Both the position numbers and the translations under genes were made by a program. Below the pieces are notes generated by a model. It had not been told where the DNA came from. It was given only the letters and a program-made list of their open reading frames with translations, and did not search any database. 64,000 bases of DNA, taken from positions 69,312 to 133,311 of the forward strand of contig CAYUNN010000003.1 of the NCBI GenBank assembly GCA_964445905.1. The letters are read 5' to 3'. This document shows, in pieces, positions 1 through 64,000 of this stretch. Positions within the stretch are counted from its first letter, which is position 1, and the number at the start of each line of letters is the position of its first letter. The DNA comes from an uncultured Candidatus Saccharibacteria bacterium (GTDB taxonomy: Bacteria; Patescibacteriota; Minisyncoccia; Minisyncoccales; JAGGXC01).

Positions 1-1004
1 GGCGTTTTTATTTTAAGGTTTTCTATTAAAGGTTTTATCTGTTCTTCTATGTCTGGTTCTTTGACCCAATCTTTTTTCTCACAACCATTGCAATGTCCAT
101 AAATAATTCCTCTTTGTCTTTCCCAAGTTATTAGTCCTTCGCATTTTGCGCACCTTAGTAGTCTTTTAAATAAATAAAAATGTTTTGTATAGCTAGGAGT
201 TGATTTACTTTTTAGTATTTGTTGAACAGAGTTAAATAAATCTTCATTTATTAAAGGCTCTTGTTTACCTTTGTATATTTGGTTATTCCACTTTATCTTT
301 CCAAAATAAAAAGGGTCAGCCAATAATTCAGCCATTCTGCTCCTGCATAATTTATTTCCTTTTCTTGTTCTCAGCCCTTCTTTATACATTTTCTGAACCA
401 GTTTCTTTAAAGAGTATTCTCCGGAAGCATATAGGTTAAACATCTTTTTAATCAAAGAAGCTTTTTCTTTGTCTATTATGTGAATTTTATGGCCTTTTTC
501 TCCTACTGTTTTATAGCCTAGTGGTGGTTGGGTTGGGAGCCAGCCTTGAGCAATTTTCTCTTTTTGGCCCTTTTTAACTTCTTCTGAAAGATTATCAATA
601 TAGTATTGGGCAACTGAAACCTTGATATTCCAGATAAACTTTTCATTAGATTTAGAATCTTTATTTAGAATACAGTTTTCTTTAACAAAATGAACTTCTC
701 TTTCGGAATTTTCATTTATCCAATCATTTATACAAACAGCATCTTTTAGATTTCTGGTTAGCCTATCTATTTTTTCACAAATAATGATTTTAATATTATT
801 TTTCTTAGAATAGGCAACCATTTCGTTAAAAGCATTCCTTTTATAATATCCTTTAGCACTTTCAGAAATTGAAAATTTCTTAGCAATTCTAAAATCTTTC
901 CTATCAGCATAATCTTTTAGAAGTTTTTCTTGAGAGTCTAAAGAATAGCCAGTTTCTTCTTGCTCTCTGCTACTAACTCTACAAAATGATATACAAGGTT
1001 TCAT
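1..1004 (-). CDS. Large serine recombinase (resolvase/invertase family), 3'-truncated by window edge
   Basis: Reverse-strand translation from ATG at 1004: MKPCISFCRVSSREQEETGYSLDSQ...IKIIICEKIDRLTRNLKDAV... The catalytic Ser lies in the RVSSxxQ motif and the conserved DRLxR box is present. Downstream Cys pairs (CAKCEG...CNGCEKK) resemble the zinc-ribbon of large serine recombinases. The ORF runs off position 1. Confidence 0.8.
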   Translation of the reverse strand, partial: MKPCISFCRVSSREQEETGYSLDSQEKLLKDYADRKDFRIAKKFSISESAKGYYKRNAFNEMVAYSKKNNIKIIICEKIDRLTRNLKDAVCINDWINENSEREVHFVKENCILNKDSKSNEKFIWNIKVSVAQYYIDNLSEEVKKGQKEKIAQGWLPTQPPLGYKTVGEKGHKIHIIDKEKASLIKKMFNLYASGEYSLKKLVQKMYKEGLRTRKGNKLCRSRMAELLADPFYFGKIKWNNQIYKGKQEPLINEDLFNSVQQILKSKSTPSYTKHFYLFKRLLRCAKCEGLITWERQRGIIYGHCNGCEKKDWVKEPDIEEQIKPLIENLKIKT

Positions 1005-1010
1005 AGTATT

Positions 1011-1125
1011 TAAAGAGGCGCCCAGTAGCCCAATTGCTTTCCACGAAGGTCAGCTTTCGGTGGACGCCTCTCCAAAGAGCCGAAAGCAAATAAAAACTTC
1101 GTGGATTTAATAAAACTATGGGCTA
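1011..1125. promoter_or_regulatory. Inverted-repeat-rich segment immediately upstream of the recombinase start (candidate att/res site or structured leader)
   Basis: Four inverted-repeat pairs are visible: gaggcg(1014-1019)/cgcctc(1064-1069); gtagccca(~1023-1030)/tgggctac(~1118-1125); tccacgaag(~1040)/cttcgtgga(~1098); gctttcgg(~1053)/ccgaaagc(~1079). Confidence 0.3.
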
Positions 1126-1569
1126 CATCTTTATTATATTATTATTTTTTATAAATGTCGACACTTCTTTTGGCAAAAAACTTAAAGTGTTTATTTCTTC
1201 TAATTCATTAAGTTTTTCTTTAAGATTTTCAATGTTTTGAATTAAAGACTTAACTTCTTCTGGGTTGAGTTTATATTGTTCAATTACTATGGTAGAAATA
1301 ATTATTTGAAGTAGTAAACTATCTTTTATTAAGGAATTTATAGTTAGCTGTAAAAATCTTATAGCTTCTTTTTGCTTTAGATATACTTCCTCGATATTAT
1401 TTTTGTTAATTTTAGAAAGTATTTTTAAAGTATTTATAACATCTAAAATTTCTAGCCCTTTTTTATCTGGATTATTAAGAGATTTTATAATAAGTTCTAA
1501 CTTCTCTTCAGAATTTAGATTATCATATAGCATCTTAATTTTATTTTCTTTTTGACAGAACATTTTCAA
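1123..1569 (-). CDS. Hypothetical protein (148 aa), mobile-element cargo
   Basis: Intact ORF co-oriented with and adjacent to the recombinase. No recognisable motifs. Predicted coiled-coil/helical. Confidence 0.45.
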   Translation of the reverse strand: MKMFCQKENKIKMLYDNLNSEEKLELIIKSLNNPDKKGLEILDVINTLKILSKINKNNIEEVYLKQKEAIRFLQLTINSLIKDSLLLQIIISTIVIEQYKLNPEEVKSLIQNIENLKEKLNELEEINTLSFLPKEVSTFIKNNNIIKM

Positions 1570-1903
1570 GGTTTTTGATTCTTTCCTCTAGTTCAGAATC
1601 TAAAGCTTTTAAGCTTATGTTTAATAAATATCCGACACAGTTAGCTTTTTTAACAGATATTTCATCTACTCTTACCTCTCTAACCAACTTATTTATTAAA
1701 TCTATTACATCTCTATTATTTTTAACCATAATCGTGTCTTTTATCAGAGGATATTCTTTATGAGCATTTTTTCCTCCTTGAGAAAGAGCTTTCTTTCTTT
1801 TTTCTTTTACGTCTGGATTTTGAGAGTGCATAAAGCAGTACCTGTCGCCTGTTAAGGTTTTTGCATTACATCTTTTGCCATTTTTAGCATACTCACATCT
1901 CAT
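1541..1903 (-). CDS. Hypothetical Zn-finger-like protein (120 aa)
   Basis: N-terminal C-x5-C-x10-C-x2-H pattern (RCEYAKNGKRCNAKTLTGDRYCFMH). Overlaps its neighbour by 29 nt in operon-like fashion. Confidence 0.45.
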   Translation of the reverse strand: MRCEYAKNGKRCNAKTLTGDRYCFMHSQNPDVKEKRKKALSQGGKNAHKEYPLIKDTIMVKNNRDVIDLINKLVREVRVDEISVKKANCVGYLLNISLKALDSELEERIKNLENVLSKRK

Positions 1904-1933
1904 ATTTTATAAGCCGACTTATAGGGGTGGTAA

Positions 1934-2488
1934 TTATTTCCATTCTATATCTGATTCTTTACCAGCAAATTCTCTAAAATCATTTTGTCCGTGAATTACC
2001 CACCATTTCTTATTTTCGTCTCTCCACATTGACTTGTTCCAAAAATAAGGTTTTTTTGAAGAATCCTCCTTTTTATTTTTAATCCTTAAATTTGTTTCCT
2101 TACTATGGACAAGACTATCAGTCGCAGTGTGGTTAGACTGTTGGTCTTTCTTGATTGGACTATCAGCCCATTCGCTTTTATCCAATAGCAAGTACCTATT
2201 ATTAAGTTTTTTACCGACCCTTATTTTTTTAATAATATTGAATTTTTCAAGTATTTTTATGGCTCTTCCTACTTGTCTGGAAGATATTTTTAACTCTTCT
2301 GCAATTTTTCTTTGAGATGGCCAACAGAATTGTTCCTTGTTTGAATGTCTGCATAAAGATAAATAAACTCCGGTAGAATAAATGCCGCATTTTTTTGCAT
2401 AACCATTCAAATATAGGTCGTCAACAAAGAATTTAGTTTTTCCCCTTAAGTCTCTTATCTCAAATTTTTCACTGTCTTTGTTTTTCAT
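1934..2488 (-). CDS. HTH DNA-binding protein, replication-initiator/regulator-like (184 aa)
   Basis: Helix-turn-helix segment ...KIAEELKISSRQVGRAIKILEKFNII..., similar in pattern to phage/plasmid replication or regulatory proteins. Confidence 0.5.
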   Translation of the reverse strand: MKNKDSEKFEIRDLRGKTKFFVDDLYLNGYAKKCGIYSTGVYLSLCRHSNKEQFCWPSQRKIAEELKISSRQVGRAIKILEKFNIIKKIRVGKKLNNRYLLLDKSEWADSPIKKDQQSNHTATDSLVHSKETNLRIKNKKEDSSKKPYFWNKSMWRDENKKWWVIHGQNDFREFAGKESDIEWK

Positions 2489-2649
2489 ATTTACCTTTAT
2501 TTATTGCGATTCTTCTATCTATTTTTAATAACAAGTTAAAATAATCTGAGAGATTTTTCTCCAGTTGTTTTATTTCTTCATCAGTAGCTGCTTCCTTTAA
2601 CTCTTCTTCCATAGCCCTTTTCAGTTTTTTCTGGGTTTCAGTTAACATA

Positions 2650-2907
2650 TTAAAAATTAGAATAAATAAAATTCTTTAGATTTTTCTGGGCATTAAATAA
2701 ACTTAATACTGGCAGTTTGATTTTATCTTTAAAGTAATCTTCTGATACTTTGTCTATGTTTTTTTCTTGTTTAAATTTAAAGCCAACCTTCTTAGGGTTT
2801 AATTTATCTAGTCCGGTTAATTCATATCCTAGCACTACTAACGTGCTAGCAAGTCCCAAATCAAATGTCATAAATTCATTTTTTTTCATAAGAGAATTTA
2901 TAATCAT
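2650..2907 (-). CDS. Hypothetical small protein (85 aa)
   Basis: ORF in element orientation. No motifs. Confidence 0.3.
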   Translation of the reverse strand: MIINSLMKKNEFMTFDLGLASTLVVLGYELTGLDKLNPKKVGFKFKQEKNIDKVSEDYFKDKIKLPVLSLFNAQKNLKNFIYSNF

Positions 2908-2925
2908 TAAAATACAAATAAAAAA

Positions 2926-2950
2926 CTACACTTTAAGTGTAGTCTTTTTA
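2926..2950. terminator. Hairpin (actacac-tttaa-gtgtagt) with flanking T/A runs; possible bidirectional terminator
   Basis: Perfect 7-bp stem at 2926-2944. T-run follows on the + strand and, after reverse complement, on the minus strand downstream of the 2986..3579 gene. Confidence 0.35.
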
Positions 2951-2985
2951 TTGGTGAGTCAACTGAGAATTTTGTGAATTACTTT

Positions 2986-3579
2986 TTATTTAACTCGGGT
3001 TATTGTTTTTTTACTCCATATAAATATTTTTTTACCAAATCCATCCATTGTTCTTTTGTTAACTGCCTCCATCGCATCATAAACTACTCTAAGCTCTTTT
3101 TTTCCATTTTTCTTAGGTTCTTCCCCTGTCATCTTTTCATATATTATAGACCAATCTACAGGTTCTTCTATCTGGAATTCAAACATTGCCCTGCAAAGGA
3201 AGTGTTCATTTTTAAAAGCTGGTAGCTGACAAGCCTTATTTTTTAATTTAAGTTGTGCCTTATTGTCTAAAAATTCTATATTCTTATTGCTGATTATTAT
3301 GTCTTTTTCTAGTAATTCAGATATATCAATATTTTTTAAAAGATGTATCTTAAAAATAGGTATTGCTCCTTTGTGTATATGTATTATTTCAGAGGTTATT
3401 CCCTCGAATTTAATAAGTCCTAAGTCATCTAGTTCTTGAAGCATATCCGCAATCTCTTTATAGTTTACTTCTAAACTTTCTGGGAAGCTGTCTGCAGTAA
3501 TTTCTATAGGCGGTTCTTTCACTGCCTCCTTTTTTATAATATTATAAATACTTTTTAATTTTACTTTTTTGTTGCTCAT
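2986..3579 (-). CDS. Hypothetical protein (197 aa), first gene of the minus-strand element operon
   Basis: Intact ORF. Possible winged-helix-like C-terminal half. No confident family. Confidence 0.45.
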   Translation of the reverse strand: MSNKKVKLKSIYNIIKKEAVKEPPIEITADSFPESLEVNYKEIADMLQELDDLGLIKFEGITSEIIHIHKGAIPIFKIHLLKNIDISELLEKDIIISNKNIEFLDNKAQLKLKNKACQLPAFKNEHFLCRAMFEFQIEEPVDWSIIYEKMTGEEPKKNGKKELRVVYDAMEAVNKRTMDGFGKKIFIWSKKTITRVK

Positions 3580-3629
3580 TATAATTATAATTTTTAGTCT
3601 TTATTTTAAAATAACAAACTTGCCACATT

Positions 3630-3658
3630 TTGACAAGTAAGTTTTAAAATTGTAGTAT
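3630..3658 (+). promoter_or_regulatory. Sigma70-like promoter TTGACA-N17-TAGTAT upstream of the HTH/hsdM operon
   Basis: ttgaca at 3630-3635, a 17-nt spacer, then tagtat at 3653-3658. The CDS ATG at 3667 gives a very short leader. Confidence 0.35.
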
Positions 3659-3666
3659 GACTTAAT

Positions 3667-3846
3667 ATGAATTGTAAGTTTTTAACTGTTAAAGAGGTTG
3701 CAAAAAAGCTACGAGTTTCAGAACGTAGTGTGTTTCGCTATATTCATAATAGTAAGTTAAAAGCTAGCAAAGTTGGTTATTGGAGAATTGAAGAGAAAGA
3801 CTTAAAAAAGTTTATTAAAGATAATTTAAATATAAGACAAAGTTAA
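3667..3846 (+). CDS. Excisionase-family helix-turn-helix DNA-binding protein (59 aa; below the ORF-track length cutoff)
   Basis: Translation MNCKFLTVKEVAKKLRVSERSVFRYIHNSKLKASKVGYWRIEEKDLKKFIKDNLNIRQS matches the 'LTxxEvAxxLxvSxxTvyRxi...G.wRi' pattern of excisionase/MerR-like HTH domains. It ends 1 nt before the hsdM start. Confidence 0.6.
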   Translation: MNCKFLTVKEVAKKLRVSERSVFRYIHNSKLKASKVGYWRIEEKDLKKFIKDNLNIRQS

Positions 3847-3847
3847 A

Positions 3848-5287
3848 ATGACCCCAAACGAATCATTATCAAAAGCTGATATAAAAAAAGCCTGTGATAT
3901 TCTTAGGCGAGACGATGGCGTAGGTGCCGGTAACTATGTTGAACAATTATCTTGGCTGCTTTTCTTGCGTGTTTTTGAAAATGTAGAACTTCAGCTTAAA
4001 GAAATAAAAGAGGCAGAGGGCGATAAACATCAAGATATTATTGATAAGGAATATCAATGGTCTTCTTGGGCCAGAAAAGATTGGAAAGATAAAGATGAGT
4101 TAGTTCATTTTGTTTCTAACAAGCTCTTTCCTTATTTAAGAAGTCTTAAGGGAACAAATGAAAAAGAGAAAATAGGAGAAATTTTTAGAGAATTAGACGG
4201 AAACAAAATTCGCTCCCCCTTCACATTGCTAGATGTAATTGAGATTCTGGATAAAGTTGATATGGTTCACTATCAAGACACGCACCTTTTGTCGCAGGTT
4301 TATGAGGAAATATTGCAGGAAATGGGCGCTGAAGGTGGTTGGGCCGGCGAGTTCTATACGCCTCGTCCGATTATCCGTTTAATGGTTAATATTATAGAGC
4401 CAAAATTAGGACAAAGTCTTCTCGACCCATTTGTCGGCTCAGCTGGTTTTTTAGTAGAAAGTTTTCATTATATTCAAGAAAATCTTAATAAAAAATCAAA
4501 AACTGGCCTAAGAGAATGGAAAATTCTACAAAATAAAACTTTTTATGGTCAAGAAAAAAAGCCACTTCCTTATTTGATTGGAACAATGAATATGATTCTT
4601 CATCAGATTTTAGTTCCTAATCTTATAAGAGCAAACACCTTAATGGAAGATGTTCATAATGTTTCGGAAAATAAAAAAGTAGATGTAATTTTGACAAATC
4701 CGCCGTTCGGAGGAAAAGAACATAAAAGCGTACAGAATAATTTCCCAATTCCGGTAGCTGCTACAGAAGGGCTTGCCTTGCAGTATGTAATGAGGCATTT
4801 AAAAAATGGTGGACGTTGCGGCATTGTATTACCAGAAGGACAGATTTTATTTGGTGGAGGAGCATTTCAGAAAATAAGAGAAGAGCTTTTAACAAAATTT
4901 AATGTTCATACAATTATATCATTGCCTCAAGGAGTTTTTGCTTCAATGGGGGCAGGGGTTAAAACAAATTTAGTTTTCTTTGAGAAAACAGGGCCCACAA
5001 AAGAAATTTGGTATGGCGAGATAAGCGGTAAATTTACCAAAAAGATTGTTGTTATAGATTCTAATTTAGAAGATGTTTATAAGAAATGGCAAAAGAGAGA
5101 GATTTCAGAAAATAGCTGGATAGTTCCTATTAAAGAGATTAAAGAACGTAATTTTGATATTTCTCCTAAGAATCCAAATAAATTAGCAGAAGAGGAGCTA
5201 CCAGAACCAAAAGAATTAGTAAAAAGAATAGAAGAATCCCAGAAAGAAGCAAAGCAGATTTTAGATAATATAAAAAAGATTTTGTAA
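3848..5287 (+). CDS. hsdM: Type I restriction-modification system, N6-adenine DNA methyltransferase subunit M
   Basis: Carries the N6-Mtase motif ILTNPPFGG, an AdoMet-binding region and the HsdM N-terminal domain. Translationally coupled to hsdS. Confidence 0.93.
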   Translation: MTPNESLSKADIKKACDILRRDDGVGAGNYVEQLSWLLFLRVFENVELQLKEIKEAEGDKHQDIIDKEYQWSSWARKDWKDKDELVHFVSNKLFPYLRSLKGTNEKEKIGEIFRELDGNKIRSPFTLLDVIEILDKVDMVHYQDTHLLSQVYEEILQEMGAEGGWAGEFYTPRPIIRLMVNIIEPKLGQSLLDPFVGSAGFLVESFHYIQENLNKKSKTGLREWKILQNKTFYGQEKKPLPYLIGTMNMILHQILVPNLIRANTLMEDVHNVSENKKVDVILTNPPFGGKEHKSVQNNFPIPVAATEGLALQYVMRHLKNGGRCGIVLPEGQILFGGGAFQKIREELLTKFNVHTIISLPQGVFASMGAGVKTNLVFFEKTGPTKEIWYGEISGKFTKKIVVIDSNLEDVYKKWQKREISENSWIVPIKEIKERNFDISPKNPNKLAEEELPEPKELVKRIEESQKEAKQILDNIKKIL

Positions 5288-5289
5288 CC

Positions 5290-7128
5290 ATGAAAGAATG
5301 GAAAAATTATAAATTAAATGAACTCGTGGATTATAGAAATGGACTTTGGGTTGGTAAAAATCCTCCTTTCGTAACAGCAAAGGTTATAAGGGTAACGGAG
5401 TTTAACAACGATGGAACACATAACCTTGAAACCGCAAGAGAATTAAAAGTTGAGAGCAAGAAATTAAAAGAACGGGTTATTAAGCCGAATCAGATATTAT
5501 TAGAAAGGTCTGGTGGAGGAGAAAAAAAACCGGTAGGGAGAGTAATTCTCTTCAAGGATAATATTAAAGATAGTACTTATTCATTTAGTAATTTCACTAC
5601 TTTGTTGATTCCAAATGAATCAGTTGTTAATCCAAGATTTCTTTTCTATTATCTTCATTTCTTTTATATATCTGGACAAACTAATCATTATCAGAAAGCG
5701 ATGATTGGTATTAGGAATCTGGAATTTAAAAGGTATTTAGAACAAGATATTCCTATACCGCTCGAAAGCAGTCAGCCAGACCTTGAAGAGCAAAAAAGAA
5801 TAGCTGATAAAATTGATAAATTATTTGTAGAAATTGATAGAGGGATTATAGATACAAAGGTTTTTCTTTTAGATTCTCGCAAAATATTTCAAAGTAAGCT
5901 AAAAAAGATTTTTGATGCTGAGCTTTCTAAAAATTGGAGAATAAAAAAACTCGAAGAATTAGCTGCTAATACTGCCTATCCAATAGGAGATGGCGACCAT
6001 GGTCAAATTAAGCCAAGTTCTTATAGAAACGACGGTATTCCATATGTAAGAGCCGCAGATATAGGTTGGGGGGAGTTCACGCCAAATGGAATGGTTTACA
6101 TTTCTGAAGAAACTCATAAAAATAATTTAAAGAGCGAACTAAACCCTGGCGATATTTTAATTGTAAAAACAGGAGCTACTATTGGTAAATGTTGTATTGT
6201 GCCTAATGATATTAAAAAGGCCAACACAACTGCATCCGTTGGTAAAATAACTGTAAATAAAGATAAAGTTCTCCCCAGGTGGGTTTTGTTAAGATTCTTA
6301 TCCCCATCCTTTTTGAAGTTCATTTGGTCAATTAGTCATAAAGCAGCTCAGCCGAGTTTTAACAATAGAGATATAAAATTATTTGAAATTCCTCTACCAT
6401 TTAAGAATAACAGACCAGATTTGGACGAGCAAAAGAAAATCATTATAAGATTGGATAAAATTCAAGAACAAGCTAAGAAACTTGAAGAAAAATATCAGGA
6501 ACAGTTAAATAATTTCAGCAAGCTGAAGCAATCCATATTGCAGCAGGCTTTTGAGGGCAAGTTGGTGACAGCAAAAGAGCAAGCACCAGAGAAAATAAGC
6601 ATTTTTCCTATTCAGCAAGCTGTTGGAGCAATTCTTCAAAGATTTGAAAGAGGAGAGATGGTTGTAGCTAAAATCTTATATTTGGCCCAGACCATAAATA
6701 AAGTTTCTTTTTCTATACCATTCACGCCACAAAATTTTGGACCATATGATAAAGCAGTAAAACGTGCTGTAACCGCAGGATTGAGCAGAAATAATAATTT
6801 TTTTTCCAAGAAAAAATATAGTAAGGGTTTTGTTTATGGGTTGTCTCAAGGCTCTGAAAAATTGTTTAATTATAGTAATGCAAAAACGTTGAGAGAAATG
6901 AATAAATTTTTAGATGAAATGATGCCTTATTTTAAAAGAGTTAAAAGTGCTGACATTGAAAGGCTTGCAAGCGCTTGTGAAATAATAAAAAACAATAAAA
7001 CCATAAACAATGAAGAAGTTTATAAAGAACTTTCAAAGTGGAAGCCAGAAAAATTTACAGCCCAAGAAGTTGACAGAAGTTTAAATTTTATTAAATCTAA
7101 GGGATGGGATAAAATCTTAATGAAATAA
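5290..7128 (+). CDS. hsdS: Type I RM specificity subunit S with an atypical ~190-aa C-terminal extension (Panacea/SocA-like)
   Basis: Two target-recognition domains are separated by conserved coiled-coil repeats (LEEQKRIADKIDKLFVEIDRG; LDEQKKIIIRLDKIQEQAKKLEE). The protein is 612 aa versus a typical ~400-450 aa. Its tail carries ...VVAKILYLAQTINKVSFSIPFTPQNFGPYDKAV..., resembling the KLqKLLYfAq...GPv signature of DUF4065. Confidence 0.88.
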   Translation: MKEWKNYKLNELVDYRNGLWVGKNPPFVTAKVIRVTEFNNDGTHNLETARELKVESKKLKERVIKPNQILLERSGGGEKKPVGRVILFKDNIKDSTYSFSNFTTLLIPNESVVNPRFLFYYLHFFYISGQTNHYQKAMIGIRNLEFKRYLEQDIPIPLESSQPDLEEQKRIADKIDKLFVEIDRGIIDTKVFLLDSRKIFQSKLKKIFDAELSKNWRIKKLEELAANTAYPIGDGDHGQIKPSSYRNDGIPYVRAADIGWGEFTPNGMVYISEETHKNNLKSELNPGDILIVKTGATIGKCCIVPNDIKKANTTASVGKITVNKDKVLPRWVLLRFLSPSFLKFIWSISHKAAQPSFNNRDIKLFEIPLPFKNNRPDLDEQKKIIIRLDKIQEQAKKLEEKYQEQLNNFSKLKQSILQQAFEGKLVTAKEQAPEKISIFPIQQAVGAILQRFERGEMVVAKILYLAQTINKVSFSIPFTPQNFGPYDKAVKRAVTAGLSRNNNFFSKKKYSKGFVYGLSQGSEKLFNYSNAKTLREMNKFLDEMMPYFKRVKSADIERLASACEIIKNNKTINNEEVYKELSKWKPEKFTAQEVDRSLNFIKSKGWDKILMK

Positions 7129-7129
7129 T

Positions 7130-9583
7130 ATGGCATTATCTGAAGCAGATATAAAAGCAAAATATATTGACCCTAAAATTCACGAGAGTGGATGGGCAGA
7201 GGAACTTTTAACTCGCGAATATCCAATTACGCAAGATAGGTTTTTTGTTGAAGGAGAAGAGTATAAGAAAATAAATAGCAAGAAGTTTGCTGACTATGTT
7301 TTAAAATATGATGATATAAATATTGCCTTAATCGAGGCGAAAGCCGAAGATGAAAGCCCGGGAAAACATTTAAGTCAGGCTCAAGATTATGGAAAAAGGT
7401 TAGATGTCCCTTTTGTTTATATTTCTAATGGCAAAAAAACAATTTTGTATGACAGGAGAAATTTAAAAACCCAAGATGTTGACACATATTTAACTCCAGA
7501 AGAAATGTACCAAAGTTATCTTGAGTGGAAGGGGCTCAATAAGGCAAAGGTAGATGCTTTAAATTATCCACCTTATATTTCACCAACACAAAAGCCAAGA
7601 TTTTATCAAGAAGCTGCTGTTAAGGCTGTTATAGAGAATATTGTTAAGGGCAATAAAAAGACACTATTAACTATGGCGACAGGGACCGGTAAGACTTATG
7701 TTTCTTTTCAAACAGTATGGAAATTAGTTAAATCCAAACACTTTCATAGAGTTCTATTTTTGACAGATAGGATAATTTTAAGAGATGATGCTTATGAAAG
7801 AGACTTTGAGCCATTTGGAGAGGCAAGAGAAAAAATAAAAGGAGGTAAATTTAATAAGAATCGTAATATTTATTTCTCTACCTATCAAACATTATTTGCT
7901 GAAGATTTATATAAGAAAATTCCTAATGAATTTTTTGATTTAGTTATTATTGATGAATGTCATCGTTCTCGTTATGGAGATTGGGGTATAATTTTAGACC
8001 ATTTTAATACTGCTTATAATTTTGGCATGACAGCTACCCCTAAACGTCAAGACAACATTGATGTTTATGAATATTTTGGCGAACCGGTCTATGAATATAG
8101 TATGGGCCAAGCCATAGAAGATGGTTTTCTTGTCCCGTATAAGATTTATAAAATAAAAACAAACCTTTATAAGAAAGGACTTCACACCAGTGATGCAGAA
8201 GAAGTTATTTATGATGATGAAATAGACCCCGATGAGTTGAAGGATTTTTATGAACCATCTGAATATGAAAGAGCTATAAGCATTCCAGACCAAATTGAAA
8301 CTTTATCCAAAAAGGTAGTTGAGATTTTAGATAAAACAAATCCATATGGAAAAACCATTATATTCTGTGTAGATATGGCTCACGCCCAAAGCGTTAAAGA
8401 TGAGCTTAATAGGGCAAAGGGTAACGAAGAATATGCTACCAGAGTAGTTGCAGAAGATAAGGATAATTTAAGACCCTTTAGAGATAAAGAAATGACAATG
8501 CCTGTAATTGCTACTACTGTTGATTTGCTTTCTACTGGGGTAGATATACCAAACCTTGAGAATATTATTTTTATGCGTCCTGTAAGCTCTCAGGTATTGT
8601 TTAAACAGATTATTGGACGTGGTTCTAGATTATGCGAAGGAAAGGGATTTTTTAGAATAATTGACTTTACTAACGCTACTAGACTAATTGACGAATGGGA
8701 TGTACCGAAACCACCGCCTCCTCCACCGGAGCCGCCCGAAGAACCTAAGGCTCCCTTCGATAAACTTCTTTTTGGAGTGTTGGTTGATGCTAAAACAGAA
8801 AAACCAATTCCAAAGGCAAATCTTATAGCTAAAATTAGCAGATGGTTTAAGATAGGAACAACTGATAAAAATGGGATATTTAATCTTTTCGGATTACCCT
8901 CCAACGATACTATTGGCTTCTCTGCAGAGAAAGATGCTTATAAAAAATTCAATAAGAAAGTTAAGCCTCAAGAATCAGAAAGTGATGCTCCTTATGTTTT
9001 TAGTTTAAAGTCAGAAAAAGCTAAAGGCAAAAAAATAAAAATTAAGGGAATTGAGGTAACTATTGAAGAAGAAATAGAGGTTGAGTTTGAGGGCAAAAAG
9101 CTATCTTATGCAGAATACAGAAAATATTCTAAAGAGAATATTAAGAAGAAGATTCACTCAAGTGATGAATTAAGAGAAATTTGGCTGACTCCGGAGAAGA
9201 AAAAGAAGTTTCTTAAAGATTTAGAGAGCAGAAACATTAACATAGAACTTATTAAATCCATAGACAATTTTGGAGATAGTGATAGTTTTGATATTATTGC
9301 TCACCTTGCTTTTAATTCCCCTCTTTTAACCAGAGAAGATAGAGTTAAACAGTTTCTGCGTAATAATAATCAAAACATAACTCAACACGGCCAAGCCATT
9401 CAGGAAGCTATTTATAATATTTTAGATATGTATAAATATACGGGGGAGGAGAATTTATCTTCTCAAATATTTATGCTTCCGAATATGAATGCTCAAAAGA
9501 AAGAGGTCCAAAGTAAATATCCTAATGGATTAGCAGGGTTTATGAATTTCTTAAAACAAAAAATATATAGCGAAGCCAAATAA
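7130..9583 (+). CDS. hsdR: Type I RM restriction subunit R (helicase-nuclease)
   Basis: Has an N-terminal PD-(D/E)xK region (IALIEAKAED), Walker A TMATGTGKT and DEAH-like IIDECHRS. A Pro-rich linker PKPPPPPPEPPEEP is followed by an EcoEI-R C-terminal-like domain. Confidence 0.9.
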   Translation: MALSEADIKAKYIDPKIHESGWAEELLTREYPITQDRFFVEGEEYKKINSKKFADYVLKYDDINIALIEAKAEDESPGKHLSQAQDYGKRLDVPFVYISNGKKTILYDRRNLKTQDVDTYLTPEEMYQSYLEWKGLNKAKVDALNYPPYISPTQKPRFYQEAAVKAVIENIVKGNKKTLLTMATGTGKTYVSFQTVWKLVKSKHFHRVLFLTDRIILRDDAYERDFEPFGEAREKIKGGKFNKNRNIYFSTYQTLFAEDLYKKIPNEFFDLVIIDECHRSRYGDWGIILDHFNTAYNFGMTATPKRQDNIDVYEYFGEPVYEYSMGQAIEDGFLVPYKIYKIKTNLYKKGLHTSDAEEVIYDDEIDPDELKDFYEPSEYERAISIPDQIETLSKKVVEILDKTNPYGKTIIFCVDMAHAQSVKDELNRAKGNEEYATRVVAEDKDNLRPFRDKEMTMPVIATTVDLLSTGVDIPNLENIIFMRPVSSQVLFKQIIGRGSRLCEGKGFFRIIDFTNATRLIDEWDVPKPPPPPPEPPEEPKAPFDKLLFGVLVDAKTEKPIPKANLIAKISRWFKIGTTDKNGIFNLFGLPSNDTIGFSAEKDAYKKFNKKVKPQESESDAPYVFSLKSEKAKGKKIKIKGIEVTIEEEIEVEFEGKKLSYAEYRKYSKENIKKKIHSSDELREIWLTPEKKKKFLKDLESRNINIELIKSIDNFGDSDSFDIIAHLAFNSPLLTREDRVKQFLRNNNQNITQHGQAIQEAIYNILDMYKYTGEENLSSQIFMLPNMNAQKKEVQSKYPNGLAGFMNFLKQKIYSEAK

Positions 9584-9604
9584 TTATTTTAAAAAAATAA
9601 AAAT

Positions 9605-10531
9605 ATGCCCATATTTCAAATAAAAAATAAGAAACTAGTAAAAATTAAAGAAAAAGTTGCTCCTTTAGAAAAAGATATTCAAAAAGTAACGGAAGAAAAT
9701 TTAGAAGAAATATTCGGATTAAAATATATTTCTTCTGAATTTCCTTTAAATAATTTAAGAATTGATACTCTTTGTTTTAATCCGGAAACAAATTCTTTTG
9801 TAATCATAGAATATAAAAAAGATAGGAGTTTTAGTGTCATAGACCAAGGCTTTGCTTATCTTGCCTTAATGCTTAATAATAAAGCAGATTTTCTTTTAGA
9901 ATATAATGAGAAAACAAAAAAGCAGCTAAATAGAGATAATGTAGATTGGTCTCAATCTAAGATAATTTTTATTTCTCCTTACTTTACTCCTCACCAGAAA
10001 GGCGCTATAAACTTTAAAAACCTACCTCTTGAGTTATGGGAAGTCAATTTTTTTGGCAGTGATTTGATTGAATATGAACATATTGAACCAATTGAAACCT
10101 CTGAAAACATAGAAAAGATTACTGGAGGAGATAAGTTGATAAAAAGAGTGGCTAAAGATATTAAGCCTTACGACTTAGATTCGCATCTTAAAAAAGCATC
10201 TGACAAAACAAGAGATTTATATAGCTCTTTGAAAGAAAAAATATTTGAGTTGGGTGATGTTAAAGAAATTCCAAAACAACTTTATGTTGCCTACCGTATA
10301 GGAGACAGTCGTATAAATTTCTGTTCAATACATTTCTACAAAGAGAAGCTTGAAATTTATATTTTAATAGCCGATAAGAATCTTGATGACCCAAGGAAAA
10401 TGTCAAAAAAGGTTCCAAAGTCATATGGTTGGGCCAAGAATCTAAAAGTGTTCAACATAACATCAGAGAAAGACTTACGCTATGCAATGAATCTTATCGA
10501 GCAATCCTACGAGTTCAATAAAAACCGATAA
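9605..10531 (+). CDS. PD-(D/E)xK nuclease-fold protein (NucS/DUF91-like N-terminus + uncharacterised C-terminal domain), RM-associated
   Basis: D-x(n)-E-x-K pattern in ...LRIDTLCFNPETNSFVIIEYKKDRS...VIDQGFAYLALM. Tightly packed after hsdR with a 21-nt gap. Confidence 0.45.
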   Translation: MPIFQIKNKKLVKIKEKVAPLEKDIQKVTEENLEEIFGLKYISSEFPLNNLRIDTLCFNPETNSFVIIEYKKDRSFSVIDQGFAYLALMLNNKADFLLEYNEKTKKQLNRDNVDWSQSKIIFISPYFTPHQKGAINFKNLPLELWEVNFFGSDLIEYEHIEPIETSENIEKITGGDKLIKRVAKDIKPYDLDSHLKKASDKTRDLYSSLKEKIFELGDVKEIPKQLYVAYRIGDSRINFCSIHFYKEKLEIYILIADKNLDDPRKMSKKVPKSYGWAKNLKVFNITSEKDLRYAMNLIEQSYEFNKNR

Positions 10532-10545
10532 TTTTAGCTTGAAAC

Positions 10546-11397
10546 ATGAAGAAAGAATTAAAAGAATCAATAGAGAAAAGCGGAAATAAGCTTCATTTAG
10601 AAACAGCTGCTATTCTTGAAAAAAATGAATGGAATGTTGATTTAAGTTCTTATTATTATGATGATACTCAAAGAAAACCAAGAGAAATTGATATAATAGC
10701 TGATAAAGATTTTTCGATTAAAAATGAAGGTAAAGAGGTTGGGAAATTCAAGCTATTTTTATTCATTGAATGTAAATACTTAAAAAGTGATATAGGATTT
10801 ATAATGCGTGAAAATAATAGAAAGCAAGCAGAGGAGGCCATGATTTTTAGTGAAATAAATAAAGATAAAAATCTATTTTCTTATTTGGAAGGAATGCACG
10901 ATTATGGTTCTAATAAATTTACACATCATTATTTGAAAGATGAGTTTGTTGGAAAACTTTATAATACTACATCTGAGGACGAAAATAAGATTTTTAATGC
11001 GCTTACTCAGCCCATAAAATCCTTAATCTTCTTTCAGGAAAGTCTTTATAAAATGGAGCCGGAAGTTGGGGTTAAAAAGGCAATTTATTATCCTCTGGTT
11101 GTTTATTCGGGCATTGATGGAATATATCCAATTGAAGAATATGATAACTTAAATGACTTAAAGACAAAGGAAGGGGTGATATTTGCCTTAAATTATTCTT
11201 ATAAAAGTCCTACTAAAACAAAAACAGTTTATGGTGCGCAAGTTCCGATACTAACAACTCAACCCTTTTATATTGATTTTGTAAAAAAAGACGCCCTAGG
11301 TAGATTTTTAAGTAACGTTATTGGACAGGAAGCAAAAAGGTTTCAAAGATATTTTTCTAGCGTGGAGGAACAAAAAGATTTAAATAAAAATATATAG
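10546..11397 (+). CDS. Restriction-endonuclease-like fold protein (hypothetical)
   Basis: Second PD-(D/E)xK-like motif ...EIDIIADKD...LFLFIECKYL... in the same orientation as the RM genes. Confidence 0.4.
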   Translation: MKKELKESIEKSGNKLHLETAAILEKNEWNVDLSSYYYDDTQRKPREIDIIADKDFSIKNEGKEVGKFKLFLFIECKYLKSDIGFIMRENNRKQAEEAMIFSEINKDKNLFSYLEGMHDYGSNKFTHHYLKDEFVGKLYNTTSEDENKIFNALTQPIKSLIFFQESLYKMEPEVGVKKAIYYPLVVYSGIDGIYPIEEYDNLNDLKTKEGVIFALNYSYKSPTKTKTVYGAQVPILTTQPFYIDFVKKDALGRFLSNVIGQEAKRFQRYFSSVEEQKDLNKNI

Positions 11398-11416
11398 CAT
11401 TTTAAAATCTTAAGAC

Positions 11417-11650
11417 ATGAAAGAAACAATTAAGATACGTCATAAAAGAAAAGGATATAAAAAATTTTTAGCAGAAGAAGAAAGAGGATATTATCCGAGC
11501 AAAGATAAAAATAAATACCCATTAGGGGTTGATAAAATAAGAATAATTGATAAAGGAAAAAATCTGTATATAGAAAAAGTGATAGACAAAAAAACAGGGA
11601 AGATTATTAGGAACATAGAAGAATTATTAACCAAGCATAAAAAATTATAA
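11417..11650 (+). CDS. Hypothetical small basic protein (77 aa)
   Basis: Lys/Arg-rich ORF in the operon-like array. No motifs. Confidence 0.3.
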   Translation: MKETIKIRHKRKGYKKFLAEEERGYYPSKDKNKYPLGVDKIRIIDKGKNLYIEKVIDKKTGKIIRNIEELLTKHKKL

Positions 11651-11653
11651 AAT

Positions 11654-11944
11654 ATGTCATTAGAAAAATTATCAGACCGAATTGCCAAAAATCAATTTTT
11701 ATTCTCAGCTTTGTTGATTTTAATACTAACAGTTTACTTAATAGTCAATGAAGCTGACATCAAATATATAAATTTAGGGTTAATAACTTTCCTTTATTTT
11801 TATGTTTTATTTTTAACTAACTCTTTTTTTATGAAGGTTATTTATAAAGAAAAGGCTCAAGACCATAGCAGGTGGAAAGAATATATATTATTTTTCTTGT
11901 TTACTATTATATGGTTATTTATTTTGTTTAAATTTTATGAGTAA
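11654..11944 (+). CDS. Small membrane protein (96 aa, ~3 TM)
   Basis: Hydrophobic helices LFSALLILILTVYLIV, GLITFLYFYVLFL and ILFFLFTIIWLFILF. Overlaps the next gene's start. Confidence 0.4.
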   Translation: MSLEKLSDRIAKNQFLFSALLILILTVYLIVNEADIKYINLGLITFLYFYVLFLTNSFFMKVIYKEKAQDHSRWKEYILFFLFTIIWLFILFKFYE

Positions 11945-12596
11945 ATTAAGATTCATTACGGAACAACTGATAGAAGCTAACAATCTACTTTTTAATTCCA
12001 TTAAAACTTTGTATAAAGAAGATGATAAAAATAGTGGGAAATTATATCACCCCATATCTGTGATGTTGTTATCTTTTTGTTTTATTGATTGCTTAAGAAG
12101 GCTTAATTATATTTTTGAAAATGGAAAAGACGGTAAGGAGAATTTTAATAACAAAATTAACTATGAGGACTTTTTGAACCGTTTTATTATAAACAACGAT
12201 AAATATAATCAGTATAATTACTCTTTTGATGCAAATAGTTTATATCAGATAAGAAATGACCTAGTCCACTCTTTTGGATTAAAGAGGATATATAATAATG
12301 ATATTTTTAATTTTGTAGGAGGTGATTTATTTGAGAGCAAAAAAAATGTAGAAGACCTTAATATTTTAGGAAAACTAAATAATCCTTTAGCTAGAAACAT
12401 ACATACTATAACATTTAAATCTTTTTTAGAAATAATAAAAGAGGGTATGATGAAGATGTTAAGAGAGTGGGAAAAGAAGACTCTTAAAGATAAAGATTCA
12501 GAATCTTTTAAGAAGAATATAAATGATTTACACTTAGATTTAAAAGATATTACATATTTTTATTTAGGTTCAAGGTTAAAAAATAAAGTCGAATAA
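11937..12596 (+). CDS. Hypothetical protein with candidate HEPN-like R-x4-H motif (abortive-infection-like)
   Basis: ...SLYQIRNDLVHSFGL... fits the HEPN Rx4-6H signature. It follows a tiny membrane protein inside a defense island. The family assignment is unverified. Confidence 0.35.
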   Translation: MSKLRFITEQLIEANNLLFNSIKTLYKEDDKNSGKLYHPISVMLLSFCFIDCLRRLNYIFENGKDGKENFNNKINYEDFLNRFIINNDKYNQYNYSFDANSLYQIRNDLVHSFGLKRIYNNDIFNFVGGDLFESKKNVEDLNILGKLNNPLARNIHTITFKSFLEIIKEGMMKMLREWEKKTLKDKDSESFKKNINDLHLDLKDITYFYLGSRLKNKVE

Positions 12597-12615
12597 AAAT
12601 TAAATTATTATTACT

Positions 12616-13149
12616 ATGAAAAAATATATCGTAATTATTGTAGCTTTGATTCTTGTTGGAGGATTTTCTATTGTTAGTGCATCTCAAGAAGGAAATCCTT
12701 TTCAGAAAATATGGACTGCAATAAATAATCTTCAAGAGCAAATCTATAGTATAGAGCTTACTCCCGGCCCAGAAGGACCGCAGGGACCAGAGGGTCCAGG
12801 GGGTCCAGAGGGTCCGCAGGGACCGGAAGGACCACAGGGAATACAAGGTCTGGAGGGACCTGCAGGTCCTACTATTTTTCCTGAACCAGCATTTGATAGT
12901 GGTTGGGTAGAAATACCACCATATAATTCTGTAACAGATATTCACCACGATGTAGGAGGAGATGTAAATGATTATTTCATTTATGCTACATATCTTAGGC
13001 ACAATGATACCCTTACATCACATAGAACCGCAGCCGATGCAATATGGTGGGAAGATGTAGAACCTAATAATATACAGTTAATAACTAATGGAGATGTAAC
13101 TAATGAATTTAAGGCAGCTAGAATAAGAATTTGGGTTATAGGAGAATAA
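12616..13149 (+). CDS. Secreted collagen-like triple-helix repeat protein with globular C-terminal domain
   Basis: N-terminal signal/TM ([18 protein letters not shown]). Eleven perfect G-x-y triplets ([35 protein letters not shown]) sit at nt ~12769-12875. A C-terminal domain of ~95 aa follows. Confidence 0.75.
12769..12875 (+). repeat. 9-bp-unit collagen-like (GPEGPQ) tandem repeat inside the CDS
   Basis: ggaccgcagggaccagagggtccagggggtccagagggtccgcagggaccggaaggaccacaggga. The copy number stays in frame. Confidence 0.7.
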
Positions 13150-13161
13150 TAATTAAAATAA

Positions 13162-13192
13162 AAAGCTCATTGTTTTTCTTTGAGCTTTTTGT
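13162..13192 (+). terminator. Rho-independent terminator after the collagen-like gene
   Basis: aaagctca ... tgagcttttt: an 8-bp stem plus a T-run. Confidence 0.45.
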
Positions 13193-13451
13193 TTATGCTA
13201 GTAATTTTTGGGCTAGATTAAGAGTTAATTCAATATTTTGAATATAATCTGCCCATTTAGATGTTCGAAAACTGTCCCATCTGGGGAGCCGATAATTTCA
13301 AAATAAAACACCTTTTAGAAACGGTGTTTAATTTTTTTAATTCTCCTTATTCAAAGAGCAAACAAAAATTGTTCAACAGCGCGTTTTTTCTTGTCGAGAT
13401 CAGGGCACTTTGGGAGTGTTCGAACATAAGGAATATAATTAAAATTAATTT

Positions 13452-13529
13452 AGTTCACAATTTATAAGATAATTATAAATAGTCAGTTTACAATATAGTT
13501 TACAATTATATTTATCTACTTGACAATTA
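13452..13529 (+). promoter_or_regulatory. Repeated AGTT(T/C)ACAAT motifs plus TTGACAAT promoter-like box upstream of the HTH-GHKL gene
   Basis: agttcacaat (13452-13461), agtttacaat (13485-13494), agtttacaat (13497-13506) and cttgacaatta (13519-13529) lie within a 360-bp intergenic region. Confidence 0.3.
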
Positions 13530-13556
13530 TTTTAATATAGAGTAACCTTAGATTAC

Positions 13557-14582
13557 ATGAATAGAAAATACAAAATTAAAGAATTTATCAAGGTTAAAAA
13601 ACGGGTTTCTTCTACAGAAGTGGCGCGGCACTTCGGTTTTACTCGTCAGTACGCAAGCCAGCTTTTAAGAGCTATGGTTAATGCTGATACAATTGTTAAA
13701 TTTGGTTCTACCCGCTCTGCCTTCTATACTTTACCGGAATTAATTGACGAAGTTGGACCAACGGCGGTTGAGCGTCGTTTTAAGAATAAAAATGTAAAGG
13801 AGCATGAAATTTTTGATGATTTGATTTCTGCCTTTCCCGCTTTTCGTATTGTTCCCGAAAACATCCAAAGCATAGCACATTACGCATTTTCGGAAATGCT
13901 TAATAATGCTATTGAGCACTCACGCTCTGAAAATATTGAGGTCAAATTAGAAAGTAACGGCATGATTAGATTTGTTGTAGACGACTTTGGTATAGGTATA
14001 TTTAGAAATGTCATGCATCAGCGTAAACTTAAGTCAGAATTAGAAGCAATGCAGGATTTATTAAAAGGCAAGGTCACCACGGATCCAAAAGCGCATACAG
14101 GCGAAGGTATTTTCTTTACTTCGAAAGCAGCTGATCGTTTTGTTTTAGAAAGTTTTGGATACAAGATGATCGTAGATAATACGATTCCCGATGTTTTTTT
14201 TCACGAAGAAGAGCGGGTAAAACGCGGTACGCGTGTTACTTTTGCTATTGCACGAAATAGCAACAGACATCTAAATAAAATTTTTGAAAAATATCAATCA
14301 AAACCCGGCAGTTACGCTTTTGACAAAACCGAAGTACGTATTCGTTTATTTATAATGGGGACTGTCTATGTTTCGCGTTCTCAAGCGCGTCGTGTTTTAG
14401 TTGGTTTGGAAAAGTTTAAGAAAATTATTCTTGATTTCGACCGAGTGCCCAATGTTGGCCAGGCATTTGCTGATGAAATTTTTAGAGTTTTTCAAAGTCG
14501 TTACCCTAATATCTCTATTGAACCGATTAATATGAACAAGACCGTTCGTTTTATGGTCGAAAGAGTCGAAAAGCCGAATTGA
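13557..14582 (+). CDS. HTH + GHKL (HATPase_c, anti-sigma-kinase-like) + STAS-like (DUF4325-like) fusion protein
   Basis: N-terminal HTH (SSTEVARHFGFTRQYASQLLRAM). Then an N-box SEMLNNAIEHS, G1 VVDDFGIGI and G2-like HTGEGIFFTS. A ~90-aa STAS-like C-terminal domain follows. GC is visibly higher than in the neighbours. Confidence 0.55.
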   Translation: MNRKYKIKEFIKVKKRVSSTEVARHFGFTRQYASQLLRAMVNADTIVKFGSTRSAFYTLPELIDEVGPTAVERRFKNKNVKEHEIFDDLISAFPAFRIVPENIQSIAHYAFSEMLNNAIEHSRSENIEVKLESNGMIRFVVDDFGIGIFRNVMHQRKLKSELEAMQDLLKGKVTTDPKAHTGEGIFFTSKAADRFVLESFGYKMIVDNTIPDVFFHEEERVKRGTRVTFAIARNSNRHLNKIFEKYQSKPGSYAFDKTEVRIRLFIMGTVYVSRSQARRVLVGLEKFKKIILDFDRVPNVGQAFADEIFRVFQSRYPNISIEPINMNKTVRFMVERVEKPN

Positions 14583-14621
14583 AGCCCGGAGGATGTTTTT
14601 TTACCAGAGTGAAATAAATTT

Positions 14622-15275
14622 ATGAGAGGAAAAAACAAAAAAAATTTAATAATTTTAGGAATAGCCACATTAATTTTGTCTGTTTTTATTGTTTTACAAC
14701 AAAACGATTCTTATTTGCCAGCTGCTATATACCATTCTCTACAGGAAGAAAATAAAGTGACCGTTGCCGGTTGTCCCACTTTTTATTATATGCTTGATAA
14801 ATTAAGCAATAACGGGATTAATGTTATTAAAACTAATTCTACAGCAGAAAGCCTTCGTTATTTACAAGAAAGTAAAGCAGATTTAATTATTGCGGGTAGG
14901 GCTTTAAAACCGGAAGAACCTAATTTTGATTCCGGCATTATTGGGCCCGGATATTCTTTTGTTTCTGAAAATGAGTTATTAATTCTTGATAAACAAATGG
15001 GCGATTACGATTTTTTTACAGACCTTTCGGCAGAAGAAATAATAGAAAAATTTCCCTATATTATTTATGACAAAATATTAAAAGTAGAGAATGTTTACGA
15101 TTACTTAGACGCAGGAATTGTTATTACTTCTGTTGAAAATACGGACTATTCAAAAAGCGAAATCGTTCATGTTTATACGGAAGATAGATCTAGACACCTT
15201 TTTTCACGCACTCCAGTAATTTATTATTCTGAAAACGTAAATAGCCTAGATTATATTAAAAGTATCCTTAGGTAA
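14622..15275 (+). CDS. Hypothetical secreted/membrane-anchored protein (217 aa)
   Basis: N-terminal TM/signal LIILGIATLILSVFIVL. No confident family. Confidence 0.45.
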   Translation: MRGKNKKNLIILGIATLILSVFIVLQQNDSYLPAAIYHSLQEENKVTVAGCPTFYYMLDKLSNNGINVIKTNSTAESLRYLQESKADLIIAGRALKPEEPNFDSGIIGPGYSFVSENELLILDKQMGDYDFFTDLSAEEIIEKFPYIIYDKILKVENVYDYLDAGIVITSVENTDYSKSEIVHVYTEDRSRHLFSRTPVIYYSENVNSLDYIKSILR

Positions 15276-15528
15276 AAATTTAGCCAAACAAGCTCTAATG
15301 TTGTTTGCTGCTTAGAATTCTCGCCCCCGCCTGTTATTTTTGGCCGTATTTTACTTCGGAGTATAATATTCTTAGTTTTCTTGCATTATATTATTTATTG
15401 TGTTATAGTTGAATAACTATTGTTTATAGTATCTCGAAAGAATAATATTTCGATACCCTACACAACAATTTATCATTTAAAGGTGATCGACATGTTATGA
15501 CTTTCGGGGTTTTTTATATTAAAAAAAT

Positions 15529-16734
15529 ATGTATAAAAGAAAAAATAATCAAAATAGAAACAAAAACTTCAGGACTGGAAAATTTAGTTCTCACAGAAGA
15601 AATGGTCGTTCGCCACGTAAATTTCAAGGTGAACGAATTGATGCGTCTAAATATATTCAAAAACCGGCACAGAATAATCCCTTGGAAGAATATAAGCCGA
15701 AAAATGTTTTTCGGGATTTTGGATTTTGTCAAAAACTTCAGATCAATCTAGAACAGAGAAAATATTCTGTCCTGACTCCTGTTCAAGACCAGTCTATCGG
15801 GCCGATTTTAAAGGGACGTGATTTAATTGGCTTAGCTAATACGGGAACTGGGAAAACAGCAGCTTTTTTGCTTCCCCTAATTGATAGAGCTTATAAGAAT
15901 AAACAAGAAAGAATATTAATTATTGCTCCAACAAGAGAATTAGCTATTCAGACAGACAAAGAATTCCGTGCTTTTGCTAAAAATATGAATTTGTATTCTG
16001 CTATTTGTGTTGGTGGAAATCCTATTCGTAAGCAAATTTTCGATTTGAGACGCAATCCGAATTTTGTCGTTGGAACACCGGGGAGGTTAAAAGATCTGTC
16101 TAATAAAAAACTTCTTAGGTTTAGTTCTTTCCGAACTATTGTTCTCGATGAAGTGGATCGGATGTTAGACATGGGATTTATTAACGATATTACTGCTATT
16201 TTAAATTCTCTTCCTCGAGAAAGACAAACTTTGTTTTTTTCAGCTACTTTACCTGAGAAGATCAAAGGTTTGGCTAGCCAATTTTTAAAAGAAGCTGTTG
16301 TAGTACAAGTTAAGACAAGAGATACGGCTGCCAATGTATCCCAAGACATCGTCAGAGTTAAAAATAAACTTGAAAAGTTTGATAAGCTTAAAGATTTATT
16401 AAACAAGCCAGAGTTTACCAAGGTGTTAATCTTTACTGAAACTAAAAGGGATGTTGAAAAGCTTTCGGTCAGCCTTTTTAAAGAAGGTTATAAATCGACC
16501 TCAATTCACGGTGATAAAAGACAAAGTCAAAGACAAAAATCATTATCGGCATTTCGGAACGACCAATGTAAAATATTGGTAGCTACCGATGTGGCTGCGC
16601 GCGGTCTTGACATTAATAATATTTCTCATGTTATTAATTACACAGTACCTCGAACTTATAATGACTATATTCATCGGATTGGCCGCACAGGAAGAGCTTT
16701 AAAATTTGGTCAAGCTTTGACTTTTATTGATTAA
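15529..16734 (+). CDS. DEAD-box ATP-dependent RNA helicase
   Basis: Q-motif, Walker A ANTGTGKTAAF, DEVD box, SAT and HRIGRTGR motifs. Arg/Lys-rich N-terminal tail. Confidence 0.9.
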   Translation: MYKRKNNQNRNKNFRTGKFSSHRRNGRSPRKFQGERIDASKYIQKPAQNNPLEEYKPKNVFRDFGFCQKLQINLEQRKYSVLTPVQDQSIGPILKGRDLIGLANTGTGKTAAFLLPLIDRAYKNKQERILIIAPTRELAIQTDKEFRAFAKNMNLYSAICVGGNPIRKQIFDLRRNPNFVVGTPGRLKDLSNKKLLRFSSFRTIVLDEVDRMLDMGFINDITAILNSLPRERQTLFFSATLPEKIKGLASQFLKEAVVVQVKTRDTAANVSQDIVRVKNKLEKFDKLKDLLNKPEFTKVLIFTETKRDVEKLSVSLFKEGYKSTSIHGDKRQSQRQKSLSAFRNDQCKILVATDVAARGLDINNISHVINYTVPRTYNDYIHRIGRTGRALKFGQALTFID

Positions 16735-18529
16735 AAATTCTATGGAGATAAGAAACATTGCCATTATTGCTCACGTTGATCACGGTAAAACAGCCCTTAC
16801 TGACGCTTTAATGCGCCAAACGGGCATGTCCGAAGTTGAAGACAGCATGGACAGCAATACTCTTGAACAGGAAAGGGGAATAACAATTTATTCAAAAAAC
16901 ACCTCTATCTATTATAAAGATACAAAAATAAATATTGTGGATACACCGGGTCATGCTGATTTTGGTTCGGAAGTAGAACGTGTTTTACGTTCAATCGATT
17001 CAGTGCTTTTGGTGGTTGATGCCCAAGAAGGACCGATGCCTCAAACAAAATTTGTTTTAAAAAAATCTCTTGATTTAGGTTTAAAGCCAATCGTGGTGAT
17101 CAATAAAATTGATAAATCGGCCGCGAGAACTGACATTGTCCAAGAAATGGTTTATGAACTTTTTCTTGATCTGAAAGCGAATGACGAACAGCTTGATTTT
17201 ACTACAATTTATGCGATTGCCAGAAATGGCATTGCAAAAAAAGATTTAGACGACGACTCTATTAATTTGAATCCTCTTTTGGAGACGATCTTAAAAGAAG
17301 TTCCGGTTGCTTCGAGAAAGGAAGCAAAGAATAGATCCTTGCGTATCCAGCCTTTTAATCTAGCCTATGATAACTTTTTAGGAAGGTTGGCCATTGGTAG
17401 AATTTATGACGGAGAAATAAAAGACACTTCTACGGTAATTATTAAAAATTCTAAGGGAGAAATTCGAGAAGGAAAAATTTCAAAGTTGTTTACTTTTGAA
17501 GGATTAAAAAGAAAAGAAATATTATCGGCGGCGGCCGGAGACATTGTGATGATTGCTGGCTTGCCGGATATATTTATTGGGGAAACTATTTGTGAAAGTG
17601 AAGATCAGGAGGCTCTTCCGATGATTAATATCGACGAACCGACAATTTCATTAAATATGTCCGTCAACAGTTCTCCTTTTGCCGGTAAAGACGGAAAATA
17701 CGTAACTAGTAGGCAAATAAGAGAAAGACTGGAAAGGGAATTAGAAGTTAACGTTGGCTTAAAAATTGATTTCTCTTTTGATAATTATTATAAAATATAT
17801 GGTAGAGGCGAGATGCACCTTGCAATTTTATTAGAAAATATGCGTCGTGAAAATTATGAAATACAAATTTCTCAGCCTCACGTAATTATCAAAGAAGAAA
17901 ACGGAATAAAGTACGAACCTTTTGAGGAAGTAATTATTACCGTTCCAGAAGAAATGTCTGGCATTATTATTAAAAAGCTTTCTCTTCGGCGTGGGAATAT
18001 GATTGAAATGGTTCCAGAGGGCGGCAGTGCGAGGATTGTGTTTGAAATTCCAACTAGAGGATTGTTAGGATATAAAAATGAATTTGTAATTGACACTCAA
18101 GGAGAAGGAATTATTTGTACCAGAGCTATTGGATTTAAGCCATATGCTGGAAAGATTGAAAGGCATAGTTTAGGATCAATGATTTCTATGGCGACCGGAA
18201 AAACTCTTGGTTTTTCCCTTTTTAATCTTCAGAACAGAGGAGCTTTATATGTAGGTCCCAGCACGGAAGTTTACGAAGGTATGGTTATTGGAAACTCATC
18301 TAAGGGGAACGATTTAGTTGTAAATCCGACCAAAGGAAAGCAGCTAACTAATATGCGGGCGTCAAAATCTGACGAAGCTATTTGTTTAACGCCACCGACA
18401 GAACTAACCCTTGAGATGGGTATGAGTATTGTGAGCGAAGATGAATATTTAGAAATTACACCAAATCATATTCGTTTAAGAAAAAAGTTTCTGACCGAGA
18501 ACGAAAGAAAGAAACAAAGAAAAGATTAG
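16727..18529 (+). CDS. typA: Translational GTPase TypA/BipA
   Basis: G1 [22 protein letters not shown] and EF-G-like domains. 600 aa, typical of BipA. Confidence 0.92.
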   Translation: MIKNSMEIRNIAIIAHVDHGKTALTDALMRQTGMSEVEDSMDSNTLEQERGITIYSKNTSIYYKDTKINIVDTPGHADFGSEVERVLRSIDSVLLVVDAQEGPMPQTKFVLKKSLDLGLKPIVVINKIDKSAARTDIVQEMVYELFLDLKANDEQLDFTTIYAIARNGIAKKDLDDDSINLNPLLETILKEVPVASRKEAKNRSLRIQPFNLAYDNFLGRLAIGRIYDGEIKDTSTVIIKNSKGEIREGKISKLFTFEGLKRKEILSAAAGDIVMIAGLPDIFIGETICESEDQEALPMINIDEPTISLNMSVNSSPFAGKDGKYVTSRQIRERLERELEVNVGLKIDFSFDNYYKIYGRGEMHLAILLENMRRENYEIQISQPHVIIKEENGIKYEPFEEVIITVPEEMSGIIIKKLSLRRGNMIEMVPEGGSARIVFEIPTRGLLGYKNEFVIDTQGEGIICTRAIGFKPYAGKIERHSLGSMISMATGKTLGFSLFNLQNRGALYVGPSTEVYEGMVIGNSSKGNDLVVNPTKGKQLTNMRASKSDEAICLTPPTELTLEMGMSIVSEDEYLEITPNHIRLRKKFLTENERKKQRKD

Positions 18530-18675
18530 CTGCTTTTATTAGTCATTATTGATTTCACATAAGACGTAGTGCCAAAGGGATCATTTTTAATAATGGTTTG
18601 TTTTGTTGTAATCAAAACTAGACAACAAGACGATATTAAAATATAATTTATATATTAAGTAAATATCTAAAATAA

Positions 18676-19536
18676 ATGGCTTGTTTTTATTATTTACGCA
18701 TGTTTAGACTTAAAGATTGGGTGCTAGGATTTTTCTGGGTTCCAATTATAGGAGCTGTTTTGGTTTCTTCTTCTCTGAGGATTATTTTTTTTGTTGCGTT
18801 AATTTCTTTTTCTACATTAGCTTATGGTTTTATTATAAATAACTACTTTGACGTAGAAATTGACAAAAAGAACAGGAATAAAATTAAAACGAAAAAAAAC
18901 CCGCTTGCTCAGGGACTTGTAACTCAAAGAGGCACTATATTTATTATTGGGTTTTTATTATTTCTTCCTCTTGTTTTAGCCATGAGAATAAACTTTGCCG
19001 GTTTCTTTTTTGTGGCAATGAGCGTCATTGCTTCTACTCTTTATTCGATAAAAAATATTCGGCTTAAAGAAAGGCCAGGAATAGATATAATTACTCACGG
19101 ACTAATGGGTGGTTTTTTTCCTTTTTTATTCGGAGTGACTTTAGCCGGAGGAACCATTGATTCGAAATTTTTACTTCTTGGATTATTGTTTTTACTTTTG
19201 AACTGCAATGGTCTTTTGTCTCATCAGATAATTGATTATGAAGAAGATTTGGGCAATACGAAAGGTACAGTAATAAAAATTGGCCGGAAGATAAGTTTTG
19301 CTTTTTTGATTTTAATTCAAATTATTTTTTTCTTTCTTTTTGCAATAATATTCAGACACCTTCTTGTTAACATATGGATTTATTCTTTATTTGTATTTTT
19401 ATTGTTCTGGATTCCCCTAGATTGTGTCAGGAGAGCCATTAAGGCGTCTAATCAATTAACGGTCAGGACTCCCAAAAGAAAGGAAATTAAAGATTTTCTT
19501 CAAAGAAAATTAAGATTAATTTTTAAATATTTTTAG
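18676..19536 (+). CDS. UbiA-family prenyltransferase (DGGGP-synthase-like), 8-9 TM
   Basis: Asp-rich motifs NNYFDVEIDKKN and IIDYEEDLGN. Polytopic membrane protein of 286 aa. Confidence 0.7.
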   Translation: MACFYYLRMFRLKDWVLGFFWVPIIGAVLVSSSLRIIFFVALISFSTLAYGFIINNYFDVEIDKKNRNKIKTKKNPLAQGLVTQRGTIFIIGFLLFLPLVLAMRINFAGFFFVAMSVIASTLYSIKNIRLKERPGIDIITHGLMGGFFPFLFGVTLAGGTIDSKFLLLGLLFLLLNCNGLLSHQIIDYEEDLGNTKGTVIKIGRKISFAFLILIQIIFFFLFAIIFRHLLVNIWIYSLFVFLLFWIPLDCVRRAIKASNQLTVRTPKRKEIKDFLQRKLRLIFKYF

Positions 19537-19655
19537 GTTCAATATTTTCTAAATCTTATCTAATATTTTTCTCAATTTAGATTAAGTCTTAATCATCTTC
19601 TCATGGAGATGATTTTTTGGTAGGATAATAAAACAAAACAAATTTTAAGATAACT

Positions 19656-20129
19656 ATGTTAAATAAAAGAAAAGGTTTTACGTTAATTGAATTATTAGTT
19701 GTTATTGCGATTATTGGTGTTTTAGCTTCTGTAGTGTTAGTCTCTTTGGGCGGAGCAAGGGCTAAAGCTAGAAATTCCAGAAGATATTCAGATATGAGAC
19801 AATTAATTACTGCTCTGGAATTATATTAGAATGAAAATGGATATTATGTTACTAGTAGTTCTTCTCTCTACGGTCTTCCTTCTATCGGAGAATATTTAAA
19901 TCCAGCTCCAACCGATCCCTTGCATCCTGACAGGGATTATATATGGATAAAAAATGATTATGATTGTTCTGCCCCGGAGTTAAAAGAGGGTGAGTGGTAT
20001 TGTGTTTTTGCAATTTTAGAAGATGTGTCCTCGAATCTTATTATAGCTAGTCCTTATGGGCTAAAAATACATTTCTTAGGTCCTGACATGGATGTGTGTC
20101 ATCAATGTTTGAGGATAGGATCTTATTAA
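19656..20129 (+). pseudogene. Type IV pilin (prepilin-type N-terminal methylation motif) interrupted by an in-frame TAG at 19827-19829
   Basis: MLNKRKG|[56 protein letters not shown]...; the stop falls where pilins have the conserved Tyr (LELYY). The same frame continues to 20129, which the track reports as a separate 69-aa ORF. Confidence 0.6.
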
Positions 20130-20256
20130 ATAGTTTTTTACATTTTTTATAAAATATTATAAAAAATTAGTATCTTATTTTTTTATTTGATATTTAATAT
20201 TGTGCTTGCTATAATTTTAATTGAATAAAAGGATTAACATAAATTAAAGTCTGAAG

Positions 20257-20664
20257 ATGAACAAAAAAATATTGACTATTGTGATAGCAGTAATTGCAAT
20301 AATAGTAATTTCTATTGCAGTTTATTTTATTCAAAATAGAGAAAATGAAACTATCGTCAATAACGGAAAAGAGACGAATGATTTCAATAACGGAGAAGAG
20401 ATGAATGATTTAGTTCAGTGCTTGGCTGACGCAGACGTGACTATATATGGCACTAAAACTTGTCCTGCTTGCGCTTCTTTTATAGGCAGCTTTGGCGGAT
20501 ACGATGCAGTAGGGCCGATTTACGTAGATTGCAATGAAGAAAGAGAGAGGTGTGGCGAGGAAATGAAAACTAATTATATCCCTGAGGTTCAAATAAAGGG
20601 AGAGCTTTACAAGGGATTAAGAAGTCCCGAGGGCATTGCAGAAGAAGTTGGATGTAAAAAATAA
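20257..20664 (+). CDS. Membrane-anchored thioredoxin-fold protein (CPAC active site)
   Basis: N-terminal TM, then ...TIYGTKTCPACASF..., a glutaredoxin/thioredoxin-like CxxC. Confidence 0.55.
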   Translation: MNKKILTIVIAVIAIIVISIAVYFIQNRENETIVNNGKETNDFNNGEEMNDLVQCLADADVTIYGTKTCPACASFIGSFGGYDAVGPIYVDCNEERERCGEEMKTNYIPEVQIKGELYKGLRSPEGIAEEVGCKK

Positions 20665-20677
20665 AAAATCGCAGAGC

Positions 20678-21817
20678 ATGTTTAAAAAAATAACAAAACT
20701 TTTTTTATTAACAGCTATCCTGTTTTTATCTTTTGGAGGAATAGTCTTTGCAGAAACAGATGTTAATGGCGAAGAAGAAAAAGTCGTTATATATTTGTTT
20801 GATGACAGATTATGTCCGGTATGTAAAGACGCAAAAGATTTTATTCAGGGGATTCAAAATGATTATCCTCAAGTCGAGCTAAGGGTTTATCCTGTAACTG
20901 ATACGGAAAAATTAAATGAAATAGCTAGGGAACACGGAATAAATGATTACAGGATAATGGCTCCCACTATTTTTATCGGTGATTACTTTTTTCAGTTTAG
21001 AGATTTTACCTCAAGAAGTGAAGAAATGATTCTCGGTGCCATTGAAGGAAAAGTAGTCAAAGAAGACTGCTGTATAATAAAGATTCCTTTTTTAAATATC
21101 GAGGTTGATATAAGCAACTGGTCCTTGCCGTTTATAGCAATGCTTCTTGGGTCTATAGATGGACTCAATGTTTGCTCCATAGGGGCACTAATTTTAATTT
21201 TATCCATTGTTCTTGTTTTTAAATCTAAAAAGAAGGTATTTTTCTTCGGGGGCCTTTTTATCTTTACTTCAGTTGTTGTTTACGGAACCCTAGTTTTTAT
21301 ATGGGGTCAGCTTTTTGAAAAATTAATTGGTCATTTAGAAATATTAAGAACAATAATCGGATTTGCTGTTTTAGGGGGAGCTATTTATTTTTTCAAAGAA
21401 TTTTATAGATTTTTTAAGTATGGGCCAACATGTAAGTCTTCAGATTCTGTCTTAATTAAAAAAGCAACAGAGAAATTACAAAAAGCATTTGAAAGAAAAG
21501 GTCAAAGCACATTGCTTCTCGTGGTGGCAGTTGTTTCCTTTGCTTTTGTTATTACTATTGTTGAGCTTCCTTGCTCCATTGGCATTCCTATTGCTTTTTC
21601 GGGAATACTTGTTGAGGCAGGAATTACATCAGCTTCTTTTTTCTTTTATATTCTTCTTTACCTTTTCTTTTATATGTTAATTGAGCTTATTATTTTTATT
21701 GGTGCGGTATTTACAAAGCAAATTTGGCTTGCTGGATCAAAGGCAATTACCTGGATTACTTTTGCTGGCTCAATGATCCTATTCTTTCTTGCATTTTATT
21801 ACTTAATTGGTTTTTAG
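20678..21817 (+). CDS. Secreted thioredoxin-like domain fused to CcdA/DsbD-like transmembrane thiol-disulfide transporter
   Basis: Signal peptide from the ATG at 20678 (MFKKITKLFLLTAILFLSFGGIVFA). CPVC motif (LCPVCKDAKDF). A C-terminal 6-TM domain has Cys in TM helices (LNVCSIGAL; ELPCSIGIP), as in CcdA/DsbD. The track ORF starts upstream at 20636. Confidence 0.5.
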   Translation: MFKKITKLFLLTAILFLSFGGIVFAETDVNGEEEKVVIYLFDDRLCPVCKDAKDFIQGIQNDYPQVELRVYPVTDTEKLNEIAREHGINDYRIMAPTIFIGDYFFQFRDFTSRSEEMILGAIEGKVVKEDCCIIKIPFLNIEVDISNWSLPFIAMLLGSIDGLNVCSIGALILILSIVLVFKSKKKVFFFGGLFIFTSVVVYGTLVFIWGQLFEKLIGHLEILRTIIGFAVLGGAIYFFKEFYRFFKYGPTCKSSDSVLIKKATEKLQKAFERKGQSTLLLVVAVVSFAFVITIVELPCSIGIPIAFSGILVEAGITSASFFFYILLYLFFYMLIELIIFIGAVFTKQIWLAGSKAITWITFAGSMILFFLAFYYLIGF

Positions 21818-21939
21818 TTTTCGGCAAAAAATTATAAAAAGATTAAGAAAACAACGTTTTCAGAAAGAGAATGTTGTTTTTTTAATTTTTAGCGAATCTT
21901 TTTCAAGCCTTCATTTTATGGTAAGATAAAATAAAAAGT

Positions 21940-22644
21940 ATGGTAGAAAAAAGTAAAAAAATAAGAGAAAGAAATTTGTATCCAGATCCTGAATTACCGC
22001 CAACCAAAGAAGATTTTAGGGAAACATTTCAATGGAAGATATTTAGGATTATGGCAGAATTTATTGATGGGTATCATTTTCTTGCTGACCTTAAAAAAAC
22101 TATTACTATTTTCGGTTCAAGTAGTTTTCTTCCTAATAATCATTATTACAAAGAATCAAGGAAACTAGGAAATCTTTTAGCTAAAAAAGGATATACCGTA
22201 ATTACTGGTGGAGGGCCAGGCATTATGGAAGCGGCTAATCGTGGTGCCTTTGAGGTAGGAGGAAAATCGGTGGGTATAAACATCCAACTTCCCGAAGGGC
22301 AGAGAATGAACACTTATATTAATAGTTCAATTGGTTTTAATCACTTCTTTACCAGAAAAGTGATGCTTTCTTTTTCTTCAGAAGCTTATGTCTTTTTTCC
22401 TGGTGGATTTGGTACTCTAGATGAATTTTTTGAAATGATTACCTTGGTTCAAACGAACAAGTTAGCAAGGAAGGTTCCTATTATTGCTGTAGGAAAAGAT
22501 TATTGGCAGTATTTATTTAAATTTCTTGAATCAGAAGTTTATTTAAAGCATAAGGCAATTAAAAAAGAAAATTTAGACATATTCCAATTGGTTGACTCTG
22601 CGGAAGACGTAATGGGAAAAATTACAGCCAAGAAGAAAAGATAG
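21940..22644 (+). CDS. LOG-family (TIGR00730) Rossmann-fold nucleotide-binding protein
   Basis: ...VITGGGPGIMEAANRGA... GGGxGxMxA signature and the PGGFGTLDE motif. Confidence 0.8.
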   Translation: MVEKSKKIRERNLYPDPELPPTKEDFRETFQWKIFRIMAEFIDGYHFLADLKKTITIFGSSSFLPNNHYYKESRKLGNLLAKKGYTVITGGGPGIMEAANRGAFEVGGKSVGINIQLPEGQRMNTYINSSIGFNHFFTRKVMLSFSSEAYVFFPGGFGTLDEFFEMITLVQTNKLARKVPIIAVGKDYWQYLFKFLESEVYLKHKAIKKENLDIFQLVDSAEDVMGKITAKKKR

Positions 22645-22733
22645 TTTTTAAAATGATCGTTCTTGGTTTTTTCTTTGCTTGCGATCAGAATTTAAATTTT
22701 TGAAGTGAGCACAAAGATAATAAAAATTAAGAT

Positions 22734-25382
22734 ATGCAAAATTTAAACAGGAATTGGCATAATTTAGAAATAAAAGAGGTTTTAAAAACTCTTAATGTTG
22801 GTTTTGAAACAGGATTATTGGAAAAAGAAGTAATTAAAAGAAGGAAAGCTTATGGGTCCAATGAATTACCTGAAGAAAAACGCCTGTCTAAACTTCAAAT
22901 ATTTTTAGAGCAATTTAAAAGTCCTTTGATTTATGTTTTAGTTGTTGCTGGTTCCGTAACTCTATTTTTGCATGATTATACCGATACTATTATTATTTAC
23001 GGTGCCGTTTTGCTTAATGTTTTTATCGGATTTTTTCAAGAGAATAAAACATCAAAAACCTTACAAGAATTGAAAAAGGTAGTTAAATATACGGCAGAAG
23101 TTAGAAGAGATGGTAATTTTGAAATAGTAGATTCTTCTGAATTAGTTCCCGGAGATATTATCGTTTTAAATCCAGGGGACAAAGTACCTGCCGATGCGCG
23201 TGTTTTAAAAAGTCACGAACTAAAAATTAATGAAATGGCTTTAACCGGAGAATGGTTGTCATCAACAAAAGAAAAAGGGATTTTAGAAGAAGACACGCCC
23301 TTAGCAGACAGAGAGAATATGGTTTATATGGGAACTATAGCAGAAGAAGGAAAAGCCATGGCAGTAGTTGTTGCTACCGGTATCAATACTGAGATTGGCA
23401 GAATAGCTGGAACATTAAGAGGGGTCAAGGAAGAAAAAACATCGTATCAGAAAAAACTAGCCAGATTTGCTAAAGTGCTTGGAAGTATTATTGTTTTTAT
23501 TTCTTTCTTTATTTTTTTATTCGGCATAATTGGAGAAAGAGAGTTCGTTGAAATGTTTACTATTACGGTAGCTTTGGCGGTAGCAGCAATTCCCGAAGGA
23601 CTCCCGGTTGCCACAACAGTAGTTTTTACTTTCGGAATGAGAGAGATTCTTAAAAAGAAAGGACTGGTTAAAAAATTAGTGGCTGCTGAAACTCTTGGTA
23701 GCACTTCAGTGATTTGTGCAGATAAAACAGGAACATTAACAGAAGGCAAAATGGAGGTGGCAAAAATCTTTTCTCCTTATGAAATTCTTTATTATAAAAA
23801 TTCTCAAGATAAAGCTCATATTTTAGCTCTGAAGATTTCTGCCTTGAATAGCGAAGCATTTATAGAGAATGTTAATAAGCCTATTGAAAAGTGGGTTGCA
23901 AGAGGAAGGCCTACAGACAGAGCGTTGCTAGTTGCTGCCACTCAAGCAGGAATTAATAAGAAAGAAATAGAATCAAAGGAATTAAAAATTGACGAGATTT
24001 TATTTAAATCTAAAAATAAATATTCAGCAACTCTTTATCAATCTCAGGAAAAAGATAAGTTTCTTTATCTAATGGGAGCTCCGGAAATAATCTTAGAAAA
24101 ATCGAAATTTTTCCAATTTAAAGATGAAAAGAAAAAAATTGATTCGGAAAGTCTTAAAAAATTACGGGAAAAATACATCGAGCTAATGTCCCAAGGATTT
24201 AGGGTAATAGCTGTTTCTTATAAAAAGGATAATGAGATAGGAGATAAATTAAGCGAAGAGAATTTAGAGGACGTAGTTTTTGTCGGCCTTATTGCCTTAC
24301 ATGATCCTATTAGAAAAGAAACTCATAATGCTATTAATACTTGTCGTGAGGCTGGAATGAGACCCATTATTATTACTGGCGATCATAAGCTAACAGCTAA
24401 AGCTGTAGCTGAAAAAATAGGATTTAAGGTAGAGGAGAAAAATATTTTAGAAGGGAAAGAACTAGAAAAGCTTTCTGATGAAGAATTTCAAAAGATTTTA
24501 AAAGATATTCATATTTATGCAAGAATCGCCCCGGAACAAAAATTAAGAATTGTTCAGGCGTGGCAAGAGGCTGGTGAAGTAGTGGCTATGACTGGGGATG
24601 GGGTCAATGACGCCCCTGCTCTTAGAAAGGCTAATATTGGTGTAGCCTTGGGTTCAGGCACAGAAGTAGCAAAAGAAGCGTCTGACTTAACGCTTCTTTC
24701 AGACGATTTTGGAGTAATTATTGTTGCGATAGAAGAGGGCAGAAGAATTATTGACAATATTAGAAAAATTATTACTTATTTGCTGGCGGGCGGATTTGGT
24801 GAAATAATGTTAGTTTCTTTAGCCGTTATTTTCCAAATGCCTTTGCCTGTTTTAGCAGGGCAGATTTTATGGAAAAATCTTATCGAAAGTACACCGCCAG
24901 CGATGGCCTTGACCTTTGAAGAAAAAGAAAAAGATATTATGAAAAGAAAGCCAGAACCACTGCATCTTCCCTTATTTACAGGAGAGATGAAAGCTTTAAC
25001 TTTGATTATTGGAGTGGGAACGGGCATTATTCGTTTTGGTTTATTTTTATGGCTTTTAAGGATAGGGATTCCCATAGATCAAATTCGTACTATAATTTTT
25101 GCTAGCCTGGCAATTGATTCATTTTTATTTATTTTTTCTTGTCGTAGTTTAAGAAGGAATATTTGGCATTATAATCCATTTTCCAATATCCATGTCCTCT
25201 TTACCATATTAATAGCTTTCTTTGTTTTGCTAGCAAGTATTTATTTGCCGCCATTACAGCACGTTTTACAAACAGCTCCCCTGGGAATTTTTGGCTGGCT
25301 GGTAGTTTTCGGTTTTGGTTTGCTTGTTTTTGCATCAATTGAACTTGCAAAATACTGGTTTATAGTAAAACATAAGGTTTAG
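22734..25382 (+). CDS. Cation-transporting P-type ATPase (Ca2+/Mg2+-type, P2)
   Basis: Phosphorylation site ICADKTGTLT, hinge MTGDGVNDAPAL and TGE motif. 10 TM. 882 aa. Confidence 0.9.
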   Translation: MQNLNRNWHNLEIKEVLKTLNVGFETGLLEKEVIKRRKAYGSNELPEEKRLSKLQIFLEQFKSPLIYVLVVAGSVTLFLHDYTDTIIIYGAVLLNVFIGFFQENKTSKTLQELKKVVKYTAEVRRDGNFEIVDSSELVPGDIIVLNPGDKVPADARVLKSHELKINEMALTGEWLSSTKEKGILEEDTPLADRENMVYMGTIAEEGKAMAVVVATGINTEIGRIAGTLRGVKEEKTSYQKKLARFAKVLGSIIVFISFFIFLFGIIGEREFVEMFTITVALAVAAIPEGLPVATTVVFTFGMREILKKKGLVKKLVAAETLGSTSVICADKTGTLTEGKMEVAKIFSPYEILYYKNSQDKAHILALKISALNSEAFIENVNKPIEKWVARGRPTDRALLVAATQAGINKKEIESKELKIDEILFKSKNKYSATLYQSQEKDKFLYLMGAPEIILEKSKFFQFKDEKKKIDSESLKKLREKYIELMSQGFRVIAVSYKKDNEIGDKLSEENLEDVVFVGLIALHDPIRKETHNAINTCREAGMRPIIITGDHKLTAKAVAEKIGFKVEEKNILEGKELEKLSDEEFQKILKDIHIYARIAPEQKLRIVQAWQEAGEVVAMTGDGVNDAPALRKANIGVALGSGTEVAKEASDLTLLSDDFGVIIVAIEEGRRIIDNIRKIITYLLAGGFGEIMLVSLAVIFQMPLPVLAGQILWKNLIESTPPAMALTFEEKEKDIMKRKPEPLHLPLFTGEMKALTLIIGVGTGIIRFGLFLWLLRIGIPIDQIRTIIFASLAIDSFLFIFSCRSLRRNIWHYNPFSNIHVLFTILIAFFVLLASIYLPPLQHVLQTAPLGIFGWLVVFGFGLLVFASIELAKYWFIVKHKV

Positions 25383-25734
25383 CATTCTTTTGTTTTTTAA
25401 TCAGAGAAAGCGGTATTTTAAAATCATTGACATATTTTTAACTAAAAACATATTAATAGCAAGTTCTTAATATTAATAGGGTTGCTTATATTAATTATCT
25501 TTTAATACGGATAAGGAAAAGCCTAAATTAGAAAATAAAGAAAAATTGGCGCTGACAAGGCGCTTTTGTATTTATTGCACTAAACCCTGTTGACATTATT
25601 TTAATAATGATATACACTTGTTTCTAGTGTAAGCAAGCTTTTCTTATCTTTTCCTTCTAAAAATAGGTAGGCCAAAAGATAGAATAAAGTTCATTTAGGT
25701 CGGCTTACCTTACAATTTAAAATTTATTCAGAAA

Positions 25735-25995
25735 ATGGAAAACAAATTGTTTGTTGGTAATATGCCATATAATACCAACGAAGAAGCTTTGAAAGAGTTG
25801 TTTTCCCAAGCAGGAACCGTTGAATCTGTAAGTATTATTACAGACAGAAATTCTGGCAGATCAAAAGGTTTCGGTTTTGTGGAAATGTCAACTGAGGAAG
25901 AAGCAAAAAAAGCTATAGAGATATTAAATGAAAAAGATTTCGAAGGAAGAAATCTTGTAGTTAATATAGCTCGTCCTCGTAAAGAAAGAAGCTAA
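25735..25995 (+). CDS. RRM-domain RNA-binding protein
   Basis: RNP2 KLFVGNM and RNP1 KGFGFVEM. 86 aa. Preceded by a 350-bp AT-rich leader. Confidence 0.8.
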   Translation: MENKLFVGNMPYNTNEEALKELFSQAGTVESVSIITDRNSGRSKGFGFVEMSTEEEAKKAIEILNEKDFEGRNLVVNIARPRKERS

Positions 25996-26002
25996 ATCAA
26001 AA

Positions 26003-26041
26003 AGCAAAGCTCCTCTGACAAAGAGGAGCTTTTGCTTTTTA
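26003..26041 (+). terminator. Rho-independent terminator
   Basis: gcaaagctcctct-gaca-agaggagcttttgc followed by ttttt. Confidence 0.6.
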
Positions 26042-26091
26042 AAGTTGACAAATTGTCTATTTTTTATAATAAAGGAAGAGGAGGATAAAAA

Positions 26092-26391
26092 ATGAGTAAC
26101 TTAAAAATTAAATATCCAAAAATGGGAGAACATATATTATTCAGTTTAAGCAGGTTAAATTCACCAGAAAGAGGGATGTCAATATCAAGTAATATTTATT
26201 TCCGCACCCACCCGGGCCTTAGAAAAAGAATTAAAAAAACAATAAGTGATTTATGTCAAAAGGGATTTGTTTATCTTAAAGATGGAAGAATTTTTATTAC
26301 TCAAAAAGGCAATAATTTTTTGTCAAGAAAACAGTGCAACGCTGATGAAATTGCAGATGGAGCAGCAGAGGAATTAGTTATTTCAAAATAA
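26092..26391 (+). CDS. Hypothetical protein (99 aa)
   Basis: Strong RBS aggaagaggaggat 8 nt upstream. No family. Confidence 0.45.
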   Translation: MSNLKIKYPKMGEHILFSLSRLNSPERGMSISSNIYFRTHPGLRKRIKKTISDLCQKGFVYLKDGRIFITQKGNNFLSRKQCNADEIADGAAEELVISK

Positions 26392-26407
26392 TCGAAAGAT
26401 GTAATAT

Positions 26408-26444
26408 ACGAGGTTTAAATTTAAAAACCTCGTTCTATTTATTT
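26408..26444 (+). terminator. Rho-independent terminator
   Basis: acgaggttt-aaatttaa-aaacctcgt then tctatttattt. Confidence 0.5.
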
Positions 26445-26559
26445 AAAAAAATATTTTTATCTTGAAATTCAGAATTTAACCGATAAAATTATAATATTTT
26501 TCTTTAAATGTTATAATAAATAATTGCTTTAGTTATATTTTTTTTGATAGCAGATAAAT

Positions 26560-27741
26560 ATGCAAGAATTTCTTTCTTTCTTTATCGTTATATTTGCAGG
26601 TGTATTTTTTTCAGAAGCCTTTAAACGTTTTCATCTGCCTTGGGTAGTAACATTGATTTTAGGAGGAATAATTATTGGTCCTCATGCGTTAGGCATTCTT
26701 CATGTAAACGAAACCATTGATTTTATTGGGCAAATAGGCCTTATTTTTTTAATGTTTATGGCTGGGCTGGAGACAGAATTTTCTAGTTTTAAAAAATTCA
26801 GAAAAGGAATATTCGGATTGTCTCTCTTAAATTCTGTTATTCCTTTTTTTGTTGGAATTGCAATCGGGATATTTTTTAATTACGATTTGTCAACATCAAT
26901 TCTTTTGGGGATTGTTTTTGTTTCTTCTTCTATTGCAATTGTTGTCCCGTCTTTAAAGGTAAATAAAATGCTTGATTCTAAGCTGGGGAAATCAATCGTT
27001 GCCACAACGGTAATGGGAGATGTGGCTAGCTTGATACTTCTTTCTTTGTTTTTACAAATAGTTAATCCAGTCAGCAGAATTCCTCTTCCTCTGTTTTATA
27101 TTTTATTGGTCTTTTCTTTATTTGCTATTAGATGGCTTGTTCCAAAAATCCGCTTTTTATTTTCTCTTTATCTTAGAGACAGAGAAGATCTTTTTCAGGA
27201 AGAACTTAGATCAATTCTTTTTATACTAATAGGGGTAGTAATTATTTTTGAAGTTTTAGGGCTTCATCCTATTGTCGCCGGTTTCTTTGCTGGTTTTGTC
27301 TTGTCTGATTCAATTAAAACAAAAAAGATGAGGAAAAGACTTCATATTTTGAGTTACGGTCTTTTTATTCCGACTTTCTTTGTTATTATAGGAGCGAAAA
27401 CAAACATTTCTGTATTCTCAGAGGCAAAAGGAGTTTTGCTCTTTGTTCTTTTAATTATTCTAGGATCAACACTCTCTAAGTTTATTAGCGGTTGCCTAGG
27501 AGGGAGATTAAACGGCTTTAGCAAAAAAGAATCTTTAATTATTGGAGTCTCTACCATTCCTCAGCTTTCAACAACTTTAGCGGTTGTTTTTACTGCCAAC
27601 AAGCTTGGTTTATTTGATCAGAAAATAATGGTAGCCATGATAACCTTGAGCATTGTTAGCACTATCATTAGTCCTATTTTAGTAAAAATTCTTTCTGATC
27701 AAAAAGAAGAAATAGAAGAAGCAATCAATGATCAACATTAA
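26560..27741 (+). CDS. Cation:proton antiporter (CPA/Kef-type Na+/H+ exchanger)
   Basis: About 12 TM helices and glycine-rich exchanger motifs. 393 aa. An extended -10 tgttataat sits at ~26506-26514 upstream. Confidence 0.8.
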   Translation: MQEFLSFFIVIFAGVFFSEAFKRFHLPWVVTLILGGIIIGPHALGILHVNETIDFIGQIGLIFLMFMAGLETEFSSFKKFRKGIFGLSLLNSVIPFFVGIAIGIFFNYDLSTSILLGIVFVSSSIAIVVPSLKVNKMLDSKLGKSIVATTVMGDVASLILLSLFLQIVNPVSRIPLPLFYILLVFSLFAIRWLVPKIRFLFSLYLRDREDLFQEELRSILFILIGVVIIFEVLGLHPIVAGFFAGFVLSDSIKTKKMRKRLHILSYGLFIPTFFVIIGAKTNISVFSEAKGVLLFVLLIILGSTLSKFISGCLGGRLNGFSKKESLIIGVSTIPQLSTTLAVVFTANKLGLFDQKIMVAMITLSIVSTIISPILVKILSDQKEEIEEAINDQH

Positions 27742-27756
27742 TAATTAATTAAATTT

Positions 27757-28236
27757 ATGAAATTGAATAAAATATTTAAATTAATATTTTCTATTTTAAT
27801 TTGTCATTTAGCAGGAATTATTGGGTCTTTTTTTACAGCTCCTGCTATTCCCGAATGGTACGCAAGTCTTCAAAAACCTTTTTTTGCTCCTCCTAATTGG
27901 GTTTTTGCTCCTGTTTGGATTTCCTTGTTTACTTTAATGGGAATTGCCTTTTATCTTATCTGGGAGAAGGGGACGGAAAGAGACAAAGTTAAGCTAGTTC
28001 TTTTTGTTTTCTGCGTTCATTTAGGATTGAATACTCTTTGGTCTGTTTTGTTCTTTGGTCTAAGATCTTCTTTTCTAGCTTTTTTAGAAATAATTGTTCT
28101 TTGGTTTTTCGTCTTGTGGATAACTCGTAATTTCTATAAACTTTATAAATTAGCTGGAATATTGCTTTTTCCTTACCTTGCTTGGTTGAGCGTTGCCGCG
28201 TTACTTAATTTCTTCATTTGGAGAATTAATCTTTGA
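27757..28236 (+). CDS. TspO/MBR tryptophan-rich sensory protein
   Basis: 5 TM, Trp-rich (WYASLQKPFFAPPNWVFAPVWISLF...), ~159 aa. Confidence 0.75.
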   Translation: MKLNKIFKLIFSILICHLAGIIGSFFTAPAIPEWYASLQKPFFAPPNWVFAPVWISLFTLMGIAFYLIWEKGTERDKVKLVLFVFCVHLGLNTLWSVLFFGLRSSFLAFLEIIVLWFFVLWITRNFYKLYKLAGILLFPYLAWLSVAALLNFFIWRINL

Positions 28237-28284
28237 TTTTTTTTAAAATATCAGTAGCATATTTAAAAGAAGGAGGAGAATGAA

Positions 28285-28542
28285 TTGGTAATTAAAATTG
28301 AAAATAAAGAAAAAGCAGAAAAAATCAACAGATTAGCTAGAAGATTTCCAAACATTGTTGGAGTCTATCTGTCTGATTTCGGTTTCTTAAAAGAAATCAA
28401 AATTTATTACGTTGGTCGCGAAGACAAGGGTTTTGAAAAAGAAGTAAGAGAGTCTTTAAGAGAAGAAATTCTTCCTGATTTTAAGATAAGCCTTTATTTT
28501 ATCGCGCCACGTCCAGCGCTTTTTGAAATGTATTGCAATTAA
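28285..28542 (+). CDS. Hypothetical protein (85 aa)
   Basis: RBS aggagga upstream. No motifs. Confidence 0.4.
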   Translation: MVIKIENKEKAEKINRLARRFPNIVGVYLSDFGFLKEIKIYYVGREDKGFEKEVRESLREEILPDFKISLYFIAPRPALFEMYCN

Positions 28543-28770
28543 TTAAAGGAAGAGCATTATTCTTCCTTATTTTTTTAATTCACCCCTTGACAAAAAATAT
28601 TATTATGATAAGATTTTAGTACTTAAAGAAAGGAATTTTTTATTTAAATTCTTAAATTATTGGAGGTGCTCATTATTATTATTTTTAGTTCTTTCATATC
28701 AATTCAATTTCGTTAAAAGATTATTAAGCGTCTTGTCCGTCTTGTTAGTAGGACAGGTAATAAGATTTAT

Positions 28771-28810
28771 AGGTCAAGCTATTTACAAGTAGGTCAAGCA
28801 TAGGTCAAGC
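28771..28810 (+). promoter_or_regulatory. Three direct copies of AGGTCAAGC upstream of the giant surface-protein gene
   Basis: Copies at 28771-28779, 28791-28799 and 28802-28810. Confidence 0.3.
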
Positions 28811-28867
28811 TATTAATTATAGTTTAACCTTAGTATTAACTAACATTAAAAGTAATAATCAAATTAT

Positions 28868-31800
28868 ATGTTAGGACATAAACAATTTATTATTACTGAA
28901 TTCTTAATTAAAAACATGAATAAAATATTAACTTTAATCAAAGAAACTAATTCTTCTAAAAGAGCGTTAGTTTTTGCTTTCGCTGTTTTCTTTGTCAGCG
29001 TTTTTATTTTTAATTTAAACGTTGCTAAAGTAAATGGTTGCGTTCAAGATGATCCTGGCAGTATTACGGTTTGCAAGATTATAATTGACGAAGAGGGAAA
29101 TATAATAACAGATGCTTCTGATTATTCTCCTGCTAGTTTTAATATTCCTTTGTCAGGTGAATCAGCAAGTTTTTCTGATCATATTTTTGAAGCTCAGGAT
29201 TTTTCTCCGAACACTAAATTGATTAATAATTACGACGATGCAGAATGTGTTACTTATGATAATCTTGAGTTAGGAAATTACTATTATGGCGAAGAAATTA
29301 TTAGCCCAGAAGAAAATTGGGAAGAGCCATTGTATAATGATCAATTTTCTCATCAAGTAAATAGCCTCGGTGACTTTTTCGTTTATGACGGAGATCTAAA
29401 TGATGAAAGCAGAAATAAAAACTCTGACGGTCATATTGTATTAAGTCAGGGCAGACCGGAAAGAACACTGGTTATTCTTAATCAATATAAAGTACAGGAA
29501 CCGTCGCTAGTAACTATCCATGCTCTCAAGGTGGTTTGCGAAGGAGAAGAATATTTGCCTGATTGGGCAAGGACTTCCAGTAATCCCTCAATGATTACCG
29601 AAGATCTCGTCAACCAATATGTTGATGATTCGGATGGCAAGTGCTGGTTTGAACCGGGCTGGGAATTTGAATGGGGAGAAACAAGCGCTCCCGAAAAGAA
29701 TGGTGATTACATTGGTTATGGAGGTCAAGGTTGGAATACCTTTGGTCCGACCGATAACGAAGGAAAGGTAATAGTTGAAATTGACTATGTAGAAGGAAGA
29801 CAATATTTCTGGATGAGAGAAGTATTACAGGAAGGATACATTCCTTTTAGCGATTCAGGAGACGGTTCTGAATCTGTAAGCGCTGAAATGCTTTGTCATA
29901 TAGACGCATACAAATACGACAATTATGATCGCGTAGACAATCCAGAAGCGGGCGAGACTTATTATTGTGTTGCCTTTAATGCTCCAATGCCTACTTATTC
30001 TATATCTGGAAAGAAATGGGAAGATCTCAATGGTAACGGAGAAGAGAACTGTGGAGAAAATGGACTAGAAGGATGGGAGATAACCCTAAGTAACGGAGAA
30101 GAGGTCATCGCTACTACTACAACTGACAGCAATGGTTATTATATCTTCGAAGACTTATTGCCTGGTGCCTACGAAGTTTGCGAGGTATTAGTAGATGGCT
30201 GGGAGAATACTTATCCCGGAGAAGGGAATCTTTGTCACAGCGTAGAGATAGAAGAAAGCGATATCACAGACATTAATTTTGGTAATAATCTTATTGAAGA
30301 AGAAGAGTCTTTATTTATTTATGCTAGAAAGGTAGTTTGTGAAGAAGAACAATATTTGCCTAATTGGGGAGCAGATTCTAATAACCCCCCTCAAATTACA
30401 GGAGAAACAGCTGAAGATTATGTTCTTAATTCAAACGGAATGTGTCACTTCGAAGCATGGGATTTCCAATGGGGAATTCCCGAGGGAGCTGTAAAAAAAC
30501 CGGGAGAATTTATTGGTTTTGCTCCTGAACCAGGCTGGAATGTTTTTGGTCCTCATGATGAAGATTTAAGATCAATTGCGGAAATTAGCGGAACTGAATT
30601 AGGAGAAAATACTATAATCTGGGTAAGAGAAGTCTTAAGACCCGATTTTGTTATTTTTACTGATGGTTATACTTCCGAGGATGATTATAGTGCTGAAATG
30701 TATTGTCACATTGACGCATATAAATATGACAATTATGATCGCGTAGACAATCCAGAAATGGGAGATGAATATCACTGTGTCGCCTTTAACGCGCCTACTT
30801 GTACTATTAATTCTAATAATTGGAATCAAGTGGACAGAATAAATCTTGGTGATTCTGAAAGTATGGATGATCATGACGCTCAAGAATGGTGGGACGACCC
30901 GGGAGTAGGAAATTACGGAGGAAGAGATGGAGGAAACCTAATTGCTATCGTAAGAGGAGGAGATGAGTGCTCTGAAGAAACTGCTGCAGCTTCTTTTACT
31001 CTTCAAGCAGGAGCTAGCGCGTCAAGCCTTGTCTTAAGGCACTTGGATGGCTTGAGCAATCTTGATAGCTTTGATGTTTATATCAATGGAATAAAAATTG
31101 GAAGGTATCTAGATTCTCAAGACAGTGAAGAGATTTGGATTACTACTCATTTTTCATTGCCAGAAGGAATGTCCGGTCAATTGGAGGTTGAAATTGTTAA
31201 CATTAATAATCCTTGGGTAAACTGTTCAACATGTGGTCAATTAGCCTTTAATTGGGCTGAAGTTGGTTACTGCGGAGAAACTCCTCCTGCTAAAAGCACC
31301 CTTTATATTATTAAGGATGTTGTTGGAGGAACAGCTGTGTCTGGAGATTTTACAATTTATGTTGTTGGAAACAATCCATCTATAATGTCTTTTCCCGGTG
31401 AAGAATTTCCCGGAACCATAGTAACGCTTGACCATGGGCCTTATAGTGTCTCAGAATCAACTAGCTCAGACTATATTAGCATGCTTTCTGCTGATTGTTC
31501 TGGAACAATAGCGGAAGGAGAAGTTAAAACCTGTACTATAACTAACAGTTTTGACGAGCCTCCTTATTGTGGTGATGGAATATGTAATGGTGATGAGTAT
31601 TGTTATAATTGTCCAGAGGACTGTGGTAGTTGTGGAGGACCAGGTCCTGATCCTGATCCAGACCCTGATCCGGAGCCTGAACCAGAACCCTATTGTGGCG
31701 ATGGAATAGTAAACGGAGATGAAGAATGTGATGGAGAAGAAGGCGTCCCAGAAGGTTATGTCTGTAACGAGCATTGCGTTTTAGAAAGAACGATTTGCGA

Positions 31801-33136
31801 AATGGATTTGAATGTAATGATAGTAATAGATGTTTCTGGAAGTATGGCAAACGATATTCCAACAAAACTTTCTCAAGTTCAAATTAATGCTAATAACTTT
31901 ATTGGCAATTTAAGGAACAATGATAAATCTGGAGTAGTTTCTTTTAGCGGAATAGCTACTTTAGAAAAAGGCTTGTCAACAGATCATGCTTCTACTCAAT
32001 CTGTCATTGATGGTTTAGTTGCGTTTGGAGCTACTAATATAGGAGATGCTATTTATACAGCTAATCAAGAATTAATATCAGAAGATGATATTTCAGACGC
32101 AGCTAGAATAGAAATTCTCTTGACTGACGGTAAAGCTAATCGTCCAAATGGTGATGGTATTAATGAAAATTCAGCTGACCTAGCTTTAGCTTTAGAAAGA
32201 TCTTTAGAGGCAGCTGATAACGGAATTACTATTTTTACTATTGGAGTAGGCAATGAAGTTAACGAGGTTATGCTTCAAACCATAGCTGATAATACAGGCG
32301 GTACATATTACTTTATTCCTACTGCTGGAGAGCTAGAAGATATATTTAATCAAATATCTTCCGAAGCTTGTTTGATTGATGACGAAATAGAGGAAGAGTT
32401 GTCTGTAAAAGTTTTCGATTCAAGAATTATGTCTGTGTCAGATAATAGCGTTACTGTGTCTTGGTTAACTAATATACCAGCTACTAGTAGGGTTATTTAT
32501 GATACTGTTCCTCATCCCGTCCTAGGAGATGCTCCAAATTATGGTTATGAATGGTCAACTGAAGAGTATAGTACTAAGACTTACTTCCACGTAGTAACTA
32601 TTGCGGGAATAGATCCAGGAGAAACTTATTACTGGAGACCAGTCTCTCATGGCTCAGGAGAAAAAGTAGGAGAAGAAACTTCTTTTTCTATCAAGTCTCT
32701 TGAAGATAACATGAATGAGAACAATCAGAACAATCAGGGAGAACAGGAAGAAAGAGAAGAGGAAAAGCAAGAAGAAATGGTAGAAAACGAAGAAGGTCAA
32801 TCCAGAGCAGAAAATATTGTTGAAGAAGAAGAAAAAGGAGAAATGGCAGGTCTTATCGCTGCTATCGGAGAATTCTTCCGAGTAGAAAATCCTTGTTTAG
32901 TAGCGACAATTCTTCTATCAATTCTTGCAATTATATATGTCTTTACAAGAATGAGAAAAGGAAAAAGAACTACCGGAAAGAACAAGTATTCAGATTTAAT
33001 TGCAGGAATGATTATTTTAGCAATATTAGCAATTATATTTAAGTGTGCTTTGTTGCTAATTCCTGTGATTATATTAGCTATTCCTCTCTTGAAGGATAAG
33101 TTTTTAAAGCAAGAAAAAGAGCAAACTCAAATGTAA
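28868..33136 (+). CDS. Giant multidomain cell-surface protein (1422 aa): two paralogous ~160-aa domains, SdrD-B/CnaB-like, Cys-rich CGDG repeats, vWA, FN3-like, acidic tail, C-terminal TM anchors
   Basis: N-terminal TM. A duplicated module ends ...AEM(L/Y)CHIDAYKYDNYDRVDNPE.G..Y.CVAFNAP. SdrD-B-like ISGKKWEDLNGNG...GYYIFEDLLPGAYEV. PDPDPDPDPEPEPEP linker. YCGDGICNGDE / YCGDGIVNGDEECD Cys repeats. vWA MIDAS IDVSGSM...TDG. FN3-like SVTVSWLT...YYWRPVS. Two C-terminal TM helices. Confidence 0.8.
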   Translation: MLGHKQFIITEFLIKNMNKILTLIKETNSSKRALVFAFAVFFVSVFIFNLNVAKVNGCVQDDPGSITVCKIIIDEEGNIITDASDYSPASFNIPLSGESASFSDHIFEAQDFSPNTKLINNYDDAECVTYDNLELGNYYYGEEIISPEENWEEPLYNDQFSHQVNSLGDFFVYDGDLNDESRNKNSDGHIVLSQGRPERTLVILNQYKVQEPSLVTIHALKVVCEGEEYLPDWARTSSNPSMITEDLVNQYVDDSDGKCWFEPGWEFEWGETSAPEKNGDYIGYGGQGWNTFGPTDNEGKVIVEIDYVEGRQYFWMREVLQEGYIPFSDSGDGSESVSAEMLCHIDAYKYDNYDRVDNPEAGETYYCVAFNAPMPTYSISGKKWEDLNGNGEENCGENGLEGWEITLSNGEEVIATTTTDSNGYYIFEDLLPGAYEVCEVLVDGWENTYPGEGNLCHSVEIEESDITDINFGNNLIEEEESLFIYARKVVCEEEQYLPNWGADSNNPPQITGETAEDYVLNSNGMCHFEAWDFQWGIPEGAVKKPGEFIGFAPEPGWNVFGPHDEDLRSIAEISGTELGENTIIWVREVLRPDFVIFTDGYTSEDDYSAEMYCHIDAYKYDNYDRVDNPEMGDEYHCVAFNAPTCTINSNNWNQVDRINLGDSESMDDHDAQEWWDDPGVGNYGGRDGGNLIAIVRGGDECSEETAAASFTLQAGASASSLVLRHLDGLSNLDSFDVYINGIKIGRYLDSQDSEEIWITTHFSLPEGMSGQLEVEIVNINNPWVNCSTCGQLAFNWAEVGYCGETPPAKSTLYIIKDVVGGTAVSGDFTIYVVGNNPSIMSFPGEEFPGTIVTLDHGPYSVSESTSSDYISMLSADCSGTIAEGEVKTCTITNSFDEPPYCGDGICNGDEYCYNCPEDCGSCGGPGPDPDPDPDPEPEPEPYCGDGIVNGDEECDGEEGVPEGYVCNEHCVLERTICEMDLNVMIVIDVSGSMANDIPTKLSQVQINANNFIGNLRNNDKSGVVSFSGIATLEKGLSTDHASTQSVIDGLVAFGATNIGDAIYTANQELISEDDISDAARIEILLTDGKANRPNGDGINENSADLALALERSLEAADNGITIFTIGVGNEVNEVMLQTIADNTGGTYYFIPTAGELEDIFNQISSEACLIDDEIEEELSVKVFDSRIMSVSDNSVTVSWLTNIPATSRVIYDTVPHPVLGDAPNYGYEWSTEEYSTKTYFHVVTIAGIDPGETYYWRPVSHGSGEKVGEETSFSIKSLEDNMNENNQNNQGEQEEREEEKQEEMVENEEGQSRAENIVEEEEKGEMAGLIAAIGEFFRVENPCLVATILLSILAIIYVFTRMRKGKRTTGKNKYSDLIAGMIILAILAIIFKCALLLIPVIILAIPLLKDKFLKQEKEQTQM
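29505..29988 (+). repeat. Intragenic paralogous domain copy 1 (of 2) in giant surface protein
   Basis: LVTIHALKVVCEGEEYLPDW...CHIDAYKYDNYDRVDNPEAGETYYCVAFNAP. Shares an identical nt stretch gacaattatgatcgcgtagacaatccagaa with copy 2. Confidence 0.6.
30313..30798 (+). repeat. Intragenic paralogous domain copy 2
   Basis: LFIYARKVVCEEEQYLPNW...CHIDAYKYDNYDRVDNPEMGDEYHCVAFNAP. Confidence 0.6.
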
Positions 33137-33157
33137 GATTTGATTGCGAAAGAAGAA

Positions 33158-33188
33158 GAGGCTAGGTTTTTACTAGCCTCTTTTTTTA
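33158..33188 (+). terminator. Rho-independent terminator after the giant gene
   Basis: gaggctag-gtttttta-ctagcctc followed by ttttttt. Confidence 0.5.
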
Positions 33189-33257
33189 TAAAAAAGGACT
33201 TATCCACAGAAAACTTGATTGACTATACTTCCTATTAGTAATATTATTTAAATAGGA

Positions 33258-33644
33258 ATGATTACTAATAATAAAAAAGAAAGATTGACTCCGCAAAGGA
33301 AGATCATTATTGATTATTTAAAGAGTGTTAAAACCCATCCTACCGCCGAAGAGGTTTATTCGGCGGTAAAGAGGAAACTTCCCCGAATAAGCTTGGGAAC
33401 TATTTATCGTAATCTTCAAAAGCTAAAATGTTCTGGAGAGATTAGGGAGATTGATTGTAGAACGTGCGGAGTTACTCGTTACGACGGTAATATGTTTTCT
33501 CACGACCATTTTTTATGTGAGAAATGCAATAAGATATTTGATATTAAAAGGTCAGTTGATTTAAAAAATAAAATTAAAATAGGAAAAATTAAAAGTTACC
33601 AAATATATTTTTATGGAATTTGCAAAAAATGTTCAACAAAATAA
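33258..33644 (+). CDS. Fur-family transcriptional regulator (PerR-like peroxide regulon repressor)
   Basis: Winged-helix N-terminus (TPQRKIIIDYLKSVKTHPTAEEVYSAV...ISLGTIYRNLQKL). Metal sites HDHFLCEKC and CKKC. Sits at the head of the rubrerythrin/Dfx cluster. Confidence 0.8.
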   Translation: MITNNKKERLTPQRKIIIDYLKSVKTHPTAEEVYSAVKRKLPRISLGTIYRNLQKLKCSGEIREIDCRTCGVTRYDGNMFSHDHFLCEKCNKIFDIKRSVDLKNKIKIGKIKSYQIYFYGICKKCSTK

Positions 33645-33912
33645 AGCTTATTGTTATGATTGCAAGAAAAAAATTGAGATTAAAAACAATGAAGTCCAAA
33701 ACGGAGTCCTTCTTGGGTACAATGACAATGGAGAGAAATTAATGGTTTTTAAGTGCAATCAATGCTTTGCTAAGGATCCAAGCTTGAGCAAATTTAGGAA
33801 ATGCGAAGTTTATTCCAGGATAGTTGGTTATCTTAGGCCCATTAAGCAATGGAACAAAGGAAAGAAAAGAGAATTTGAGGAAAGAAAAAATTACGAGCAA
33901 AAAGAAGCTTAA
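33613..33912 (+). CDS. Standalone NrdD C-terminal domain homolog (zinc ribbon + glycyl-radical motif), 99 aa
   Basis: CYDCKKK...CNQC zinc ribbon, then ...CEVYSRIVGYLRPIKQWNKGKKREFEERK. This parallels the E. coli NrdD C-terminus ...TRRVCGYLGSPDARPFNAGKQEEVKRR (RxxGYL glycyl-radical site). Overlaps the Fur gene by 32 nt. Confidence 0.55.
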   Translation: MEFAKNVQQNKAYCYDCKKKIEIKNNEVQNGVLLGYNDNGEKLMVFKCNQCFAKDPSLSKFRKCEVYSRIVGYLRPIKQWNKGKKREFEERKNYEQKEA

Positions 33913-33926
33913 ATTAATTATTTTCT

Positions 33927-34370
33927 ATGGTAAAAAAAGAAAACATTACTGGGCTTATGCTCAAAAGTCATTGCAAGTTAGAAGTTCTTCTTAAAAACTT
34001 TAAAGTAGGGACAGATAAAGATGTTGATAGCATTAGTGATAATTTTGAAGAATTTGCAAAAGAACTTAAAAATCATTTATTTGTTGAAGAAGAAGCGATA
34101 TTTAAATTTATAGGTCCAATGCGAAACGAAGAGTATCAAGAGATTATCCCTGATCTCATAAGCGAACATAACTTGCTTTTAGAAAAGTTGAGCGATTTAA
34201 AAGAAAAAATTGTTGAAGGGAATGATATTGATATTACTAATTTTGAGAAATTATTAGTTCAGCATAAAAATTACGAAGAAGAATTTTTTTATCCTCAACT
34301 TGAGGAAAAATTAGAAGAATCTCAAAAAGAAAAAATAATTAAAAAGGTTAAAAAATTATCTATTAATTAA
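33927..34370 (+). CDS. Hemerythrin-like (HHE cation-binding) domain protein
   Basis: Repeated H...E / H..EE..F motifs (HCKLEVLL; NHLFVEEEAIF; SEHNLL; QHKNYEEEFFYPQLEE). Confidence 0.5.
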   Translation: MVKKENITGLMLKSHCKLEVLLKNFKVGTDKDVDSISDNFEEFAKELKNHLFVEEEAIFKFIGPMRNEEYQEIIPDLISEHNLLLEKLSDLKEKIVEGNDIDITNFEKLLVQHKNYEEEFFYPQLEEKLEESQKEKIIKKVKKLSIN

Positions 34371-34379
34371 TAAAAAAAT

Positions 34380-34964
34380 ATGGAAAAAACAATAAAAAAT
34401 TTGACAAAAGCATTTATTGGCGAAAGCCAAGCAAGAAACAGATATTCTTTTTATGCAAAGATTGCTAAAAAAGAAGGCTTTGAGCAAATCTCAGACATAT
34501 TCCTGTTAACAGCTGAAAACGAAAGAGAACATGCTAAGTGGCTTTTTCGCTTGATTAATGATTTAAAGGAAAAGAGCGGAGAAGACCTAGAAGAAATTGA
34601 AGTAGAAGCTTCAGCTCCAACAATTATCGGAGATACTGTTCAGAATCTTAAGTCGGCTATTGACGGAGAGCATTATGAAAATACAAAAATGTATCCTGAA
34701 TTTGCTGACACGGCAGAGGAAGAAGGTTTTCCGGAGATTGCTAAAAGATTGAGAGCCATTAGCAAAGCAGAAGAGCATCACGAAGAGAGATATGTAAAAT
34801 TACTGGCAGAAGTGGAAAACAATACAGTATTTAGCAAGGAAGAAAAAACTTATTGGGTTTGCAGGAAATGTGGCTATGTTCATGAAGGAGAAAAGCCTCC
34901 CGAAGAATGTCCTTCTTGCAGTCATCCCAGTAATTATTTTGAACTTAAGTGTGAAAAATATTAA
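34380..34964 (+). CDS. rbr: Rubrerythrin
   Basis: Ferritin-like diiron E..H motifs ([10 protein letters not shown]; [11 protein letters not shown]) plus a C-terminal rubredoxin-like domain [10 protein letters not shown]...CPSCSHP. Confidence 0.9.
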
Positions 34965-34970
34965 TTAAAA

Positions 34971-35360
34971 ATGACAGAAAAAAAACAAATCTATAAGTGC
35001 AATATTTGCGGGAATATTGTCGAAGTTATTCATGTCGGCCAGGGAGAGTTAGTTTGTTGTGGTCAACCGATGGAATTGCAAAGAGAAAAGACAGAAGACG
35101 CTGGAGAAGAAAAGCATGTTCCAGTAATTGAGAAAACAGAAGATGGCGTAAGAGTTAAAATCGGATCTCATCCTCATCCAATGGAGGAACAGCACTACAT
35201 TGAATGGATAGAGATTATTGTTAATGGAAGGTCTTATCGTAAGTTTCTAGGTCCAAACGACAAGCCAGAAGCAGATTTTGAAATCCGAGCAGATAACATT
35301 CAAGCAAGAGAATATTGCAATATTCATGGCCTGTGGAAAACTCATTACCAGAAAGATTAA
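34971..35360 (+). CDS. dfx: Desulfoferrodoxin (superoxide reductase, class I 2Fe-SOR)
   Basis: N-terminal desulforedoxin [10 protein letters not shown]...LVCCGQPM, then a SOR centre with [23 protein letters not shown] and CNIHGLW. Confidence 0.88.
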
Positions 35361-35396
35361 TGATAAAAAAATACGTGAATAAAATATTCACGTGTT

Positions 35397-35933
35397 TTAT
35401 AACGCTGGAAAAAGCTGATAAGCAATAGCTGTTAAGATAAAAGCTCTAAAGATATTCCCTAGAAAAAGGATAGGAAGAGCTTTTTTTATTTTTAATAATC
35501 TTGCTGCTATTATCGTTATCGTAGGGAGTTGTGGCAAAGGAATGAAATTAAGGGTTAAAGTTACCCAATTTTTTTGGTTTACTAGCCAAAACACTCCTTT
35601 TTCTTTTGTTTTTTCCCCGAATCTCAAATTGCTTTTAACTTTTTTCCACCATCTATTCAATATTTTAATTAAACAGTTTATACTTTTCCATCTTATCATC
35701 TTTCTGATTGCCCAATCTGTTCCATAATAGGTTATTATTAATGTTCCTGTCCAATAAATAATTGTAAAGGACAGAGTAATATGGAAAGGCACTCCGAGCA
35801 AACGATAAGCTGTTATTCCTCCAAAACCATTTAAAAAAAGAAGAGGGAATCCGGTGATTAATTTTCCTAACATCTTTTCTCCTAGCTTTAAAAGAGCTAT
35901 CCAAAAATTAGCATATTTTAGCTGAAACGTCAA
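35397..35933 (-). CDS. Hypothetical polytopic membrane protein (178 aa)
   Basis: 4-5 hydrophobic helices. The only minus-strand gene in this stretch. No confident family. Confidence 0.4.
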   Translation of the reverse strand: MTFQLKYANFWIALLKLGEKMLGKLITGFPLLFLNGFGGITAYRLLGVPFHITLSFTIIYWTGTLIITYYGTDWAIRKMIRWKSINCLIKILNRWWKKVKSNLRFGEKTKEKGVFWLVNQKNWVTLTLNFIPLPQLPTITIIAARLLKIKKALPILFLGNIFRAFILTAIAYQLFPAL

Positions 35934-36077
35934 TTTAATGATTATTTTATATAAAATAATAAAAAATATTAATTAACAAAATCATCAAAAACCTCCCCCT
36001 TTGTTTTAGCGGTTTTTTTTAGTATAATTATATTAATAGGGAAGAAATTTATTTTTCTTACTTTTTATAATTTTTAA

Positions 36078-37775
36078 ATGAAAATCAGTTCTAAAAAATT
36101 CAGAAAACTTTTAGTAGATCCTGGCTTTGTAAACGAGAAAGATTTTGACATTGCCGAGAAAAAAGCAAAAGAAAGTGATAAAGATTTGGAAGAGGTTTTA
36201 ATAGGCAATGGTTTAATTTCTGACGAAGACTTAGGGAAAATTATTGCTGAAGAGCTTGATTTTCCTTTCATTGATTTAACAAAAGAAGGGGTCTCTGAAG
36301 AAGCATTTAAGATAATCCCCGAGCTTGTTGCTAAAGTGCAACAAGTTATTGTTTTTGATCGGGAAAGCCAAGAAGAAGGGGATGTTCTTAAGGTGGCTAT
36401 GGTTGATCCGTCTAACCATGACATGATTAACTGGCTGGAAAAGAAGACTGGAGATAGAGTTGAGGCCTACTATACCACCCCTTCTTCCATTAGAGATGCC
36501 CTCAAGTTCTATAAAAAAGAAATCAAAGAAGAGTTTGACGATATTATTAAAAGTCAGGTGATAGAGGCTCAAAAAAAAGAAGCCAAAGCAAAAGATGTCC
36601 CCGTCATCAAGATTGTTGATACCCTGATTAATTATGCTTATGAAAATAGAGCTTCTGATATTCATATTGAACCATTGGAAGGAGAAACAAGAGTAAGATT
36701 CAGGATAGATGGAATCTTGCATAATGTGGTTGATCTTCCTAGTAATATCCATAATTTAGTTGTTGCCCGAATAAAAGTTTTATCTAAATTGAGAACAGAT
36801 GAAAGATTTGCCTCTCAAGACGGAAAGTTCTCAGCTAGGTTCGACAAAGAAAAATTTGATATCCGGGTTTCAATAATACCGGTTACAGAAGGAGAAAAGG
36901 TGGTAATGAGATTATTGTCAGAAAGAATAAGAAAGTTTAGCTTAGACAATCTTGGTCTTATCGGTGAGAGTTTGAAAAAAGTTCAGTCCGCAGCGAAAAA
37001 ACCTTACGGAATGATTTTAGCGACAGGTCCAACTGGTTCCGGCAAGACAACCACTCTTTATAGTATTTTAAAGATTTTAAATAAGCCGGAAGTTAATATT
37101 TCTACCATTGAGGACCCTGTGGAATATGATATTCGAGGAGTAAATCAAATTCAGGTAAATCCTAAAAAGAATATTAATTTTATCAATGGTCTTCGCTCAA
37201 TAGTAAGACAGGATCCAGACATTATTATGGTGGGAGAAATAAGAGATTCTGAAACTGCCAATATTGCTATTAATGCTGCTATGACCGGACATTTAGTCCT
37301 TTCAACTATGCATGCTAATACAGCGGCTACTAATCTTCCTAGGTTGATTGATATGGAGATAGAGCCTTTTTTAGTTGCTTCCTCTGTTAACATAATCATT
37401 GCTCAAAGATTGGTGAGGAAAGTATGTACTCGTTGTAGGGAAAGCTATGAATTATCTAAGAAAAAGGCGATAGAAAAGAATTTTCCCGAACAAGTTATAG
37501 AGAAGGTATTTAAGAAAAAAGAAAAAGTAAGAGTTTTTCATGGAAAAGGATGCAAGGCTTGTGTCGGAACTGGTTTTTCTGGTCGAATAGGAATATTTGA
37601 AGTTTTAGAGATGACAGACAAGATTCAAAAACTAGTTATGGAAAAAGCCAATGCGGGGGAGATTAATCAAGCAGCAATCGGATATGGAATGATTACTATG
37701 CTTGATGACGGAATAGAAAAAGCTTTGCTTGGTTTTACTACAATTGGAGAAGTTCTTAGAGCTACAAAAACTTAG
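36078..37775 (+). CDS. pilB: Type IV pilus assembly ATPase PilB/GspE
   Basis: N-terminal T2SE_Nter-like domain, Walker A LATGPTGSGKTTTLYS, His/Asp boxes, tetracysteine CTRC...CKAC. Confidence 0.9.
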   Translation: MKISSKKFRKLLVDPGFVNEKDFDIAEKKAKESDKDLEEVLIGNGLISDEDLGKIIAEELDFPFIDLTKEGVSEEAFKIIPELVAKVQQVIVFDRESQEEGDVLKVAMVDPSNHDMINWLEKKTGDRVEAYYTTPSSIRDALKFYKKEIKEEFDDIIKSQVIEAQKKEAKAKDVPVIKIVDTLINYAYENRASDIHIEPLEGETRVRFRIDGILHNVVDLPSNIHNLVVARIKVLSKLRTDERFASQDGKFSARFDKEKFDIRVSIIPVTEGEKVVMRLLSERIRKFSLDNLGLIGESLKKVQSAAKKPYGMILATGPTGSGKTTTLYSILKILNKPEVNISTIEDPVEYDIRGVNQIQVNPKKNINFINGLRSIVRQDPDIIMVGEIRDSETANIAINAAMTGHLVLSTMHANTAATNLPRLIDMEIEPFLVASSVNIIIAQRLVRKVCTRCRESYELSKKKAIEKNFPEQVIEKVFKKKEKVRVFHGKGCKACVGTGFSGRIGIFEVLEMTDKIQKLVMEKANAGEINQAAIGYGMITMLDDGIEKALLGFTTIGEVLRATKT

Positions 37776-37780
37776 TAATT

Positions 37781-38995
37781 ATGAAATTTGACTATATTGC
37801 TCAAACAAAAGAGGGCGAGAGTAAAATAGGAGATATTAGCGCGTCAGATCTTCGGGAAGCGAAGGAAAAACTTTTAGAAAAAGATTTGATTTTGATTTCT
37901 GTTGAACAAGTTAGAAAAAAAAGATTTTACATTCCCCTTCCTTCCAGAGTTTCTCATTTAGACAAGCTTCTTTTCGCTCGTCACTTAAGGATGTTAATTA
38001 AAGCAGGGCTGCCTTTAAGGGAAGCGGTAGCAGAGATTAAAGATCAGGCTCAATCCAGGAAATTCAAGAAGGTATTGGAAGACGTTTTAGCTCAGCTGGA
38101 TAATGGAGAGTCTTTATCAAACAGCTTGGCTTCTCATCCAAAAGTTTTTGATGAACTTTCAGTAAGTTTAATCGAAATAGGAGAAGCAAGCGGTACGCTT
38201 GAGAGAAACCTCTCTTATTTAGCTGATCAATTAGAGAAAAAGCATGATTTAAGAATGAAAATAAAAGGAGCGATGATTTATCCGGTTATTGTTTTGTCTG
38301 CTACTTTTGGTTTAATTGCAATTTTAGCCGTATTTATTCTTCCCAAACTTCTTCCTTTATTCAGAAGCTTTGACATTGAGCTTCCTTTGCCGACAAAAAT
38401 ATTGCTCTTTTTCATTTCTGCAGGAGAAAGTTATGGTGCCTATATCGCCGTTTCAATAATTGCTTTTATTTTATTCATGTTTTTTATTTACCGTTTCAGA
38501 CCGGTGAAGTCTTTTTTCCACAGAATTATATTAAAACTTCCTGTTTTTGGAAAAATTACAAAAGAAGTTAATCTGGCTTACTTTTCCCGAACTCTTGGGA
38601 TACTTATAAAAAGCGGAGTTCCGATAGTTGAAGCTTTTGATATTACAAGTAAAAGTTTAAGTAATACTGTTTACCAGAAAGAAGTAGAAGGAGTTATTCC
38701 AACGATAAAGCAGGGAGGGCAGATAGCAGGATATTTTAAAGATAAACCTAAGATTTTTCCTTCCGTTTTTTCAAGAATGATAAGGGTAGGAGAAAGAACA
38801 GGAAAAATAGATGAATCATTGTCTTATCTTGCCAGTTTTTATGAAAAAAATGTTGATGACGCTACCAAGAACATTTCCTCAACTTTGGAGCCGGCTTTAT
38901 TGATATTTATTGGAATGATTATTGCTTTCATTGCCGTCTCTATTATCATGCCAATTTATGAAGCCACTCACGGCTTAAGTGGCTTAAGAAGATAA
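37781..38995 (+). CDS. pilC: Type IV pilus inner-membrane platform protein PilC/GspF
   Basis: Two GspF repeats, 3 TM, 404 aa. Adjacent to pilB. Confidence 0.88.
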   Translation: MKFDYIAQTKEGESKIGDISASDLREAKEKLLEKDLILISVEQVRKKRFYIPLPSRVSHLDKLLFARHLRMLIKAGLPLREAVAEIKDQAQSRKFKKVLEDVLAQLDNGESLSNSLASHPKVFDELSVSLIEIGEASGTLERNLSYLADQLEKKHDLRMKIKGAMIYPVIVLSATFGLIAILAVFILPKLLPLFRSFDIELPLPTKILLFFISAGESYGAYIAVSIIAFILFMFFIYRFRPVKSFFHRIILKLPVFGKITKEVNLAYFSRTLGILIKSGVPIVEAFDITSKSLSNTVYQKEVEGVIPTIKQGGQIAGYFKDKPKIFPSVFSRMIRVGERTGKIDESLSYLASFYEKNVDDATKNISSTLEPALLIFIGMIIAFIAVSIIMPIYEATHGLSGLRR

Positions 38996-39000
38996 ATATT

Positions 39001-39948
39001 ATGAGGGCATTTACTTTTATTGAGCTCTTAATTGTAATAGGTATTATTTCTGTTCTTTTACTTTTAACGATCCCATTAGGGATTGGTTTTTATAAAGGAC
39101 AGCAATTAGATAGTGTAGCCGAAGGAGTTCTTCAAAATTTAAGGAGAGCTCAACTAAGAGCTATGTCTCAGTCTGATTATGACTTCGGAGTTTATTTTGG
39201 TTCCGGAAACATCGAAGAATATATTCTTTTTCAGGGAGATTCCTATGCTAACGGTGAGAATGAAGAAGTATTTGATGTCCCCAAAGGAATTTATTTTAGC
39301 GGATTGGAAGAAGTGGTTTTTTCAAGAACTGCCGGAGAGCCTTTTTTGACAGGAGATATCAGCATAACCAATGAGATTTCAAATGTTATTATCAGTATTA
39401 ATAACTTAGGGAGAATAAGTTATGCTCCTCCTGAGCCTCCACCTCCCCAGGGCTGCTGGGGAACAGGAGGAGAATGTGATCCTCTTTGCCATTATACTGA
39501 TTACGGCATTCCGACAGCAGCTTATCGAGAACCAATCCCTCCCTGCAACAGAGAATGCAATCCAGCCAGAAATATATTTATTGATCCTTCAGGAGCGTGC
39601 AGAGATGACGGAACGGATAACTGCTACAAAATGACAGATCCAACAACCGGATACACTGAATGCATCCAGAGAGAATCATGCGAAGGAAGGTGTGAGGGGA
39701 TATGTACTCCTTGTCGAGAGATAATAGATCCTCAGGAATGCGAACAGCAAGAAGGGTGCAGAGCTATTTCATCTCCAGGAGTTTTTATATGTCGTGGAGA
39801 ATGTGTTTCTTGCGAGGAGTTTTCTGAAGGAGGAAACTGTTCCAATCAGCTGGGTTGCGGTTGGGATGCTACTGCCTGGTACTGGGAACTTGCCAGTCCC
39901 CAATCAGGCTACTTTAATTATGTAACTTGTGAATGGTATGAAGAATGA
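39001..39948 (+). CDS. Prepilin-type (pseudopilin/minor pilin) protein with C-terminal ~165-aa Cys-rich module, paralog 1
   Basis: MRAFTFIELLIVIGIISVLLL class-III signal. The C-terminal GCWGTGGECDPLCHY...CNRECNPAR...CEGRCEGICTPC...NCSNQLGCGWDATAWYWELASPQSGYFNYVTCEWYEE carries ~22 Cys. Confidence 0.8.
   Translation: MRAFTFIELLIVIGIISVLLLLTIPLGIGFYKGQQLDSVAEGVLQNLRRAQLRAMSQSDYDFGVYFGSGNIEEYILFQGDSYANGENEEVFDVPKGIYFSGLEEVVFSRTAGEPFLTGDISITNEISNVIISINNLGRISYAPPEPPPPQGCWGTGGECDPLCHYTDYGIPTAAYREPIPPCNRECNPARNIFIDPSGACRDDGTDNCYKMTDPTTGYTECIQRESCEGRCEGICTPCREIIDPQECEQQEGCRAISSPGVFICRGECVSCEEFSEGGNCSNQLGCGWDATAWYWELASPQSGYFNYVTCEWYEE
39451..39948 (+). repeat. Cys-rich-module nucleotide repeat, copy 1 (~498 bp)
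   Basis: Begins ggctgctggggaacaggaggagaatgtgat and ends gtaacttgtgaatggtatgaagaatga. Near-identical to the copies at 40361 and 41625. Confidence 0.85.
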
Positions 39949-40858
39949 AGGATTTACTTTAATTGAGTTAATAATATATATTGCTATTGTTTCATTGATT
40001 CTTATTCTGTCTAGTAATTTTGCTTGGGATATTATTCAGGGAAATGTTAAATCTAATTCTTCTCGAGAAGTACAACAAAATGCCCGCTTTGCAATGGAAA
40101 GAGTTTCCCGCAGTTTAAGAGAGGGAAATGATCCGCTTATTTTTAGTGTTGTCGATGGCGTTCTTTATGAAAGTGATGCCCCCTTAACTAGCGAACAGGT
40201 TAGGGTTGTTGATTTTAGTATTACTTCTGTCTCAAATACTTATAAGATTAGTTTAACTGTTGAGTATAATAATATTAGCGGGAGAAGAGAGTATGAAGCG
40301 GAATCAACCTTAGAGTCAACAATTGCTTTATTTTCAGGAGACATATCTCCACCTCCCGAGGGCTGCTGGGGAACAGGAGGAGAATGTGATCTTCTTTGCC
40401 ATTACGCTAATTACGGTATCCCGACAGCAGCTTATCGAGAACCAATTCCTCCCTGCAACAGAGAATGCAATCCAGCCAGAAATATATTTATTGATCCTTC
40501 AGGAGCGTGTAGTGATGATGGAACAGGCGATTGTTACAAGATGGCAGATTCAACAACCGGGCCTACCGAATGTATCCAGAGAGAATCATGCGAAGGGAGA
40601 TGCGAAGGAATATGTACTCCTTGTCGGGAGATTGTGGATCCTCAAGAATGCGAACAACAAGAAGGGTGCAGAATGATTGCAACTCCAGGAGGTTTTATGT
40701 GTCACGGAGAATGTATTGCCTGTGAAGAATTCCCTGATGAAGAAAACTGTTCCAATCAGCTGGGTTGCGGTTGGAACGCTACTGCCTGGTACTGGGAACT
40801 TGCCAGTCCCCAATCAGGCTACTTTAATTATGTAACTTGTGAATGGTATGAAGAATGA
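39938..40858 (+). CDS. Prepilin-type protein with the same C-terminal Cys-rich module, paralog 2
   Basis: ATG at 39938 gives MKNEG|FTLIELIIYIAIVSLILIL. The start is embedded in paralog 1's terminal ...gaatggtATGaagaaTGA. The track ORF begins earlier at an alternate GTG. Confidence 0.78.
   Translation: MKNEGFTLIELIIYIAIVSLILILSSNFAWDIIQGNVKSNSSREVQQNARFAMERVSRSLREGNDPLIFSVVDGVLYESDAPLTSEQVRVVDFSITSVSNTYKISLTVEYNNISGRREYEAESTLESTIALFSGDISPPPEGCWGTGGECDLLCHYANYGIPTAAYREPIPPCNRECNPARNIFIDPSGACSDDGTGDCYKMADSTTGPTECIQRESCEGRCEGICTPCREIVDPQECEQQEGCRMIATPGGFMCHGECIACEEFPDEENCSNQLGCGWNATAWYWELASPQSGYFNYVTCEWYEE
40361..40858 (+). repeat. Cys-rich-module nucleotide repeat, copy 2
   Basis: Same start and end strings as copy 1. 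Internal differences are clustered, e.g. RMIATPGGFMCHGECIACEEFPDEEN vs RAISSPGVFICRGECVSCEEFSEGGN. Confidence 0.85.
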
Positions 40859-42125
40859 GAGAGGACAATCTTTTATAGAACTGCTAATTGCTATGGGAAT
40901 TTTTGTTGCATTGATGTCTGCCGTTACTTTTCTCGTTCTTAATTCTCATATAAGCAACAGGATTGGTCAGGAAATTACTCTGGCCGATTATCTGGCTCAA
41001 GAGGGATTAGAAGCGGCAAAGTCAATAAGAGATAATAACTGGGATGATTTAACAGATGGATCTCATGGAATTGACATTTTTGATGATAGATGGATTTTCC
41101 AAGGAACAGAGAATGATTTAAGCGATAAACTTAACGATGGGAAAAGATCGATAGTCGTGGAAACAAAAAGTTCTGATGTTAAAAAAATTATTTCTTCCGT
41201 TGAATGGAAATTTACAGGAGGAAGAATTCAAAAAGTTGAACTGGTTAGTTATCTGACAAATTGGCAAAAAGAAACGTCGGGGATTACGGTTTTTTTCAGT
41301 TCAAGTGAATATTCAGTTTTAGAAAGTGCAGGTATTTTTACTGCTGAAGTCAATCTTTCCGAGGCATACGAAGGTGAAATTACTGTAAGATATAGAACAG
41401 AAAATGGAAGCGCTGTTTCCCCGGATGATTATTTGAAAGCTGATGATATTTTAGTTTTTGATCCCGGGGTTATTTCCCAAACTTTTGACATAGAGATTGT
41501 GGATAACTTATTAGAAGAGTCGGATAAATATTTTAGCCTGATCCTTTATGGTCCTCAAAATGCTATGCTTGGATCTCCCAGTATGGCAACGATAGTAATT
41601 ATTGACGATGATGGTCCTCCCCAGGGCTGCTGGGGAACAGGAGGAGAATGTGATCTTCTTTGCCATTATACTGATTACGGCATTCCGACAGCAGCTTATC
41701 GAGAACCAATCCCTCCCTGCAACAGAGAATGCAATCCAGCCAGAGATATCTTTGTCAATCCTTCAGGAGCGTGCAGAGATGACGGAACGGATAACTGCTA
41801 CAAAATGATAGATTCAACAACCGGATACACTGAATGCATCCAGAGAGAATCATGCGAAGGAAGGTGTGAGGGGATATGTACTCCTTGCGAAGAAATTATA
41901 GACCCAAGAGAATGCGAACAGCAAGAAGGGTGCAGAGGATTTAATGTTCCAGGAGGAGGTTTTAGATGTTTGGGCAGATGCGTTGTTTGTGGAGAGTTTC
42001 CCGACGAAGGAAACTGTTCCAATCAGTTAGGTTGTTGGTGGGATGCTACTGCCTGGTATTGGGAACTTGCCAGTCCCCAATCAGGCTACTTTAATTATGT
42101 AACTTGTGAATGGTATGAAGAATGA
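40848..42125 (+). CDS. Prepilin-type protein with Calx-beta-like domain + the same Cys-rich module, paralog 3
   Basis: MKNERGQSFIELLIAMGIFVALMSAV class-III signal. Calx-beta-like ...YRTENGSAVSPDDYLKADDILVFDPGVISQTFDIEIVDN... The C-terminal module ends ...CEWYEE. Confidence 0.78.
   Translation: MKNERGQSFIELLIAMGIFVALMSAVTFLVLNSHISNRIGQEITLADYLAQEGLEAAKSIRDNNWDDLTDGSHGIDIFDDRWIFQGTENDLSDKLNDGKRSIVVETKSSDVKKIISSVEWKFTGGRIQKVELVSYLTNWQKETSGITVFFSSSEYSVLESAGIFTAEVNLSEAYEGEITVRYRTENGSAVSPDDYLKADDILVFDPGVISQTFDIEIVDNLLEESDKYFSLILYGPQNAMLGSPSMATIVIIDDDGPPQGCWGTGGECDLLCHYTDYGIPTAAYREPIPPCNRECNPARDIFVNPSGACRDDGTDNCYKMIDSTTGYTECIQRESCEGRCEGICTPCEEIIDPRECEQQEGCRGFNVPGGGFRCLGRCVVCGEFPDEGNCSNQLGCWWDATAWYWELASPQSGYFNYVTCEWYEE
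41625..42125 (+). repeat. Cys-rich-module nucleotide repeat, copy 3 (~501 bp)
   Basis: Same start and end strings. One extra codon (GGGF). Confidence 0.85.
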
Positions 42126-42519
42126 GAATCAAAAAAATGGATACATTGCTTTAGTTTCTGTCCTTATTATTTCTTCAATTACCTTATTTTTAGCAATTAA
42201 TGCTAATTTATTTGGTATTTCAGAATCAGGAATGGCTTTGAGGAAAAGCCATTCTTCCAAGTCTTTTTATCTGGCTAATCTTTGCGCTGAAGACGCTTTA
42301 ATGAAGTTAAAAAATAATTTGGATTATTCCGGAGATGAAACATTGAGTCTTGACGGAGGAAGCTGCTATATTTCTTCACTTGAAGGAAGCGGCAATGAAG
42401 ATAGGATAATTAAAACAAGCGGAAACTTCAATGATCAGACAAGAAGGATTATAATAGAAATAGGCAGGGTTAATCCTTTAATGGAAATTAGTTCATGGAG
42501 AGAAGTATCGAGTTTTTAA
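42115..42519 (+). CDS. Prepilin-like small protein (no Cys module)
   Basis: MKNENQKNGYIALVSVLIISSITLFLAINA hydrophobic N-terminus. The start again overlaps the preceding CEWYEE* terminus. Confidence 0.55.
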   Translation: MKNENQKNGYIALVSVLIISSITLFLAINANLFGISESGMALRKSHSSKSFYLANLCAEDALMKLKNNLDYSGDETLSLDGGSCYISSLEGSGNEDRIIKTSGNFNDQTRRIIIEIGRVNPLMEISSWREVSSF

Positions 42520-42531
42520 TGAAATATAATT

Positions 42532-44028
42532 ATGTTCCGCGGAAATAAAATTTTTGGCATAGATATAAGTGATTTTTCGATAGAAATTTTACAGCTCAAT
42601 TCTAGAAAAAAACCAATGGCATTTGGCAGAATTGTTATTGAAGAAGGAATTGTAAGAGATGGGTTTGTTTTGAAAAAAGAAGAATTGAAAAAGAAAATAG
42701 AAAAAGTCGTTTCTAAATCAAGGGTTCGAGGAAACAAGGTTATCTTGTCTTTGCCCGAATCAAAAGTTTTTACCAGTCTTTTTAGTATTCCCGGAGAAAT
42801 CAAAGGAGACAGGCTTAAAGAAGCAATTGAGAATGAAGCTAGAAAAACTATTCCCATTGAGTCTTCAAAAATATACTGGGATTGGCAGGTAGTTTTTACG
42901 GATCCCAAGAGCAATCAGCAGTTAATACTTTACGTTGGAACATTAAAAGAAATCATTGATGATTATCTTGATATTTTCAAAGACCTGGGAATAGAAATTA
43001 TTGCTTTTGAATTAGATTCTGTTGCTCTAGCCCGGGCCTTACTGGTAAAAAATAAACCAAGAAATGGAGTGCTGATTATGGATATCGGGGCTCGGGTGAC
43101 CGATATTAGTATTTTTGACAAAGATATTATCCTAAAAGATTCCAATGTAGTCTCTGTGGGAGGGGATTATTTAACCAAAATATTAGCGGAAAAATTAAAA
43201 ATATCAGAAGAAAAAGCAGAAAGAGCCAAAAGGAAGTTTGGCGTGGATGGAGAGAACGAAAAAGTGAGCAAAATTTTAAAAGAAGAATTAGAACCTGTTA
43301 TTGAAAGAACGAATAAATCAGTCAGTTATTACAGGGGAAAATTAGATGGGGCATTTTTAGCTGGAGGATCAGCTCAGATTCCTGGCTTGTCCAGTTATTT
43401 TGCTTCTAAAATAAACCTTAATACCAGTATTGGTGTTTCTCCTCTTCTAGCTCAAATCAAAGAAGGTTCGGTTCTTTTTAATACCGTAGCAGGATTAGCC
43501 TTGAGAGGAATAGAAAAAGATCCTAAAAAAGCAGGCGTGAATCTTCTGCCTAAAAAAGAAAAGAGAACCAGTTTAGTTAGTCAGGAAACAAGCAAAAAGA
43601 ATTATTTCCGGGTCTTGGCTATTATAATAGGAATAATCGGTTTTGTTTTTCTTAGCTGGGTAATTTATAAATTTATTATTGAACCTCTTGATCAAAAACC
43701 AAAACCTCCTCCCTTATTAGAGGAAGTACCTGTGGCCACCGGCACAGAAGAAGAAGTTCAACCAGAGCCAGAGCCGGAGCCGGAGCTAGAACCGGAAGTG
43801 GAAGTAGAAGAAATAGAAGTCGTTATTATTTTGGAAACAGAAGAAGGTTGGATTGATGTAAGACAGGGGCCTGATGATAACTATCCTTCTGTAGCCAGAA
43901 TTAATGCCGGGGATAGTTTTCCACTATTGGCTGAATTTGATAATTGGTATAGAATAGAATTAACAGACGGTACTACTGGTTGGGTTTCTGGTAAAAGTGT
44001 TATAATAGAAAAACAATCTACCAACTAA
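42532..44028 (+). CDS. PilM-like actin-fold ATPase fused to PilN-like TM segment and C-terminal bacterial SH3 (SH3b) domain
   Basis: N-terminal FGIDISDFSIEILQL and a second actin-like subdomain. A TM helix YFRVLAIIIGIIGFVFLSWVIY. A Pro/Glu-rich linker PEPEPEPELEPE. SH3b-like GWIDVRQGPDDNYPSVARINAGDSFPLLAEFDNWYRIELTDGTTGWVSGKSV. Confidence 0.72.
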   Translation: MFRGNKIFGIDISDFSIEILQLNSRKKPMAFGRIVIEEGIVRDGFVLKKEELKKKIEKVVSKSRVRGNKVILSLPESKVFTSLFSIPGEIKGDRLKEAIENEARKTIPIESSKIYWDWQVVFTDPKSNQQLILYVGTLKEIIDDYLDIFKDLGIEIIAFELDSVALARALLVKNKPRNGVLIMDIGARVTDISIFDKDIILKDSNVVSVGGDYLTKILAEKLKISEEKAERAKRKFGVDGENEKVSKILKEELEPVIERTNKSVSYYRGKLDGAFLAGGSAQIPGLSSYFASKINLNTSIGVSPLLAQIKEGSVLFNTVAGLALRGIEKDPKKAGVNLLPKKEKRTSLVSQETSKKNYFRVLAIIIGIIGFVFLSWVIYKFIIEPLDQKPKPPPLLEEVPVATGTEEEVQPEPEPEPELEPEVEVEEIEVVIILETEEGWIDVRQGPDDNYPSVARINAGDSFPLLAEFDNWYRIELTDGTTGWVSGKSVIIEKQSTN

Positions 44029-44066
44029 AAAAAGGTCAAAATAATATTTATTTAAATAAAAAGGTT

Positions 44067-44507
44067 ATGTTTAAATCAGAAAAGGGTTTTACTTTAATTG
44101 AAATTCTTTTAGTAATTGGTTTAATTGCAATTTTAGCTGCAATAGTAATTATTGCTATTAATCCTGCTCGTCAGTTTGCCCAGGCAAGGAACACTCAGAG
44201 ATCCAGTGATGTTAATGCTATTCTAAATGCTGTTCATCAAAATATGGTTGAAAACCAAGGAGTTTGGACATGTTCTGAAGATATTCCTACCACCTCTACA
44301 GGTATAAAGGCTACTGGCACCGATATTTATAGTTGCTTGGTAGATACTTATTTGGCTGAATTGCCTTTGGATCCGGTAGAAGGATATTTTACTAGCGAAA
44401 CTGATTATGATTCCGGCTATGAAATTATGCAGAGCGGAACAACCGGCAGAGTAACAGTGTCTGCTCCCGAAGCTGAGCTTGGTGAAACAATCAGTGTTAC
44501 CAGATAA
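44067..44507 (+). CDS. Type IV pilin (PilA-like major pilin candidate)
   Basis: MFKSEKG|FTLIEILLVIGLIAILAAIVIIAINPARQFAQARNTQRSSDVNAILNA, a canonical class-III signal plus alpha1 helix. Confidence 0.8.
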   Translation: MFKSEKGFTLIEILLVIGLIAILAAIVIIAINPARQFAQARNTQRSSDVNAILNAVHQNMVENQGVWTCSEDIPTTSTGIKATGTDIYSCLVDTYLAELPLDPVEGYFTSETDYDSGYEIMQSGTTGRVTVSAPEAELGETISVTR

Positions 44508-44608
44508 TTTTTTAAAATAGATTAATTGTGAAGCATAAGGTTCGGAAGTTTTTCTTTCGGGCCTTTTATGTTAAAATGTATTAACCTATTAATTTTTTGA
44601 TTATTTAA

Positions 44609-45316
44609 ATGATAAAGAGAAAACAAAAAAGAACTAAAATATCAGATCCTGGTTCTGTACTGGCTCATCAATTAAAAAATCCCATCTCTGTTCTTAATGG
44701 TTATCTTGAGGTTTTACTTTCTGAGGAGATAGGAGAGATTAATAAAAAACAAAAAGAATATCTTTCCGATGCGATAGAAAACGTTAAAACTATGAGCAGA
44801 ACGGTTAATGACCTTCTTGATGTTTCTAAGATTGAAGAAGGTTATTATAAATTAAACCCAAAAAATATTAATTTGGCAGAAGTTGTTCAAGGGGTGATTG
44901 ACGAACTTTCTCCCTGGATTAAAGCGTCTAATGTAAATATTAATTTTGAAAAGCCGAAAGATATTAAAGTTTTTGCTGACCCGTTAAAGATTAGATACGT
45001 AGTAGAAAATTTAATTTCTAATTCCGTAAGGTACAAGGGACCAGGAGTGAGTTTTGTTCGGATAGAACTTAATAAGAAAAATGAAAAAGTTATTTTCTCT
45101 TGCGAAGATAACGGAATAGGAATTCCTAAAAAAGACTTTGATAAAGTTTTTTCCAAGTATTACAGGTCAGAAGAAGCGCTTAATTTTTATCCTTCCGGAA
45201 CAGGGCTCGGCCTTTATATCAGCAGGGCAATAGTTGAGCTTAGCGATGGGAAGATTTGGTTTGAGAAGAATAAAAACAAAGGAATAACTTTTTATTTTAC
45301 TTTGCCTTCTGCTTAA
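44609..45316 (+). CDS. Cytoplasmic sensor histidine kinase (HisKA + HATPase_c)
   Basis: H-box LAHQLKNPISVL. N, G1 (EDNGIGI) and G2 (GTGLGL) boxes. No TM segment. Confidence 0.8.
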   Translation: MIKRKQKRTKISDPGSVLAHQLKNPISVLNGYLEVLLSEEIGEINKKQKEYLSDAIENVKTMSRTVNDLLDVSKIEEGYYKLNPKNINLAEVVQGVIDELSPWIKASNVNINFEKPKDIKVFADPLKIRYVVENLISNSVRYKGPGVSFVRIELNKKNEKVIFSCEDNGIGIPKKDFDKVFSKYYRSEEALNFYPSGTGLGLYISRAIVELSDGKIWFEKNKNKGITFYFTLPSA

Positions 45317-45328
45317 TTTCTTATAACC

Positions 45329-45715
45329 ATGGGGAAAAAAACTGAAGAAAAAAGAAAGAAAATATTGATGGTTGAGGATAATATCTTTTTAAGAAAACTT
45401 TATAGAGACAAATTAACTCGGGCTGACTTTGCGTTTGTTGAAGCAACCAACGGAGTGGAAGGGATTAATAAAATTGTTTTTGAAAAACCTGATCTAGTCC
45501 TACTTGACTTAATCTTGCCGGGAAAGAATGGTTTTGATGTCCTATCGGAGATTAAAAGCAAGCCGGAAGTTAAAAATATTCCGGTGATAATCTTATCTAA
45601 CTTGTCCCAGGAAGCGGACATTAAAGAAGCAATGAGCCTTGGAGCAAAAGATTATTTAGTTAAAACAGAAGTGAGATTGTCTGAGGTCGTAGATAAGATT
45701 AAAAAGATTATTTAA
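45329..45715 (+). CDS. Single-domain response regulator (CheY-like receiver)
   Basis: ILMVEDN...DLVLLDLILPGKNGFDV...SNLS...K receiver signature. Confidence 0.8.
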   Translation: MGKKTEEKRKKILMVEDNIFLRKLYRDKLTRADFAFVEATNGVEGINKIVFEKPDLVLLDLILPGKNGFDVLSEIKSKPEVKNIPVIILSNLSQEADIKEAMSLGAKDYLVKTEVRLSEVVDKIKKII

Positions 45716-46157
45716 AAAATTAATAATTGTTGCCTGTGGAAAACTTAGGGAAAACTTAGAGGATAATTTTCCCTTGACTTATTTTCTGAAATATAATAAA
45801 TTGCTTACTACAAAGGTTAATTACATAAGATTGGAGGGATTGAACAGTGTGATCAATTTATCTTATTATTTGTTAAAATTTAATATTGAAAAAGGGAGTG
45901 TTGGTTCGCTATTGTGTGCGAATTTTTGTTTTCTTGATCTTTAGATAAAGCGTGAGCTTTGTCTTTTTATTTTTTAGAAGGACAAAGCTTGGACTTTATA
46001 TGTCCAAAAGATTAAAAAATTAAAGGTCGATAGAAGGGTAATTCTCTCTAGATTCTTTAGGGGGAGACGAGCGCTTAGGTCACGAAGAGACCTAGGGCAA
46101 AATTACTCTTTGAAAATGTAAAAAAGGTTAAAAATAATTATTAAATCTTTAATATAT

Positions 46158-47472
46158 ATGAACAAAAAAATTATATTAAGTTTAAGCGTAATTGGTATCG
46201 TTGCAGCTATCGTTGTTGGCGGAACCGTTGCTTACTTCAGTGATACTGAAGTTAGCGAAGGCAATATCTTTACTGCCGGGACAATCAGTTACGCACTGGG
46301 TTGATGTTGAGAATAAAAGCTCTGAAATTCAGCCAATAGGAGTTGAGGTGATTGATTATTCTTCCTGTATTAGCGATTGTTTTTCCGAACAATTAGAATT
46401 AACAATTAGCAATGGTTCAGCAAGCTATACAGCATCTTTAGATGAATTCTTTACTGCGGGAAATATAAAACTTTCTGATTTAGCGGCTGGAAATACAACG
46501 AGATACTACTTTACTGTAACTTTCCTGCCAGAGTCCGGTAATAAATATCAGGAAAAAACAGTTAATTTTGATTTTAAGATTGGATCCCTGGGCAAAGAAT
46601 CTATTGGCGGTGAAATGGGCGGAGGAGAAACAGGTAATGGAGAAACAAGCGGAGACGGGGGTGGAGGATTCTTCATAACCGGTTTAACGATTTTTGAAGA
46701 AGCAGCTTCAGGCGTTGAAGAAAATGAAGTAATTATCAGTTGGAGAACAAATAAGTTTGCAACTAGCAGGGTAATTTATTCTTCAGAAAATCAATCTCAC
46801 ACTTTATTATTAGATAGTCCGCCGAATTATGGTTATTATGACTCAACTGAAGAAGATTCAACACCTAAAACAGTTCATCAAATGACTATTAGCGGATTAG
46901 AGCCAGAAACAACTTATTATTTTAGATGTGTTTCCCGGGGCTCTTTGGCGGTTAGCAAAGAACTTAGTTTTACTACTTCAAAGGCGGGAGACGAGAAAAT
47001 TGTTTTTCAGCCAATAGATTTTGAATCACCTTCAAGTCCTGATAGCCCTTCAAGTCCTGATAGTCCATCATCGATTTCTGGTATTTACGGTCAAGGAACT
47101 GGAGAAGAGGGCGATTCGGAAGAGGAGCTATCATTAGAAGAATATGAGGGTGTTGACGAAAAAGATGAAGGGTTTGGTAGCGCATTTTTAGCAACAATCG
47201 GTAAATTTTTTAACTCTGATAATTTCTGCTGGATTTTCTTTCTTCTTATAGTGGTATTAGTTATCGTATCTCTTATGTCAGAAAAGAAAGCTAAGGGAAA
47301 GAAAAAATGGATTCTGCTCCTTGTTATCATTTTAATGATCATTGCATATTATTTTTTATGCGGTTTTCTTTATTGGATTTTTATTATTGCCGCGATTACT
47401 TTGTTTATCTATCCTTTTATTAGAAAAGCAAAACTTTTAATTAAAAAAATAAAAAACAGAGAAAATCAGTAA
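46158..47472 (+). pseudogene. TasA/camelysin-like (SipW-cognate signal) FN3-domain surface protein with a +1 frameshift near 46285-46300
   Basis: The ATG at 46158 gives MNKKIILSLSVIGIVAAIVVGGTVAYFSDTEVSEGNIFTAGT... (TasA/CalY-type N-terminus), ending at an in-frame TGA at 46302-46304. The protein continues in the +1 frame (track ORF 46192..47472). The +1-frame body carries the FN3-like VIISWRTNKFATSRVIYSS...YYFRCVS, SPSSPDSPSSPDSPSS repeats and C-terminal TM helices. Confidence 0.5.
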
Positions 47473-47577
47473 AGAAAATTAAAATTCAAGGTATTTAGAA
47501 TGCTTTACAGCATTTTTTTATTTGTTTTTTTTATTTTAATAATTTATAATTAAGTAATAATTAATAATAATTATTTT

Positions 47578-47955
47578 ATGGAAAAGAAAACTAAAATTTT
47601 AATGATTGAAGACGATCCCTTTTTCGGCAGACTATGCAGCAAGGCTTTGGAAGATGAAGGATATGATGTAGAAATAGCTCCTGACGGAGAAACAGGTTTA
47701 AATATAATAGAAAGGGTAGATCCTGATTTAATCCTTTTAGATATTATTCTTCCCAGAATGAATGGTTTTGAAGTATTGAAGAATATAAGGGAACATGAGA
47801 ATGAAAAAGTGGCTAATAAGAAAGTTATTATTTTGTCTAATCTTTACGCTAAAGAAGAAGAAGAGAAAGGAGAGAAATTAAGAGCCCAGGATTATTTAAT
47901 TAAAGCTAATGTTACTTCCGATGATTTATTAGAAAAAATTAAAAAAGTTCTGTAG
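47578..47955 (+). CDS. Single-domain response regulator (receiver)
   Basis: ILMIEDDPFF...DLILLDIILPRMNGFEV... Confidence 0.75.
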   Translation: MEKKTKILMIEDDPFFGRLCSKALEDEGYDVEIAPDGETGLNIIERVDPDLILLDIILPRMNGFEVLKNIREHENEKVANKKVIILSNLYAKEEEEKGEKLRAQDYLIKANVTSDDLLEKIKKVL

Positions 47956-48020
47956 TTTTTTCAAAAAAAGAAAGCTCTTAACCCGGATAAAATTATCCGG
48001 GTTTTGTGTTAAAATGAAAG

Positions 48021-48884
48021 ATGATTTTGAAATTCTTAAAAAGAATTGCTCCTTTTATCTTGGGGGTTTTATTATTGGCTAACATTCTAGCTTGGCTTAC
48101 CGTTTATGAATTATCTCAACCTCAAATTCTTAAGATTTCTTTTTTTGATGTAGGCCAGGGAGACAGTATTTTTATCCAAACTCCTCAGGGCCACCAAGTT
48201 TTAATTGATGGGGGTCCTGATTCTACTGTTTTAGAAAAATTAGGCCAAGAGATGCCTTTTTGGGATAGAGATATTGATTTAATAATCCTTACCCATCCTG
48301 ACCATGATCATATCGCCGGGCTAATAGAAGTATTAAAGGTTTACGAAGTAGATAATATTTTATGGACGGGCGTCGCGGGGAATACCCAGCAATACGGAGA
48401 ATGGGAAAGGTGTCTTGAAGAGGAAAATGCTAGTATAATAATAGCTGAAAGCGGTCAAAAGATTATAATGGGAGATGTTTATTTTGAAGTGATTTATCCT
48501 TTTGAAAACTTAGAAGGAGAAGAAGTTAAAAACATTAATGATACTTCTGTCGTCGGCCGCCTGGTTTTTAAAAACAATTCTTTCTTTTTCACCGGGGATA
48601 TTTCTAAATCGGCAGAGAGGAAGATTGTTGAGAGCGGAGCTGAAATAAAATCAGACGTGTTAAAAGTAAGCCACCATGGGAGTAAAACATCTACTGCCGA
48701 AGAATTTGTTTTTAGTGTTTCTCCCGACTTAGCAGTTATCCAGGTAGGCAGAGATAACTCCTATGGGCATCCTTATCAGGAAGTCTTGGATACTTTAGAT
48801 AATTATGGTATAAAAATCCTAAGGACTGATATCCATGGAGACATTGAAATTTTAAGTGACGGTTTAAATTATGTTATAAAGTAA
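48021..48884 (+). CDS. ComEC/Rec2-related metallo-beta-lactamase-fold protein (membrane-anchored)
   Basis: N-terminal TM, then ISFFDVGQGDSIFIQTP...ILTHPDHDHIAGL (HxHxDH), as in the ComEC C-terminal MBL domain. Confidence 0.65.
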   Translation: MILKFLKRIAPFILGVLLLANILAWLTVYELSQPQILKISFFDVGQGDSIFIQTPQGHQVLIDGGPDSTVLEKLGQEMPFWDRDIDLIILTHPDHDHIAGLIEVLKVYEVDNILWTGVAGNTQQYGEWERCLEEENASIIIAESGQKIIMGDVYFEVIYPFENLEGEEVKNINDTSVVGRLVFKNNSFFFTGDISKSAERKIVESGAEIKSDVLKVSHHGSKTSTAEEFVFSVSPDLAVIQVGRDNSYGHPYQEVLDTLDNYGIKILRTDIHGDIEILSDGLNYVIK

Positions 48885-48902
48885 TTTTTTTATTTTAAAA
48901 CT

Positions 48903-49964
48903 ATGGAATTTCCAATTTTTAAGACAAAAATGGAGGGTGTGGATAAAAGTTTTGATTTAACTAATCCGCAAGAACGAAAAGAATATTTTGAACTCAAAAC
49001 AGGGCCTGAGATAAAAAAGATTAAGAAATATTTAGAGAACAACAGTTTTATTGTTTACTTGTTAGGGAAAAAGAATTCTGGCAAGGGGACTTATGCGAAG
49101 ATGTTCGGTGAGATTGTTGGCTCTGATAAGGTTGCTCATGTCTCAATTGGAGATGTTGTAAGAGAAGTTCATGAAAATATTCTTTCCAGCGAAGAAGAAA
49201 AAGAAAAAATAGTGGGTTGGCTTAGAGAAAACTACAGAGGATATCTGTCAATGGATGAAATTATAAATTCTCTGTTAAATAGAAGTACAAAAACTCTGTT
49301 GCCCACAGAGTTTATTTTAGCTCTAGTTAAAAGAGAAATAGACAAGATGCCCAAGAAGTCTCTTTTTATTGATGGGTTTCCAAGAGATCTAGATCAAATA
49401 TCTTATTCCTTATTTTTTAGAGATTTAATTGATCACAGAAAAGATCCGGATATTTTTGTTTTAATCAGTGTTCCTGAAAATGTAATTAATGAAAGGATAA
49501 AGTGGAGAAGAATTTGCCCTTCTTGTAAGACCTCCAGGAACTTGAAGCTTCTTCCTACATCAAAGGTAGGACATAAAGAAGATAGATTTTATTTAATTTG
49601 CGATAATCCGGAATGTGAGAGCAAGAGAATGATAGCCAAAGAAGGGGATGAACAAGGGATAGGTCCGATAAGAGCTCGCTTAGACAAAGACGAAGAATTA
49701 ATTAAAAAAGCCATCTCTTTGCATGGCATTCCTAAAATTCTTTTAAGAAATTCAGTTTCGGTGGAAAAAGCAAATGAATGTATTGATGATTACGAAATTA
49801 CTCCAGAATATAGTTATAATTTAAAAGAAAATGGAGAAATAGAGATTATTAAAAAACCTTGGGAGATAGATAATGATCAAGGCATTCCTTCTTATAGCTT
49901 AATGCCTCCTCCTGTTGTTGTTTCAATGATAAAACAAATGGTAGAAGCGCTTAGAATTGACTGA
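48903..49964 (+). CDS. Adenylate-kinase-family protein with N-terminal extension and Zn-LID
   Basis: P-loop GKKNSGKGTYA, H.S.GD..R motif (HVSIGDVVRE), LIDGFPR motif, and a LID with CPSCKTS...CDNPEC. Confidence 0.55.
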   Translation: MEFPIFKTKMEGVDKSFDLTNPQERKEYFELKTGPEIKKIKKYLENNSFIVYLLGKKNSGKGTYAKMFGEIVGSDKVAHVSIGDVVREVHENILSSEEEKEKIVGWLRENYRGYLSMDEIINSLLNRSTKTLLPTEFILALVKREIDKMPKKSLFIDGFPRDLDQISYSLFFRDLIDHRKDPDIFVLISVPENVINERIKWRRICPSCKTSRNLKLLPTSKVGHKEDRFYLICDNPECESKRMIAKEGDEQGIGPIRARLDKDEELIKKAISLHGIPKILLRNSVSVEKANECIDDYEITPEYSYNLKENGEIEIIKKPWEIDNDQGIPSYSLMPPPVVVSMIKQMVEALRID

Positions 49965-50158
49965 TTTTTAGCTTGACTAGGGCGGCAGATAAGATAAAAT
50001 AGCATATAGCCCTACTGAAGTCTTCTAGTTAAATTCTGGGAACAAAATTATTCAGAGGGAGTCTAATATTTTCTTAGTCTGTGGACTAAGAGTGCGGACA
50101 CCCACTTGGATTCTTTTTCCAGAAAACTTCAGGAAGATAAAAGTAGGGCCTTGAATTT

Positions 50159-50178
50159 ACCCTTCTTTGAAGAAGGGT
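50159..50178. terminator. Perfect hairpin between convergent genes (acccttctt-tga-agaagggt)
   Basis: 9-bp stem directly abutting the minus-strand stop at 50180. Confidence 0.35.
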
Positions 50179-50179
50179 T

Positions 50180-51199
50180 TTAACGTAATTCTTTTAGTTC
50201 TTCTATAATGCTTTTCCAATCTAATGTTGTTGAATCAACTACATTCCAGAGGGTATATCTTTCCGGTCTTATTTCAGAAGCTTCTTTTAACCAATCCGGG
50301 TTAAACCTCCCATCTTTCAAGGGTTCTATTGCAAAATTGAGAACATTTTCTTTTTTCATTCCTTGAACTATTAAATCAAATATTTTCTTGGAATCAAATC
50401 TTAATTCTGGAAACTTCTCTGAGAACATTGAATAAATCTTTGCCGATATCAATGTTCCTGTTCCTGCCAATTGACCATGAAGATAAGTGTTTTGAAAGTT
50501 TTCTTCTAATAATCTTTCAAGTATGTGCTCCGAACCCGAGCAGTACCTTGATGTTTCTTCCATGGCCAGACCGGACAAAATTAAAGCATGGGCAAAATGC
50601 CTTTCTGTTTCAAAATTTACAAGTTTTGTTGCTTCAAAACTAAGATATTTGTATAAGCAGCTGAATTTCTCTCCTTTTTTCTCTGACAAGCTTAAGTCTT
50701 GAAGAGCAATATAATTTGAAAGAAGATCGCAGATTCCTGATTTTCTTAAATTACCCGAGTTTCTCCAGAGGTTTAAAGGAATAATTAATTCTTTTGGATA
50801 AACAGCCGGAATTGTTTTTCTCCTGTTCTCATTGTCATAAAGAGAACAGTTTTTTGAGATAAGGCCGTCATGAGAAGGGGCGGTAGGAAATGATATTAAT
50901 CTTATATCCAAATCGGCTGCTATTTTTTTTCCAACATCAATTGCTTTTCCTCCACCGATAGCAACAACCTCTTTTGCTCTTATATCTTTCATCTCTTCTT
51001 TTATAGTTTCTACGGTGTCAAGACTTGCTTTTTCTACTACGTGAAAAAAAAGAAACCCTGCGTCCTGTAGCAGGTTTCTGGTAAATTCGTTGTCGTTGGT
51101 AATAATTTCTTTTCTTCTTATTCTGTTAAGAGCTTTTTTCTCATTCTCGAAGAATCTTAGTTTTATTCCTCTTTGTCTGAGAAGTTTATTTATTCTCAT
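50180..51199 (-). CDS. sn-Glycerol-1-phosphate dehydrogenase-like (EgsA/AraM; DHQS-like superfamily)
   Basis: VVAIGGGKAIDVGKKIAADLDIRLISFPTAPSHDGLIS closely parallels the archaeal EgsA GGGKSIDVAK...PFISVPTSASHDGIAS. Confidence 0.6.
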   Translation of the reverse strand: MRINKLLRQRGIKLRFFENEKKALNRIRRKEIITNDNEFTRNLLQDAGFLFFHVVEKASLDTVETIKEEMKDIRAKEVVAIGGGKAIDVGKKIAADLDIRLISFPTAPSHDGLISKNCSLYDNENRRKTIPAVYPKELIIPLNLWRNSGNLRKSGICDLLSNYIALQDLSLSEKKGEKFSCLYKYLSFEATKLVNFETERHFAHALILSGLAMEETSRYCSGSEHILERLLEENFQNTYLHGQLAGTGTLISAKIYSMFSEKFPELRFDSKKIFDLIVQGMKKENVLNFAIEPLKDGRFNPDWLKEASEIRPERYTLWNVVDSTTLDWKSIIEELKELR

Positions 51200-51206
51200 A
51201 AATAAG

Positions 51207-51280
51207 TCGGGGCACTGGGATTTGAACCCAGAATCTTACGCACCCCATGCGCAAATGTTAGCCAATTACACCATGCCCCG
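51207..51280 (-). tRNA. tRNA-Pro (anticodon GGG)
   Basis: Reverse complement CGGGGCATGGTGTAATTGGCTAACATTTGCGCATGGGGTGCGTAAGATTCTGGGTTCAAATCCCAGTGCCCCG. 7-bp acceptor stem, T-loop GTTCAAATCC, anticodon loop AT-GGG-GT. Confidence 0.85.
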
Positions 51281-51283
51281 TTT

Positions 51284-51475
51284 TTACTTCTTTTCTTTAG
51301 ATTGAGCTTTAATGCACTTAGCACAAGCTTTTATTCTTTTACCATCAGAAAGCTTAGTCCATTGCAAGTTGGGATGTTTTCTTTTTTTAGAAGTTGGATT
51401 ATATCTTCCACGGAGTTTCTTTCTTTTCTGAACGACAACTCCTTTTTTTCCACATATTTGACATTCTCTACTCAT
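51284..51475 (-). CDS. rpmB: 50S ribosomal protein L28
   Basis: MSRECQICGKKGVV...HPNLQ...matches the L28 N-terminus (E. coli MSRVCQVTGKRP...). The start is taken at the internal Met of the track ORF. Confidence 0.85.
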   Translation of the reverse strand: MSRECQICGKKGVVVQKRKKLRGRYNPTSKKRKHPNLQWTKLSDGKRIKACAKCIKAQSKEKK

Positions 51476-51559
51476 ATTTAACAATATATATGTTTTTAGA
51501 AAATTTGGCAAGGGTTAAAATTTTTGCTATTATTCTAAGATACTGTTAATAATAAAAAA

Positions 51560-52174
51560 ATGACTTATATATTTTTAATAGTTATTCTTATTTTTTCAAT
51601 TATAATTCATGAAATTGCTCATGGGGCAGCAGCTTTTCATTTAGGAGATCCCACTGCAAAGATGATGGGAAGGTTAAGCTTGAATCCTATTAAGCATTTA
51701 GATCCTATTGGATCAGTAATTGTTCCGCTTTTTCTTGTTATAGTTCAAAGTCCTATCCTAATTGGTTGGGCTAAACCTGTTCCTGTTAATCCTGCTAATT
51801 TTAGAGATCAGAAATATGGAGATGCTAAAGTTTCTTTGGCTGGTCCAGGAGTGAATATTTTAATTGCTTTGATATTTGGATTAATTTTGAGATTTACTTT
51901 TGGTTTTGGCAACCCTGAAGTTTATGTAATATTTAGCTATGTTGTTCTTATTAACTTAATTTTAGCAGTATTTAATTTAATACCAATTCCTCCTTTAGAC
52001 GGTTCTCATATTTTGTTTACTTTTCTGCCTGACTCCATGAATGAATTTAAAATATTTCTTCAGAGGTACAGTTTGTTTATTCTAATATTTTTTATATTCT
52101 TTTTTCTTCAGTTCCTGTTCCCTTTGATTACTTTCATTTATAAATTAATTGTCGGCGCTTCTCTTTCTTTTTAG
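51560..52174 (+). CDS. Site-2 protease family (M50) zinc metalloprotease
   Basis: HEIAHG (HExxH) in TM1 and NLIPIPPLDGSHIL (LDG motif). Polytopic. Confidence 0.75.
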   Translation: MTYIFLIVILIFSIIIHEIAHGAAAFHLGDPTAKMMGRLSLNPIKHLDPIGSVIVPLFLVIVQSPILIGWAKPVPVNPANFRDQKYGDAKVSLAGPGVNILIALIFGLILRFTFGFGNPEVYVIFSYVVLINLILAVFNLIPIPPLDGSHILFTFLPDSMNEFKIFLQRYSLFILIFFIFFFLQFLFPLITFIYKLIVGASLSF

Positions 52175-52267
52175 AAAATAATTCTTTATAAAACTATTGA
52201 CACAAATTGATTTATTTGTTAGTTTTAACTGCGAGCGCAGAGCGCTTGTTAATTTTTAAATATCATT

Positions 52268-52681
52268 ATGCCCACCATTCATCAATTAATTAAAAAAGGA
52301 AGAAAAGAAAAAAAGGCCGTTAAGAAAAGCCGGGCTTTGAAGTTTGGTTTTAATTCTTTAAAGAATAGGCCATCAGGATATCTAGCTCCTTTTAAAAGAG
52401 GAGTGGTTACTAAAATTTCTACAGTAACTCCAAAGAAACCTAACTCTGCCTTAAGAAAAGTTGCTCGAGTAAGACTAAGTAATGGAAAGGAAGTTTCTGC
52501 CTATATTCCTGGTGAGGGACATAACTTGCAAGAACATTCAGTAATTTTAATCAGAGGCGGAAGAGTCAAAGATTTACCAGGAGTAAGATATCATGTGGTA
52601 AGAGGGGTTTTGGATACAGGAGGCGTAGAAGGCCGAAAAAACGAAAGATCAAAATATGGAGCTAAGAAACCTAAATCATAA
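52268..52681 (+). CDS. rpsL: 30S ribosomal protein S12
   Basis: [12 protein letters not shown]...[16 protein letters not shown]... Confidence 0.95.
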
Positions 52682-52683
52682 TT

Positions 52684-53145
52684 ATGGCAAAAAAGAAAAA
52701 AATACCAATTTTACCGGATCCCATTTATGACAGTGTTGTTATTGCTAAGTTTATAAACCAGATAATGGAAAGAGGCAAGAAAACAGTTGCTGAAAGGATT
52801 GTTCACGAGGCCTTCGATGAAATAAAGATAAAAACAAAAAGAGACCCTGTTGAAGTTTTTGAACAGGCGATGCAAAATGCTTCCCCTTCTCTCGAGGTTA
52901 GGTCAAAGAGAGTAGGAGGAGCGACCTATCAGGTTCCTGTTCCCGTAGGAAAAGAAAGAAAATTAACCTTGGCCATGCGTTGGATAATTGGAGAGGCAAG
53001 AAAAAGAAAAGGAGAAAATATGGGGAAGAAGCTAGCTAAAGAATTGATGGAAGCATCAGAAAATACCGGCAAGGCAATTAAAAAGAAAAACGATGTCCAT
53101 CGAATGGCCGAAGCTAATCGTGCTTTTGCCCATTTTGCTTGGTAG
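52684..53145 (+). CDS. rpsG: 30S ribosomal protein S7
   Basis: Conserved S7 sequence. Follows rpsL. Confidence 0.93.
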   Translation: MAKKKKIPILPDPIYDSVVIAKFINQIMERGKKTVAERIVHEAFDEIKIKTKRDPVEVFEQAMQNASPSLEVRSKRVGGATYQVPVPVGKERKLTLAMRWIIGEARKRKGENMGKKLAKELMEASENTGKAIKKKNDVHRMAEANRAFAHFAW

Positions 53146-53196
53146 GAATTAACTATTAACCCTTTTTTAAAACGGAGGGAATTTATTATTTAAATT

Positions 53197-55302
53197 ATGT
53201 TAAGAGAATATCCCATAGAAAAATACAGAGACATTGGAATTATTGCCCACATTGACGCTGGGAAAACAACAGTTTCTGAGCGAGTTTTGTTTTATACGGG
53301 AATTTCTCATAAGATTGGAGAGGTTCATGAGGGAGGGGCTATTATGGACTGGATGGTGCAAGAAAGAGAGAGAGGAATTACTATTACTTCTGCAGCTACT
53401 ACCTGTTTTTGGACTCCCGGAGCAACACAAAGAGTTAAGGGTCAGGAGTACAGAATAAATATTATTGATACTCCCGGACATATTGATTTTACTGTAGAAG
53501 TTCAGAGATCTTTGAGGGTTTTGGATGGAGCGGTAGTTGTTTTTGACGGAGTAGCGGGAGTGGAACCTCAGTCGGAAACTGTTTGGCGTCAGGCGGACAA
53601 ATTTTTAGTTCCCAGAATATGTTTTATTAATAAAATGGATCGAATGGGGGCTAATTTTGAAAAAAGTTTAAATTCAATTCATCAAAAATTAACAGATAAG
53701 GCAGTAGCCTTGCAATTGCCTATTGGAGAAGAAGAAAACTTTGAAGGAGTGATTGATTTGATAAAAATGAAAGCAATAAAATTCAAAGGTGATTTTGGAG
53801 AAAATTTAGTAGAAGAGGAAATTCCTAGTGACTTAAAGGGCGTGGCAGAAGAATGGAGAAAAAATATGCTTGAAAAAGTGGTAGCAGAAGACGGAGCTTT
53901 ACTTGAAAAATATTTAGCCGGAGAGGAAGTGCCTGAGCAGGACTTTAAATTAGCACTAAGAAAAGCTGTTTGTGATTATAAGCTGGTTCCTGTTCTCCTG
54001 GGTACTGCTTTGAAAAATAAAGGAATTCAGCCTTTGCTAGATGCTGTTTGCGAATACCTTCCTTCTCCTCTTGATTTACCTCCGGTAAAAGGAGTAGACC
54101 CACAAAGCGGAGAAGAAATTATGAGAGAACCAAGCGATTCCGAACCTTTTGCTGCCCTGGCTTTTAAGGTTGCTACAGATCCTTTTATGGGGACTCTTAC
54201 TTATTTCCGAGTTTATTCTGGAATTTTAAATAAAGGCTCTTATGTTTTAAACACAGCCACAGGAGAAAGAGAAAGAATCAGTCGATTAGTTTTAATGCAT
54301 TCTCATGACAGAGAAGAAGTAGATACTCTTTATGCTGGAGATATTGCTGCAACGGTAGGATTGAAAAAAACTTCTACTGGCAATACTTTATGCGACTTAG
54401 ATCGCCCAGTCGTTTTAGAAAATATTACTTTTCCAGAACCAGTAATTTCTATCAGGGTTGAGCCGAAGACTAAAGCAGATCAGGAAAAAATGGGGCTAGC
54501 TCTTAAAAAATTAGCCGATGAAGATCCTACCTTTAAGGTAAGGACAGACGAGGATACGGGCGAAACAATAATTTCTGGGATGGGAGAATTACACCTTGAA
54601 ATTATTACAGACCGTCTTAAAAGAGAATTTAATGTTGAAGCAAATATTGGCAGGCCCCAGGTAGCTTATAGAGAAACGATCAAGAAAGAAGCTGAAGCTG
54701 AAGGCAAGTATGTCAAGCAGTCAGGAGGAAGAGGTCAGTACGGACATGTCTATATCAGAGTTAAACCTAAAGAGAGAGGAGAAGGATATGGATTTAATGA
54801 TGAAATAAAAGGAGGAGTTATTCCCAAGGAGTTTATTTCGTCAATAGAAAAAGGAGTAAAAGAAGCTATGAGCAAGGGAGTATTAGCTGGCTATAACATG
54901 GTAGATATGGAAATTTCTTTGTTTGATGGTTCTTATCATGAAGTTGATTCTTCAGAGGCAGCTTTTAAAATAGCTGGTTCTATCGCTCTTCAGTCAGCAG
55001 TAAAGAGAGCCGATCCTGTATTGCTTGAGCCAACAATGAAATTAGCTATTACTATTCCTGCTGAGTTTTTTGGTGATGTAATAGGAGATTTGAGTTCCAG
55101 AAGAGCAAAGGTTGAAGAGACAGAAGACAGAGACAATGCTAAAATTATTAACGCTAAAACTCCTCTGTCTGGAATGTTTGGCTATGCTACTGATTTAAGG
55201 TCTTTGACGCAGGGAAGAGGTACCTTTACTATGGAGTTTAGCCATTACGAGGAAGTTCCTCGTAATATTGCTCAGGAGATTATTGAAGGAAGAAGAAGAT
55301 AG
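53197..55302 (+). CDS. fusA: Elongation factor G
   Basis: [21 protein letters not shown]. 701 aa. Confidence 0.95.
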
Positions 55303-55304
55303 TG

Positions 55305-55332
55305 TTGACAAAAATTTTGAAATAGATAAAAT
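55305..55332 (+). promoter_or_regulatory. Candidate internal promoter for tuf (TTGACA-N16-TAAAAT)
   Basis: ttgaca at 55305-55310 and taaaat at 55327-55332, in the 146-nt fusA-tuf spacer. Confidence 0.35.
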
Positions 55333-55448
55333 AATTAAGTATAATAAAGATTACATTATAAAATAAATAATAATTAAGTAATGGACACTAAATAGTGAAC
55401 GCTGAACAATTTTTTGTTATTGTTCGTTATTCTTTGTCCTCTAATATT

Positions 55449-56648
55449 ATGGCAGAAAAAGAAAAATTTGAGAGAGGGAAACCTCACTTAAACATAGGGA
55501 CCATCGGTCACGTAGATCATGGCAAAACTGCTCTTACAGCCGCCATTCTTCATGTCCTTAATAAGAAAGGATTTAATGTAACAGAAAAAGCAGTTGATCA
55601 GATTGATTCTGCTCCTGAAGAAAGGGCCAGAGGGCTAACTATTAATATTGCTCACGTTGAATACGAAACAGAGAACAGGCACTATGCTCATATTGATTGT
55701 CCCGGACACGCTGATTATGTTAAGAACATGATTACAGGTGCCGCACAGATGGACGGTGCTATTCTTGTTGTTTCTGCTCCCGATGGGCCAATGCCTCAGA
55801 CAAGAGAGCATATTTTATTGGCTCGTCAGGTTGGTTTGCCTTCTTTAGTTGTTTTCTTGAACAAGGTTGACTTAGTTGACGATCCGGAAATTATTGAATT
55901 AGTTGAATCAGAAGTAAGGGAGCTTTTAAAGAAATATGAATATCCAGGAGACGAGATTCCAGTAATTAGAGGTTCGGCTGTAGAAGCTGCAAAAACAGAA
56001 TCTGCAGACGATGAAGCAGCTAAACCTATTTTAGAATTAGCAAAAGCTCTGGACGAATATATTCCTGCTCCGAAAAGAGAAACCGATAAACCGTTCCTTA
56101 TGTCTGTAGAAGATGTCTTTACTATTGAAGGAAGAGGGACTGTTCCAACAGGAAGAGTTGAAAGAGGAGTTATTAAGCCAGGAGAAGAAATCGAAATAGT
56201 TGGTTTAAGAGATACTCATAAAACCGTCGTTGTCAGCGTTGAGATGTTTAATAAAACTTTGGATGAAGGACAGGCTGGTGATAATGTAGGTATCCTTTTA
56301 AGAGGGATTAAGAAAGAAGAAATTGAGAGAGGTCAGGTTTTAGCTAAACCAGGTTCAATTACTCCTCATACTGATTTTGAGGCAGAGGTTTATGTTCTAA
56401 CTAAAGAAGAAGGTGGTCGTCATACCCCTTTCTTTACTGGTTATAAACCCCAGTTCTTTATCAGAACAACTGATGTTACTGGAGATGTAATTTTACCCGA
56501 AGGAACTGAAATGGTTATGCCTGGCGATACTACGAATGTTCAAGTTAAATTAATTGCTCCAGTTGCCCTTGAGGAACAGCAAAGATTTGCTATTAGGGAA
56601 GGAGGTAAGACTGTTGGAGCAGGTGTTATTACGAAGATAATAAAATAA
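55449..56648 (+). CDS. tuf: Elongation factor Tu
   Basis: [30 protein letters not shown]...; the start is taken at the internal Met (the track ORF begins 18 codons earlier). Confidence 0.95.
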
Positions 56649-56665
56649 AGGGAAAATTTAGCGAG

Positions 56666-57013
56666 ATGGTTACAAAAAAGACTGTTACCAAAAAAGAGAA
56701 AGAAAAATTAAAGTTAAAAATTCGAGTAAAGCTCAGAGCTTACGATCACAAAATTATTGATAATAGCGCTCGTCAAATAATCGAAAGTGTTAGGCGGGCC
56801 GGTTCTGAGGTAATAGGACCTATTCCTTTGCCTACAGAAATACATAAATATACAGTGAATCGTTCCAGCTTTGTTCATAAAGATGCTCGAGAACAGTTTG
56901 AGATGAGAATCCATAAAAGATTGATTGAGATTCCCGAACCATCTGCTAGAATTATTGATACCTTGCAAGACCTTACTTTGCCCGCAGGAGTTGACATTGA
57001 GATTAAGACTTAG
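56666..57013 (+). CDS. rpsJ: 30S ribosomal protein S10
   Basis: ...[23 protein letters not shown]... Confidence 0.93.
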
Positions 57014-57139
57014 TTCATAATATATCGTTAAAGTTTGTTATATTATTTATGATAATATATTTTGAATCAGGTTAATTTCTGATTGACTTTATGCTAGTCT
57101 AGAAAATAGCAATCCTAAACTGTCTTTAAGATAGAGGAA

Positions 57140-57172
57140 GCTGGGCTAGTAGCCCAGTTTTGCTTTGAAGAA
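57140..57172 (+). promoter_or_regulatory. Hairpin + T-run in the unusual 165-nt rpsJ-rplC spacer (attenuator/terminator-like)
   Basis: ctgggctagtagcccagttttg: a 7-bp stem ctgggct/agcccag, then tttt. Confidence 0.3.
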
Positions 57173-57178
57173 AAAAAT

Positions 57179-57760
57179 ATGAAATTTATTCTTGGAAAAA
57201 AATTAGAAATGAGTCAGATATTTGGAAAAGAAGGGGAAGCAATCCCGGTGACTTTGGTTGAAGCGGGACCTTGCGAGATTGTTCAGGTAAAAACAGAAGA
57301 AAAAGATGGTTACTCTGCTGTTCAGATTGGTTTTGAGAAATCAAAAAAGAAAAAGAAAACAATGAAAGGAAAAGAATATGTTCATATTAGGGAGTTTAAG
57401 AATGGAAATGATCTTAAAAAAGGAGATAAAATTGATATTTCTATCTTTAAAGAAGGAGATAATGTAAAAATTTCTGGTGTGTCAAAAGGAAAAGGATTTC
57501 AAGGAGGAGTAAAAAGATGGGGATTTAGCGGAAGAAATGCTACTCATGGTACGAAGCATGAAGAAAGAACGCTAGGCTCTATCGGATCTGCTTTTCCGCA
57601 AAGAGTTCTTAAAGGAAAGAAAATGCCTGGCAGGACTGGTTTCGAAAGAATTACTGTTAAAAATTTAAAAATAGTTAAGGTTAATTCTGATAATAATATA
57701 TTAGCAATAAAAGGAGCGGTTCCGGGAAGGAAAGGAACCTTGCTTGAAATTAGAGGATAA
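57179..57760 (+). CDS. rplC: 50S ribosomal protein L3
   Basis: Conserved L3 sequence (GKKLEMSQIF...VTLVEAGPC...). Confidence 0.92.
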   Translation: MKFILGKKLEMSQIFGKEGEAIPVTLVEAGPCEIVQVKTEEKDGYSAVQIGFEKSKKKKKTMKGKEYVHIREFKNGNDLKKGDKIDISIFKEGDNVKISGVSKGKGFQGGVKRWGFSGRNATHGTKHEERTLGSIGSAFPQRVLKGKKMPGRTGFERITVKNLKIVKVNSDNNILAIKGAVPGRKGTLLEIRG

Positions 57761-57767
57761 TCCAATC

Positions 57768-58397
57768 ATGAAAGTCCCAGTTTACAACAAAGATGGTAAG
57801 AAAATTGAAGATATTACTTTGCCCAAAGAGCTATTTGGAGTTTCGATAAACTCTGATTTAGTTCATCAGGTTGCTGTTATTCAGATGTCAAACAGAAGAC
57901 AGGGAACCGCACATGCTAAAGATCGAGGTGAGGTCAGCGGTGGAGGAAAAAAGCCTTGGGCTCAAAAGGGAACTGGCAGGGCAAGGCACGGCTCTACCCG
58001 ATCTCCTATTTGGGTTGGCGGAGGGGTGACCTTTGGTCCCACCAAAAATAGAAATTTCAAGAAATCAGTTTCCAAAAAGATAAGAAGAAAAGCTTTGCTT
58101 ATGGTTCTTTCTGCTAAAGCAAAAGAAAAATTATTGATTGTTTTAGATAAGTTTGATTTAGAAAAGATAAAAACTAAAGAATTCAATAATATTTTGAATA
58201 ATCTTCCTTGCGAAAAGAAAAGTTGTTTGTTTGTTTTACCGGAAGCAACAAAGGAATTAGTTCTGTCAGCTAGAAATATTGATGGCATTGAAACGATGGA
58301 AGCAAGGAATTTGAATCCTTTGGATTTGCTTTCTTTTAAATATTTAATAATATCTAAAGATTCTATTAATATCATTAAGGATACTTTTTTGAAATAA
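57768..58397 (+). CDS. rplD: 50S ribosomal protein L4
   Basis: MKVPVYNKDGKK... The start is at the internal Met of the track ORF. Confidence 0.9.
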   Translation: MKVPVYNKDGKKIEDITLPKELFGVSINSDLVHQVAVIQMSNRRQGTAHAKDRGEVSGGGKKPWAQKGTGRARHGSTRSPIWVGGGVTFGPTKNRNFKKSVSKKIRRKALLMVLSAKAKEKLLIVLDKFDLEKIKTKEFNNILNNLPCEKKSCLFVLPEATKELVLSARNIDGIETMEARNLNPLDLLSFKYLIISKDSINIIKDTFLK

Positions 58398-58403
58398 ATA
58401 GCT

Positions 58404-58808
58404 ATGAGTATTTTTGATAAATTAAAAAAAGAAGAGAAAGGAGAAAAGAAAGTTGAAAAGAAGAAAGAAAAGAAAGAAGAAATAAAAGAAGAGAAAAAAT
58501 CTGGAAGGAAAAGAACAGGTAAATACCTTGATAGCTTTAAAGTTTTAAAAGAACCACACATTACTGAAAAGGCTACCGACCTTACTGGCAACAATCAATA
58601 CGTTTTTAAAGTTTTTCCAAGAGCGAATAAGGTTGAGACAAAGAAAGCCATTGAGGAATTATATAATGTTGATGTTTTAAAAGTGCGCATCATTAATGTT
58701 CCTCCAAAACCGAAAAGATTAGGTAAAACAGAAGGAGAGAGGTCAAGTTATAAAAAAGCTATTGTAAGAATAAAAGAAGGTCAAAAAATAGAATTATTGC
58801 CAAGATAA
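58404..58808 (+). CDS. rplW: 50S ribosomal protein L23 (with Lys/Glu-rich N-terminal extension)
   Basis: ...YQYVFKVFPRANKVETKKAIEELYNVDVLKV... preceded by a ~45-aa KEKK-rich extension. Confidence 0.88.
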   Translation: MSIFDKLKKEEKGEKKVEKKKEKKEEIKEEKKSGRKRTGKYLDSFKVLKEPHITEKATDLTGNNQYVFKVFPRANKVETKKAIEELYNVDVLKVRIINVPPKPKRLGKTEGERSSYKKAIVRIKEGQKIELLPR

Positions 58809-58815
58809 TTTATTT

Positions 58816-59643
58816 ATGAAAAAATATAAGCCAACAACTCCATCAAGACGAGGAATGACTAGCAAGGACTATTCTCTTCTTACCAAAAAGAAACCAGAAA
58901 AGAAATTGACCAAACCTTTAAAAAAGAAAGCAGGAAGGGGTAATTTGGGCAGAATTACAGTAAGACACAAGGGAGGCGGAAGGAAAAGACTCTATCGAAT
59001 GGTAGATTTTAATCAAAAGAGAATTGATGTTAAGGCAAAAGTAGTTGCGTTGGAGTACGATCCGAATAGAACAGCTTTTATCTCTTTAATAGAATATCCC
59101 GACGGAGAAAAAAGATATATCTTAGCCCCTCATAATATTAAAGTTGGAGATGAAATTGAATTTTCTGAGAAAGCTCCTATTTCTATCGGCAACAGAATGA
59201 AATTGAAAAATGTTCCTGTAGGAACTGGCGTTTACAATGTTGAAATGAGGCAGGGAGAAGGAGGAAAAATAGTAAGAGGAGCAGGGACCACAGCTATAGT
59301 TTTAGCTCACGAAAATAAATTTTGTCATTTGAAAATGCCCTCTACTGAAGTAAGAAAAATATCAGAAGAATGTTTTGCTTCAATCGGAGAAGTTTCTTGT
59401 CCTGAGCATAGATTTATTAATATAGGAAAAGCAGGCAGAAAGAGACATAAGGGTATAAGACCCACTGTTCGTGGTTCTGCTATGGGTGCTCATGATCATC
59501 CGCATGGCGGAGGAGAAGGAAGAGCTCCGATTGGATTAAAATATCCAAAGACTCCTTGGGGTAAAATAGCCATAGGAGGAAAAACAAGAAAAAAGAAAGC
59601 TTCAGATAAACATATAATCCAAAGAAGGAAGAAAAGAAAATAA
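58816..59643 (+). CDS. rplB: 50S ribosomal protein L2
   Basis: ...[16 protein letters not shown]...HPHGGGEG... Confidence 0.95.
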
Positions 59644-59648
59644 AATTT

Positions 59649-59948
59649 ATGACTAGATCGCTTAAAAAAGGTCCATTTGTTGACCCAAAACTTCAAAAGA
59701 AAATAAAAAAAGCAAAAGAAAAGGGATCAGAAGAGGTTATAAAGACCTGGTCTCGAAGTTCGGTTATCACTCCCGAGATGATAGATCTTACCTTTGGAGT
59801 TCATAATGGCAAAGAACATATTCCAGTTAAGGCAACAGAAGAAATGGTTGGTCATAAATTAGGAGAGTTTGCTCCAACTACTAGGTTTGGCAGGCATGGT
59901 GGAAAGATGCAAAGGGAAATTGAAGCAAAGAAATCAGAAAAAGACTAA
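59649..59948 (+). CDS. rpsS: 30S ribosomal protein S19
   Basis: [12 protein letters not shown]... Confidence 0.93.
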
Positions 59949-59968
59949 GTAATTTCTTTATTATAATT

Positions 59969-60496
59969 ATGAAAGCTACTGCTAAATTAAAACATTTAAG
60001 AACCGCTCCCAGGAAAGTTAGGCTGGTTGCAGATATGGTTAGAGGGAAGAAGGCTGTAGAAGCTCAGCACCTTTTGGCTTTTTGCACCAAAAAATCTGCA
60101 AAACCAATTTTAAAGCTTTTGAATTCTGCAGTGGCAAATGCAAAAGGTAGCCTGATTAACGGAGACGAATCAAACTTATATATTTCTAAAATTACTGTTG
60201 ATGAAGGGCCAAAACTTAAAAGATGGAGAGCAAGAGCAAGGGGTCAGGCTTATGAAATTCAGAAAAAGACTTCCCATATTAATTTAGTTTTAGACGAAAT
60301 AAAAGAAACAGGAAAAATGAAGAAAACTAAAGAGAAAACTAAGAAACCAAAAATAGAAAGAGTAAAATCAAAAGATGTTAAGGTTGAACCTAAGAAAATA
60401 GACAAAAAGAAGATGCAGAGACAGGACAAAGATTATTTAAAGCCAAAAAAGAGTGATGGTGCAGGTAAAAAAATCTTTAGAAGAAAAGTAATGTAA
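59969..60496 (+). CDS. rplV: 50S ribosomal protein L22 (with basic C-terminal extension)
   Basis: MKATAKLKHLRTAPRKVRLVADMVRGK... plus a ~60-aa Lys-rich tail. Confidence 0.9.
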   Translation: MKATAKLKHLRTAPRKVRLVADMVRGKKAVEAQHLLAFCTKKSAKPILKLLNSAVANAKGSLINGDESNLYISKITVDEGPKLKRWRARARGQAYEIQKKTSHINLVLDEIKETGKMKKTKEKTKKPKIERVKSKDVKVEPKKIDKKKMQRQDKDYLKPKKSDGAGKKIFRRKVM

Positions 60497-60498
60497 AT

Positions 60499-61146
60499 AT
60501 GACACATAAAGTAAATCCAAAAATTTTTAGAACAAGTGAAAATAAAGACTGGGATTCTCGCTGGATTGGCGGTAAGAAGTATTCTAAGTACCTAGAAGAA
60601 GATTTTAAAATTAGAAAGTTTTTAGAAGAAAAATTAAAAGATGCAGCAATTGAAAAGATTGAAATTGAAAGATTTTCTGACAAAATTGATATTATAATTT
60701 CTACTTCCCGTCCCGGATTAGTTATTGGCAGAGGAGGAGAAGGCGTAGACGAATTGAGAAAAACTTTAATTGACAAGGTTTTAAAAAGCAAAGAAAAGCA
60801 AAGATTGAAGTTAGAGATTAAAGGAGTCAGAGATCATTGGACTAGCGCTAATTTGTCTGGCCAATGGATCGCTCGACAAATTGAAGGAAGAGTTCCTTTT
60901 AGAAGAGTAATGAAGAGCGCTTTAAGCAAAATTATGTCTAATAAGAATACTAAAGGAGTGAGAATCCAAGTTTCTGGAAGATTAAATGGAGCAGAGATTG
61001 CAAGGACTGAATGGATGAAAGAAGGTAATCTCCCTCGTCAGACATTAAGAGCAAATATTGATTATGCTGAAAACCGAGCTCGTTGTACTTATGGTGCAAT
61101 TGGAGTAAAGGTTTGGCTTTATAAAGGAGAAGAATTCAACGAATAA
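60499..61146 (+). CDS. rpsC: 30S ribosomal protein S3
   Basis: KH domain + S3_C ([12 protein letters not shown]...). Confidence 0.93.
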
Positions 61147-61157
61147 ATAATTTTAAA

Positions 61158-61571
61158 ATGTCTTTATTGTATCCCAAAAAAGTTAAACATAGAAAGCAGC
61201 ACAAAGGAAGAACAAAAGGAGTTGCCACTAGAGGCAGCACCCTTGAATTCGGTTCCTATGGACTGAAAAGCATGGAGGCTAAATGGATTACTTCTCGTCA
61301 GCTTGAAGCGGCAAGGAGAGTTATTATCAGGTACCTGAGGAAAGGTGGAAAGCTTTGGATCAGAATTTTTCCAGACAAGCCGATAACAAGAAAGGGTAAC
61401 GAAGTTCCTATGGGAGGAGGAAAAGGATCAGTTGAATTTTATGTTTATCCGATCAAGCCAGGTCGTATTATTTTTGAATTAACAGGTATTCCGGAAGAAA
61501 AGGCGAAAGAAGCTCTAAGAAGAGCAACTGATAAACTTCCTGTGAAAACTAAATTTGTTAAGAAATCATGA
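61158..61571 (+). CDS. rplP: 50S ribosomal protein L16
   Basis: [21 protein letters not shown]... Confidence 0.93.
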
Positions 61572-61756
61572 AAATAAAGGATATAAGAAGAAAAAGTAAG
61601 TCAGAATTGATCAAAGATCTAGAGAGCTTAAGAGAAAAATTAAGAGAGCTGAGGTTTAATTTAGCTTCAGGAAAGGTAAAGAATATTAGAGAGATTAGAT
61701 CGGTGAAAGATGATATAGCTCGGATATTAACAATAATTAATAGTCAGAAAAAATAA
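61568..61756 (+). CDS. rpmC: 50S ribosomal protein L29
   Basis: Small helical protein overlapping rplP by 4 nt. Carries the L29 pattern ([13 protein letters not shown]). Confidence 0.85.
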
Positions 61757-61768
61757 CATATTAACATT

Positions 61769-62002
61769 ATGCCAAAACGTAGATTAAAAGGAATTGTAGT
61801 GTCAGACAAGATGGATAAAACCGTTGTGGTTAAGGTTGAAAGAAAAAAGAATTATCCGAAGTATAAAACTTCTTATATGATTGACAGAAAATACAAAGCT
61901 CATTCAGAGACGAATGATTTAAGGGTGGGGGATAAAGTTTTAATCGAAGAATTTCGTCCTCAAAGTAAGGGGAAGAGGTGGAAAGTGGTTGAGAAATTAT
62001 AG
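61769..62002 (+). CDS. rpsQ: 30S ribosomal protein S17
   Basis: ...KGIVVSDKMDKTVVVKVER... Confidence 0.9.
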   Translation: MPKRRLKGIVVSDKMDKTVVVKVERKKNYPKYKTSYMIDRKYKAHSETNDLRVGDKVLIEEFRPQSKGKRWKVVEKL

Positions 62003-62014
62003 TTTTAAATTATT

Positions 62015-62383
62015 ATGATTCAGACTCAAACAAAATTAATAGTAGCGGATAATAGTGGAGCAAAGATAATTCAATGCATAAGAGTGTTAGGCGGAACCAG
62101 AAAAAGATATGCTCGTGTCGGAGACTTAATAGTGGCTGCAGTTAAAAAAGCAGAGCCAAGGAAAACTGTTAAAAAACATGAAGTGGTGAAGGCGGTAATT
62201 GTTAGACAAAGAAAGGAATTTAGAAGAAAGGATGGTACTTATGTGCGTTTTGATGATAACGCTGCTGTGATTGTTAATAATAAAAAAGAGCCTGTTGGGG
62301 GAAGAATTTTCGGGCCGATCCCGGCAGAGTTAAGAGAGAAAGGATTTGAGAAAATAGTTAATTTAGCCAAAGAAGTGGTTTAA
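62015..62383 (+). CDS. rplN: 50S ribosomal protein L14
   Basis: [17 protein letters not shown]... Confidence 0.95.
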
Positions 62384-62385
62384 TC

Positions 62386-62691
62386 ATGAAAATTAAAAAA
62401 AACGACAAAGTTCTTGTTATCTCAGGAAAATATAGGGGTAAAAAAGGAAAGGTTGTTAGAATTATGCCTTCTCAGGGCAAGGTTGTGGTTGAAGGAGTGA
62501 ATTTGGTTAAGAGACATGTAAAACCCAAGAAGTCAGGAGAAAAGGGGCAAATTGTTGAAATGCCTTCACCTTTTGATATTTCCAATATTAAATTAATTTG
62601 TCCTGCTTGTAACAAAGCAGTTAAGATTGGTTACGAAATAAAAGGAGATGACAAAAAAAGGATTTGCAAAAAATGCAGAAAGGAAGTATAA
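62386..62691 (+). CDS. rplX: 50S ribosomal protein L24 (with C-terminal CxxC...CxxC zinc-ribbon extension)
   Basis: KOW motif KIKKNDKVLVISGKYRGKKGKV plus a C-terminal CPACNKAV...CKKCRK. Confidence 0.88.
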   Translation: MKIKKNDKVLVISGKYRGKKGKVVRIMPSQGKVVVEGVNLVKRHVKPKKSGEKGQIVEMPSPFDISNIKLICPACNKAVKIGYEIKGDDKKRICKKCRKEV

Positions 62692-62699
62692 GTTTATAT

Positions 62700-63275
62700 A
62701 TGATTACTCATCTTAAAGAAAAATATAATAAGGAAGTATTGCCAGAGATGAAGAAAGAGTTTGGTTATAAAAGCAGTATGGCAGTACCGAAAATAGAAAA
62801 AGTTTCAGTAAATGTAGGCTTCGGCAGATCAGTGGTTGGCAAAAGTGCTCAAGAAAGAAAAAAAATACAAGAAGGGATCATAAAAGACCTTAGTCTTATC
62901 ACTGGCCAAAAAATGGTTTTACGAAAAGCGAAAAAATCTATTTCTAGTTTTAAAACAAGAAAAGGAATGTCTATTGGTACTTCATGCATGCTAAGAGGAA
63001 AAAAAATGAATGATTTTTTAGAAAGATTAATTCATGTTGCTCTGCCTCGGTCACGTGATTTTAAGGGTATAGACCCTAAATCTGTAGATCAGAGTGGAAA
63101 TCTAAGTATTGGCATTAAAGAGCACATTATATTTCCTGAAGTTTCTCCGGAACAAGCAAAGCAAATTTTTGGATTAGAAGTAACGATAGCAACTACTGCA
63201 GAAAACAAGGAAGAAGGATTAAAGCTTTTTAAATTACTGGGTTTTCCAATTAAAGAAGAAGAAAAGAAAAAATAA
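62700..63275 (+). CDS. rplE: 50S ribosomal protein L5
   Basis: [17 protein letters not shown]... The start is at the internal Met of the track ORF. Confidence 0.9.
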
Positions 63276-63292
63276 TTAATTTTGAAATAATA

Positions 63293-63478
63293 ATGGCCAA
63301 GAAATCACAAATAGCAAAATCTAACAAGGAGCCAAAATATAGCACTCGAATTAGTCGTCGCTGCTTTAGATGTGGAAGAAAGAGAGGATATATGAGAAAA
63401 TTTGGTTTATGTAGAATTTGTTTTAGAGAATTGGCTAATAAAAGTTTAATACCAGGAGTTAAAAAATCTTCTTGGTAA
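63293..63478 (+). CDS. rpsN: 30S ribosomal protein S14 (type Z, zinc-binding)
   Basis: 61 aa with [20 protein letters not shown]. Confidence 0.92.
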
Positions 63479-63493
63479 ACTAATTAATGTATC

Positions 63494-63886
63494 ATGGCAG
63501 ACAAAATAGCTGATATGCTTACACAAATAAGAAATGCGCAAATTCTTTCTCATCCAAGGATTGAGGTTCCCTTTTCTAATTTAAAATATGAAATTGTAAA
63601 GATGCTTCAGAGGGAAGGTTTTGTAGAAGACATTAAAAAAAAGGGCAAAGAGCCAGATAAAATTATTTTGATTGAATTAAAATATAGTGCCGATGGCGTG
63701 CCAGCTATTTCAGGCTTGAGTAGAATATCTAAATCCAGCAGGAAAGTTTATAAGCCAGCGAAGAAGATAGATCGAGTTAGAGGAGAATATGGCATATATA
63801 TTGTTTCCACTTCTAAAGGATTGAAAACTGACAAGGAAGCAAGAAAAGAAAATTTAGGGGGAGAAATTATTTGTGAAATTTGGTAA
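63494..63886 (+). CDS. rpsH: 30S ribosomal protein S8
   Basis: MADKIADMLTQIRNAQ... Confidence 0.93.
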   Translation: MADKIADMLTQIRNAQILSHPRIEVPFSNLKYEIVKMLQREGFVEDIKKKGKEPDKIILIELKYSADGVPAISGLSRISKSSRKVYKPAKKIDRVRGEYGIYIVSTSKGLKTDKEARKENLGGEIICEIW

Positions 63887-63892
63887 AAATTA

Positions 63893-64000
63893 TGTCTAGA
63901 ATAGGTAAAATTCAAATTGAAATACCGAAAGGAGTAGAAGTTAATAAAGAAGACAGAAAGATTACTGTTAAAGGGCCCAAAGGAGAGCTTTCTTATGAGA
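63893..64000 (+). CDS. rplF: 50S ribosomal protein L6 (5' fragment, continues past window end)
   Basis: MSRIGKIQIEIPKGVEVNKEDRKITVKGPKGELSYE... Confidence 0.85.

What the first reader, a model, noticed from the sequence alone, without database searches (positions are those of the whole stretch)
1..3846. Mobile-element-like block: large serine recombinase + IR-rich putative att site + small Zn-finger/HTH cargo, abutting the Type I RM island
A minus-strand operon (2986..3579, 2650..2907, 1934..2488, 1541..1903, 1123..1569) ends in a large serine recombinase (1004..<1). The recombinase is separated from the last cargo gene by a ~115-bp segment containing at least four nested or crossing inverted-repeat pairs (1011-1125). 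This is a candidate attachment/crossover site, or a structured RNA. Divergently, an excisionase-family HTH mini-gene (3667..3846) sits 1 nt upstream of hsdM. The RM system could therefore be cargo of, or adjacent to, an integrative element. The HTH could act as an RDF/Xis or as an RM controller.
Basis: partly seen in the sequence, partly recalled or inferred. Interest (0 to 1): 0.6.

Follow-up and report, generated by a model that had tools for sequence, protein, structure and literature searches.

The report
Mobile defence island with recombinase leader RNA
The block is the left part of a 13.8-kb mobile island that a large serine recombinase inserted into the end of a tRNA-Asn gene of an uncultured (CPR) bacterium. 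The island carries the restriction system as cargo, and the repeat-rich 115-bp segment is not the insertion site but a conserved, apparently undescribed folded RNA leader in front of the recombinase gene.

Summary
The mobile-element reading is supported directly. A contig from a near-identical population (99.94% identity over window 13285-21589) lacks everything left of 13285 and has an intact, intron-containing tRNA-Asn there. The island therefore runs from about 540 nt left of the window to 13289 (~13.8 kb). Its att sites share only GGAGC (tRNA nt 70-73 plus 1). The type I RM operon lies inside it. Two other left-hand sequences meet the same junction in other samples, so the site is polymorphic.

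The 1008-1126 segment is not an att site. It is a structured 5' leader RNA, found upstream of and in sense with 28 related recombinase genes. In these, 87.5% of cells are paired against 65.8% when shuffled, and 35 of 38 pairs show compensatory changes. A near-consensus promoter places the transcript start on its first paired base. No Rfam family matches. Its long hairpin and its loop-to-tail helix appear mutually exclusive and are nearly iso-energetic, and the tail ends 4 nt before the ATG. I infer a translational switch that limits recombinase synthesis; this is not shown. The role of the HTH_17 gene (RDF or operon regulator) stays open.

The parts
1..1004 (-). 5' 334 codons of the large serine recombinase gene. 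The full protein is 531 aa (P0001); the last ~590 nt lie left of the window.
   Evidence: Pfam Resolvase, Recombinase and a weak Zn_ribbon_recom hit; PHROG integrase phrog_95, E 8.7e-64; full length. The integrated-form ORF rebuilt from L001 plus L092 reproduces P0001 exactly.
1008..1126 (-). Structured leader RNA of the recombinase mRNA. P1 is 1119-1126/1025-1032, P2 is 1097-1105/1040-1048, P3 is 1080-1087/1053-1060. The apical-loop strand 1061-1076 pairs with the tail 1009-1024 (16 bp, 3 of them G-U). The ATG at 1004-1002 lies 4 nt after the tail.
   Evidence: Inverted repeats; folds; covariance models R1 and R2 hit only this site in the window; covariation; no Rfam match.
1133..1161 (-). 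Promoter-like site TCGACA-17 nt-TATAAT (11 of 12 matches). The predicted start is ~7 nt downstream, at about 1126, the first base of P1.
   Evidence: A -10 box 5-8 nt upstream of P1 is present in nearly all 24 instances inspected.
1123..1569 (-). 148-aa ORF, no family assigned.
1541..1903 (-). 120-aa Cys-rich (Zn-finger-like) protein.
   Evidence: weak DUF5763 hit; homologues in L049 and L013 upstream of their recombinases.
1934..2488 (-). 184-aa HTH_36 protein, similar to phage replication-initiator/DnaD-like proteins.
   Evidence: Pfam E 3.1e-13; PHROG replication-initiation families.
2469..2648 (-).
2650..2907 (-). DUF5659 protein (85 aa), a recurrent backbone gene.
   Evidence: Pfam; homologues 1-3.5 kb upstream of the recombinase, same strand, in 14 related loci.
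2920..2948 (.). 13-bp perfect hairpin with T-runs on both strands (bidirectional terminator-like).
2986..3579 (-). 197-aa ORF of unknown function.
   Evidence: homologues in L045 and L074.
3630..3658 (+). Promoter-like site TTGACA-17-TAGTAT in the divergent intergenic region, ahead of the HTH_17/RM operon.
3667..3846 (+). HTH_17 (excisionase-family, mad1-like) 59-aa protein, first gene of the cargo operon.
   Evidence: Pfam; PADLOC mad1, E 1e-10; divergent homologues in 22 related loci.
3848..9583 (+). Type I restriction-modification genes: hsdM 3848-5287, hsdS 5290-7128, hsdR 7130-9583. These are island cargo.
   Evidence: Pfam. They lie inside the island limits set by the empty site.
9605..13149 (+). 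Further cargo ORFs: PDC-S18/DUF5655 (9605-10531), 283 aa, 77 aa, 96 aa, 219 aa, and a 177-aa collagen-repeat protein.
13263..13289 (+). attR: element arm GTTCGAAAACTGTCCCATCTGG (13263-13284) plus the common core GGAGC (13285-13289). Host DNA follows from 13290.
   Evidence: Alignment to empty-site contig L092 starts at 13285, 99.94% identity; sequences.

Best explanation
Window 1-13289 is most of a ~13.8-kb genomic island of a Patescibacteria (CPR) bacterium. A 531-aa large serine recombinase integrated it into the extreme 3' end of a tRNA-Asn(GUU) gene that carries a group I intron. attB, attL and attR share only GGAGC (tRNA nt 70-73 plus one base). The tRNA is regenerated, and the crossover lies 16 codons before the recombinase stop codon.

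The island has two divergent modules. The leftward module holds small backbone genes (DUF5659, an HTH_36 initiator-like protein, a Zn-finger protein and others), followed by a separate promoter-leader-recombinase unit. The rightward operon starts with a small HTH_17 gene and carries defence cargo (type I RM, PDC-S18 and others).

The IR-rich segment 1008-1126 is the transcribed 5' leader of the recombinase mRNA. It forms a three-helix hairpin (P1-P2-P3) whose apical loop is complementary to the 16 nt directly after P1, and these end 4 nt before the ATG. The inferred mechanism is as follows. The hairpin forms first during transcription and leaves the initiation region open. Refolding into the nearly iso-energetic loop-tail helix buries it. 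A strong promoter would then yield only a small, time-limited amount of recombinase.

Shown: the island limits, the empty site, RNA structure conservation, strand and promoter position. Inferred: mutual exclusivity of the two folds, the effect on translation, and any trigger.
For: Island:
- The recombinase domains are present.
- Homologues end inside a convergent tRNA in 42 of 80 related loci: 29 Asn, 9 Gln, 3 Asp, 1 Leu.
- The last 31 nt of public contig L001 equal the 3' end of tRNA-Asn.
- Empty-site contig L092 has dnaG-rpoD-tRNA-Asn, then sequence identical to window 13285-21589 at 99.94%.
- The group I intron scores 99.6 bits, and the spliced exons fold as tRNA-Asn.
- The rebuilt integrated ORF equals P0001.
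- Two other left arms meet the same GGAGC junction in L093/L096 and in L095.
- The Logan contig equals the island plus 30 nt on each side.
- L079 is a 7.4-kb relative bounded by a 19-bp repeat of the tRNA-Asn end. It has an HTH_17-Mrr-DpnI-like cargo.

Leader:
- There are 28 hits, all in sense and just upstream of recombinase genes, in 1.43 Mb searched.
- 87.5% of cells are paired against 65.8% when shuffled (0 of 500 shuffles as high), 35 of 38 pairs show compensatory change, and slid controls reach at most 56.5%.
- The loop-tail helix was not part of the model, yet it is 91% (core) and 73.5% paired.
- In an alignment-free scan for a terminal stem (P1) adjoining a loop-tail helix, 29 loci score 50-79 (28 once the likely false-positive L067 is set aside), against a maximum of 41 in shuffled sequences.
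- The sense strand folds better in 21 of 24 instances, with 104 G-U pairs.
- The promoter and -10 box sit in register with P1.
- The two folds lie within a few kcal/mol in most instances; the window gives -37.0 against -38.7.
- In three variants (L013, L030, L040) the tail strand itself contains the GAGGG/GGGGG Shine-Dalgarno-like sequence.
Against: - The left junction of the source contig itself could not be read. It is reconstructed from L001, L092 and the protein tail.
- No attP (excised circle) junction was found, so current activity is not shown.
- The translational role is inferred. In several homologues a Shine-Dalgarno-like sequence lies downstream of the tail, or a small ORF separates leader and recombinase. 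Direct occlusion therefore cannot be the whole story.
- Whether the loop-tail helix coexists with the hairpin as a pseudoknot or replaces it rests on my steric argument and on nearest-neighbour energies only.
- More than half of the homologous recombinase genes lack this leader.
Confidence: 0.75

Rival explanations
1. The 1008-1126 inverted repeats act as DNA: an attP, or a res-like or operator site bound by the recombinase, as the res site lies upstream of tnpR in Tn3-family elements.
For: It lies directly upstream of a serine recombinase gene and is rich in inverted repeats.
Against: Both junctions of the island map elsewhere. There is no second copy in the 64-kb window. Helices covary freely rather than keeping a binding sequence. 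Many G-U pairs would be A-C mismatches on the other strand, and the sense strand folds better in 21 of 24 instances. A promoter places the transcript start on the first paired base.
Confidence: 0.04
2. The leader is a stable 5' structure that only protects the mRNA or sets a constant low translation rate. The loop-tail pairing is a permanent tertiary contact (pseudoknot), not a switch.
For: The structure begins at the predicted +1, as 5' stabiliser hairpins do. Both helix sets covary, which a single pseudoknotted fold would also explain.
Against: The tail starts 0-3 nt after P1, while its partner sits in the apical loop 20-30 bp away. In the window, 16 of the 19 loop nucleotides would have to be in one helix, which is sterically unlikely; this is my inference. 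The alternative folds are close in energy.
Confidence: 0.22
3. The leader RNA is a partner of the recombinase itself. It would act as a guide or directionality cofactor, by analogy with the bridge RNA encoded in the 5' region of IS110 recombinase genes.
For: It has its own promoter, a strict association with and orientation toward one recombinase family, and two alternative pairings.
Against: There is no complementarity between leader and cognate tRNA target beyond non-cognate pairs: mean longest match 7.2 against 6.9 nt. Homologues without the leader use the same tRNA-Asn target. Large serine recombinases read att sites through protein domains (established knowledge).
Confidence: 0.05
4. The HTH_17 protein is the recombination directionality factor (excisionase) of the island rather than a regulator of the RM operon.
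For: It belongs to the excisionase-family fold PF12728 and hits PHROG excisionase families. It is a backbone gene, divergent from the recombinase module in 22 of 80 relatives whatever the cargo. The closest RM homologue (L071, 67% identity) has no such gene by the HMM search.
Against: It is translationally adjacent to hsdM, 1 nt apart. It matches mad1, the small first gene of the MADS defence operon, which that paper treats as a widespread regulator with limited effect on defence (bioRxiv 10.1101/2023.03.30.534895). In 7 of 11 relatives the next gene is a methylase or nuclease.
Confidence: 0.3
5. The island is a fixed remnant that no longer moves. The polymorphism reflects old, independent acquisitions.
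For: No attP junction was found. Only assemblies, not reads, were examined.
Against: The recombinase is intact, and both att sites are intact with a regenerated tRNA. Four states of one site occur in populations whose flanks are 99.9% identical. The unitig breaks exactly 30 nt beyond both junctions in sample SRR2989655.
Confidence: 0.12

Closest known systems
Integrative elements and prophages of large serine integrases (phiC31, Bxb1, A118, phiRv1, SPbeta type)
   Same: The domain set matches: an N-terminal resolvase catalytic domain with conserved Ser, a recombinase domain and a Cys4 zinc-ribbon region. The att sites are short and share only a few bases (here GGAGC). The integrase gene lies next to one junction.
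   Different: The target is the 3' end of a tRNA gene, which is the usual habit of tyrosine integrases. The crossover lies inside the integrase's own last codons. The host is a CPR bacterium, and the element is a small phage-gene-poor defence island. Sequence similarity to solved serine recombinases is only weak (E 1e-5).
tRNA-targeting genomic islands of tyrosine integrases (P4-like and similar)
   Same: Integration occurs at the tRNA 3' end with regeneration of the tRNA. The integrase is adjacent to the tRNA. Variable defence cargo is carried, and several islands compete for one tRNA hotspot.
   Different: The enzyme family is different, and there is a 5-nt common core instead of a direct repeat of 15-50 nt.
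Fold-back and alternative-pairing control of transposase or toxin mRNAs (IS10/IS50 fold-back inhibition, hok-type mRNA refolding); own knowledge
   Same: A 5' region of the mRNA pairs with the translation initiation region of a gene whose product must stay scarce. There are two alternative folds.
   Different: No sequence or structural relation. Here the element is a discrete ~90-135-nt motif starting at +1. Its effect on translation is untested.
IS110 bridge RNA
   Same: A structured non-coding RNA encoded in the 5' region of a recombinase gene of a mobile element.
   Different: The recombinase family differs (DEDD, not serine). No guide loops complementary to target or donor were found. There is no Rfam match.
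Integration-dependent changes of gene 3' ends (mycobacteriophage integration-dependent immunity; SSV1-type int genes containing attP); own knowledge
   Same: attP lies within a coding sequence, so integration changes the C-terminus. Here the protein is 531 aa when integrated against a predicted 546 aa when excised.
   Different: Only the last 16-31 residues of the recombinase change. No functional consequence is known.

Membership tests
Large serine recombinase (integrase) | N-terminal resolvase-type catalytic domain with the conserved serine | tested here: met
   PF00239, E 1.5e-22. R9-V10-S11-S12 are nearly invariant in 30 homologues.
Large serine recombinase (integrase) | Recombinase domain (PF07508) after the catalytic domain | tested here: met
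   E 5.7e-16; precomputed for P0001.
Large serine recombinase (integrase) | Zinc-ribbon domain (PF13408) with four Cys | tested here: inconclusive
   E 0.074, below the cut-off, in the window fragment. The Cys4 pattern CAKC...CNGC is present, and many homologues carry PF13408.
Large serine recombinase (integrase) | Short att sites sharing only a small central core | tested here: met
   attB, attL and attR share GGAGC only.
Large serine recombinase (integrase) | attP half-sites place the outer recognition motif ~5 bp further from the centre than attB half-sites | tested here: inconclusive
   GTTC lies 22 nt from GGAGC in the three element arms and 17 nt in attB. That is only one arm and three elements, and the pattern is not seen in L079.
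Large serine recombinase (integrase) | Catalysis of attP x attB recombination with a 2-nt stagger | not testable with these tools
   Needs biochemistry.
tRNA-integrated genomic island | Empty site in a closely related genome | tested here: met
   L092 has intact tRNA-Asn, and its flank is 99.94% identical from window 13285.
tRNA-integrated genomic island | tRNA regenerated at the occupied site | tested here: met
   The attL sequence is identical to attB through G73. The P0001 tail matches the antisense of the 3' exon and intron. The 5' part of the tRNA on the source contig itself was not readable.
Any Rfam 15 RNA family | Score at or above the family gathering threshold | tested here: not met
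   No hit at the leader in the window or in 8 related loci. The best sub-threshold hit is 21 bits against 81.9.
IS110-type bridge/guide RNA | Loops complementary to target and donor DNA; DEDD recombinase | tested here: not met
   No cognate complementarity, and the enzyme is a serine recombinase.
Tn3-type res site | Three subsites of conserved 12-bp inverted repeats bound by a small resolvase with a C-terminal HTH | tested here: not met
   The repeats covary instead of being conserved. The enzyme is a large serine recombinase.
RM controller (C) protein | XRE-type HTH_3 protein with C-box operators upstream of its own gene | tested here: not met
   The protein is HTH_17, not HTH_3. The intergenic region has only a 9-bp AT-only inverted repeat.
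Excisionase-family HTH (PF12728) acting as RDF | HTH_17 fold | tested here: met
   E 9.1e-13.
Excisionase-family HTH (PF12728) acting as RDF | Stimulates attL x attR recombination | not testable with these tools
   Needs an assay.
MADS defence system | mad6-8 mandatory genes present | tested here: not met
   Only the mad1-like gene matches. The downstream proteins tested gave PDC-S18 or nothing. The model definition is in bioRxiv 10.1101/2023.03.30.534895.
Type I restriction-modification system | HsdM, HsdS and HsdR genes with their domains | tested here: met
   N6_Mtase and HsdM_N; Methylase_S; ResIII, HSDR_N and EcoEI_R_C.

The most novel reading that the evidence does not exclude
The leader is more than a translational brake. 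It would be an RNA partner of the large serine recombinase, for example one that binds the enzyme or the HTH_17 protein and gates directionality or timing of island movement. That would make this the first RNA-controlled large serine integrase system.
Probability: 0.06. Interest if true: 0.9.

Novelty: new variant of a known kind. Interest (0 to 1): 0.62.

Why it matters
Large serine integrases are widely used genome-engineering enzymes, and little is known about how their own expression is controlled. A conserved RNA element dedicated to one large clade of them gives a testable control point, and it could serve as a compact regulatory part.

The locus is also a clean natural example of mobile defence islands in CPR bacteria, whose mobile elements are poorly known. 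One tRNA-Asn site is seen in four states: empty and three different islands. The junctions are mapped to the base, so attP and attB can be synthesised directly. Targeting a tRNA 3' end with only a 5-nt shared core, inside the integrase's own last codons, is an unusual arrangement for this enzyme family.

Tried and rejected
- Reading the source contig left of the window failed. P0001 is not on record for the look-up of encoding contigs. Exact-pattern scans of metagenome contigs and viral contigs found nothing. The left junction was therefore rebuilt from L001, L092 and the protein tail.
- A second copy of the tRNA 3' fragment in the window was not found. This was later explained: the shared core is only 5 nt.
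- A second copy of the leader motif in the window was not found with either model.
- There is no Rfam identity for the leader.
- The guide-RNA idea was tested as complementarity of leader to cognate tRNA against non-cognate tRNAs, with no signal.
- The attP junction was not found in viral contigs.
- Direct repeats of tRNA pieces within 10 kb upstream in relatives were found only in L079 (19 bp) and L045 (14 bp). This is consistent with small cores elsewhere.
- My first stop-codon estimates were wrong for some loci, because tblastn ran through stops. They were recomputed.
- My early guess that the tRNA might be Thr or Tyr, made from the protein tail, was wrong. The tail reads into a group I intron.
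It became 83-91% only after P2 was put in the model, so that figure leans on the model.
- Literature searches found no description of this leader or of tRNA-targeting serine integrases in CPR. The library is incomplete.

Full report
**Observation**

The minus-strand ORFs, the truncated recombinase ORF starting at 1004, the HTH gene at 3667-3846 and hsdM one base later are all present.
- The ORF at 1-1004 has Resolvase and Recombinase domains and a weak zinc-ribbon hit, and it matches phage integrase family phrog_95.
- The segment between the 148-aa ORF and the recombinase holds five inverted-repeat pairs that nest and cross: 1025-1032/1119-1126, 1040-1048/1097-1105, 1053-1060/1080-1087, 1034-1041/1082-1089 and 1009-1024/1061-1076.
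- It folds far better than shuffles: -41.5 kcal/mol, z = -3.6.
A 59-aa ORF (2469-2648) was missed. The genes are also not one operon, because a 13-bp hairpin terminator lies at 2920-2948 and a near-consensus promoter lies at 1161-1133.

**Extending the recombinase**

A public Logan contig (SRR2989655_6165, loci L001/L002) carries the same genes and extends the recombinase to 524 codons. The full protein is P0001, 531 aa, on a 167,880-bp contig. Its last residues, LLRGQDSNLQ..., are the antisense reading of a tRNA T-arm and acceptor stem.

A scan of one genome per species gave 80 related loci, nearly all from Patescibacteria MAGs. In 42 of them the recombinase ORF ends 13-63 nt inside a convergent tRNA gene: 29 Asn, 9 Gln, 3 Asp, 1 Leu. 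The last 31 nt of L001 are identical to the 3' end of tRNA-Asn in L011. The family therefore targets tRNA 3' ends, and its att core sits in its own last codons, not upstream of the gene.

**Limits of the island**

The host gene to the right of the defence genes, a DEAD-box helicase (15529-16734), occurs with identical protein sequence on seven contigs.
- One of them, L092, has dnaG-rpoD-a 223-aa gene-tRNA-Asn, then sequence 99.94% identical to window 13285-21589. Nothing left of that point matches the window.
- The tRNA is interrupted by a 203-nt group I intron (Rfam 99.6 bits). The spliced exons fold as a canonical tRNA-Asn(GUU).
- Comparing the three sites gives attB ...TTCGAATCCTGCCCGC GGAGC CGATAATTTC, attR (window 13263-13289) GTTCGAAAACTGTCCCATCTGG GGAGC CGATAATTTC, and attL ...TTCGAATCCTGCCCGC GGAGC AGTTCTGCAAATTCGGGC.
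- The only shared block is GGAGC, tRNA positions 70-73 plus one base. This fits a serine recombinase with a small central overlap, and it regenerates the tRNA.
- Joining the recombinase ORF to the L092 tRNA/intron sequence reproduces the 531-aa P0001 exactly, including the odd tail QPGAYTLS*, which is the antisense of the 3' exon and intron end. The source contig therefore has the island in this tRNA.
- The island runs from about 540 nt left of the window to 13289, about 13.8 kb. It contains the recombinase module, the HTH_17 gene, the whole type I RM system, a PDC-S18 candidate defence gene and six further ORFs.

**Evidence of mobility**

Three further contigs from other samples of the same project match the window from 13285 onward at 99.9%. 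To the left they carry two other sequences that meet the same GGAGC...GTTCGGATTTCGTTCAGAATAC in L093 and L096, and ...GTTCTAACAAAGTCCGTCCCTC in L095. One site is thus seen empty and occupied by three different elements.

The Logan contig spans window -569 to 13314, which is the island plus exactly 30 nt at each end. That is where a k=31 unitig would break if alternative paths exist in that sample; this is my inference.

In the three element arms GTTC lies 22 nt from the core, and in attB it lies 17 nt from the core. This recalls the 5-bp offset between attP and attB half-sites described for serine integrases (own knowledge). It rests on few cases.

A relative, L079, is a 7.4-kb element bounded by a 19-bp repeat of the tRNA-Asn end. 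No attP junction was found, so present-day excision is not shown.

**The IR-rich segment**

The same architecture appears upstream of many homologous recombinase genes although the sequences differ.
- A first covariance model (P1 and P3 only) found 19 instances. A second (P1-P3) found 28, in 1.43 Mb and on both strands. Every hit is in sense with, and just upstream of, a recombinase gene, and the window has one hit, 1008-1126.
- On the 26 distinct sequences, 87.5% of cells pair against 65.8% after shuffling (0 of 500 shuffles as high). 35 of 38 pairs show changes on both sides. The covariation score is 0.505 against 0.176, and sliding the partners gives at most 56.5%.
- The alignment was fitted to P1-P3, so those figures lean on the model. 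The loop-tail helix was not modelled and is still 91% paired in its core, with compensatory changes in its variable part.
- An alignment-free scan for 'stem ending where a second stem begins' gave 50-79 for 29 loci, one of which (L067) is probably a simple hairpin rather than the motif, and at most 41 for shuffled sequences. Loci without the motif gave 27-48.
- The structure belongs to the sense strand. It holds 104 G-U pairs in 24 instances, and the sense strand folds better in 21 of 24.
- The best promoter match in the 3-kb region ends 7 nt before the first base of P1. A -10 box, often with an extended TG, sits 5-8 nt before P1 in nearly all instances.
- No Rfam family matches the motif in the window or in eight relatives. 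My searches found no paper describing it.

**How the leader may work**

The tail strand begins 0-3 nt after P1, while its partner lies in the apical loop at the far end of 20-30 bp of helix. In the window, 16 of the 19 loop bases would be in that helix. I therefore consider the hairpin and the full loop-tail helix mutually exclusive; this is an inference.
- Their predicted energies are close in most instances: -37.0 against -38.7 in the window, and -41.6 against -43.4 in L048.
- The tail ends 4 nt before the ATG in the window and 2-44 nt before it in most others. In three variants (L013, L030, L040) the tail contains the Shine-Dalgarno-like GAGGG/GGGGG and the loop the matching CCCTC.
- The most economical reading is a bistable leader. 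The hairpin forms first and leaves the start region open, and refolding closes it. A strong promoter is thereby converted into a small pulse of recombinase.
- Against a simple occlusion model, some homologues have a Shine-Dalgarno-like sequence after the tail, or a small ORF between leader and recombinase.
- A guide-RNA role finds no support. Leaders match their own tRNA target no better than others, and leaderless homologues use the same target.

**The HTH_17 gene and the cargo**

An HMM built from the window protein finds small HTH_17 genes in 24 of 80 loci. 22 of them are divergent from the recombinase, mostly 1.3-4.4 kb upstream.
- The next gene was examined in 11 loci. In 7 it is a methyltransferase, restriction enzyme or helicase-nuclease: N6_N4 and C5 methylases, HsdR, a RadC-Dam fusion, a type IIG enzyme, an MTES_1575 nuclease-helicase and Mrr.
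- Type I RM genes lie upstream of five related recombinases, and those of L071 are 67% identical to the window's.
- The gene is therefore part of the element backbone and heads a variable defence operon.
- It matches mad1 of the MADS operon, which that paper groups with widespread regulators and finds largely dispensable for defence.
- It is not a classical C protein: it has the wrong HTH family and no C-box-like repeat.
- Whether it regulates the operon, acts as the excision factor, or both, cannot be decided here.

**Comparison and verdict**

The element works like other large-serine-integrase islands and meets the family's testable sequence features. It differs in target (a tRNA 3' end), in having the crossover within the integrase ORF (531 aa integrated, 546 aa predicted when excised), in host (CPR) and in its dedicated leader RNA. 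Only 6 relatives, 3 of them close, were found among 2.9 million viral contigs, against 264 in genomes. These are islands rather than recognised prophages.

I rate it a new variant of a known kind. The island itself is an ordinary concept, well resolved here. The leader is an apparently undescribed RNA motif with strong comparative support and an untested function.

Noticed in passing
L092 7486-7760 (corresponds to the source contig just left of window position 1): The target tRNA-Asn(GUU) carries a 203-nt group I intron between anticodon-loop positions 35 and 36 (RF00028, 99.6 bits). ARAGORN misses the gene unless the exons are joined. L076 11742-12048 has another group I intron at the 3' end of its recombinase.
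   Followed up: yes
L093 1-188, L096 1-307, L095 1-810: Two other, unrelated sequences abut the same GGAGC junction in near-identical populations. L095 encodes the C-terminus of a helicase-like protein. They look like the far ends of two other islands using the same tRNA-Asn site.
   Followed up: partly
L020 136-254, L063 1863-1988, L076 6303-6419: LOOT RNA (Rfam RF03000, 71-92 bits) occurs in three related elements, on the strand opposite the recombinase. There is none in the window.
   Followed up: no
window 9605-10531: The DUF5655 protein directly after hsdR matches the PADLOC candidate defence family PDC-S18 (E 1e-104). A homologue follows the HTH_17 gene in L057.
   Followed up: partly
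window -569..13314 (Logan contig SRR2989655_6165, 13,884 nt): The contig equals the island plus exactly 30 nt beyond each junction. This is the pattern expected for unitig breaks at k-1 where alternative paths exist in the same sample.
   Followed up: partly
recombinase 3' end (left of the window) and window 13180-13284: Because the crossover is 16 codons before the stop, the excised form would encode a 546-aa protein ending ...LLPRWDSFRTSKWADYIQNIELTLNLAQKLLA, instead of the 531-aa integrated form.
   Followed up: partly
L007, L008, L009, L012, L019, L026, L032, L035, L044, L057, L070; and L016, L017, L023, L024, L027, L034, L037 (100 nt upstream of the recombinase start): Homologues without the leader carry other conserved upstream sequences. 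One class has repeats of ACTTAACATTACTTGACATT. Another has GTTGATATTACTTGAAG...TTTATGTGTTGTGTTAGCAAC. These may be alternative control regions.
   Followed up: no
window 13557-15275: A HATPase_c + DUF4325 (STAS-like) gene and a 217-aa ORF lie just outside the island. They are present next to the empty site too, so they are host genes, not cargo.
   Followed up: yes
L092 2588-5530: The DnaG primase gene near the empty site is 980 aa and carries an intein-type Hint domain.
   Followed up: no
L006 and L015, upstream of the recombinase: A variant leader in which a second helix also crosses P1 (GCAAAGGGT...ACCTTTTGC), giving a double-pseudoknot topology. It was not captured by the covariance models.
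   Followed up: no

What the first reader, a model, noticed from the sequence alone, without database searches (positions are those of the whole stretch)
5290..7128. HsdS specificity subunit carrying a ~190-aa C-terminal Panacea/SocA-like (DUF4065-like) extension
HsdS is 612 aa, versus roughly 400-450 aa for the typical two-TRD architecture. After the second conserved coiled-coil repeat (...ILQQAFEGKL) comes an extra domain from nt ~6570 to 7128. It contains VVAKILYLAQTINKVSFSIPFTPQNFGPYDKAV, resembling the Panacea antitoxin hallmark (KLqKLLYfAq...F..W.yGPv). If this is real, an RM specificity subunit is fused to a hyperpromiscuous antitoxin-type domain. That would hint at coupling between RM and a toxin/abortive-infection partner in the downstream island.
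Basis: partly seen in the sequence, partly recalled or inferred. Interest (0 to 1): 0.65.

Follow-up and report, generated by a model that had tools for sequence, protein, structure and literature searches.

The report
HsdS carrying a DarG-type antitoxin domain

Summary
ORF 5290-7128 encodes a 612-aa HsdS in an hsdM-hsdS-hsdR operon. A normal two-TRD core (aa 1-421) joins through a ~16-residue linker to a 175-aa domain (aa 438-612, AF2 pLDDT 96).

The domain is not a Pfam-detectable Panacea/DUF4065 domain: no hit even at E<=10. It is homologous to the C-terminal, DarT-binding domain of DarG:
- PADLOC DarG, E 1.6e-10
- NCBIfam DarG, E 1e-6
- family profile vs PDB 7YK3_B, E 2.4e-8
- hhalign, 98.7%
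- Foldseek, prob 1.0, TM 0.66-0.68

Some family members graze the Panacea model, so a distant superfamily link is plausible.

The fusion recurs: 73 of 74 long proteins carrying the domain are HsdS, and it is always C-terminal. It is also optional. The closest relatives (HsdR 80% identical) end exactly at ...GKL, where this protein continues.

I found no DarT and no other toxin, and only hsdM and hsdR are conserved beside it. The fused domains are basic, whereas the DarG domains sampled are acidic.

My best reading is a tethered accessory binding module on the methyltransferase core, not a DarT antitoxin. This fusion appears undescribed and may relate to why DarTG sits between hsdS and hsdR. 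Function is inferred only.

The parts
3667..3846 (+). 59-aa HTH_17 ORF ending 1 nt before the hsdM ATG. Possible controller of the operon (context).
   Evidence: ORF. Pfam PF12728 is recorded for the identical gene in L002. Small ORFs occupy the same position in L015, L016 and L023.
3848..5287 (+). hsdM, Type I N6-adenine DNA methyltransferase, 479 aa.
   Evidence: N6_Mtase 4.8e-61 and HsdM_N 1.1e-14.
5290..6552 (+). HsdS core, aa 1-421: TRD1 (5290-5781), central helix (5782-5916), TRD2 (5935-6420), distal helix (6421-6552).
   Evidence: Methylase_S hits twice. PADLOC Specificity_I 1.8e-42. AF2 secondary structure.
6553..6600 (+). Linker, aa 422-437. It contains the GKL junction: aa 425 ends at nt 6564. 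The closest relatives stop there.
   Evidence: Coil with lower pLDDT, about 78-82. L013 and L014 HsdS end ...GKL*.
6601..7125 (+). C-terminal domain, aa 438-612: a winged helix followed by a helical bundle, homologous to the DarG C-terminal DarT-binding domain. The stop codon is 7126-7128.
   Evidence: PADLOC DarG 1.6e-10. NCBIfam antitoxin_DarG 1e-6. Profile vs 7yk3_B 2.4e-8. AF2 pLDDT 96.1. Foldseek 7yk3_B/D prob 1.0, TM 0.66-0.68. hhalign 98.7%.
7130..9583 (+). hsdR, 817 aa, starting 1 nt after the hsdS stop codon.
   Evidence: ResIII 1.5e-40, Helicase_C, HSDR_N and EcoEI_R_C 1.7e-14.
9605..10531 (+). DUF5655 / PADLOC PDC-S18 protein. Variable defence cargo, not specific to the fusion.
   Evidence: PDC-S18 1.1e-104. 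DUF5655 3.9e-13. Shared only with L004 among loci that carry the domain.
1..1004 (-). Partial large serine recombinase, running off the window start. It marks the hsd region as part of a mobile island.
   Evidence: I assigned it by reading the translation; no family scan was run on it. Homologues occur in L003, L004, L007 and L009.

Best explanation
SHOWN: hsdS (5290-7128) encodes a complete two-TRD Type I specificity subunit. A ~16-residue flexible linker joins it to an independently folding 175-aa domain, a winged helix plus a helical bundle. This domain is homologous to the C-terminal domain of DarG, the part that binds and blocks the DarT toxin. It is at most a distant relative of SocA/Panacea.

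The domain is a recurrent but dispensable module. It is found at the C-terminus of many HsdS proteins and, in other families, of HsdM. It is absent from the nearest relatives of this operon, which stop exactly at the ...GKL junction.

INFERRED: here it is not a DarT antitoxin. There is no DarT and no macrodomain, and the charge is the opposite of the acidic charge I measured in Actinobacteria-derived relatives of the M. tuberculosis DarG C-terminal domain. That DarG domain is described in the literature as an ssDNA mimic.

I think it most likely works as a tethered accessory binding module on the M2S1 methyltransferase/specificity core. Its strongly basic winged-helix surface would bind nucleic acid, or alternatively an acidic protein ligand. 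That would add a sequence-independent contact or sensing function that modulates the complex without being needed for basic restriction and modification.
For: Identity of the domain:
- PADLOC DarG E 1.6e-10, profile positions 166-327 of 329.
- NCBIfam antitoxin_DarG E 1e-6, positions 185-324 of 338.
- Family profile vs PDB 7yk3_B E 2.4e-8.
- Foldseek top hits 7yk3_B/D at prob 1.0, TM 0.66-0.68. All other hits are generic winged-helix regulators at E>0.07.
- hhalign of the HsdS-CTD family against the DarG-CTD family: 98.7%, E 2.4e-16, 150 columns.
- The HsdS-CTD HMM detects 68 of 87 DarG-type proteins in the reciprocal direction.

Recurrent fusion:
- 73 of 74 long carriers have Methylase_S, and the domain is always C-terminal.
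- It also appears in PADLOC MTase_I and Specificity_I profiles, at their C-terminal ends.
- L003 is a single HsdM-TRD-CTD chain.

Dispensable:
- L013 and L014 (HsdM 83-84% and HsdR 80% identical) end at GKL*.
- Loci with and without the domain interleave on the HsdR tree.

No toxin partner.

Basic charge:
- Window CTD net +14, pI 9.8.
- Fused CTDs average +0.046 per residue and are more basic than their own HsdS core in 63 of 72 proteins. DarG-type CTDs average -0.03 per residue.

Flexible tether: linker pLDDT is about 78-82, and pTM is 0.74 for the full length against 0.91 for the domain alone.

Precedent: a winged helix placed after the HsdS-like helical spacer of the BREX BrxX methyltransferase is proposed to extend its DNA-binding interface (PMC12839542).
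Against: - No binding or functional data exist. The mechanism rests on fold, charge and context only.
- Known relatives (DarG CTD, Panacea) bind proteins, not DNA (PMC11481870; PMC10440598).
- Net charge is a crude proxy. This genome is AT-rich (33.7% GC), so its proteins are lysine-rich. The DarG set I compared is mostly from GC-rich Actinobacteria.
- The most conserved residues (K461, G484-P485-Y486, E557, L559, C563, W584, K585, F589) look largely structural and do not single out a DNA-binding surface.
- I could not compute inter-domain contacts or complexes with these tools.
Confidence: 0.45

Rival explanations
1. True toxin-docking (antitoxin) domain. The domain holds a trans-encoded toxin, DarT-like or other, on the restriction complex. 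Interference with the complex, for example by a phage anti-restriction protein, would release the toxin. This would be a hard-wired version of the EcoprrI-PrrC arrangement and of DarTG embedded between hsdS and hsdR.
For: - The domain is homologous to the DarT-binding domain of DarG.
- Standalone relatives sit in overlapping two-gene modules on mobile elements.
- The EcoprrI-PrrC comparison rests on my own knowledge of that system.
Against: - No DarT/DUF4433 or other toxin family was found in the window ORFs I scanned.
- No gene besides hsdM and hsdR is conserved around the fusion in nine loci.
- Downstream cargo varies equally in relatives that lack the domain.
- The charge is inverted relative to the DarG-type domains sampled.
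Confidence: 0.2
2. Built-in regulator of the system's own nuclease. The domain binds HsdR, or recruits a protease as SocA does for SocB, to restrain restriction while the mobile island establishes itself in an unmethylated host. HsdR would then play the part of the 'toxin'.
For: - hsdM and hsdR are the only partners conserved in cis.
- The operon sits on a mobile island with a serine recombinase, so it must establish in naive hosts.
- The domain belongs to an antitoxin-type lineage.
- SocA's role as a ClpXP adaptor is noted in PMC8832971. ClpXP-dependent restriction alleviation in Type I systems is from my own knowledge.
Against: - HsdR proteins 80% identical work with HsdS alleles that lack the domain, so no dedicated HsdR docking site is implied.
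- A small HTH_17 gene upstream of hsdM already offers a control route.
- There is no direct evidence of an HsdR contact.
Confidence: 0.15
3. A canonical Panacea (PF13274/DUF4065) PanA-type antitoxin domain.
For: - The shared motif K..LYL.Q ... F.GPY is visible in the sequence.
- 10 of 38 family members give weak SocA_Panacea hits, best E 0.0025.
- 1 of 74 fused HsdS proteins hits at 2e-4.
- P0094 aligns to profile positions 1-103 of 113 at E 0.011.
- NCBI names a DarG-CTD homologue 'Panacea domain-containing protein'.
Against: - The window protein and its isolated C-terminus give no PF13274 hit at E<=10.
- The Mtb DarG CTD and P0225 give none at E<=1.
- All significant matches are to the DarG CTD.
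- There is no adjacent toxin gene.
Confidence: 0.1
4. A functionless remnant of a deletion that removed darT and the darG macrodomain from an hsdS-darT-darG-hsdR operon, joining hsdS in frame to the darG 3' half.
For: - The gene order fits a single deletion from the EPEC-type arrangement (PMC12255303).
- The domain is dispensable in close relatives.
Against: - The fusion is old and widespread: 103 clusters at 50% identity, down to about 24% identity, with invariant residues.
- It is modelled with very high confidence.
- It occurs across several phyla, and the same domain is also fused to HsdM.
- It matches the DarG profile only at E 1e-10, so the event is not recent.
Confidence: 0.05

Closest known systems
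DarG antitoxin C-terminal domain (M. tuberculosis DarTG complex, PDB 7YK3)
   Same: Homologous fold and sequence motifs: a winged helix plus a helical bundle, with K..LxY..Q, F.GPY, ELLA(T/S) and W..K..F. Support comes from HMM, profile-profile and Foldseek matches.
   Different: - No N-terminal macrodomain; the N-terminus is a complete HsdS.
- No adjacent DarT.
- Net charge is basic rather than acidic.
- Only about 14-17% identity.
SocA/Panacea (PF13274, DUF4065) PanA antitoxins
   Same: The same short hallmark motif, and fringe HMM hits for some family members. Both are promiscuous accessory domains found in many architectures.
   Different: - This protein does not reach any reportable score against PF13274.
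- It is not in a two-gene toxin-antitoxin module.
- I found no HsdS fusion reported in the Panacea papers I searched.
DarTG2 embedded in a Type I R-M operon (EPEC RRDM island: hsdM-hsdS-darT-darG-hsdR)
   Same: A DarG-type C-terminal domain is encoded between the HsdS core and hsdR in a Type I operon, with a small regulator gene upstream of hsdM (PMC12255303).
   Different: Here darT and the macrodomain are missing, and the domain is part of the HsdS polypeptide.
EcoprrI-PrrC (Type I R-M complex that masks an anticodon nuclease)
   Same: Conceptually, a Type I complex acts as the 'antitoxin' or docking platform for a latent toxin encoded in the hsd operon (my own knowledge).
   Different: There is no toxin gene in this operon, and no sequence relationship was tested.
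BrxX (BREX methyltransferase) C-terminal winged helix after an HsdS-like helical spacer
   Same: A winged helix sits directly after a coiled-coil spacer of a DNA-specificity module and is proposed to extend DNA contacts (PMC12839542).
   Different: No homology was shown. BrxX lacks the DarG-type helical bundle, and it is a single-chain enzyme.

Membership tests
Type I R-M specificity subunit (HsdS) | Two target-recognition domains separated by two long conserved helices | tested here: met
   Methylase_S hits twice. PADLOC Specificity_I 1.8e-42. The AF2 model shows TRD1, helix 165-209, TRD2 and helix 378-421.
Type I R-M specificity subunit (HsdS) | Encoded in an operon with hsdM and hsdR | tested here: met
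   hsdM lies at 3848-5287 and hsdR at 7130-9583, with gaps of 1-2 nt to hsdS.
DarG antitoxin (DarTG) | C-terminal DarT-binding domain | tested here: met
   PADLOC DarG 1.6e-10. 7yk3_B 2.4e-8. Foldseek prob 1.0. hhalign 98.7%.
DarG antitoxin (DarTG) | N-terminal macrodomain (ADP-ribosyl glycohydrolase) | tested here: not met
   No Macro hit. The N-terminus is HsdS. The NCBIfam score of 28 bits is far below the 250-bit cut-off.
DarG antitoxin (DarTG) | Adjacent DarT (DUF4433, PF14487) toxin gene | tested here: not met
   No DUF4433 or PADLOC DarT hit in the island ORFs of 77 aa or more or in the selected ORFs of 16.7-50 kb that I scanned. Related loci were only partly scanned, and none of those ORFs was DarT.
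DarG antitoxin (DarTG) | Acidic, ssDNA-mimicking surface that plugs the DarT groove | tested here: inconclusive
   Net charge is only a proxy. It is +14 for the window domain and +0.046 per residue for fused domains, against -0.03 per residue for DarG-type domains. No surface analysis was possible.
SocA/Panacea (PF13274, DUF4065) | Match to the Pfam model at or above its gathering score | tested here: not met
   No hit at E<=10 for the full protein or for aa 426-612. Relatives reach only sub-threshold scores: best 0.0025 and 2e-4.
SocA/Panacea (PF13274, DUF4065) | Two-gene module with a cognate toxin | tested here: not met
   The flanking genes are hsdM and hsdR. No conserved third gene exists.
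SocA/Panacea (PF13274, DUF4065) | Compact alpha/beta fold shared with PanA (helices alpha1-alpha7, strands beta1-beta2) | not testable with these tools
R-M-coupled abortive infection (EcoprrI-PrrC type) | Latent toxin gene inside the hsd operon | tested here: not met
   hsdS and hsdR are separated by 1 nt, and no extra ORF lies in the operon.

The most novel reading that the evidence does not exclude
The HsdS C-terminal module and the DarG toxin-binding domain are two states of one locus. They differ by a single insertion or deletion at the ...GKL junction: hsdS-CTD-hsdR versus hsdS | darT | macro-CTD | hsdR.

This would explain why DarTG is so often embedded between hsdS and hsdR. It would also imply that Type I complexes carrying the domain physically dock a partner, either a toxin or a phage factor. 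Restriction would then be wired directly to a toxin-antitoxin style response, a covalent version of the EcoprrI-PrrC guard principle.
Probability: 0.15. Interest if true: 0.8.

Novelty: new variant of a known kind. Interest (0 to 1): 0.55.

Why it matters
Type I restriction-modification systems and toxin-antitoxin systems are usually treated as separate defence modules that merely sit side by side. Here a domain otherwise known as the toxin-binding half of an antitoxin is part of the specificity subunit itself, and the fusion recurs across many lineages.

If the domain binds a partner or a nucleic acid, it adds an unrecognised regulatory or sensing layer to Type I enzymes. It also gives a concrete handle on the long-noted but unexplained embedding of DarTG in hsd operons.

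Nature has already supplied the control experiment: alleles of the same operon that stop at the exact junction.

It is also useful for annotation. This domain has no Pfam family of its own, so these HsdS proteins are currently labelled only as 'restriction endonuclease subunit S'.

Tried and rejected
- Pfam on the full protein and the isolated C-terminus at E<=10: no SocA_Panacea hit, only noise such as DUF6241 and B12-binding_2.
- phmmer of the C-terminus against PDB: nothing meaningful. Only the family profile found 7yk3_B.
- The search for related loci with the broad alignment A1 failed because the alignment was too divergent. A closer alignment, A2, worked.
- Search for a toxin:
  - The 209-aa ORF between hsdM and hsdS in L005 has no Pfam or PADLOC hit.
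  - Window ORFs of 283, 219 and 217 aa have no meaningful hit; the 283-aa ORF gave only noise (E 0.093).
  - I scanned concatenated ORFs from 18.7-34.4, 35.4-35.9, 44.6-45.3 and 48.0-50.0 kb, plus 16727-18529 and 22734-25382 separately. These found only housekeeping families.
- The nuclease genes downstream of the operon looked like possible partners. I rejected this because relatives without the domain carry equally variable defence cargo in the same place.
- Internal translation start at M457: an AGGAG-like sequence lies only 2 nt from the ATG, and a product starting there would lack the first helix of the winged helix. Not supported.
- Literature searches for HsdS with DarG, Panacea, DUF4065, winged helix or YwgA found no description of this fusion. 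The Structure 2023 DarG-CTD paper is not held.
- I did not build a tree of DarG versus HsdS domains. The available DarG sequences were almost all actinobacterial fragments, so the tree could not resolve the direction of the event.
Full report
**1. The observation**

ORF 5290-7128 (+) is real and encodes 612 aa. It sits in a tightly packed operon:
- a 59-aa HTH_17 ORF (3667-3846);
- hsdM (3848-5287; N6_Mtase 4.8e-61);
- hsdS (5290-7128);
- hsdR (7130-9583; ResIII, Helicase_C, EcoEI_R_C).

Residues 1-~430 are a standard HsdS, with Methylase_S hitting twice and PADLOC Specificity_I at 1.8e-42.

A full-length AlphaFold2 model (pLDDT 93.4, pTM 0.74) shows TRD1, helix 165-209, TRD2 and helix 378-421. 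A coil linker at 422-437 has lower confidence, and a separate domain spans 438-612. Modelled alone, with 38 homologues, that domain reaches pLDDT 96.1 and pTM 0.91. It consists of a winged helix followed by a six-helix bundle.

**2. What the extra domain is**

Pfam gives no SocA_Panacea (PF13274, ex-DUF4065) hit for the protein or for aa 426-612, even at E<=10. The significant matches are all to the C-terminal half of the DarG antitoxin:
- NCBIfam antitoxin_DarG, E 1e-6, profile positions 185-324 of 338;
- PADLOC DarG, E 1.6e-10, positions 166-327 of 329;
- a profile of 38 family members against PDB finds one significant chain, 7yk3_B, 'DNA ADP-ribosyl glycohydrolase', at E 2.4e-8;
- Foldseek of the model against PDB puts 7yk3_B/D (M. 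tuberculosis DarTG complex) first, with probability 1.0 and TM 0.66-0.68, and everything else is a generic winged-helix regulator at E>0.07;
- hhalign of the HsdS-domain family against 29 DarG C-terminal domains gives 98.7% probability, E 2.4e-16, over 150 columns;
- an HMM of the HsdS-borne domains detects 68 of 87 DarG-type proteins in the reciprocal direction.

Per the literature, this DarG domain binds DarT and occludes its DNA-binding site by mimicking negatively charged ssDNA (PMC11481870).

A distant link to Panacea is plausible but unproven. Ten of 38 family members give sub-threshold PF13274 hits, best E 0.0025. One of 74 fused HsdS proteins hits at 2e-4. One standalone member aligns to almost the whole Panacea profile at E 0.011. 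NCBI names a 63%-identical relative of the Mtb DarG domain 'Panacea domain-containing protein'. However, Pfam does not hit that protein or the Mtb DarG domain at E<=1.

**3. How common the fusion is, and what goes with it**

An exhaustive phmmer scan of 1.84 billion cluster representatives found 103 clusters at E<=1e-3. The domain is at the extreme C-terminus in nearly all. Of the 74 proteins of 300 aa or more, 73 carry Methylase_S. Some have two TRDs (550-630 aa) and some have one (340-405 aa).

Standalone relatives such as P0180 match the C-terminal ends of PADLOC profiles for a Type I methyltransferase (PDLC03039, positions 502-699 of 708, E 1e-32). They also match two other HsdS families. 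So the same domain is also fused to HsdM elsewhere. L003 encodes a single 864-aa HsdM-TRD-domain chain.

Genome loci carrying close relatives come from Patescibacteria (Saccharibacteria, Kaiserbacteria), Omnitrophota and a gammaproteobacterial MAG. Across nine loci, hsdM, hsdS and hsdR are the only neighbours conserved in all of them. A serine recombinase and a DUF5659 protein recur in some, pointing to a mobile island.

**4. No toxin**

I scanned the following window ORFs against Pfam and/or PADLOC:
- all island ORFs of 77 aa or more up to 16.7 kb;
- 16727-18529 and 22734-25382;
- a selected subset of the ORFs between 18.7 and 50 kb.

None matched DarT/DUF4433 or any other toxin family. Most ORFs between 36 and 57 kb were not scanned. 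Beyond about 15.5 kb, the scanned ORFs and the translations I read are housekeeping chromosome: BipA, UbiA, type IV pilus genes and ribosomal proteins.

The genes after the operon differ from locus to locus:
- DUF5655/PDC-S18;
- HARE-HTH plus PD-(D/E)XK;
- Mrr;
- a FokI-like nuclease;
- PDC-M36A.

Relatives without the domain carry equally variable cargo there: a reverse transcriptase, GmrSD_N+DUF5655, DUF4268 and OLD-family ATPases. So this is a generic cargo hotspot, not a partner of the domain.

**5. A natural deletion series**

I fetched 80 metagenome loci encoding HsdM relatives. Only one, L016, has the domain.

The closest relatives are L013 and L014, with HsdM 83-84% and HsdR 80% identical. 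Their HsdS proteins end ...FKGKL* and ...LAGKL*, and hsdR starts 4-7 nt later. The window protein reads ...FEGKL and then continues for 187 more codons, after which hsdR starts 1 nt beyond the stop.

On an HsdR neighbour-joining tree, loci with and without the domain interleave. The domain is therefore a clean, in-frame, dispensable module (nt 6565-7125). It is not matched to a special HsdR or HsdM.

**6. Properties that bear on mechanism**

- The window domain is strongly basic: net +14, pI 9.8.
- Across 72 fused proteins the domain averages +0.046 charge per residue and is more basic than its own HsdS core in 63.
- DarG-type domains average -0.03 per residue.

So the ssDNA-mimic character reported for DarG does not appear to be conserved in the fused domains. 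I treat this as suggestive only, because base-composition bias contributes: the window is 33.7% GC.

The linker is short and of lower confidence, which fits a flexible tether. A small HTH_17 gene upstream of hsdM already provides a plausible transcriptional controller. This makes an autoregulatory role for the domain less necessary.

A recent comparative study describes a winged helix placed right after the HsdS-like helical spacer of the BREX methyltransferase BrxX and proposes that it extends the DNA-binding interface (PMC12839542). That is an analogous arrangement.

**7. Interpretation**

The shown facts are these:
- The protein is a Type I HsdS fused to a DarG-C-terminal-type domain.
- The fusion recurs in many lineages.
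- The fusion is optional.
- No cognate toxin is encoded nearby.

The rest is inference. I favour a tethered accessory binding module on the M2S1 core. It would most likely contact nucleic acid, or possibly an acidic protein ligand, and it would modulate the complex rather than being required for restriction and modification.

The rivals are:
- docking of a trans-encoded toxin, a PrrC-like coupling;
- restraint of the system's own HsdR during establishment, including SocA-like protease recruitment;
- canonical Panacea membership, whose defining test was not met;
- a vestigial remnant of a deletion, which is unlikely given the conservation and breadth.

The gene order of EPEC-type islands is hsdM-hsdS-darT-darG-hsdR (PMC12255303). 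This differs from the present arrangement by one insertion or deletion at the GKL junction. That is an attractive but untested explanation for the long-noted embedding of DarTG in Type I operons (PMC5179494).

**8. Novelty**

I found no description of this fusion in the papers I searched, including the two Panacea/NetFlax papers and their supplements. The domain has no Pfam family of its own. PADLOC's HsdS and HsdM profiles contain it only implicitly.

I rate it a new variant of known kinds: a known subunit plus a known antitoxin domain in an undescribed architecture. It is of moderate interest because function is unproven.

Noticed in passing
window 3667-3846 (+): A 59-aa HTH_17 ORF ends 1 nt before the hsdM start codon. 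It may be a controller protein for the hsd operon, comparable to RptR in EPEC. Small ORFs occupy the same position in related loci both with and without the extra domain.
   Followed up: partly
window 1-1004 (-): A partial large serine recombinase runs off the window start. Homologues flank the hsd operon in L003, L004, L007 and L009. Together with the HTH_36 and DUF5659 genes at 1934-2907, this suggests the hsd region (about 1-15.3 kb) is an integrative mobile island in an otherwise housekeeping chromosome.
   Followed up: partly
window 39001-42125 (+): Three consecutive type-IV-pilin-like ORFs share a near-identical cysteine-rich C-terminal module (PPQGCWGTGGECD.LCHY...WYWELASPQSGYFNYVTCEWYEE). 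At the DNA level there are three copies of a 300-nt unit and a 172-nt unit at 86-93% identity.
   Followed up: partly
window 9605-10531 (+): The ORF directly after hsdR matches PADLOC candidate defence family PDC-S18 (E 1e-104) and Pfam DUF5655. The L004 homologue also shows a weak NucS-like endonuclease N-terminus. In L014 the DUF5655 domain is instead fused to GmrSD_N.
   Followed up: partly
window 13557-14582 (+) and 12616-13149 (+): The island also holds a 341-aa HATPase_c + DUF4325 (STAS-like) protein and a 177-aa ORF with a collagen-like repeat. Several ORFs (283, 219 and 217 aa) have no family match.
   Followed up: no
L003 7937-10531: A single 864-aa polypeptide combines HsdM, one TRD and the DarG-type C-terminal domain, followed by an 817-aa HsdR. 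L019 and L023 have HsdM-TRD fusions without the domain.
   Followed up: partly
L010 5399-6756: A standalone relative of the domain (P0180, 251 aa, on a Bacteroidota-type mobile element) overlaps by 4 nt an upstream 201-aa ORF. By my reading of the sequence, that ORF's C-terminus looks like a sigma-70 region-4 helix-turn-helix. The island also carries relaxase, integrase, RES and PycTM genes. This is a large family with no Pfam annotation.
   Followed up: partly
window 6649-6660: The codons of the near-invariant RGEM motif read AGAGGAGAGATG, a Shine-Dalgarno-like sequence immediately before an in-frame ATG (M457). The spacing is only 2 nt and the product would lack the first helix, so internal initiation seems unlikely.
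   Followed up: partly
L014 1284-2425: In this close relative the specificity function is split into two adjacent half-HsdS ORFs (191 and 200 aa). L013 has a single 197-aa half-HsdS. hsdS architecture is highly plastic within one hsdM/hsdR backbone.
   Followed up: no
window 28868-33136 (+): A 1422-aa ORF that I did not annotate.
   Followed up: no

Follow-up and report, generated by a model that had tools for sequence, protein, structure and literature searches.

Candidate defence genes following a Type I restriction-modification operon within a serine-recombinase island of a Candidatus Saccharibacteria genome

Positions 9605 to 12596 of the window (the whole 64,000-nucleotide stretch of an uncultured Candidatus Saccharibacteria genome that was analysed) make up the cargo tail of a serine-recombinase island and most likely hold a stack of independent defence modules, a reading to which we give a probability of roughly 0.7. 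The region consists of five open reading frames, g1 to g5, all on the plus strand and tightly packed 3' of a complete Type I restriction-modification (R-M) operon (Table 1), and as mobile-island cargo it varies from strain to strain. The locus looks like an ordinary kind of anti-phage defence island that carries new candidate family members. Relatives of g1, g2 and g5 are repeatedly found within or next to R-M systems and further defence genes, in agreement with the defence-island arrangement that the original prediction, made before any database search, had described.

Table 1. Features of the island and its right boundary, with positions counted from the first letter of the window.
Feature	Position	Strand	Basis
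Large serine recombinase (island integrase), N-terminal 334 codons of 524 aa	1..1004	-	Pfam Resolvase 1.5e-22, Recombinase 5.7e-16
HTH_36 / RepL-like DNA-binding protein, island backbone	1934..2488	-	Pfam HTH_36 3.1e-13
HTH_17 protein, 59 aa (excisionase/AlpA-like)	3667..3846	+	Pfam HTH_17 9.1e-13
hsdM, Type I methyltransferase, 479 aa	3848..5287	+	Pfam N6_Mtase 4.8e-61, HsdM_N; PADLOC MTase_I 6.8e-142
hsdS, specificity subunit, 612 aa	5290..7128	+	Pfam Methylase_S 4.1e-19; PADLOC Specificity_I 1.8e-42
hsdR, Type I restriction subunit, 817 aa, EcoEI-type C-terminal domain	7130..9583	+	Pfam ResIII 1.5e-40, EcoEI_R_C 1.7e-14; PADLOC REase_I 8e-134
g1, 308 aa, PDC-S18 family; predicted N-terminal NucS/RecB-like PD-(D/E)xK and C-terminal DUF5655	9605..10531	+	PADLOC PDLC04945, Pfam DUF5655
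g2, 283 aa, unnamed PD-(D/E)xK nuclease-like family	10546..11397	+	57 homolog clusters; alignment; AF2 model
g3, basic protein, 77 aa	11417..11650	+	One relative, no family match
g4, 96 aa, three hydrophobic segments	11654..11944	+	Hydropathy; one relative
g5, 219 aa, rare protein predicted to be mainly helical, invariant R106-N-x3-H111	11937..12596	+	Homolog alignment; AF2 model
Secreted collagen-like protein, last island gene	12616..13149	+	Pfam Collagen 4.2e-5, below curated cutoff; GPx 9-nt repeats
attR core GGAGC, right island boundary	13285..13289	+	Sister-contig comparison

The Type I R-M system is complete: by Pfam and PADLOC, hsdM, hsdS and hsdR are intact and form three adjacent open reading frames. 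The C-terminal extension of HsdS (about 180 aa) gave no match in a search of the PDB. The plus-strand array is opened by the HTH_17 gene, which ends 1 nt before hsdM, and the best promoter-like site (positions 3630-3658) is just upstream of that gene; g1 to g5 may be co-transcribed with the R-M genes. The spacing is 21 nt between hsdR and g1, 14 nt between g1 and g2, 19 nt between g2 and g3 and 3 nt between g3 and g4, followed by an 8-nt overlap of g4 and g5. We judged this close enough to the gaps of 15-22 nt that had been given for five genes on the same strand directly behind hsdR, all of which are present.

Because all five products are conserved at the protein level on other contigs, g1 to g5 are real genes. 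The motifs RIDTLCF..VIIEYKK in g1, EIDIIADKD..FIECKYL in g2 and IRNDLVH in g5 were found as predicted, and they are not chance strings, because the same positions are conserved within each family. The GC content steps down from 0.33 in the R-M genes to 0.29 in g1 and g2 and then to 0.23-0.245 in g3 to g5, suggesting that the modules were acquired separately. Searches of g2 to g5 against Pfam, PADLOC (PADLOC-DB v2.0.0, the catalogue compared for defence families), NCBIfam, PHROGs and PDB sequences gave no family match, and an Rfam scan of the region gave no match to a non-coding RNA.

The island spans about 13.8 kb; it begins about 540 nt before the first position of the window and ends at position 13284. 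Its recombinase gene extends beyond the left edge of the window as far as about -567, and the whole gene is present on the Logan contig SRR2989655_6165, which has no terminal overlap and is not circular. The boundaries of the island were set from sister contigs; a search for repeats within the window found no island ends, and a separate search for another copy of the end of the tRNA gene was also empty. In four sister contigs, the 99.9% match to the window begins only at position 13285 and extends rightwards, and comparison of an empty-site contig (L054, attB) with attL and attR showed the common core GGAGC. The insertion site is the 3' end of a tRNA gene with a group-I intron. While the flanking genes were found on 6-7 contigs, the island genes were found on 1-2. 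The Resolvase and Recombinase domains, the defined junctions and the empty site in a sister genome that characterize a large-serine-recombinase element are all present. A related element, L003, has a backbone in common with the island (the recombinase, the HTH_36 protein and ORF197), with the HTH_36 homolog adjoining the recombinase, and this backbone is separate from the variable cargo. The gene for the collagen-like protein, which carries a signal peptide, lies inside the island boundary.

The family of g2 comprises 57 homolog clusters, mostly from Patescibacteria, and its distribution is almost confined to metagenome-assembled genomes of Patescibacteria and DPANN. Judged solely by the occurrence of homologs, the host of the island is probably of a Patescibacteria type. 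In an alignment of 34 sequences with the motif PREID..ECK, positions E47, D49, C76 and K77 do not vary, and at least 90% of the sequences have E75. The AF2 model of g2 (pLDDT 88.6) places the motif residues on predicted strands 44-60 and 63-78, in what appears to be an alpha-beta-beta-beta core whose second strand carries D49 and whose third carries E75-x-K77. The top Foldseek matches in the PDB are all PD-(D/E)xK proteins (R2 RLE, AF1548 (1y88), MspJI, NotI, Cas4 and SPARDA), and they are weak (E of about 0.01-2, TM of about 0.2) and domain-local, covering about 70 residues and leaving about 190 residues of g2 with no structural match. No named family was found for g2 in Pfam, NCBIfam, PADLOC or PHROG, and a PDB profile search was also empty; UPF0102 was weakly matched in 5 of the 34 members (best E 0.043, Pfam).

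Of the 37 loci of g2 homologs that were compared, at least 13 have R-M or defence genes beside the homolog. In L011 and L012 the homolog is embedded between the methylase and specificity-subunit genes, and in five other loci (L017, L020, L027, L028 and L035) it lies behind Type I or III-like R-M genes or a KAP NTPase, or beside Shedu. In L003 it is next to a PD-T7-4/DUF4145 protein. Methylase models dominate the PADLOC scan of 102 neighbours. In about two thirds of the loci, no gene up to two places away from the homolog is a recognised defence gene, and the neighbours in some of these loci are plainly housekeeping (for example, MgsA and MFS). When the neighbours were compared by all-against-all BLAST, nothing was recovered but methylases, S subunits and a few groups of two, and no conserved partner gene of g2. 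We infer that g2 would cut only when triggered or on modified DNA, because most of its relatives have no adjacent cognate methylase. It would thus be a solitary PD-(D/E)xK nuclease, Type IV-like or abortive-infection-like rather than classical Type II. A phage origin of the two genes was considered and rejected: neither g2 nor g5 has a relative in IMG/VR or on 72,556 plasmids.

It is unlikely that g1 to g5 serve the island instead of the immunity of the host, either as addiction or stabilisation modules (a toxin-like nuclease or RNase) or as recombination or replication enzymes of the element, in which case g2 could be, for example, a Hjc/YraN-like structure-specific nuclease. The backbone genes common to L003 and the island stand apart from the cargo, and neither g2 nor g5 has a conserved partner or antitoxin gene alongside it. 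Although all five genes lie within the serine-recombinase island, and serine recombinases are near the g2 homologs in L003, L019, L021, L028 and L032, relatives of g1 and g2 are often embedded in R-M operons with no recombinase nearby. The sole recurrent Pfam hint for g2, UPF0102/YraN, is related to Holliday-junction resolvases and would agree with such a role in the element.

The membership of g1 in the PDC-S18 family is clear, as residues 1-302 of g1 align with positions 1-301 of the 302 positions in the PADLOC model PDLC04945 (E 1.1e-104). Pfam assigns residues 192-305 to DUF5655 (PF18899; 49.8 bits against a cutoff of 24, E 3.9e-13). The scans against families and defence models thus agree with the earlier guess of a NucS/DUF5655 protein: g1 has DUF5655 and a predicted nuclease domain of NucS-like type, and is catalogued as a PDC-S18 candidate. 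The PDC families are candidates whose definition started from genes lying inside BREX, DISARM or Type I R-M systems, PDC-S18 being from this 'guilt-by-embedding' set (Payne et al. 2024, bioRxiv 10.1101/2024.01.29.577857). A literature search by name found no paper on PDC-S18 and nothing relevant on DUF5655. In an alignment of six sequences at 22-39% identity (g1 and five plasmid homologs from other phyla), which ranges from Patescibacteria-like to Proteobacteria and Streptomyces sequences, E22, E45, D54, E69, K71, Q81 and Y85 are invariant, giving the nuclease signature D..ExK..QxxxY. Residues 41-93 of g1 align in register with the catalytic D..ExK..Q..Y of NucS (PDB 2vld), in a weak match with E 1.1. 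The part of g1 predicted to cut DNA is the NucS/RecB-like PD-(D/E)xK domain. Judged from the alignments of g1 and g2, the putative PD-(D/E)xK catalytic residues are kept across both families, as expected from the two nucleases originally proposed.

Co-occurrence with Type I R-M genes was found for g1 on plasmids, where its relatives are inside or adjoining Type I operons: the order hsdS-g1-hsdR is present in Acinetobacter and Cupriavidus plasmids, and a relative adjoins hsdMSR in Rhizobium. The same order, on one strand and with gaps of 10-55 nt, would be expected if g1, and possibly g2, were an accessory subunit of the Type I system that modulates restriction, processes DNA ends or controls restriction alleviation, and this role would also agree with the weak similarity of g1 to the HSDR_N_2 nuclease domain (Pfam, E 0.017) and with L011 and L012, where g2 separates a methylase gene from an S gene. 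We consider it more doubtful still than a service to the island, as the g1 relatives of Lichenicola, Streptomyces and Saccharobesus have no Type I genes with them, g2 relatives mostly have no R-M neighbours, and both genes are here 3' of hsdR and not inside the operon.

The three remaining genes probably form a translationally coupled trio, with g5 as the likely effector. The 77-aa protein g3 is basic, as predicted (pI 10.0, with 24 Lys and Arg residues), and its single relative (49% identical) is beside a NERD nuclease in L020. The hydrophobic segments of g4 are at about residues 13-31, 36-60 and 74-93 by hydropathy, which agrees with the protein of 96 aa and about three transmembrane (TM) segments described before. 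In contrast, the proposed pairing of this small TM protein with a HEPN protein is not conserved. The sole g4 relative (P0074, 75% identical) has other surroundings, without a homolog of g5 or g3; the gene that follows it encodes an unrelated, CARDB-like protein of 200 aa with an N-terminal anchor, and further small TM open reading frames are nearby. Conversely, no g4 homolog is near the g5 relatives in any of their five distinct contexts (six loci, of which L043 and L044 are duplicates); only L043 and L044 have a small TM open reading frame, unrelated to g4, two genes upstream of the g5 relative. All-against-all BLAST of the neighbours of g3, g4 and g5 (very small samples of two contexts for g3, two for g4 and six for g5) gave no conserved partner genes. 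Because the neighbour comparisons of g2, g3, g4 and g5 yielded no conserved partner, we reject both a conserved multi-gene system and a TM and HEPN pair.

Relatives of g5 are very few: two in a word-indexed search, and six strong and four weak ones among 1.84 billion representatives. In the alignment of 11 sequences, R106 and H111 are two of only nine invariant columns, and the position after R106 is N, C or S. The AF2 model (pLDDT 86.5) is predicted to be mostly helical, with the motif in helix 99-112 and a beta-hairpin region apparently inserted. None of the 11 members has a Pfam hit, and scanning them at E up to 10 brought up no HEPN family. Comparison by hhalign with a HepT-like/CBS protein, a Swt1-like HEPN protein and a DUF4145 protein gave probabilities of 0.04-2% and aligned the motif only, laying it on the R-N-x3-H of the Swt1-like and HepT-like proteins (probability at most 2%). 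The best Foldseek matches had E 2.8 in the PDB, with HEPN toxins only among the non-significant ones, and E 0.05 in BFVD, to an unnamed entry; a PDB profile search was empty. The HEPN-like character originally ascribed to g5 thus stands as far as the invariant R-x4-H and the helical model go, whereas no significant Pfam, profile-profile or Foldseek match backs it, and the membership of g5, which would rest on these two features, is unconfirmed. As the likely effector of the trio, g5 would probably be a HEPN-type RNase acting through R106 and H111.

R-M islands account for three of the six contexts of g5 relatives. In L041 the relative is behind a Type I hsdR plus GmrSD, and in L043 it follows a Type IIG enzyme and has HepT-like and NucS_C proteins as neighbours. 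It is very improbable that g3, g4, g5 and the collagen-like protein form an envelope or surface module that cleaves no nucleic acid, with a structural or ligand-binding R-x4-H in g5, as might be thought from the membrane protein g4 and the anchored protein behind its relative, from the signal-peptide collagen-like gene 19 nt after g5 and from the lack of a significant HEPN match, because g5 relatives in L001, L040 and L041 have no membrane or collagen-like neighbours, those in L041 and L043 are among R-M, GmrSD, HepT-like and NucS-like genes, the invariance of R and H is as expected of catalytic residues, and the GC content of the collagen-like gene (0.40) differs sharply from that of the g5 region (0.245).

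It is recognised that R-M systems with embedded or appended defence genes are a productive place to find new anti-phage systems. This locus contributes two candidate families (g2 and g5), which are missing from PADLOC-DB v2.0.0, Pfam, NCBIfam and PHROGs and come from Patescibacteria and DPANN, lineages with a poorly charted immune repertoire. The cleanly delimited island and its empty-site control allow exact constructs for testing. More tentatively, and at somewhat less than even odds, g2 may found a new single-gene restriction or abortive-infection nuclease family, largely confined to the ultra-small Patescibacteria and DPANN, and g5 a new, very rare clade of HEPN-like RNases, both spreading as interchangeable cargo of serine-recombinase islands that target tRNA genes, where they would plug in after R-M operons or within them. 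Were this reading right, episymbiotic lineages that lack most known defence systems would carry private defence families that the current catalogues miss. The value is incremental: a useful candidate pair and no new principle.

Among known systems, g1 is closest to PDC-S18: it matches the model end to end, has the DUF5655 domain and, as in the plasmid relatives, is on the same strand as the Type I R-M genes. Unlike those relatives, g1 is 3' of hsdR instead of between hsdS and hsdR, and its host is an uncultivated low-GC lineage. Compared with the C-terminal RecB-like domain of NucS/EndoMS (PF01939; PDB 2vld), g1 has the aligned catalytic residues, invariant across its family; however, the similarity is below significance, there is no Pfam NucS_C match, and in place of the N-terminal DNA-binding domain g1 has DUF5655. 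For g2, the modelled core fold and putative catalytic residues resemble those of solitary PD-(D/E)xK nucleases (Mrr/MspJI Type IV, Hjc/YraN-UPF0102, AF1548 and R2 RLE), and like the solitary Type IV-style nucleases it often has no cognate methylase. Unlike them, g2 is in no Pfam, NCBIfam or PADLOC family and has no recognised modification-reading domain. The predicted mostly helical fold of g5, with the invariant R-N-x3-H in a helix, is reminiscent of HEPN RNases (HepT/SO_3166, Swt1-like, DUF4145/PD-T7-4 and HEC-08), and like these RNases its relatives are in R-M islands, beside true HEPN proteins. In contrast to HepT-type systems, g5 has no MNT-type antitoxin partner and its model has the inserted beta-hairpin region, and in contrast to the known HEPN families it has no significant sequence, profile or fold similarity. 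Although none of g1 to g5 is related to PrrC, RloC or GmrSD, the arrangement of the locus is that of PrrC in EcoprrI and of BrxU/GmrSD in BREX, Hma and R-M systems, with accessory nuclease or RNase genes that lie near the hsd genes in the same orientation; embedded genes share orientation in 96.7% of cases (Payne et al. 2024, bioRxiv 10.1101/2024.01.29.577857).

The + strand from 3667 to 13149 reads in the ORF listing as a single tightly packed gene array (table), in which hsdR, g1, g2, g3, g4, g5 and the last gene are separated by 21, 14, 19, 3, -8 and 19 nt. The five ORFs that the original prediction placed behind hsdR (g1 to g5) are all present on the + strand, the motifs quoted for g1, g2 and g5 were found, the 77-aa protein g3 is indeed basic (pI 10.0), and the 96-aa protein g4, described as having about three transmembrane segments, contains three hydrophobic ones. 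Pfam and PADLOC showed that the Type I R-M system is complete (hsdM, hsdS and hsdR), with an EcoEI-type C-terminal domain in HsdR. In consensus scans the best promoter-like site precedes the HTH_17 gene and one terminator-like site lies within the array, the count for the region being no higher than in shuffled sequence. A scan of the region with Rfam gave no match.

Genes of the packed array and the evidence that names them
Feature	Position	Strand	Remark
HTH_17 gene	3667-3846	+	first gene of the array
hsdM	3848-5287	+	Pfam, PADLOC
hsdS	5290-7128	+	Pfam, PADLOC
hsdR	7130-9583	+	Pfam, PADLOC
g1	9605-10531	+	PDC-S18, DUF5655
g2	10546-11397	+	PD-(D/E)xK-type motif family
g3	11417-11650	+	basic protein
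g4	11654-11944	+	three hydrophobic segments
g5	11937-12596	+	HEPN-like motif
collagen-like secreted protein gene	12616-13149	+	last gene of the array

Three proteins of the array have additional features. HsdS (612 aa) carries a C-terminal extension of ~180 aa (residues about 430-612), for which Pfam and PDB gave no match. In HsdR, the stretch of residues about 528-618 contains a poly-proline linker (PKPPPPPPEPPEEPKAP) and, between it and EcoEI_R_C, a weak CarboxypepD_reg-like beta-sandwich match (E 1e-3, below cutoff). The collagen-like protein has a signal peptide and GPx repeats with a 9-nt periodicity (GC 0.40); its gene is the final one of the island.

The array belongs to a mobile island. 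Proteins of the flanking housekeeping genes were found on 6-7 contigs, those of the island on no more than 1-2. From position 13285 to the right, the window shares 99.9% identity with four sister contigs; to the left of it they are unrelated. One of them (L054) represents the empty site, with the order dnaG, rpoD, a 223-aa gene, an intron-interrupted tRNA gene and, directly after it, the HATPase_c/DUF4325 gene that lies right of the island in the window. The tRNA intron is a group I intron (Rfam RF00028, E 3e-26, 99.6 bits; L054 7509-7714). The empty site attB reads ...CCTGCCCGC, GGAGC, CGATAATTTC; the left junction attL reads ...CCTGCCCGC, GGAGC, AGTTCTGC...; and the right junction attR reads ...CCCATCTGG, GGAGC, CGATAATTTC. 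The core GGAGC, common to all three junctions, takes in the discriminator base and the last part of the acceptor stem; the island therefore extends from about -538 to 13284 (roughly 13.8 kb), with all genes from the recombinase through the collagen-like gene inside it. The GC content steps down from 0.32-0.34 in the hsd genes to 0.29 in g1 and g2 and 0.23-0.245 in g3 to g5, which suggests that cargo may have been added stepwise.

The targeted tRNA gene (L054:7486-7761), whose counterpart is located immediately before the start of the window, was missed by ARAGORN unless the intron was removed. The serine recombinase ORF (1-1004, - strand; positions 1-1574 of Logan contig SRR2989655_6165) runs through attL and on into the strand antisense to the tRNA 3' end, and that contig ends before any stop codon, so its C-terminus would not be the same in the integrated form as in the excised one. 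Directly adjoining the island on its right, 13557-14582 encodes an HTH + HATPase_c + DUF4325 (STAS-like) protein, which belongs to the host backbone, as the empty-site contig also has it. In other sister contigs (L055, L057 and L058), unrelated DNA lies left of the same GGAGC/CGATAATTTC junction (window 13285-13299) with flanks 99.9% identical, and in L057 this DNA encodes the C-terminus of a UvrD-like helicase. The site therefore appears to be a hotspot at which different cargos insert.

Among the appended genes, g1 matched along its whole length the PADLOC phage defence candidate family PDC-S18 (E 1.1e-104), and Pfam placed DUF5655, one of the families proposed in the original prediction, at residues 192-305. 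In an alignment that included five plasmid homologs (Acinetobacter, Cupriavidus, Rhizobium, Lichenicola and Streptomyces; 22-39% identity), E22, Q26, E30, E45, R52, D54, E69, K71, Q81 and Y85 were invariant. The resulting D..ExK..QxxxY pattern is characteristic of RecB/NucS-type nucleases. Searched as a profile, this alignment gave a non-significant match to NucS (2vld) in which the motifs line up (E 1.1). The expected co-occurrence with Type I R-M genes was borne out, as g1 relatives on annotated plasmids lie between hsdS and hsdR or adjoin hsdMSR; other copies are beside a Type II R-M system, an integrase plus MazEF, or a caspase-like gene. The PDC families, which are candidates only, were drawn up from genes nested within BREX, DISARM or Type I R-M systems (bioRxiv 10.1101/2024.01.29.577857).

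None of the family libraries searched recognised g2, and none of its 57 relatives among 5.8 billion clusters has a functional name. Its alignment retained the predicted nuclease residues across the family: S12, W29, Y36, D39, P45-R46-E47, D49, C76 and K77 are invariant and E75 is nearly so, and PREIDIIA ... FIECK is a PD..ExK motif of textbook form. In the AlphaFold model, which is confident (pLDDT 88.6, pTM 0.88), the motif residues lie on consecutive strands. Foldseek against PDB found nothing significant; the leading matches, almost all PD-(D/E)xK domains, were the R2 restriction-like endonuclease, AF1548, MspJI, NotI, Cas4 and SPARDA, and the remainder beyond the nuclease-like core was unmatched. 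At lax Pfam thresholds, UPF0102/YraN was the one recurrent match (5 of 34 aligned members).

A genome scan located g2 homologs at 37 loci, mostly in Patescibacteria, with one Woesearchaeota genome and a few other phyla; none was found in IMG/VR or on plasmids. The homolog is inserted between a BcgI-like methylase gene and the gene for its S subunit (L011, L012), follows Type I or Type III-like enzymes, a KAP NTPase or helicases (L013, L017, L020, L027, L028), adjoins Shedu (L035), lies near methylases (L005, L008, L009, L014), or comes after a DUF4145 protein that matches PD-T7-4 in PADLOC (L003). Since no partner family is conserved among these neighbours, g2 behaves as a single-gene module.

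L003:2280-8780 is an element related to the island, with the same backbone of serine recombinase (29% identical), HTH_36 and ORF197 homologs; its cargo differs, consisting of a 97-aa ORF, the DUF4145/PD-T7-4-like protein and a g2 homolog (47% identical) without an R-M system. In the DPANN locus L017 (Candidatus Woesearchaeota archaeon UBA10192, 3-8819), hsdM and hsdR 65-67% identical to those of the window come before a KAP NTPase gene and then a g2 homolog, which points to ultra-small bacteria and archaea exchanging the R-M module along with its appended cargo.

A word-indexed search returned two g5 relatives, and when 1.84 billion representatives were searched exhaustively by profile, six strong and four weak matches emerged. 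The HEPN-like assignment stood in its motif: R106 and H111 are among only nine invariant columns in the 11-sequence alignment, within Y-x-[IVM]-R-[NCS]-x-[LI]-x-H-S, and lie in helix 99-112 of a mainly helical model (pLDDT 86.5). Formal ties to HEPN all failed. Pfam matched no family member; hhalign comparisons with HepT-like, Swt1-like and DUF4145 proteins from the loci analysed covered the motif and nothing else (probability 2% or less); Foldseek against PDB gave E above 2.8, with several HEPN toxins and IRE1 among the non-significant matches; and the best BFVD match (E 0.05) was nameless. As a family, g5 is rare, and it is no more than HEPN-like. Its homolog ends the series hsdR, HD protein, 103-aa ORF, GmrSD_N+HEPN_Swt1 and 259-aa protein at L041, and at L043/L044 it follows a helicase, a Type IIG enzyme, a small TM protein and a 116-aa protein, and precedes a CBS/HepT-like protein and a NucS_C protein; the contexts at L001, L040 and L042 were uninformative.

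The 8-nt overlap of g4 and g5 speaks for their coupled expression at this locus. The single g4 relative (75% identical) lies among small TM ORFs and overlaps the gene after it, which encodes an unrelated N-anchored CARDB-like protein, at a locus without g3, g5 or an R-M gene; no g4 homolog lies beside the g5 relatives. The small-TM + HEPN pair envisaged in the original prediction is not supported as a conserved system. The one g3 relative (49% identical) is 3 kb from a g2 homolog, with a NERD nuclease gene on one side and a 303-aa ORF, then a trypsin-like protease gene, on the other.

Relatives of g1, g2 and g5 recur by R-M or defence genes, and the best-supported reading, as originally proposed, is that the locus is a defence island, carried on a mobile element. 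Readings in which g1 to g5 serve element maintenance, or in which the appended genes include R-M accessory subunits or a surface module, are less well supported. In a defence island, the Type I R-M system would be followed by the independent nuclease modules g1 and g2 and then by a coupled trio, g3 to g5, whose likely effector would be the HEPN-like RNase g5; we infer such catalytic activities, triggers and anti-phage roles for g1 to g5. There is a reasonable case that g2 and g5 could be genuine defence families specific to ultra-small prokaryotes. Compared with known systems, the arrangement of an R-M system with appended defence genes is of a known kind, g1 is a member of an already catalogued candidate family, and g2, a predicted nuclease of an unnamed PD-(D/E)xK family, and g5 would be new additions to long-established superfamilies.
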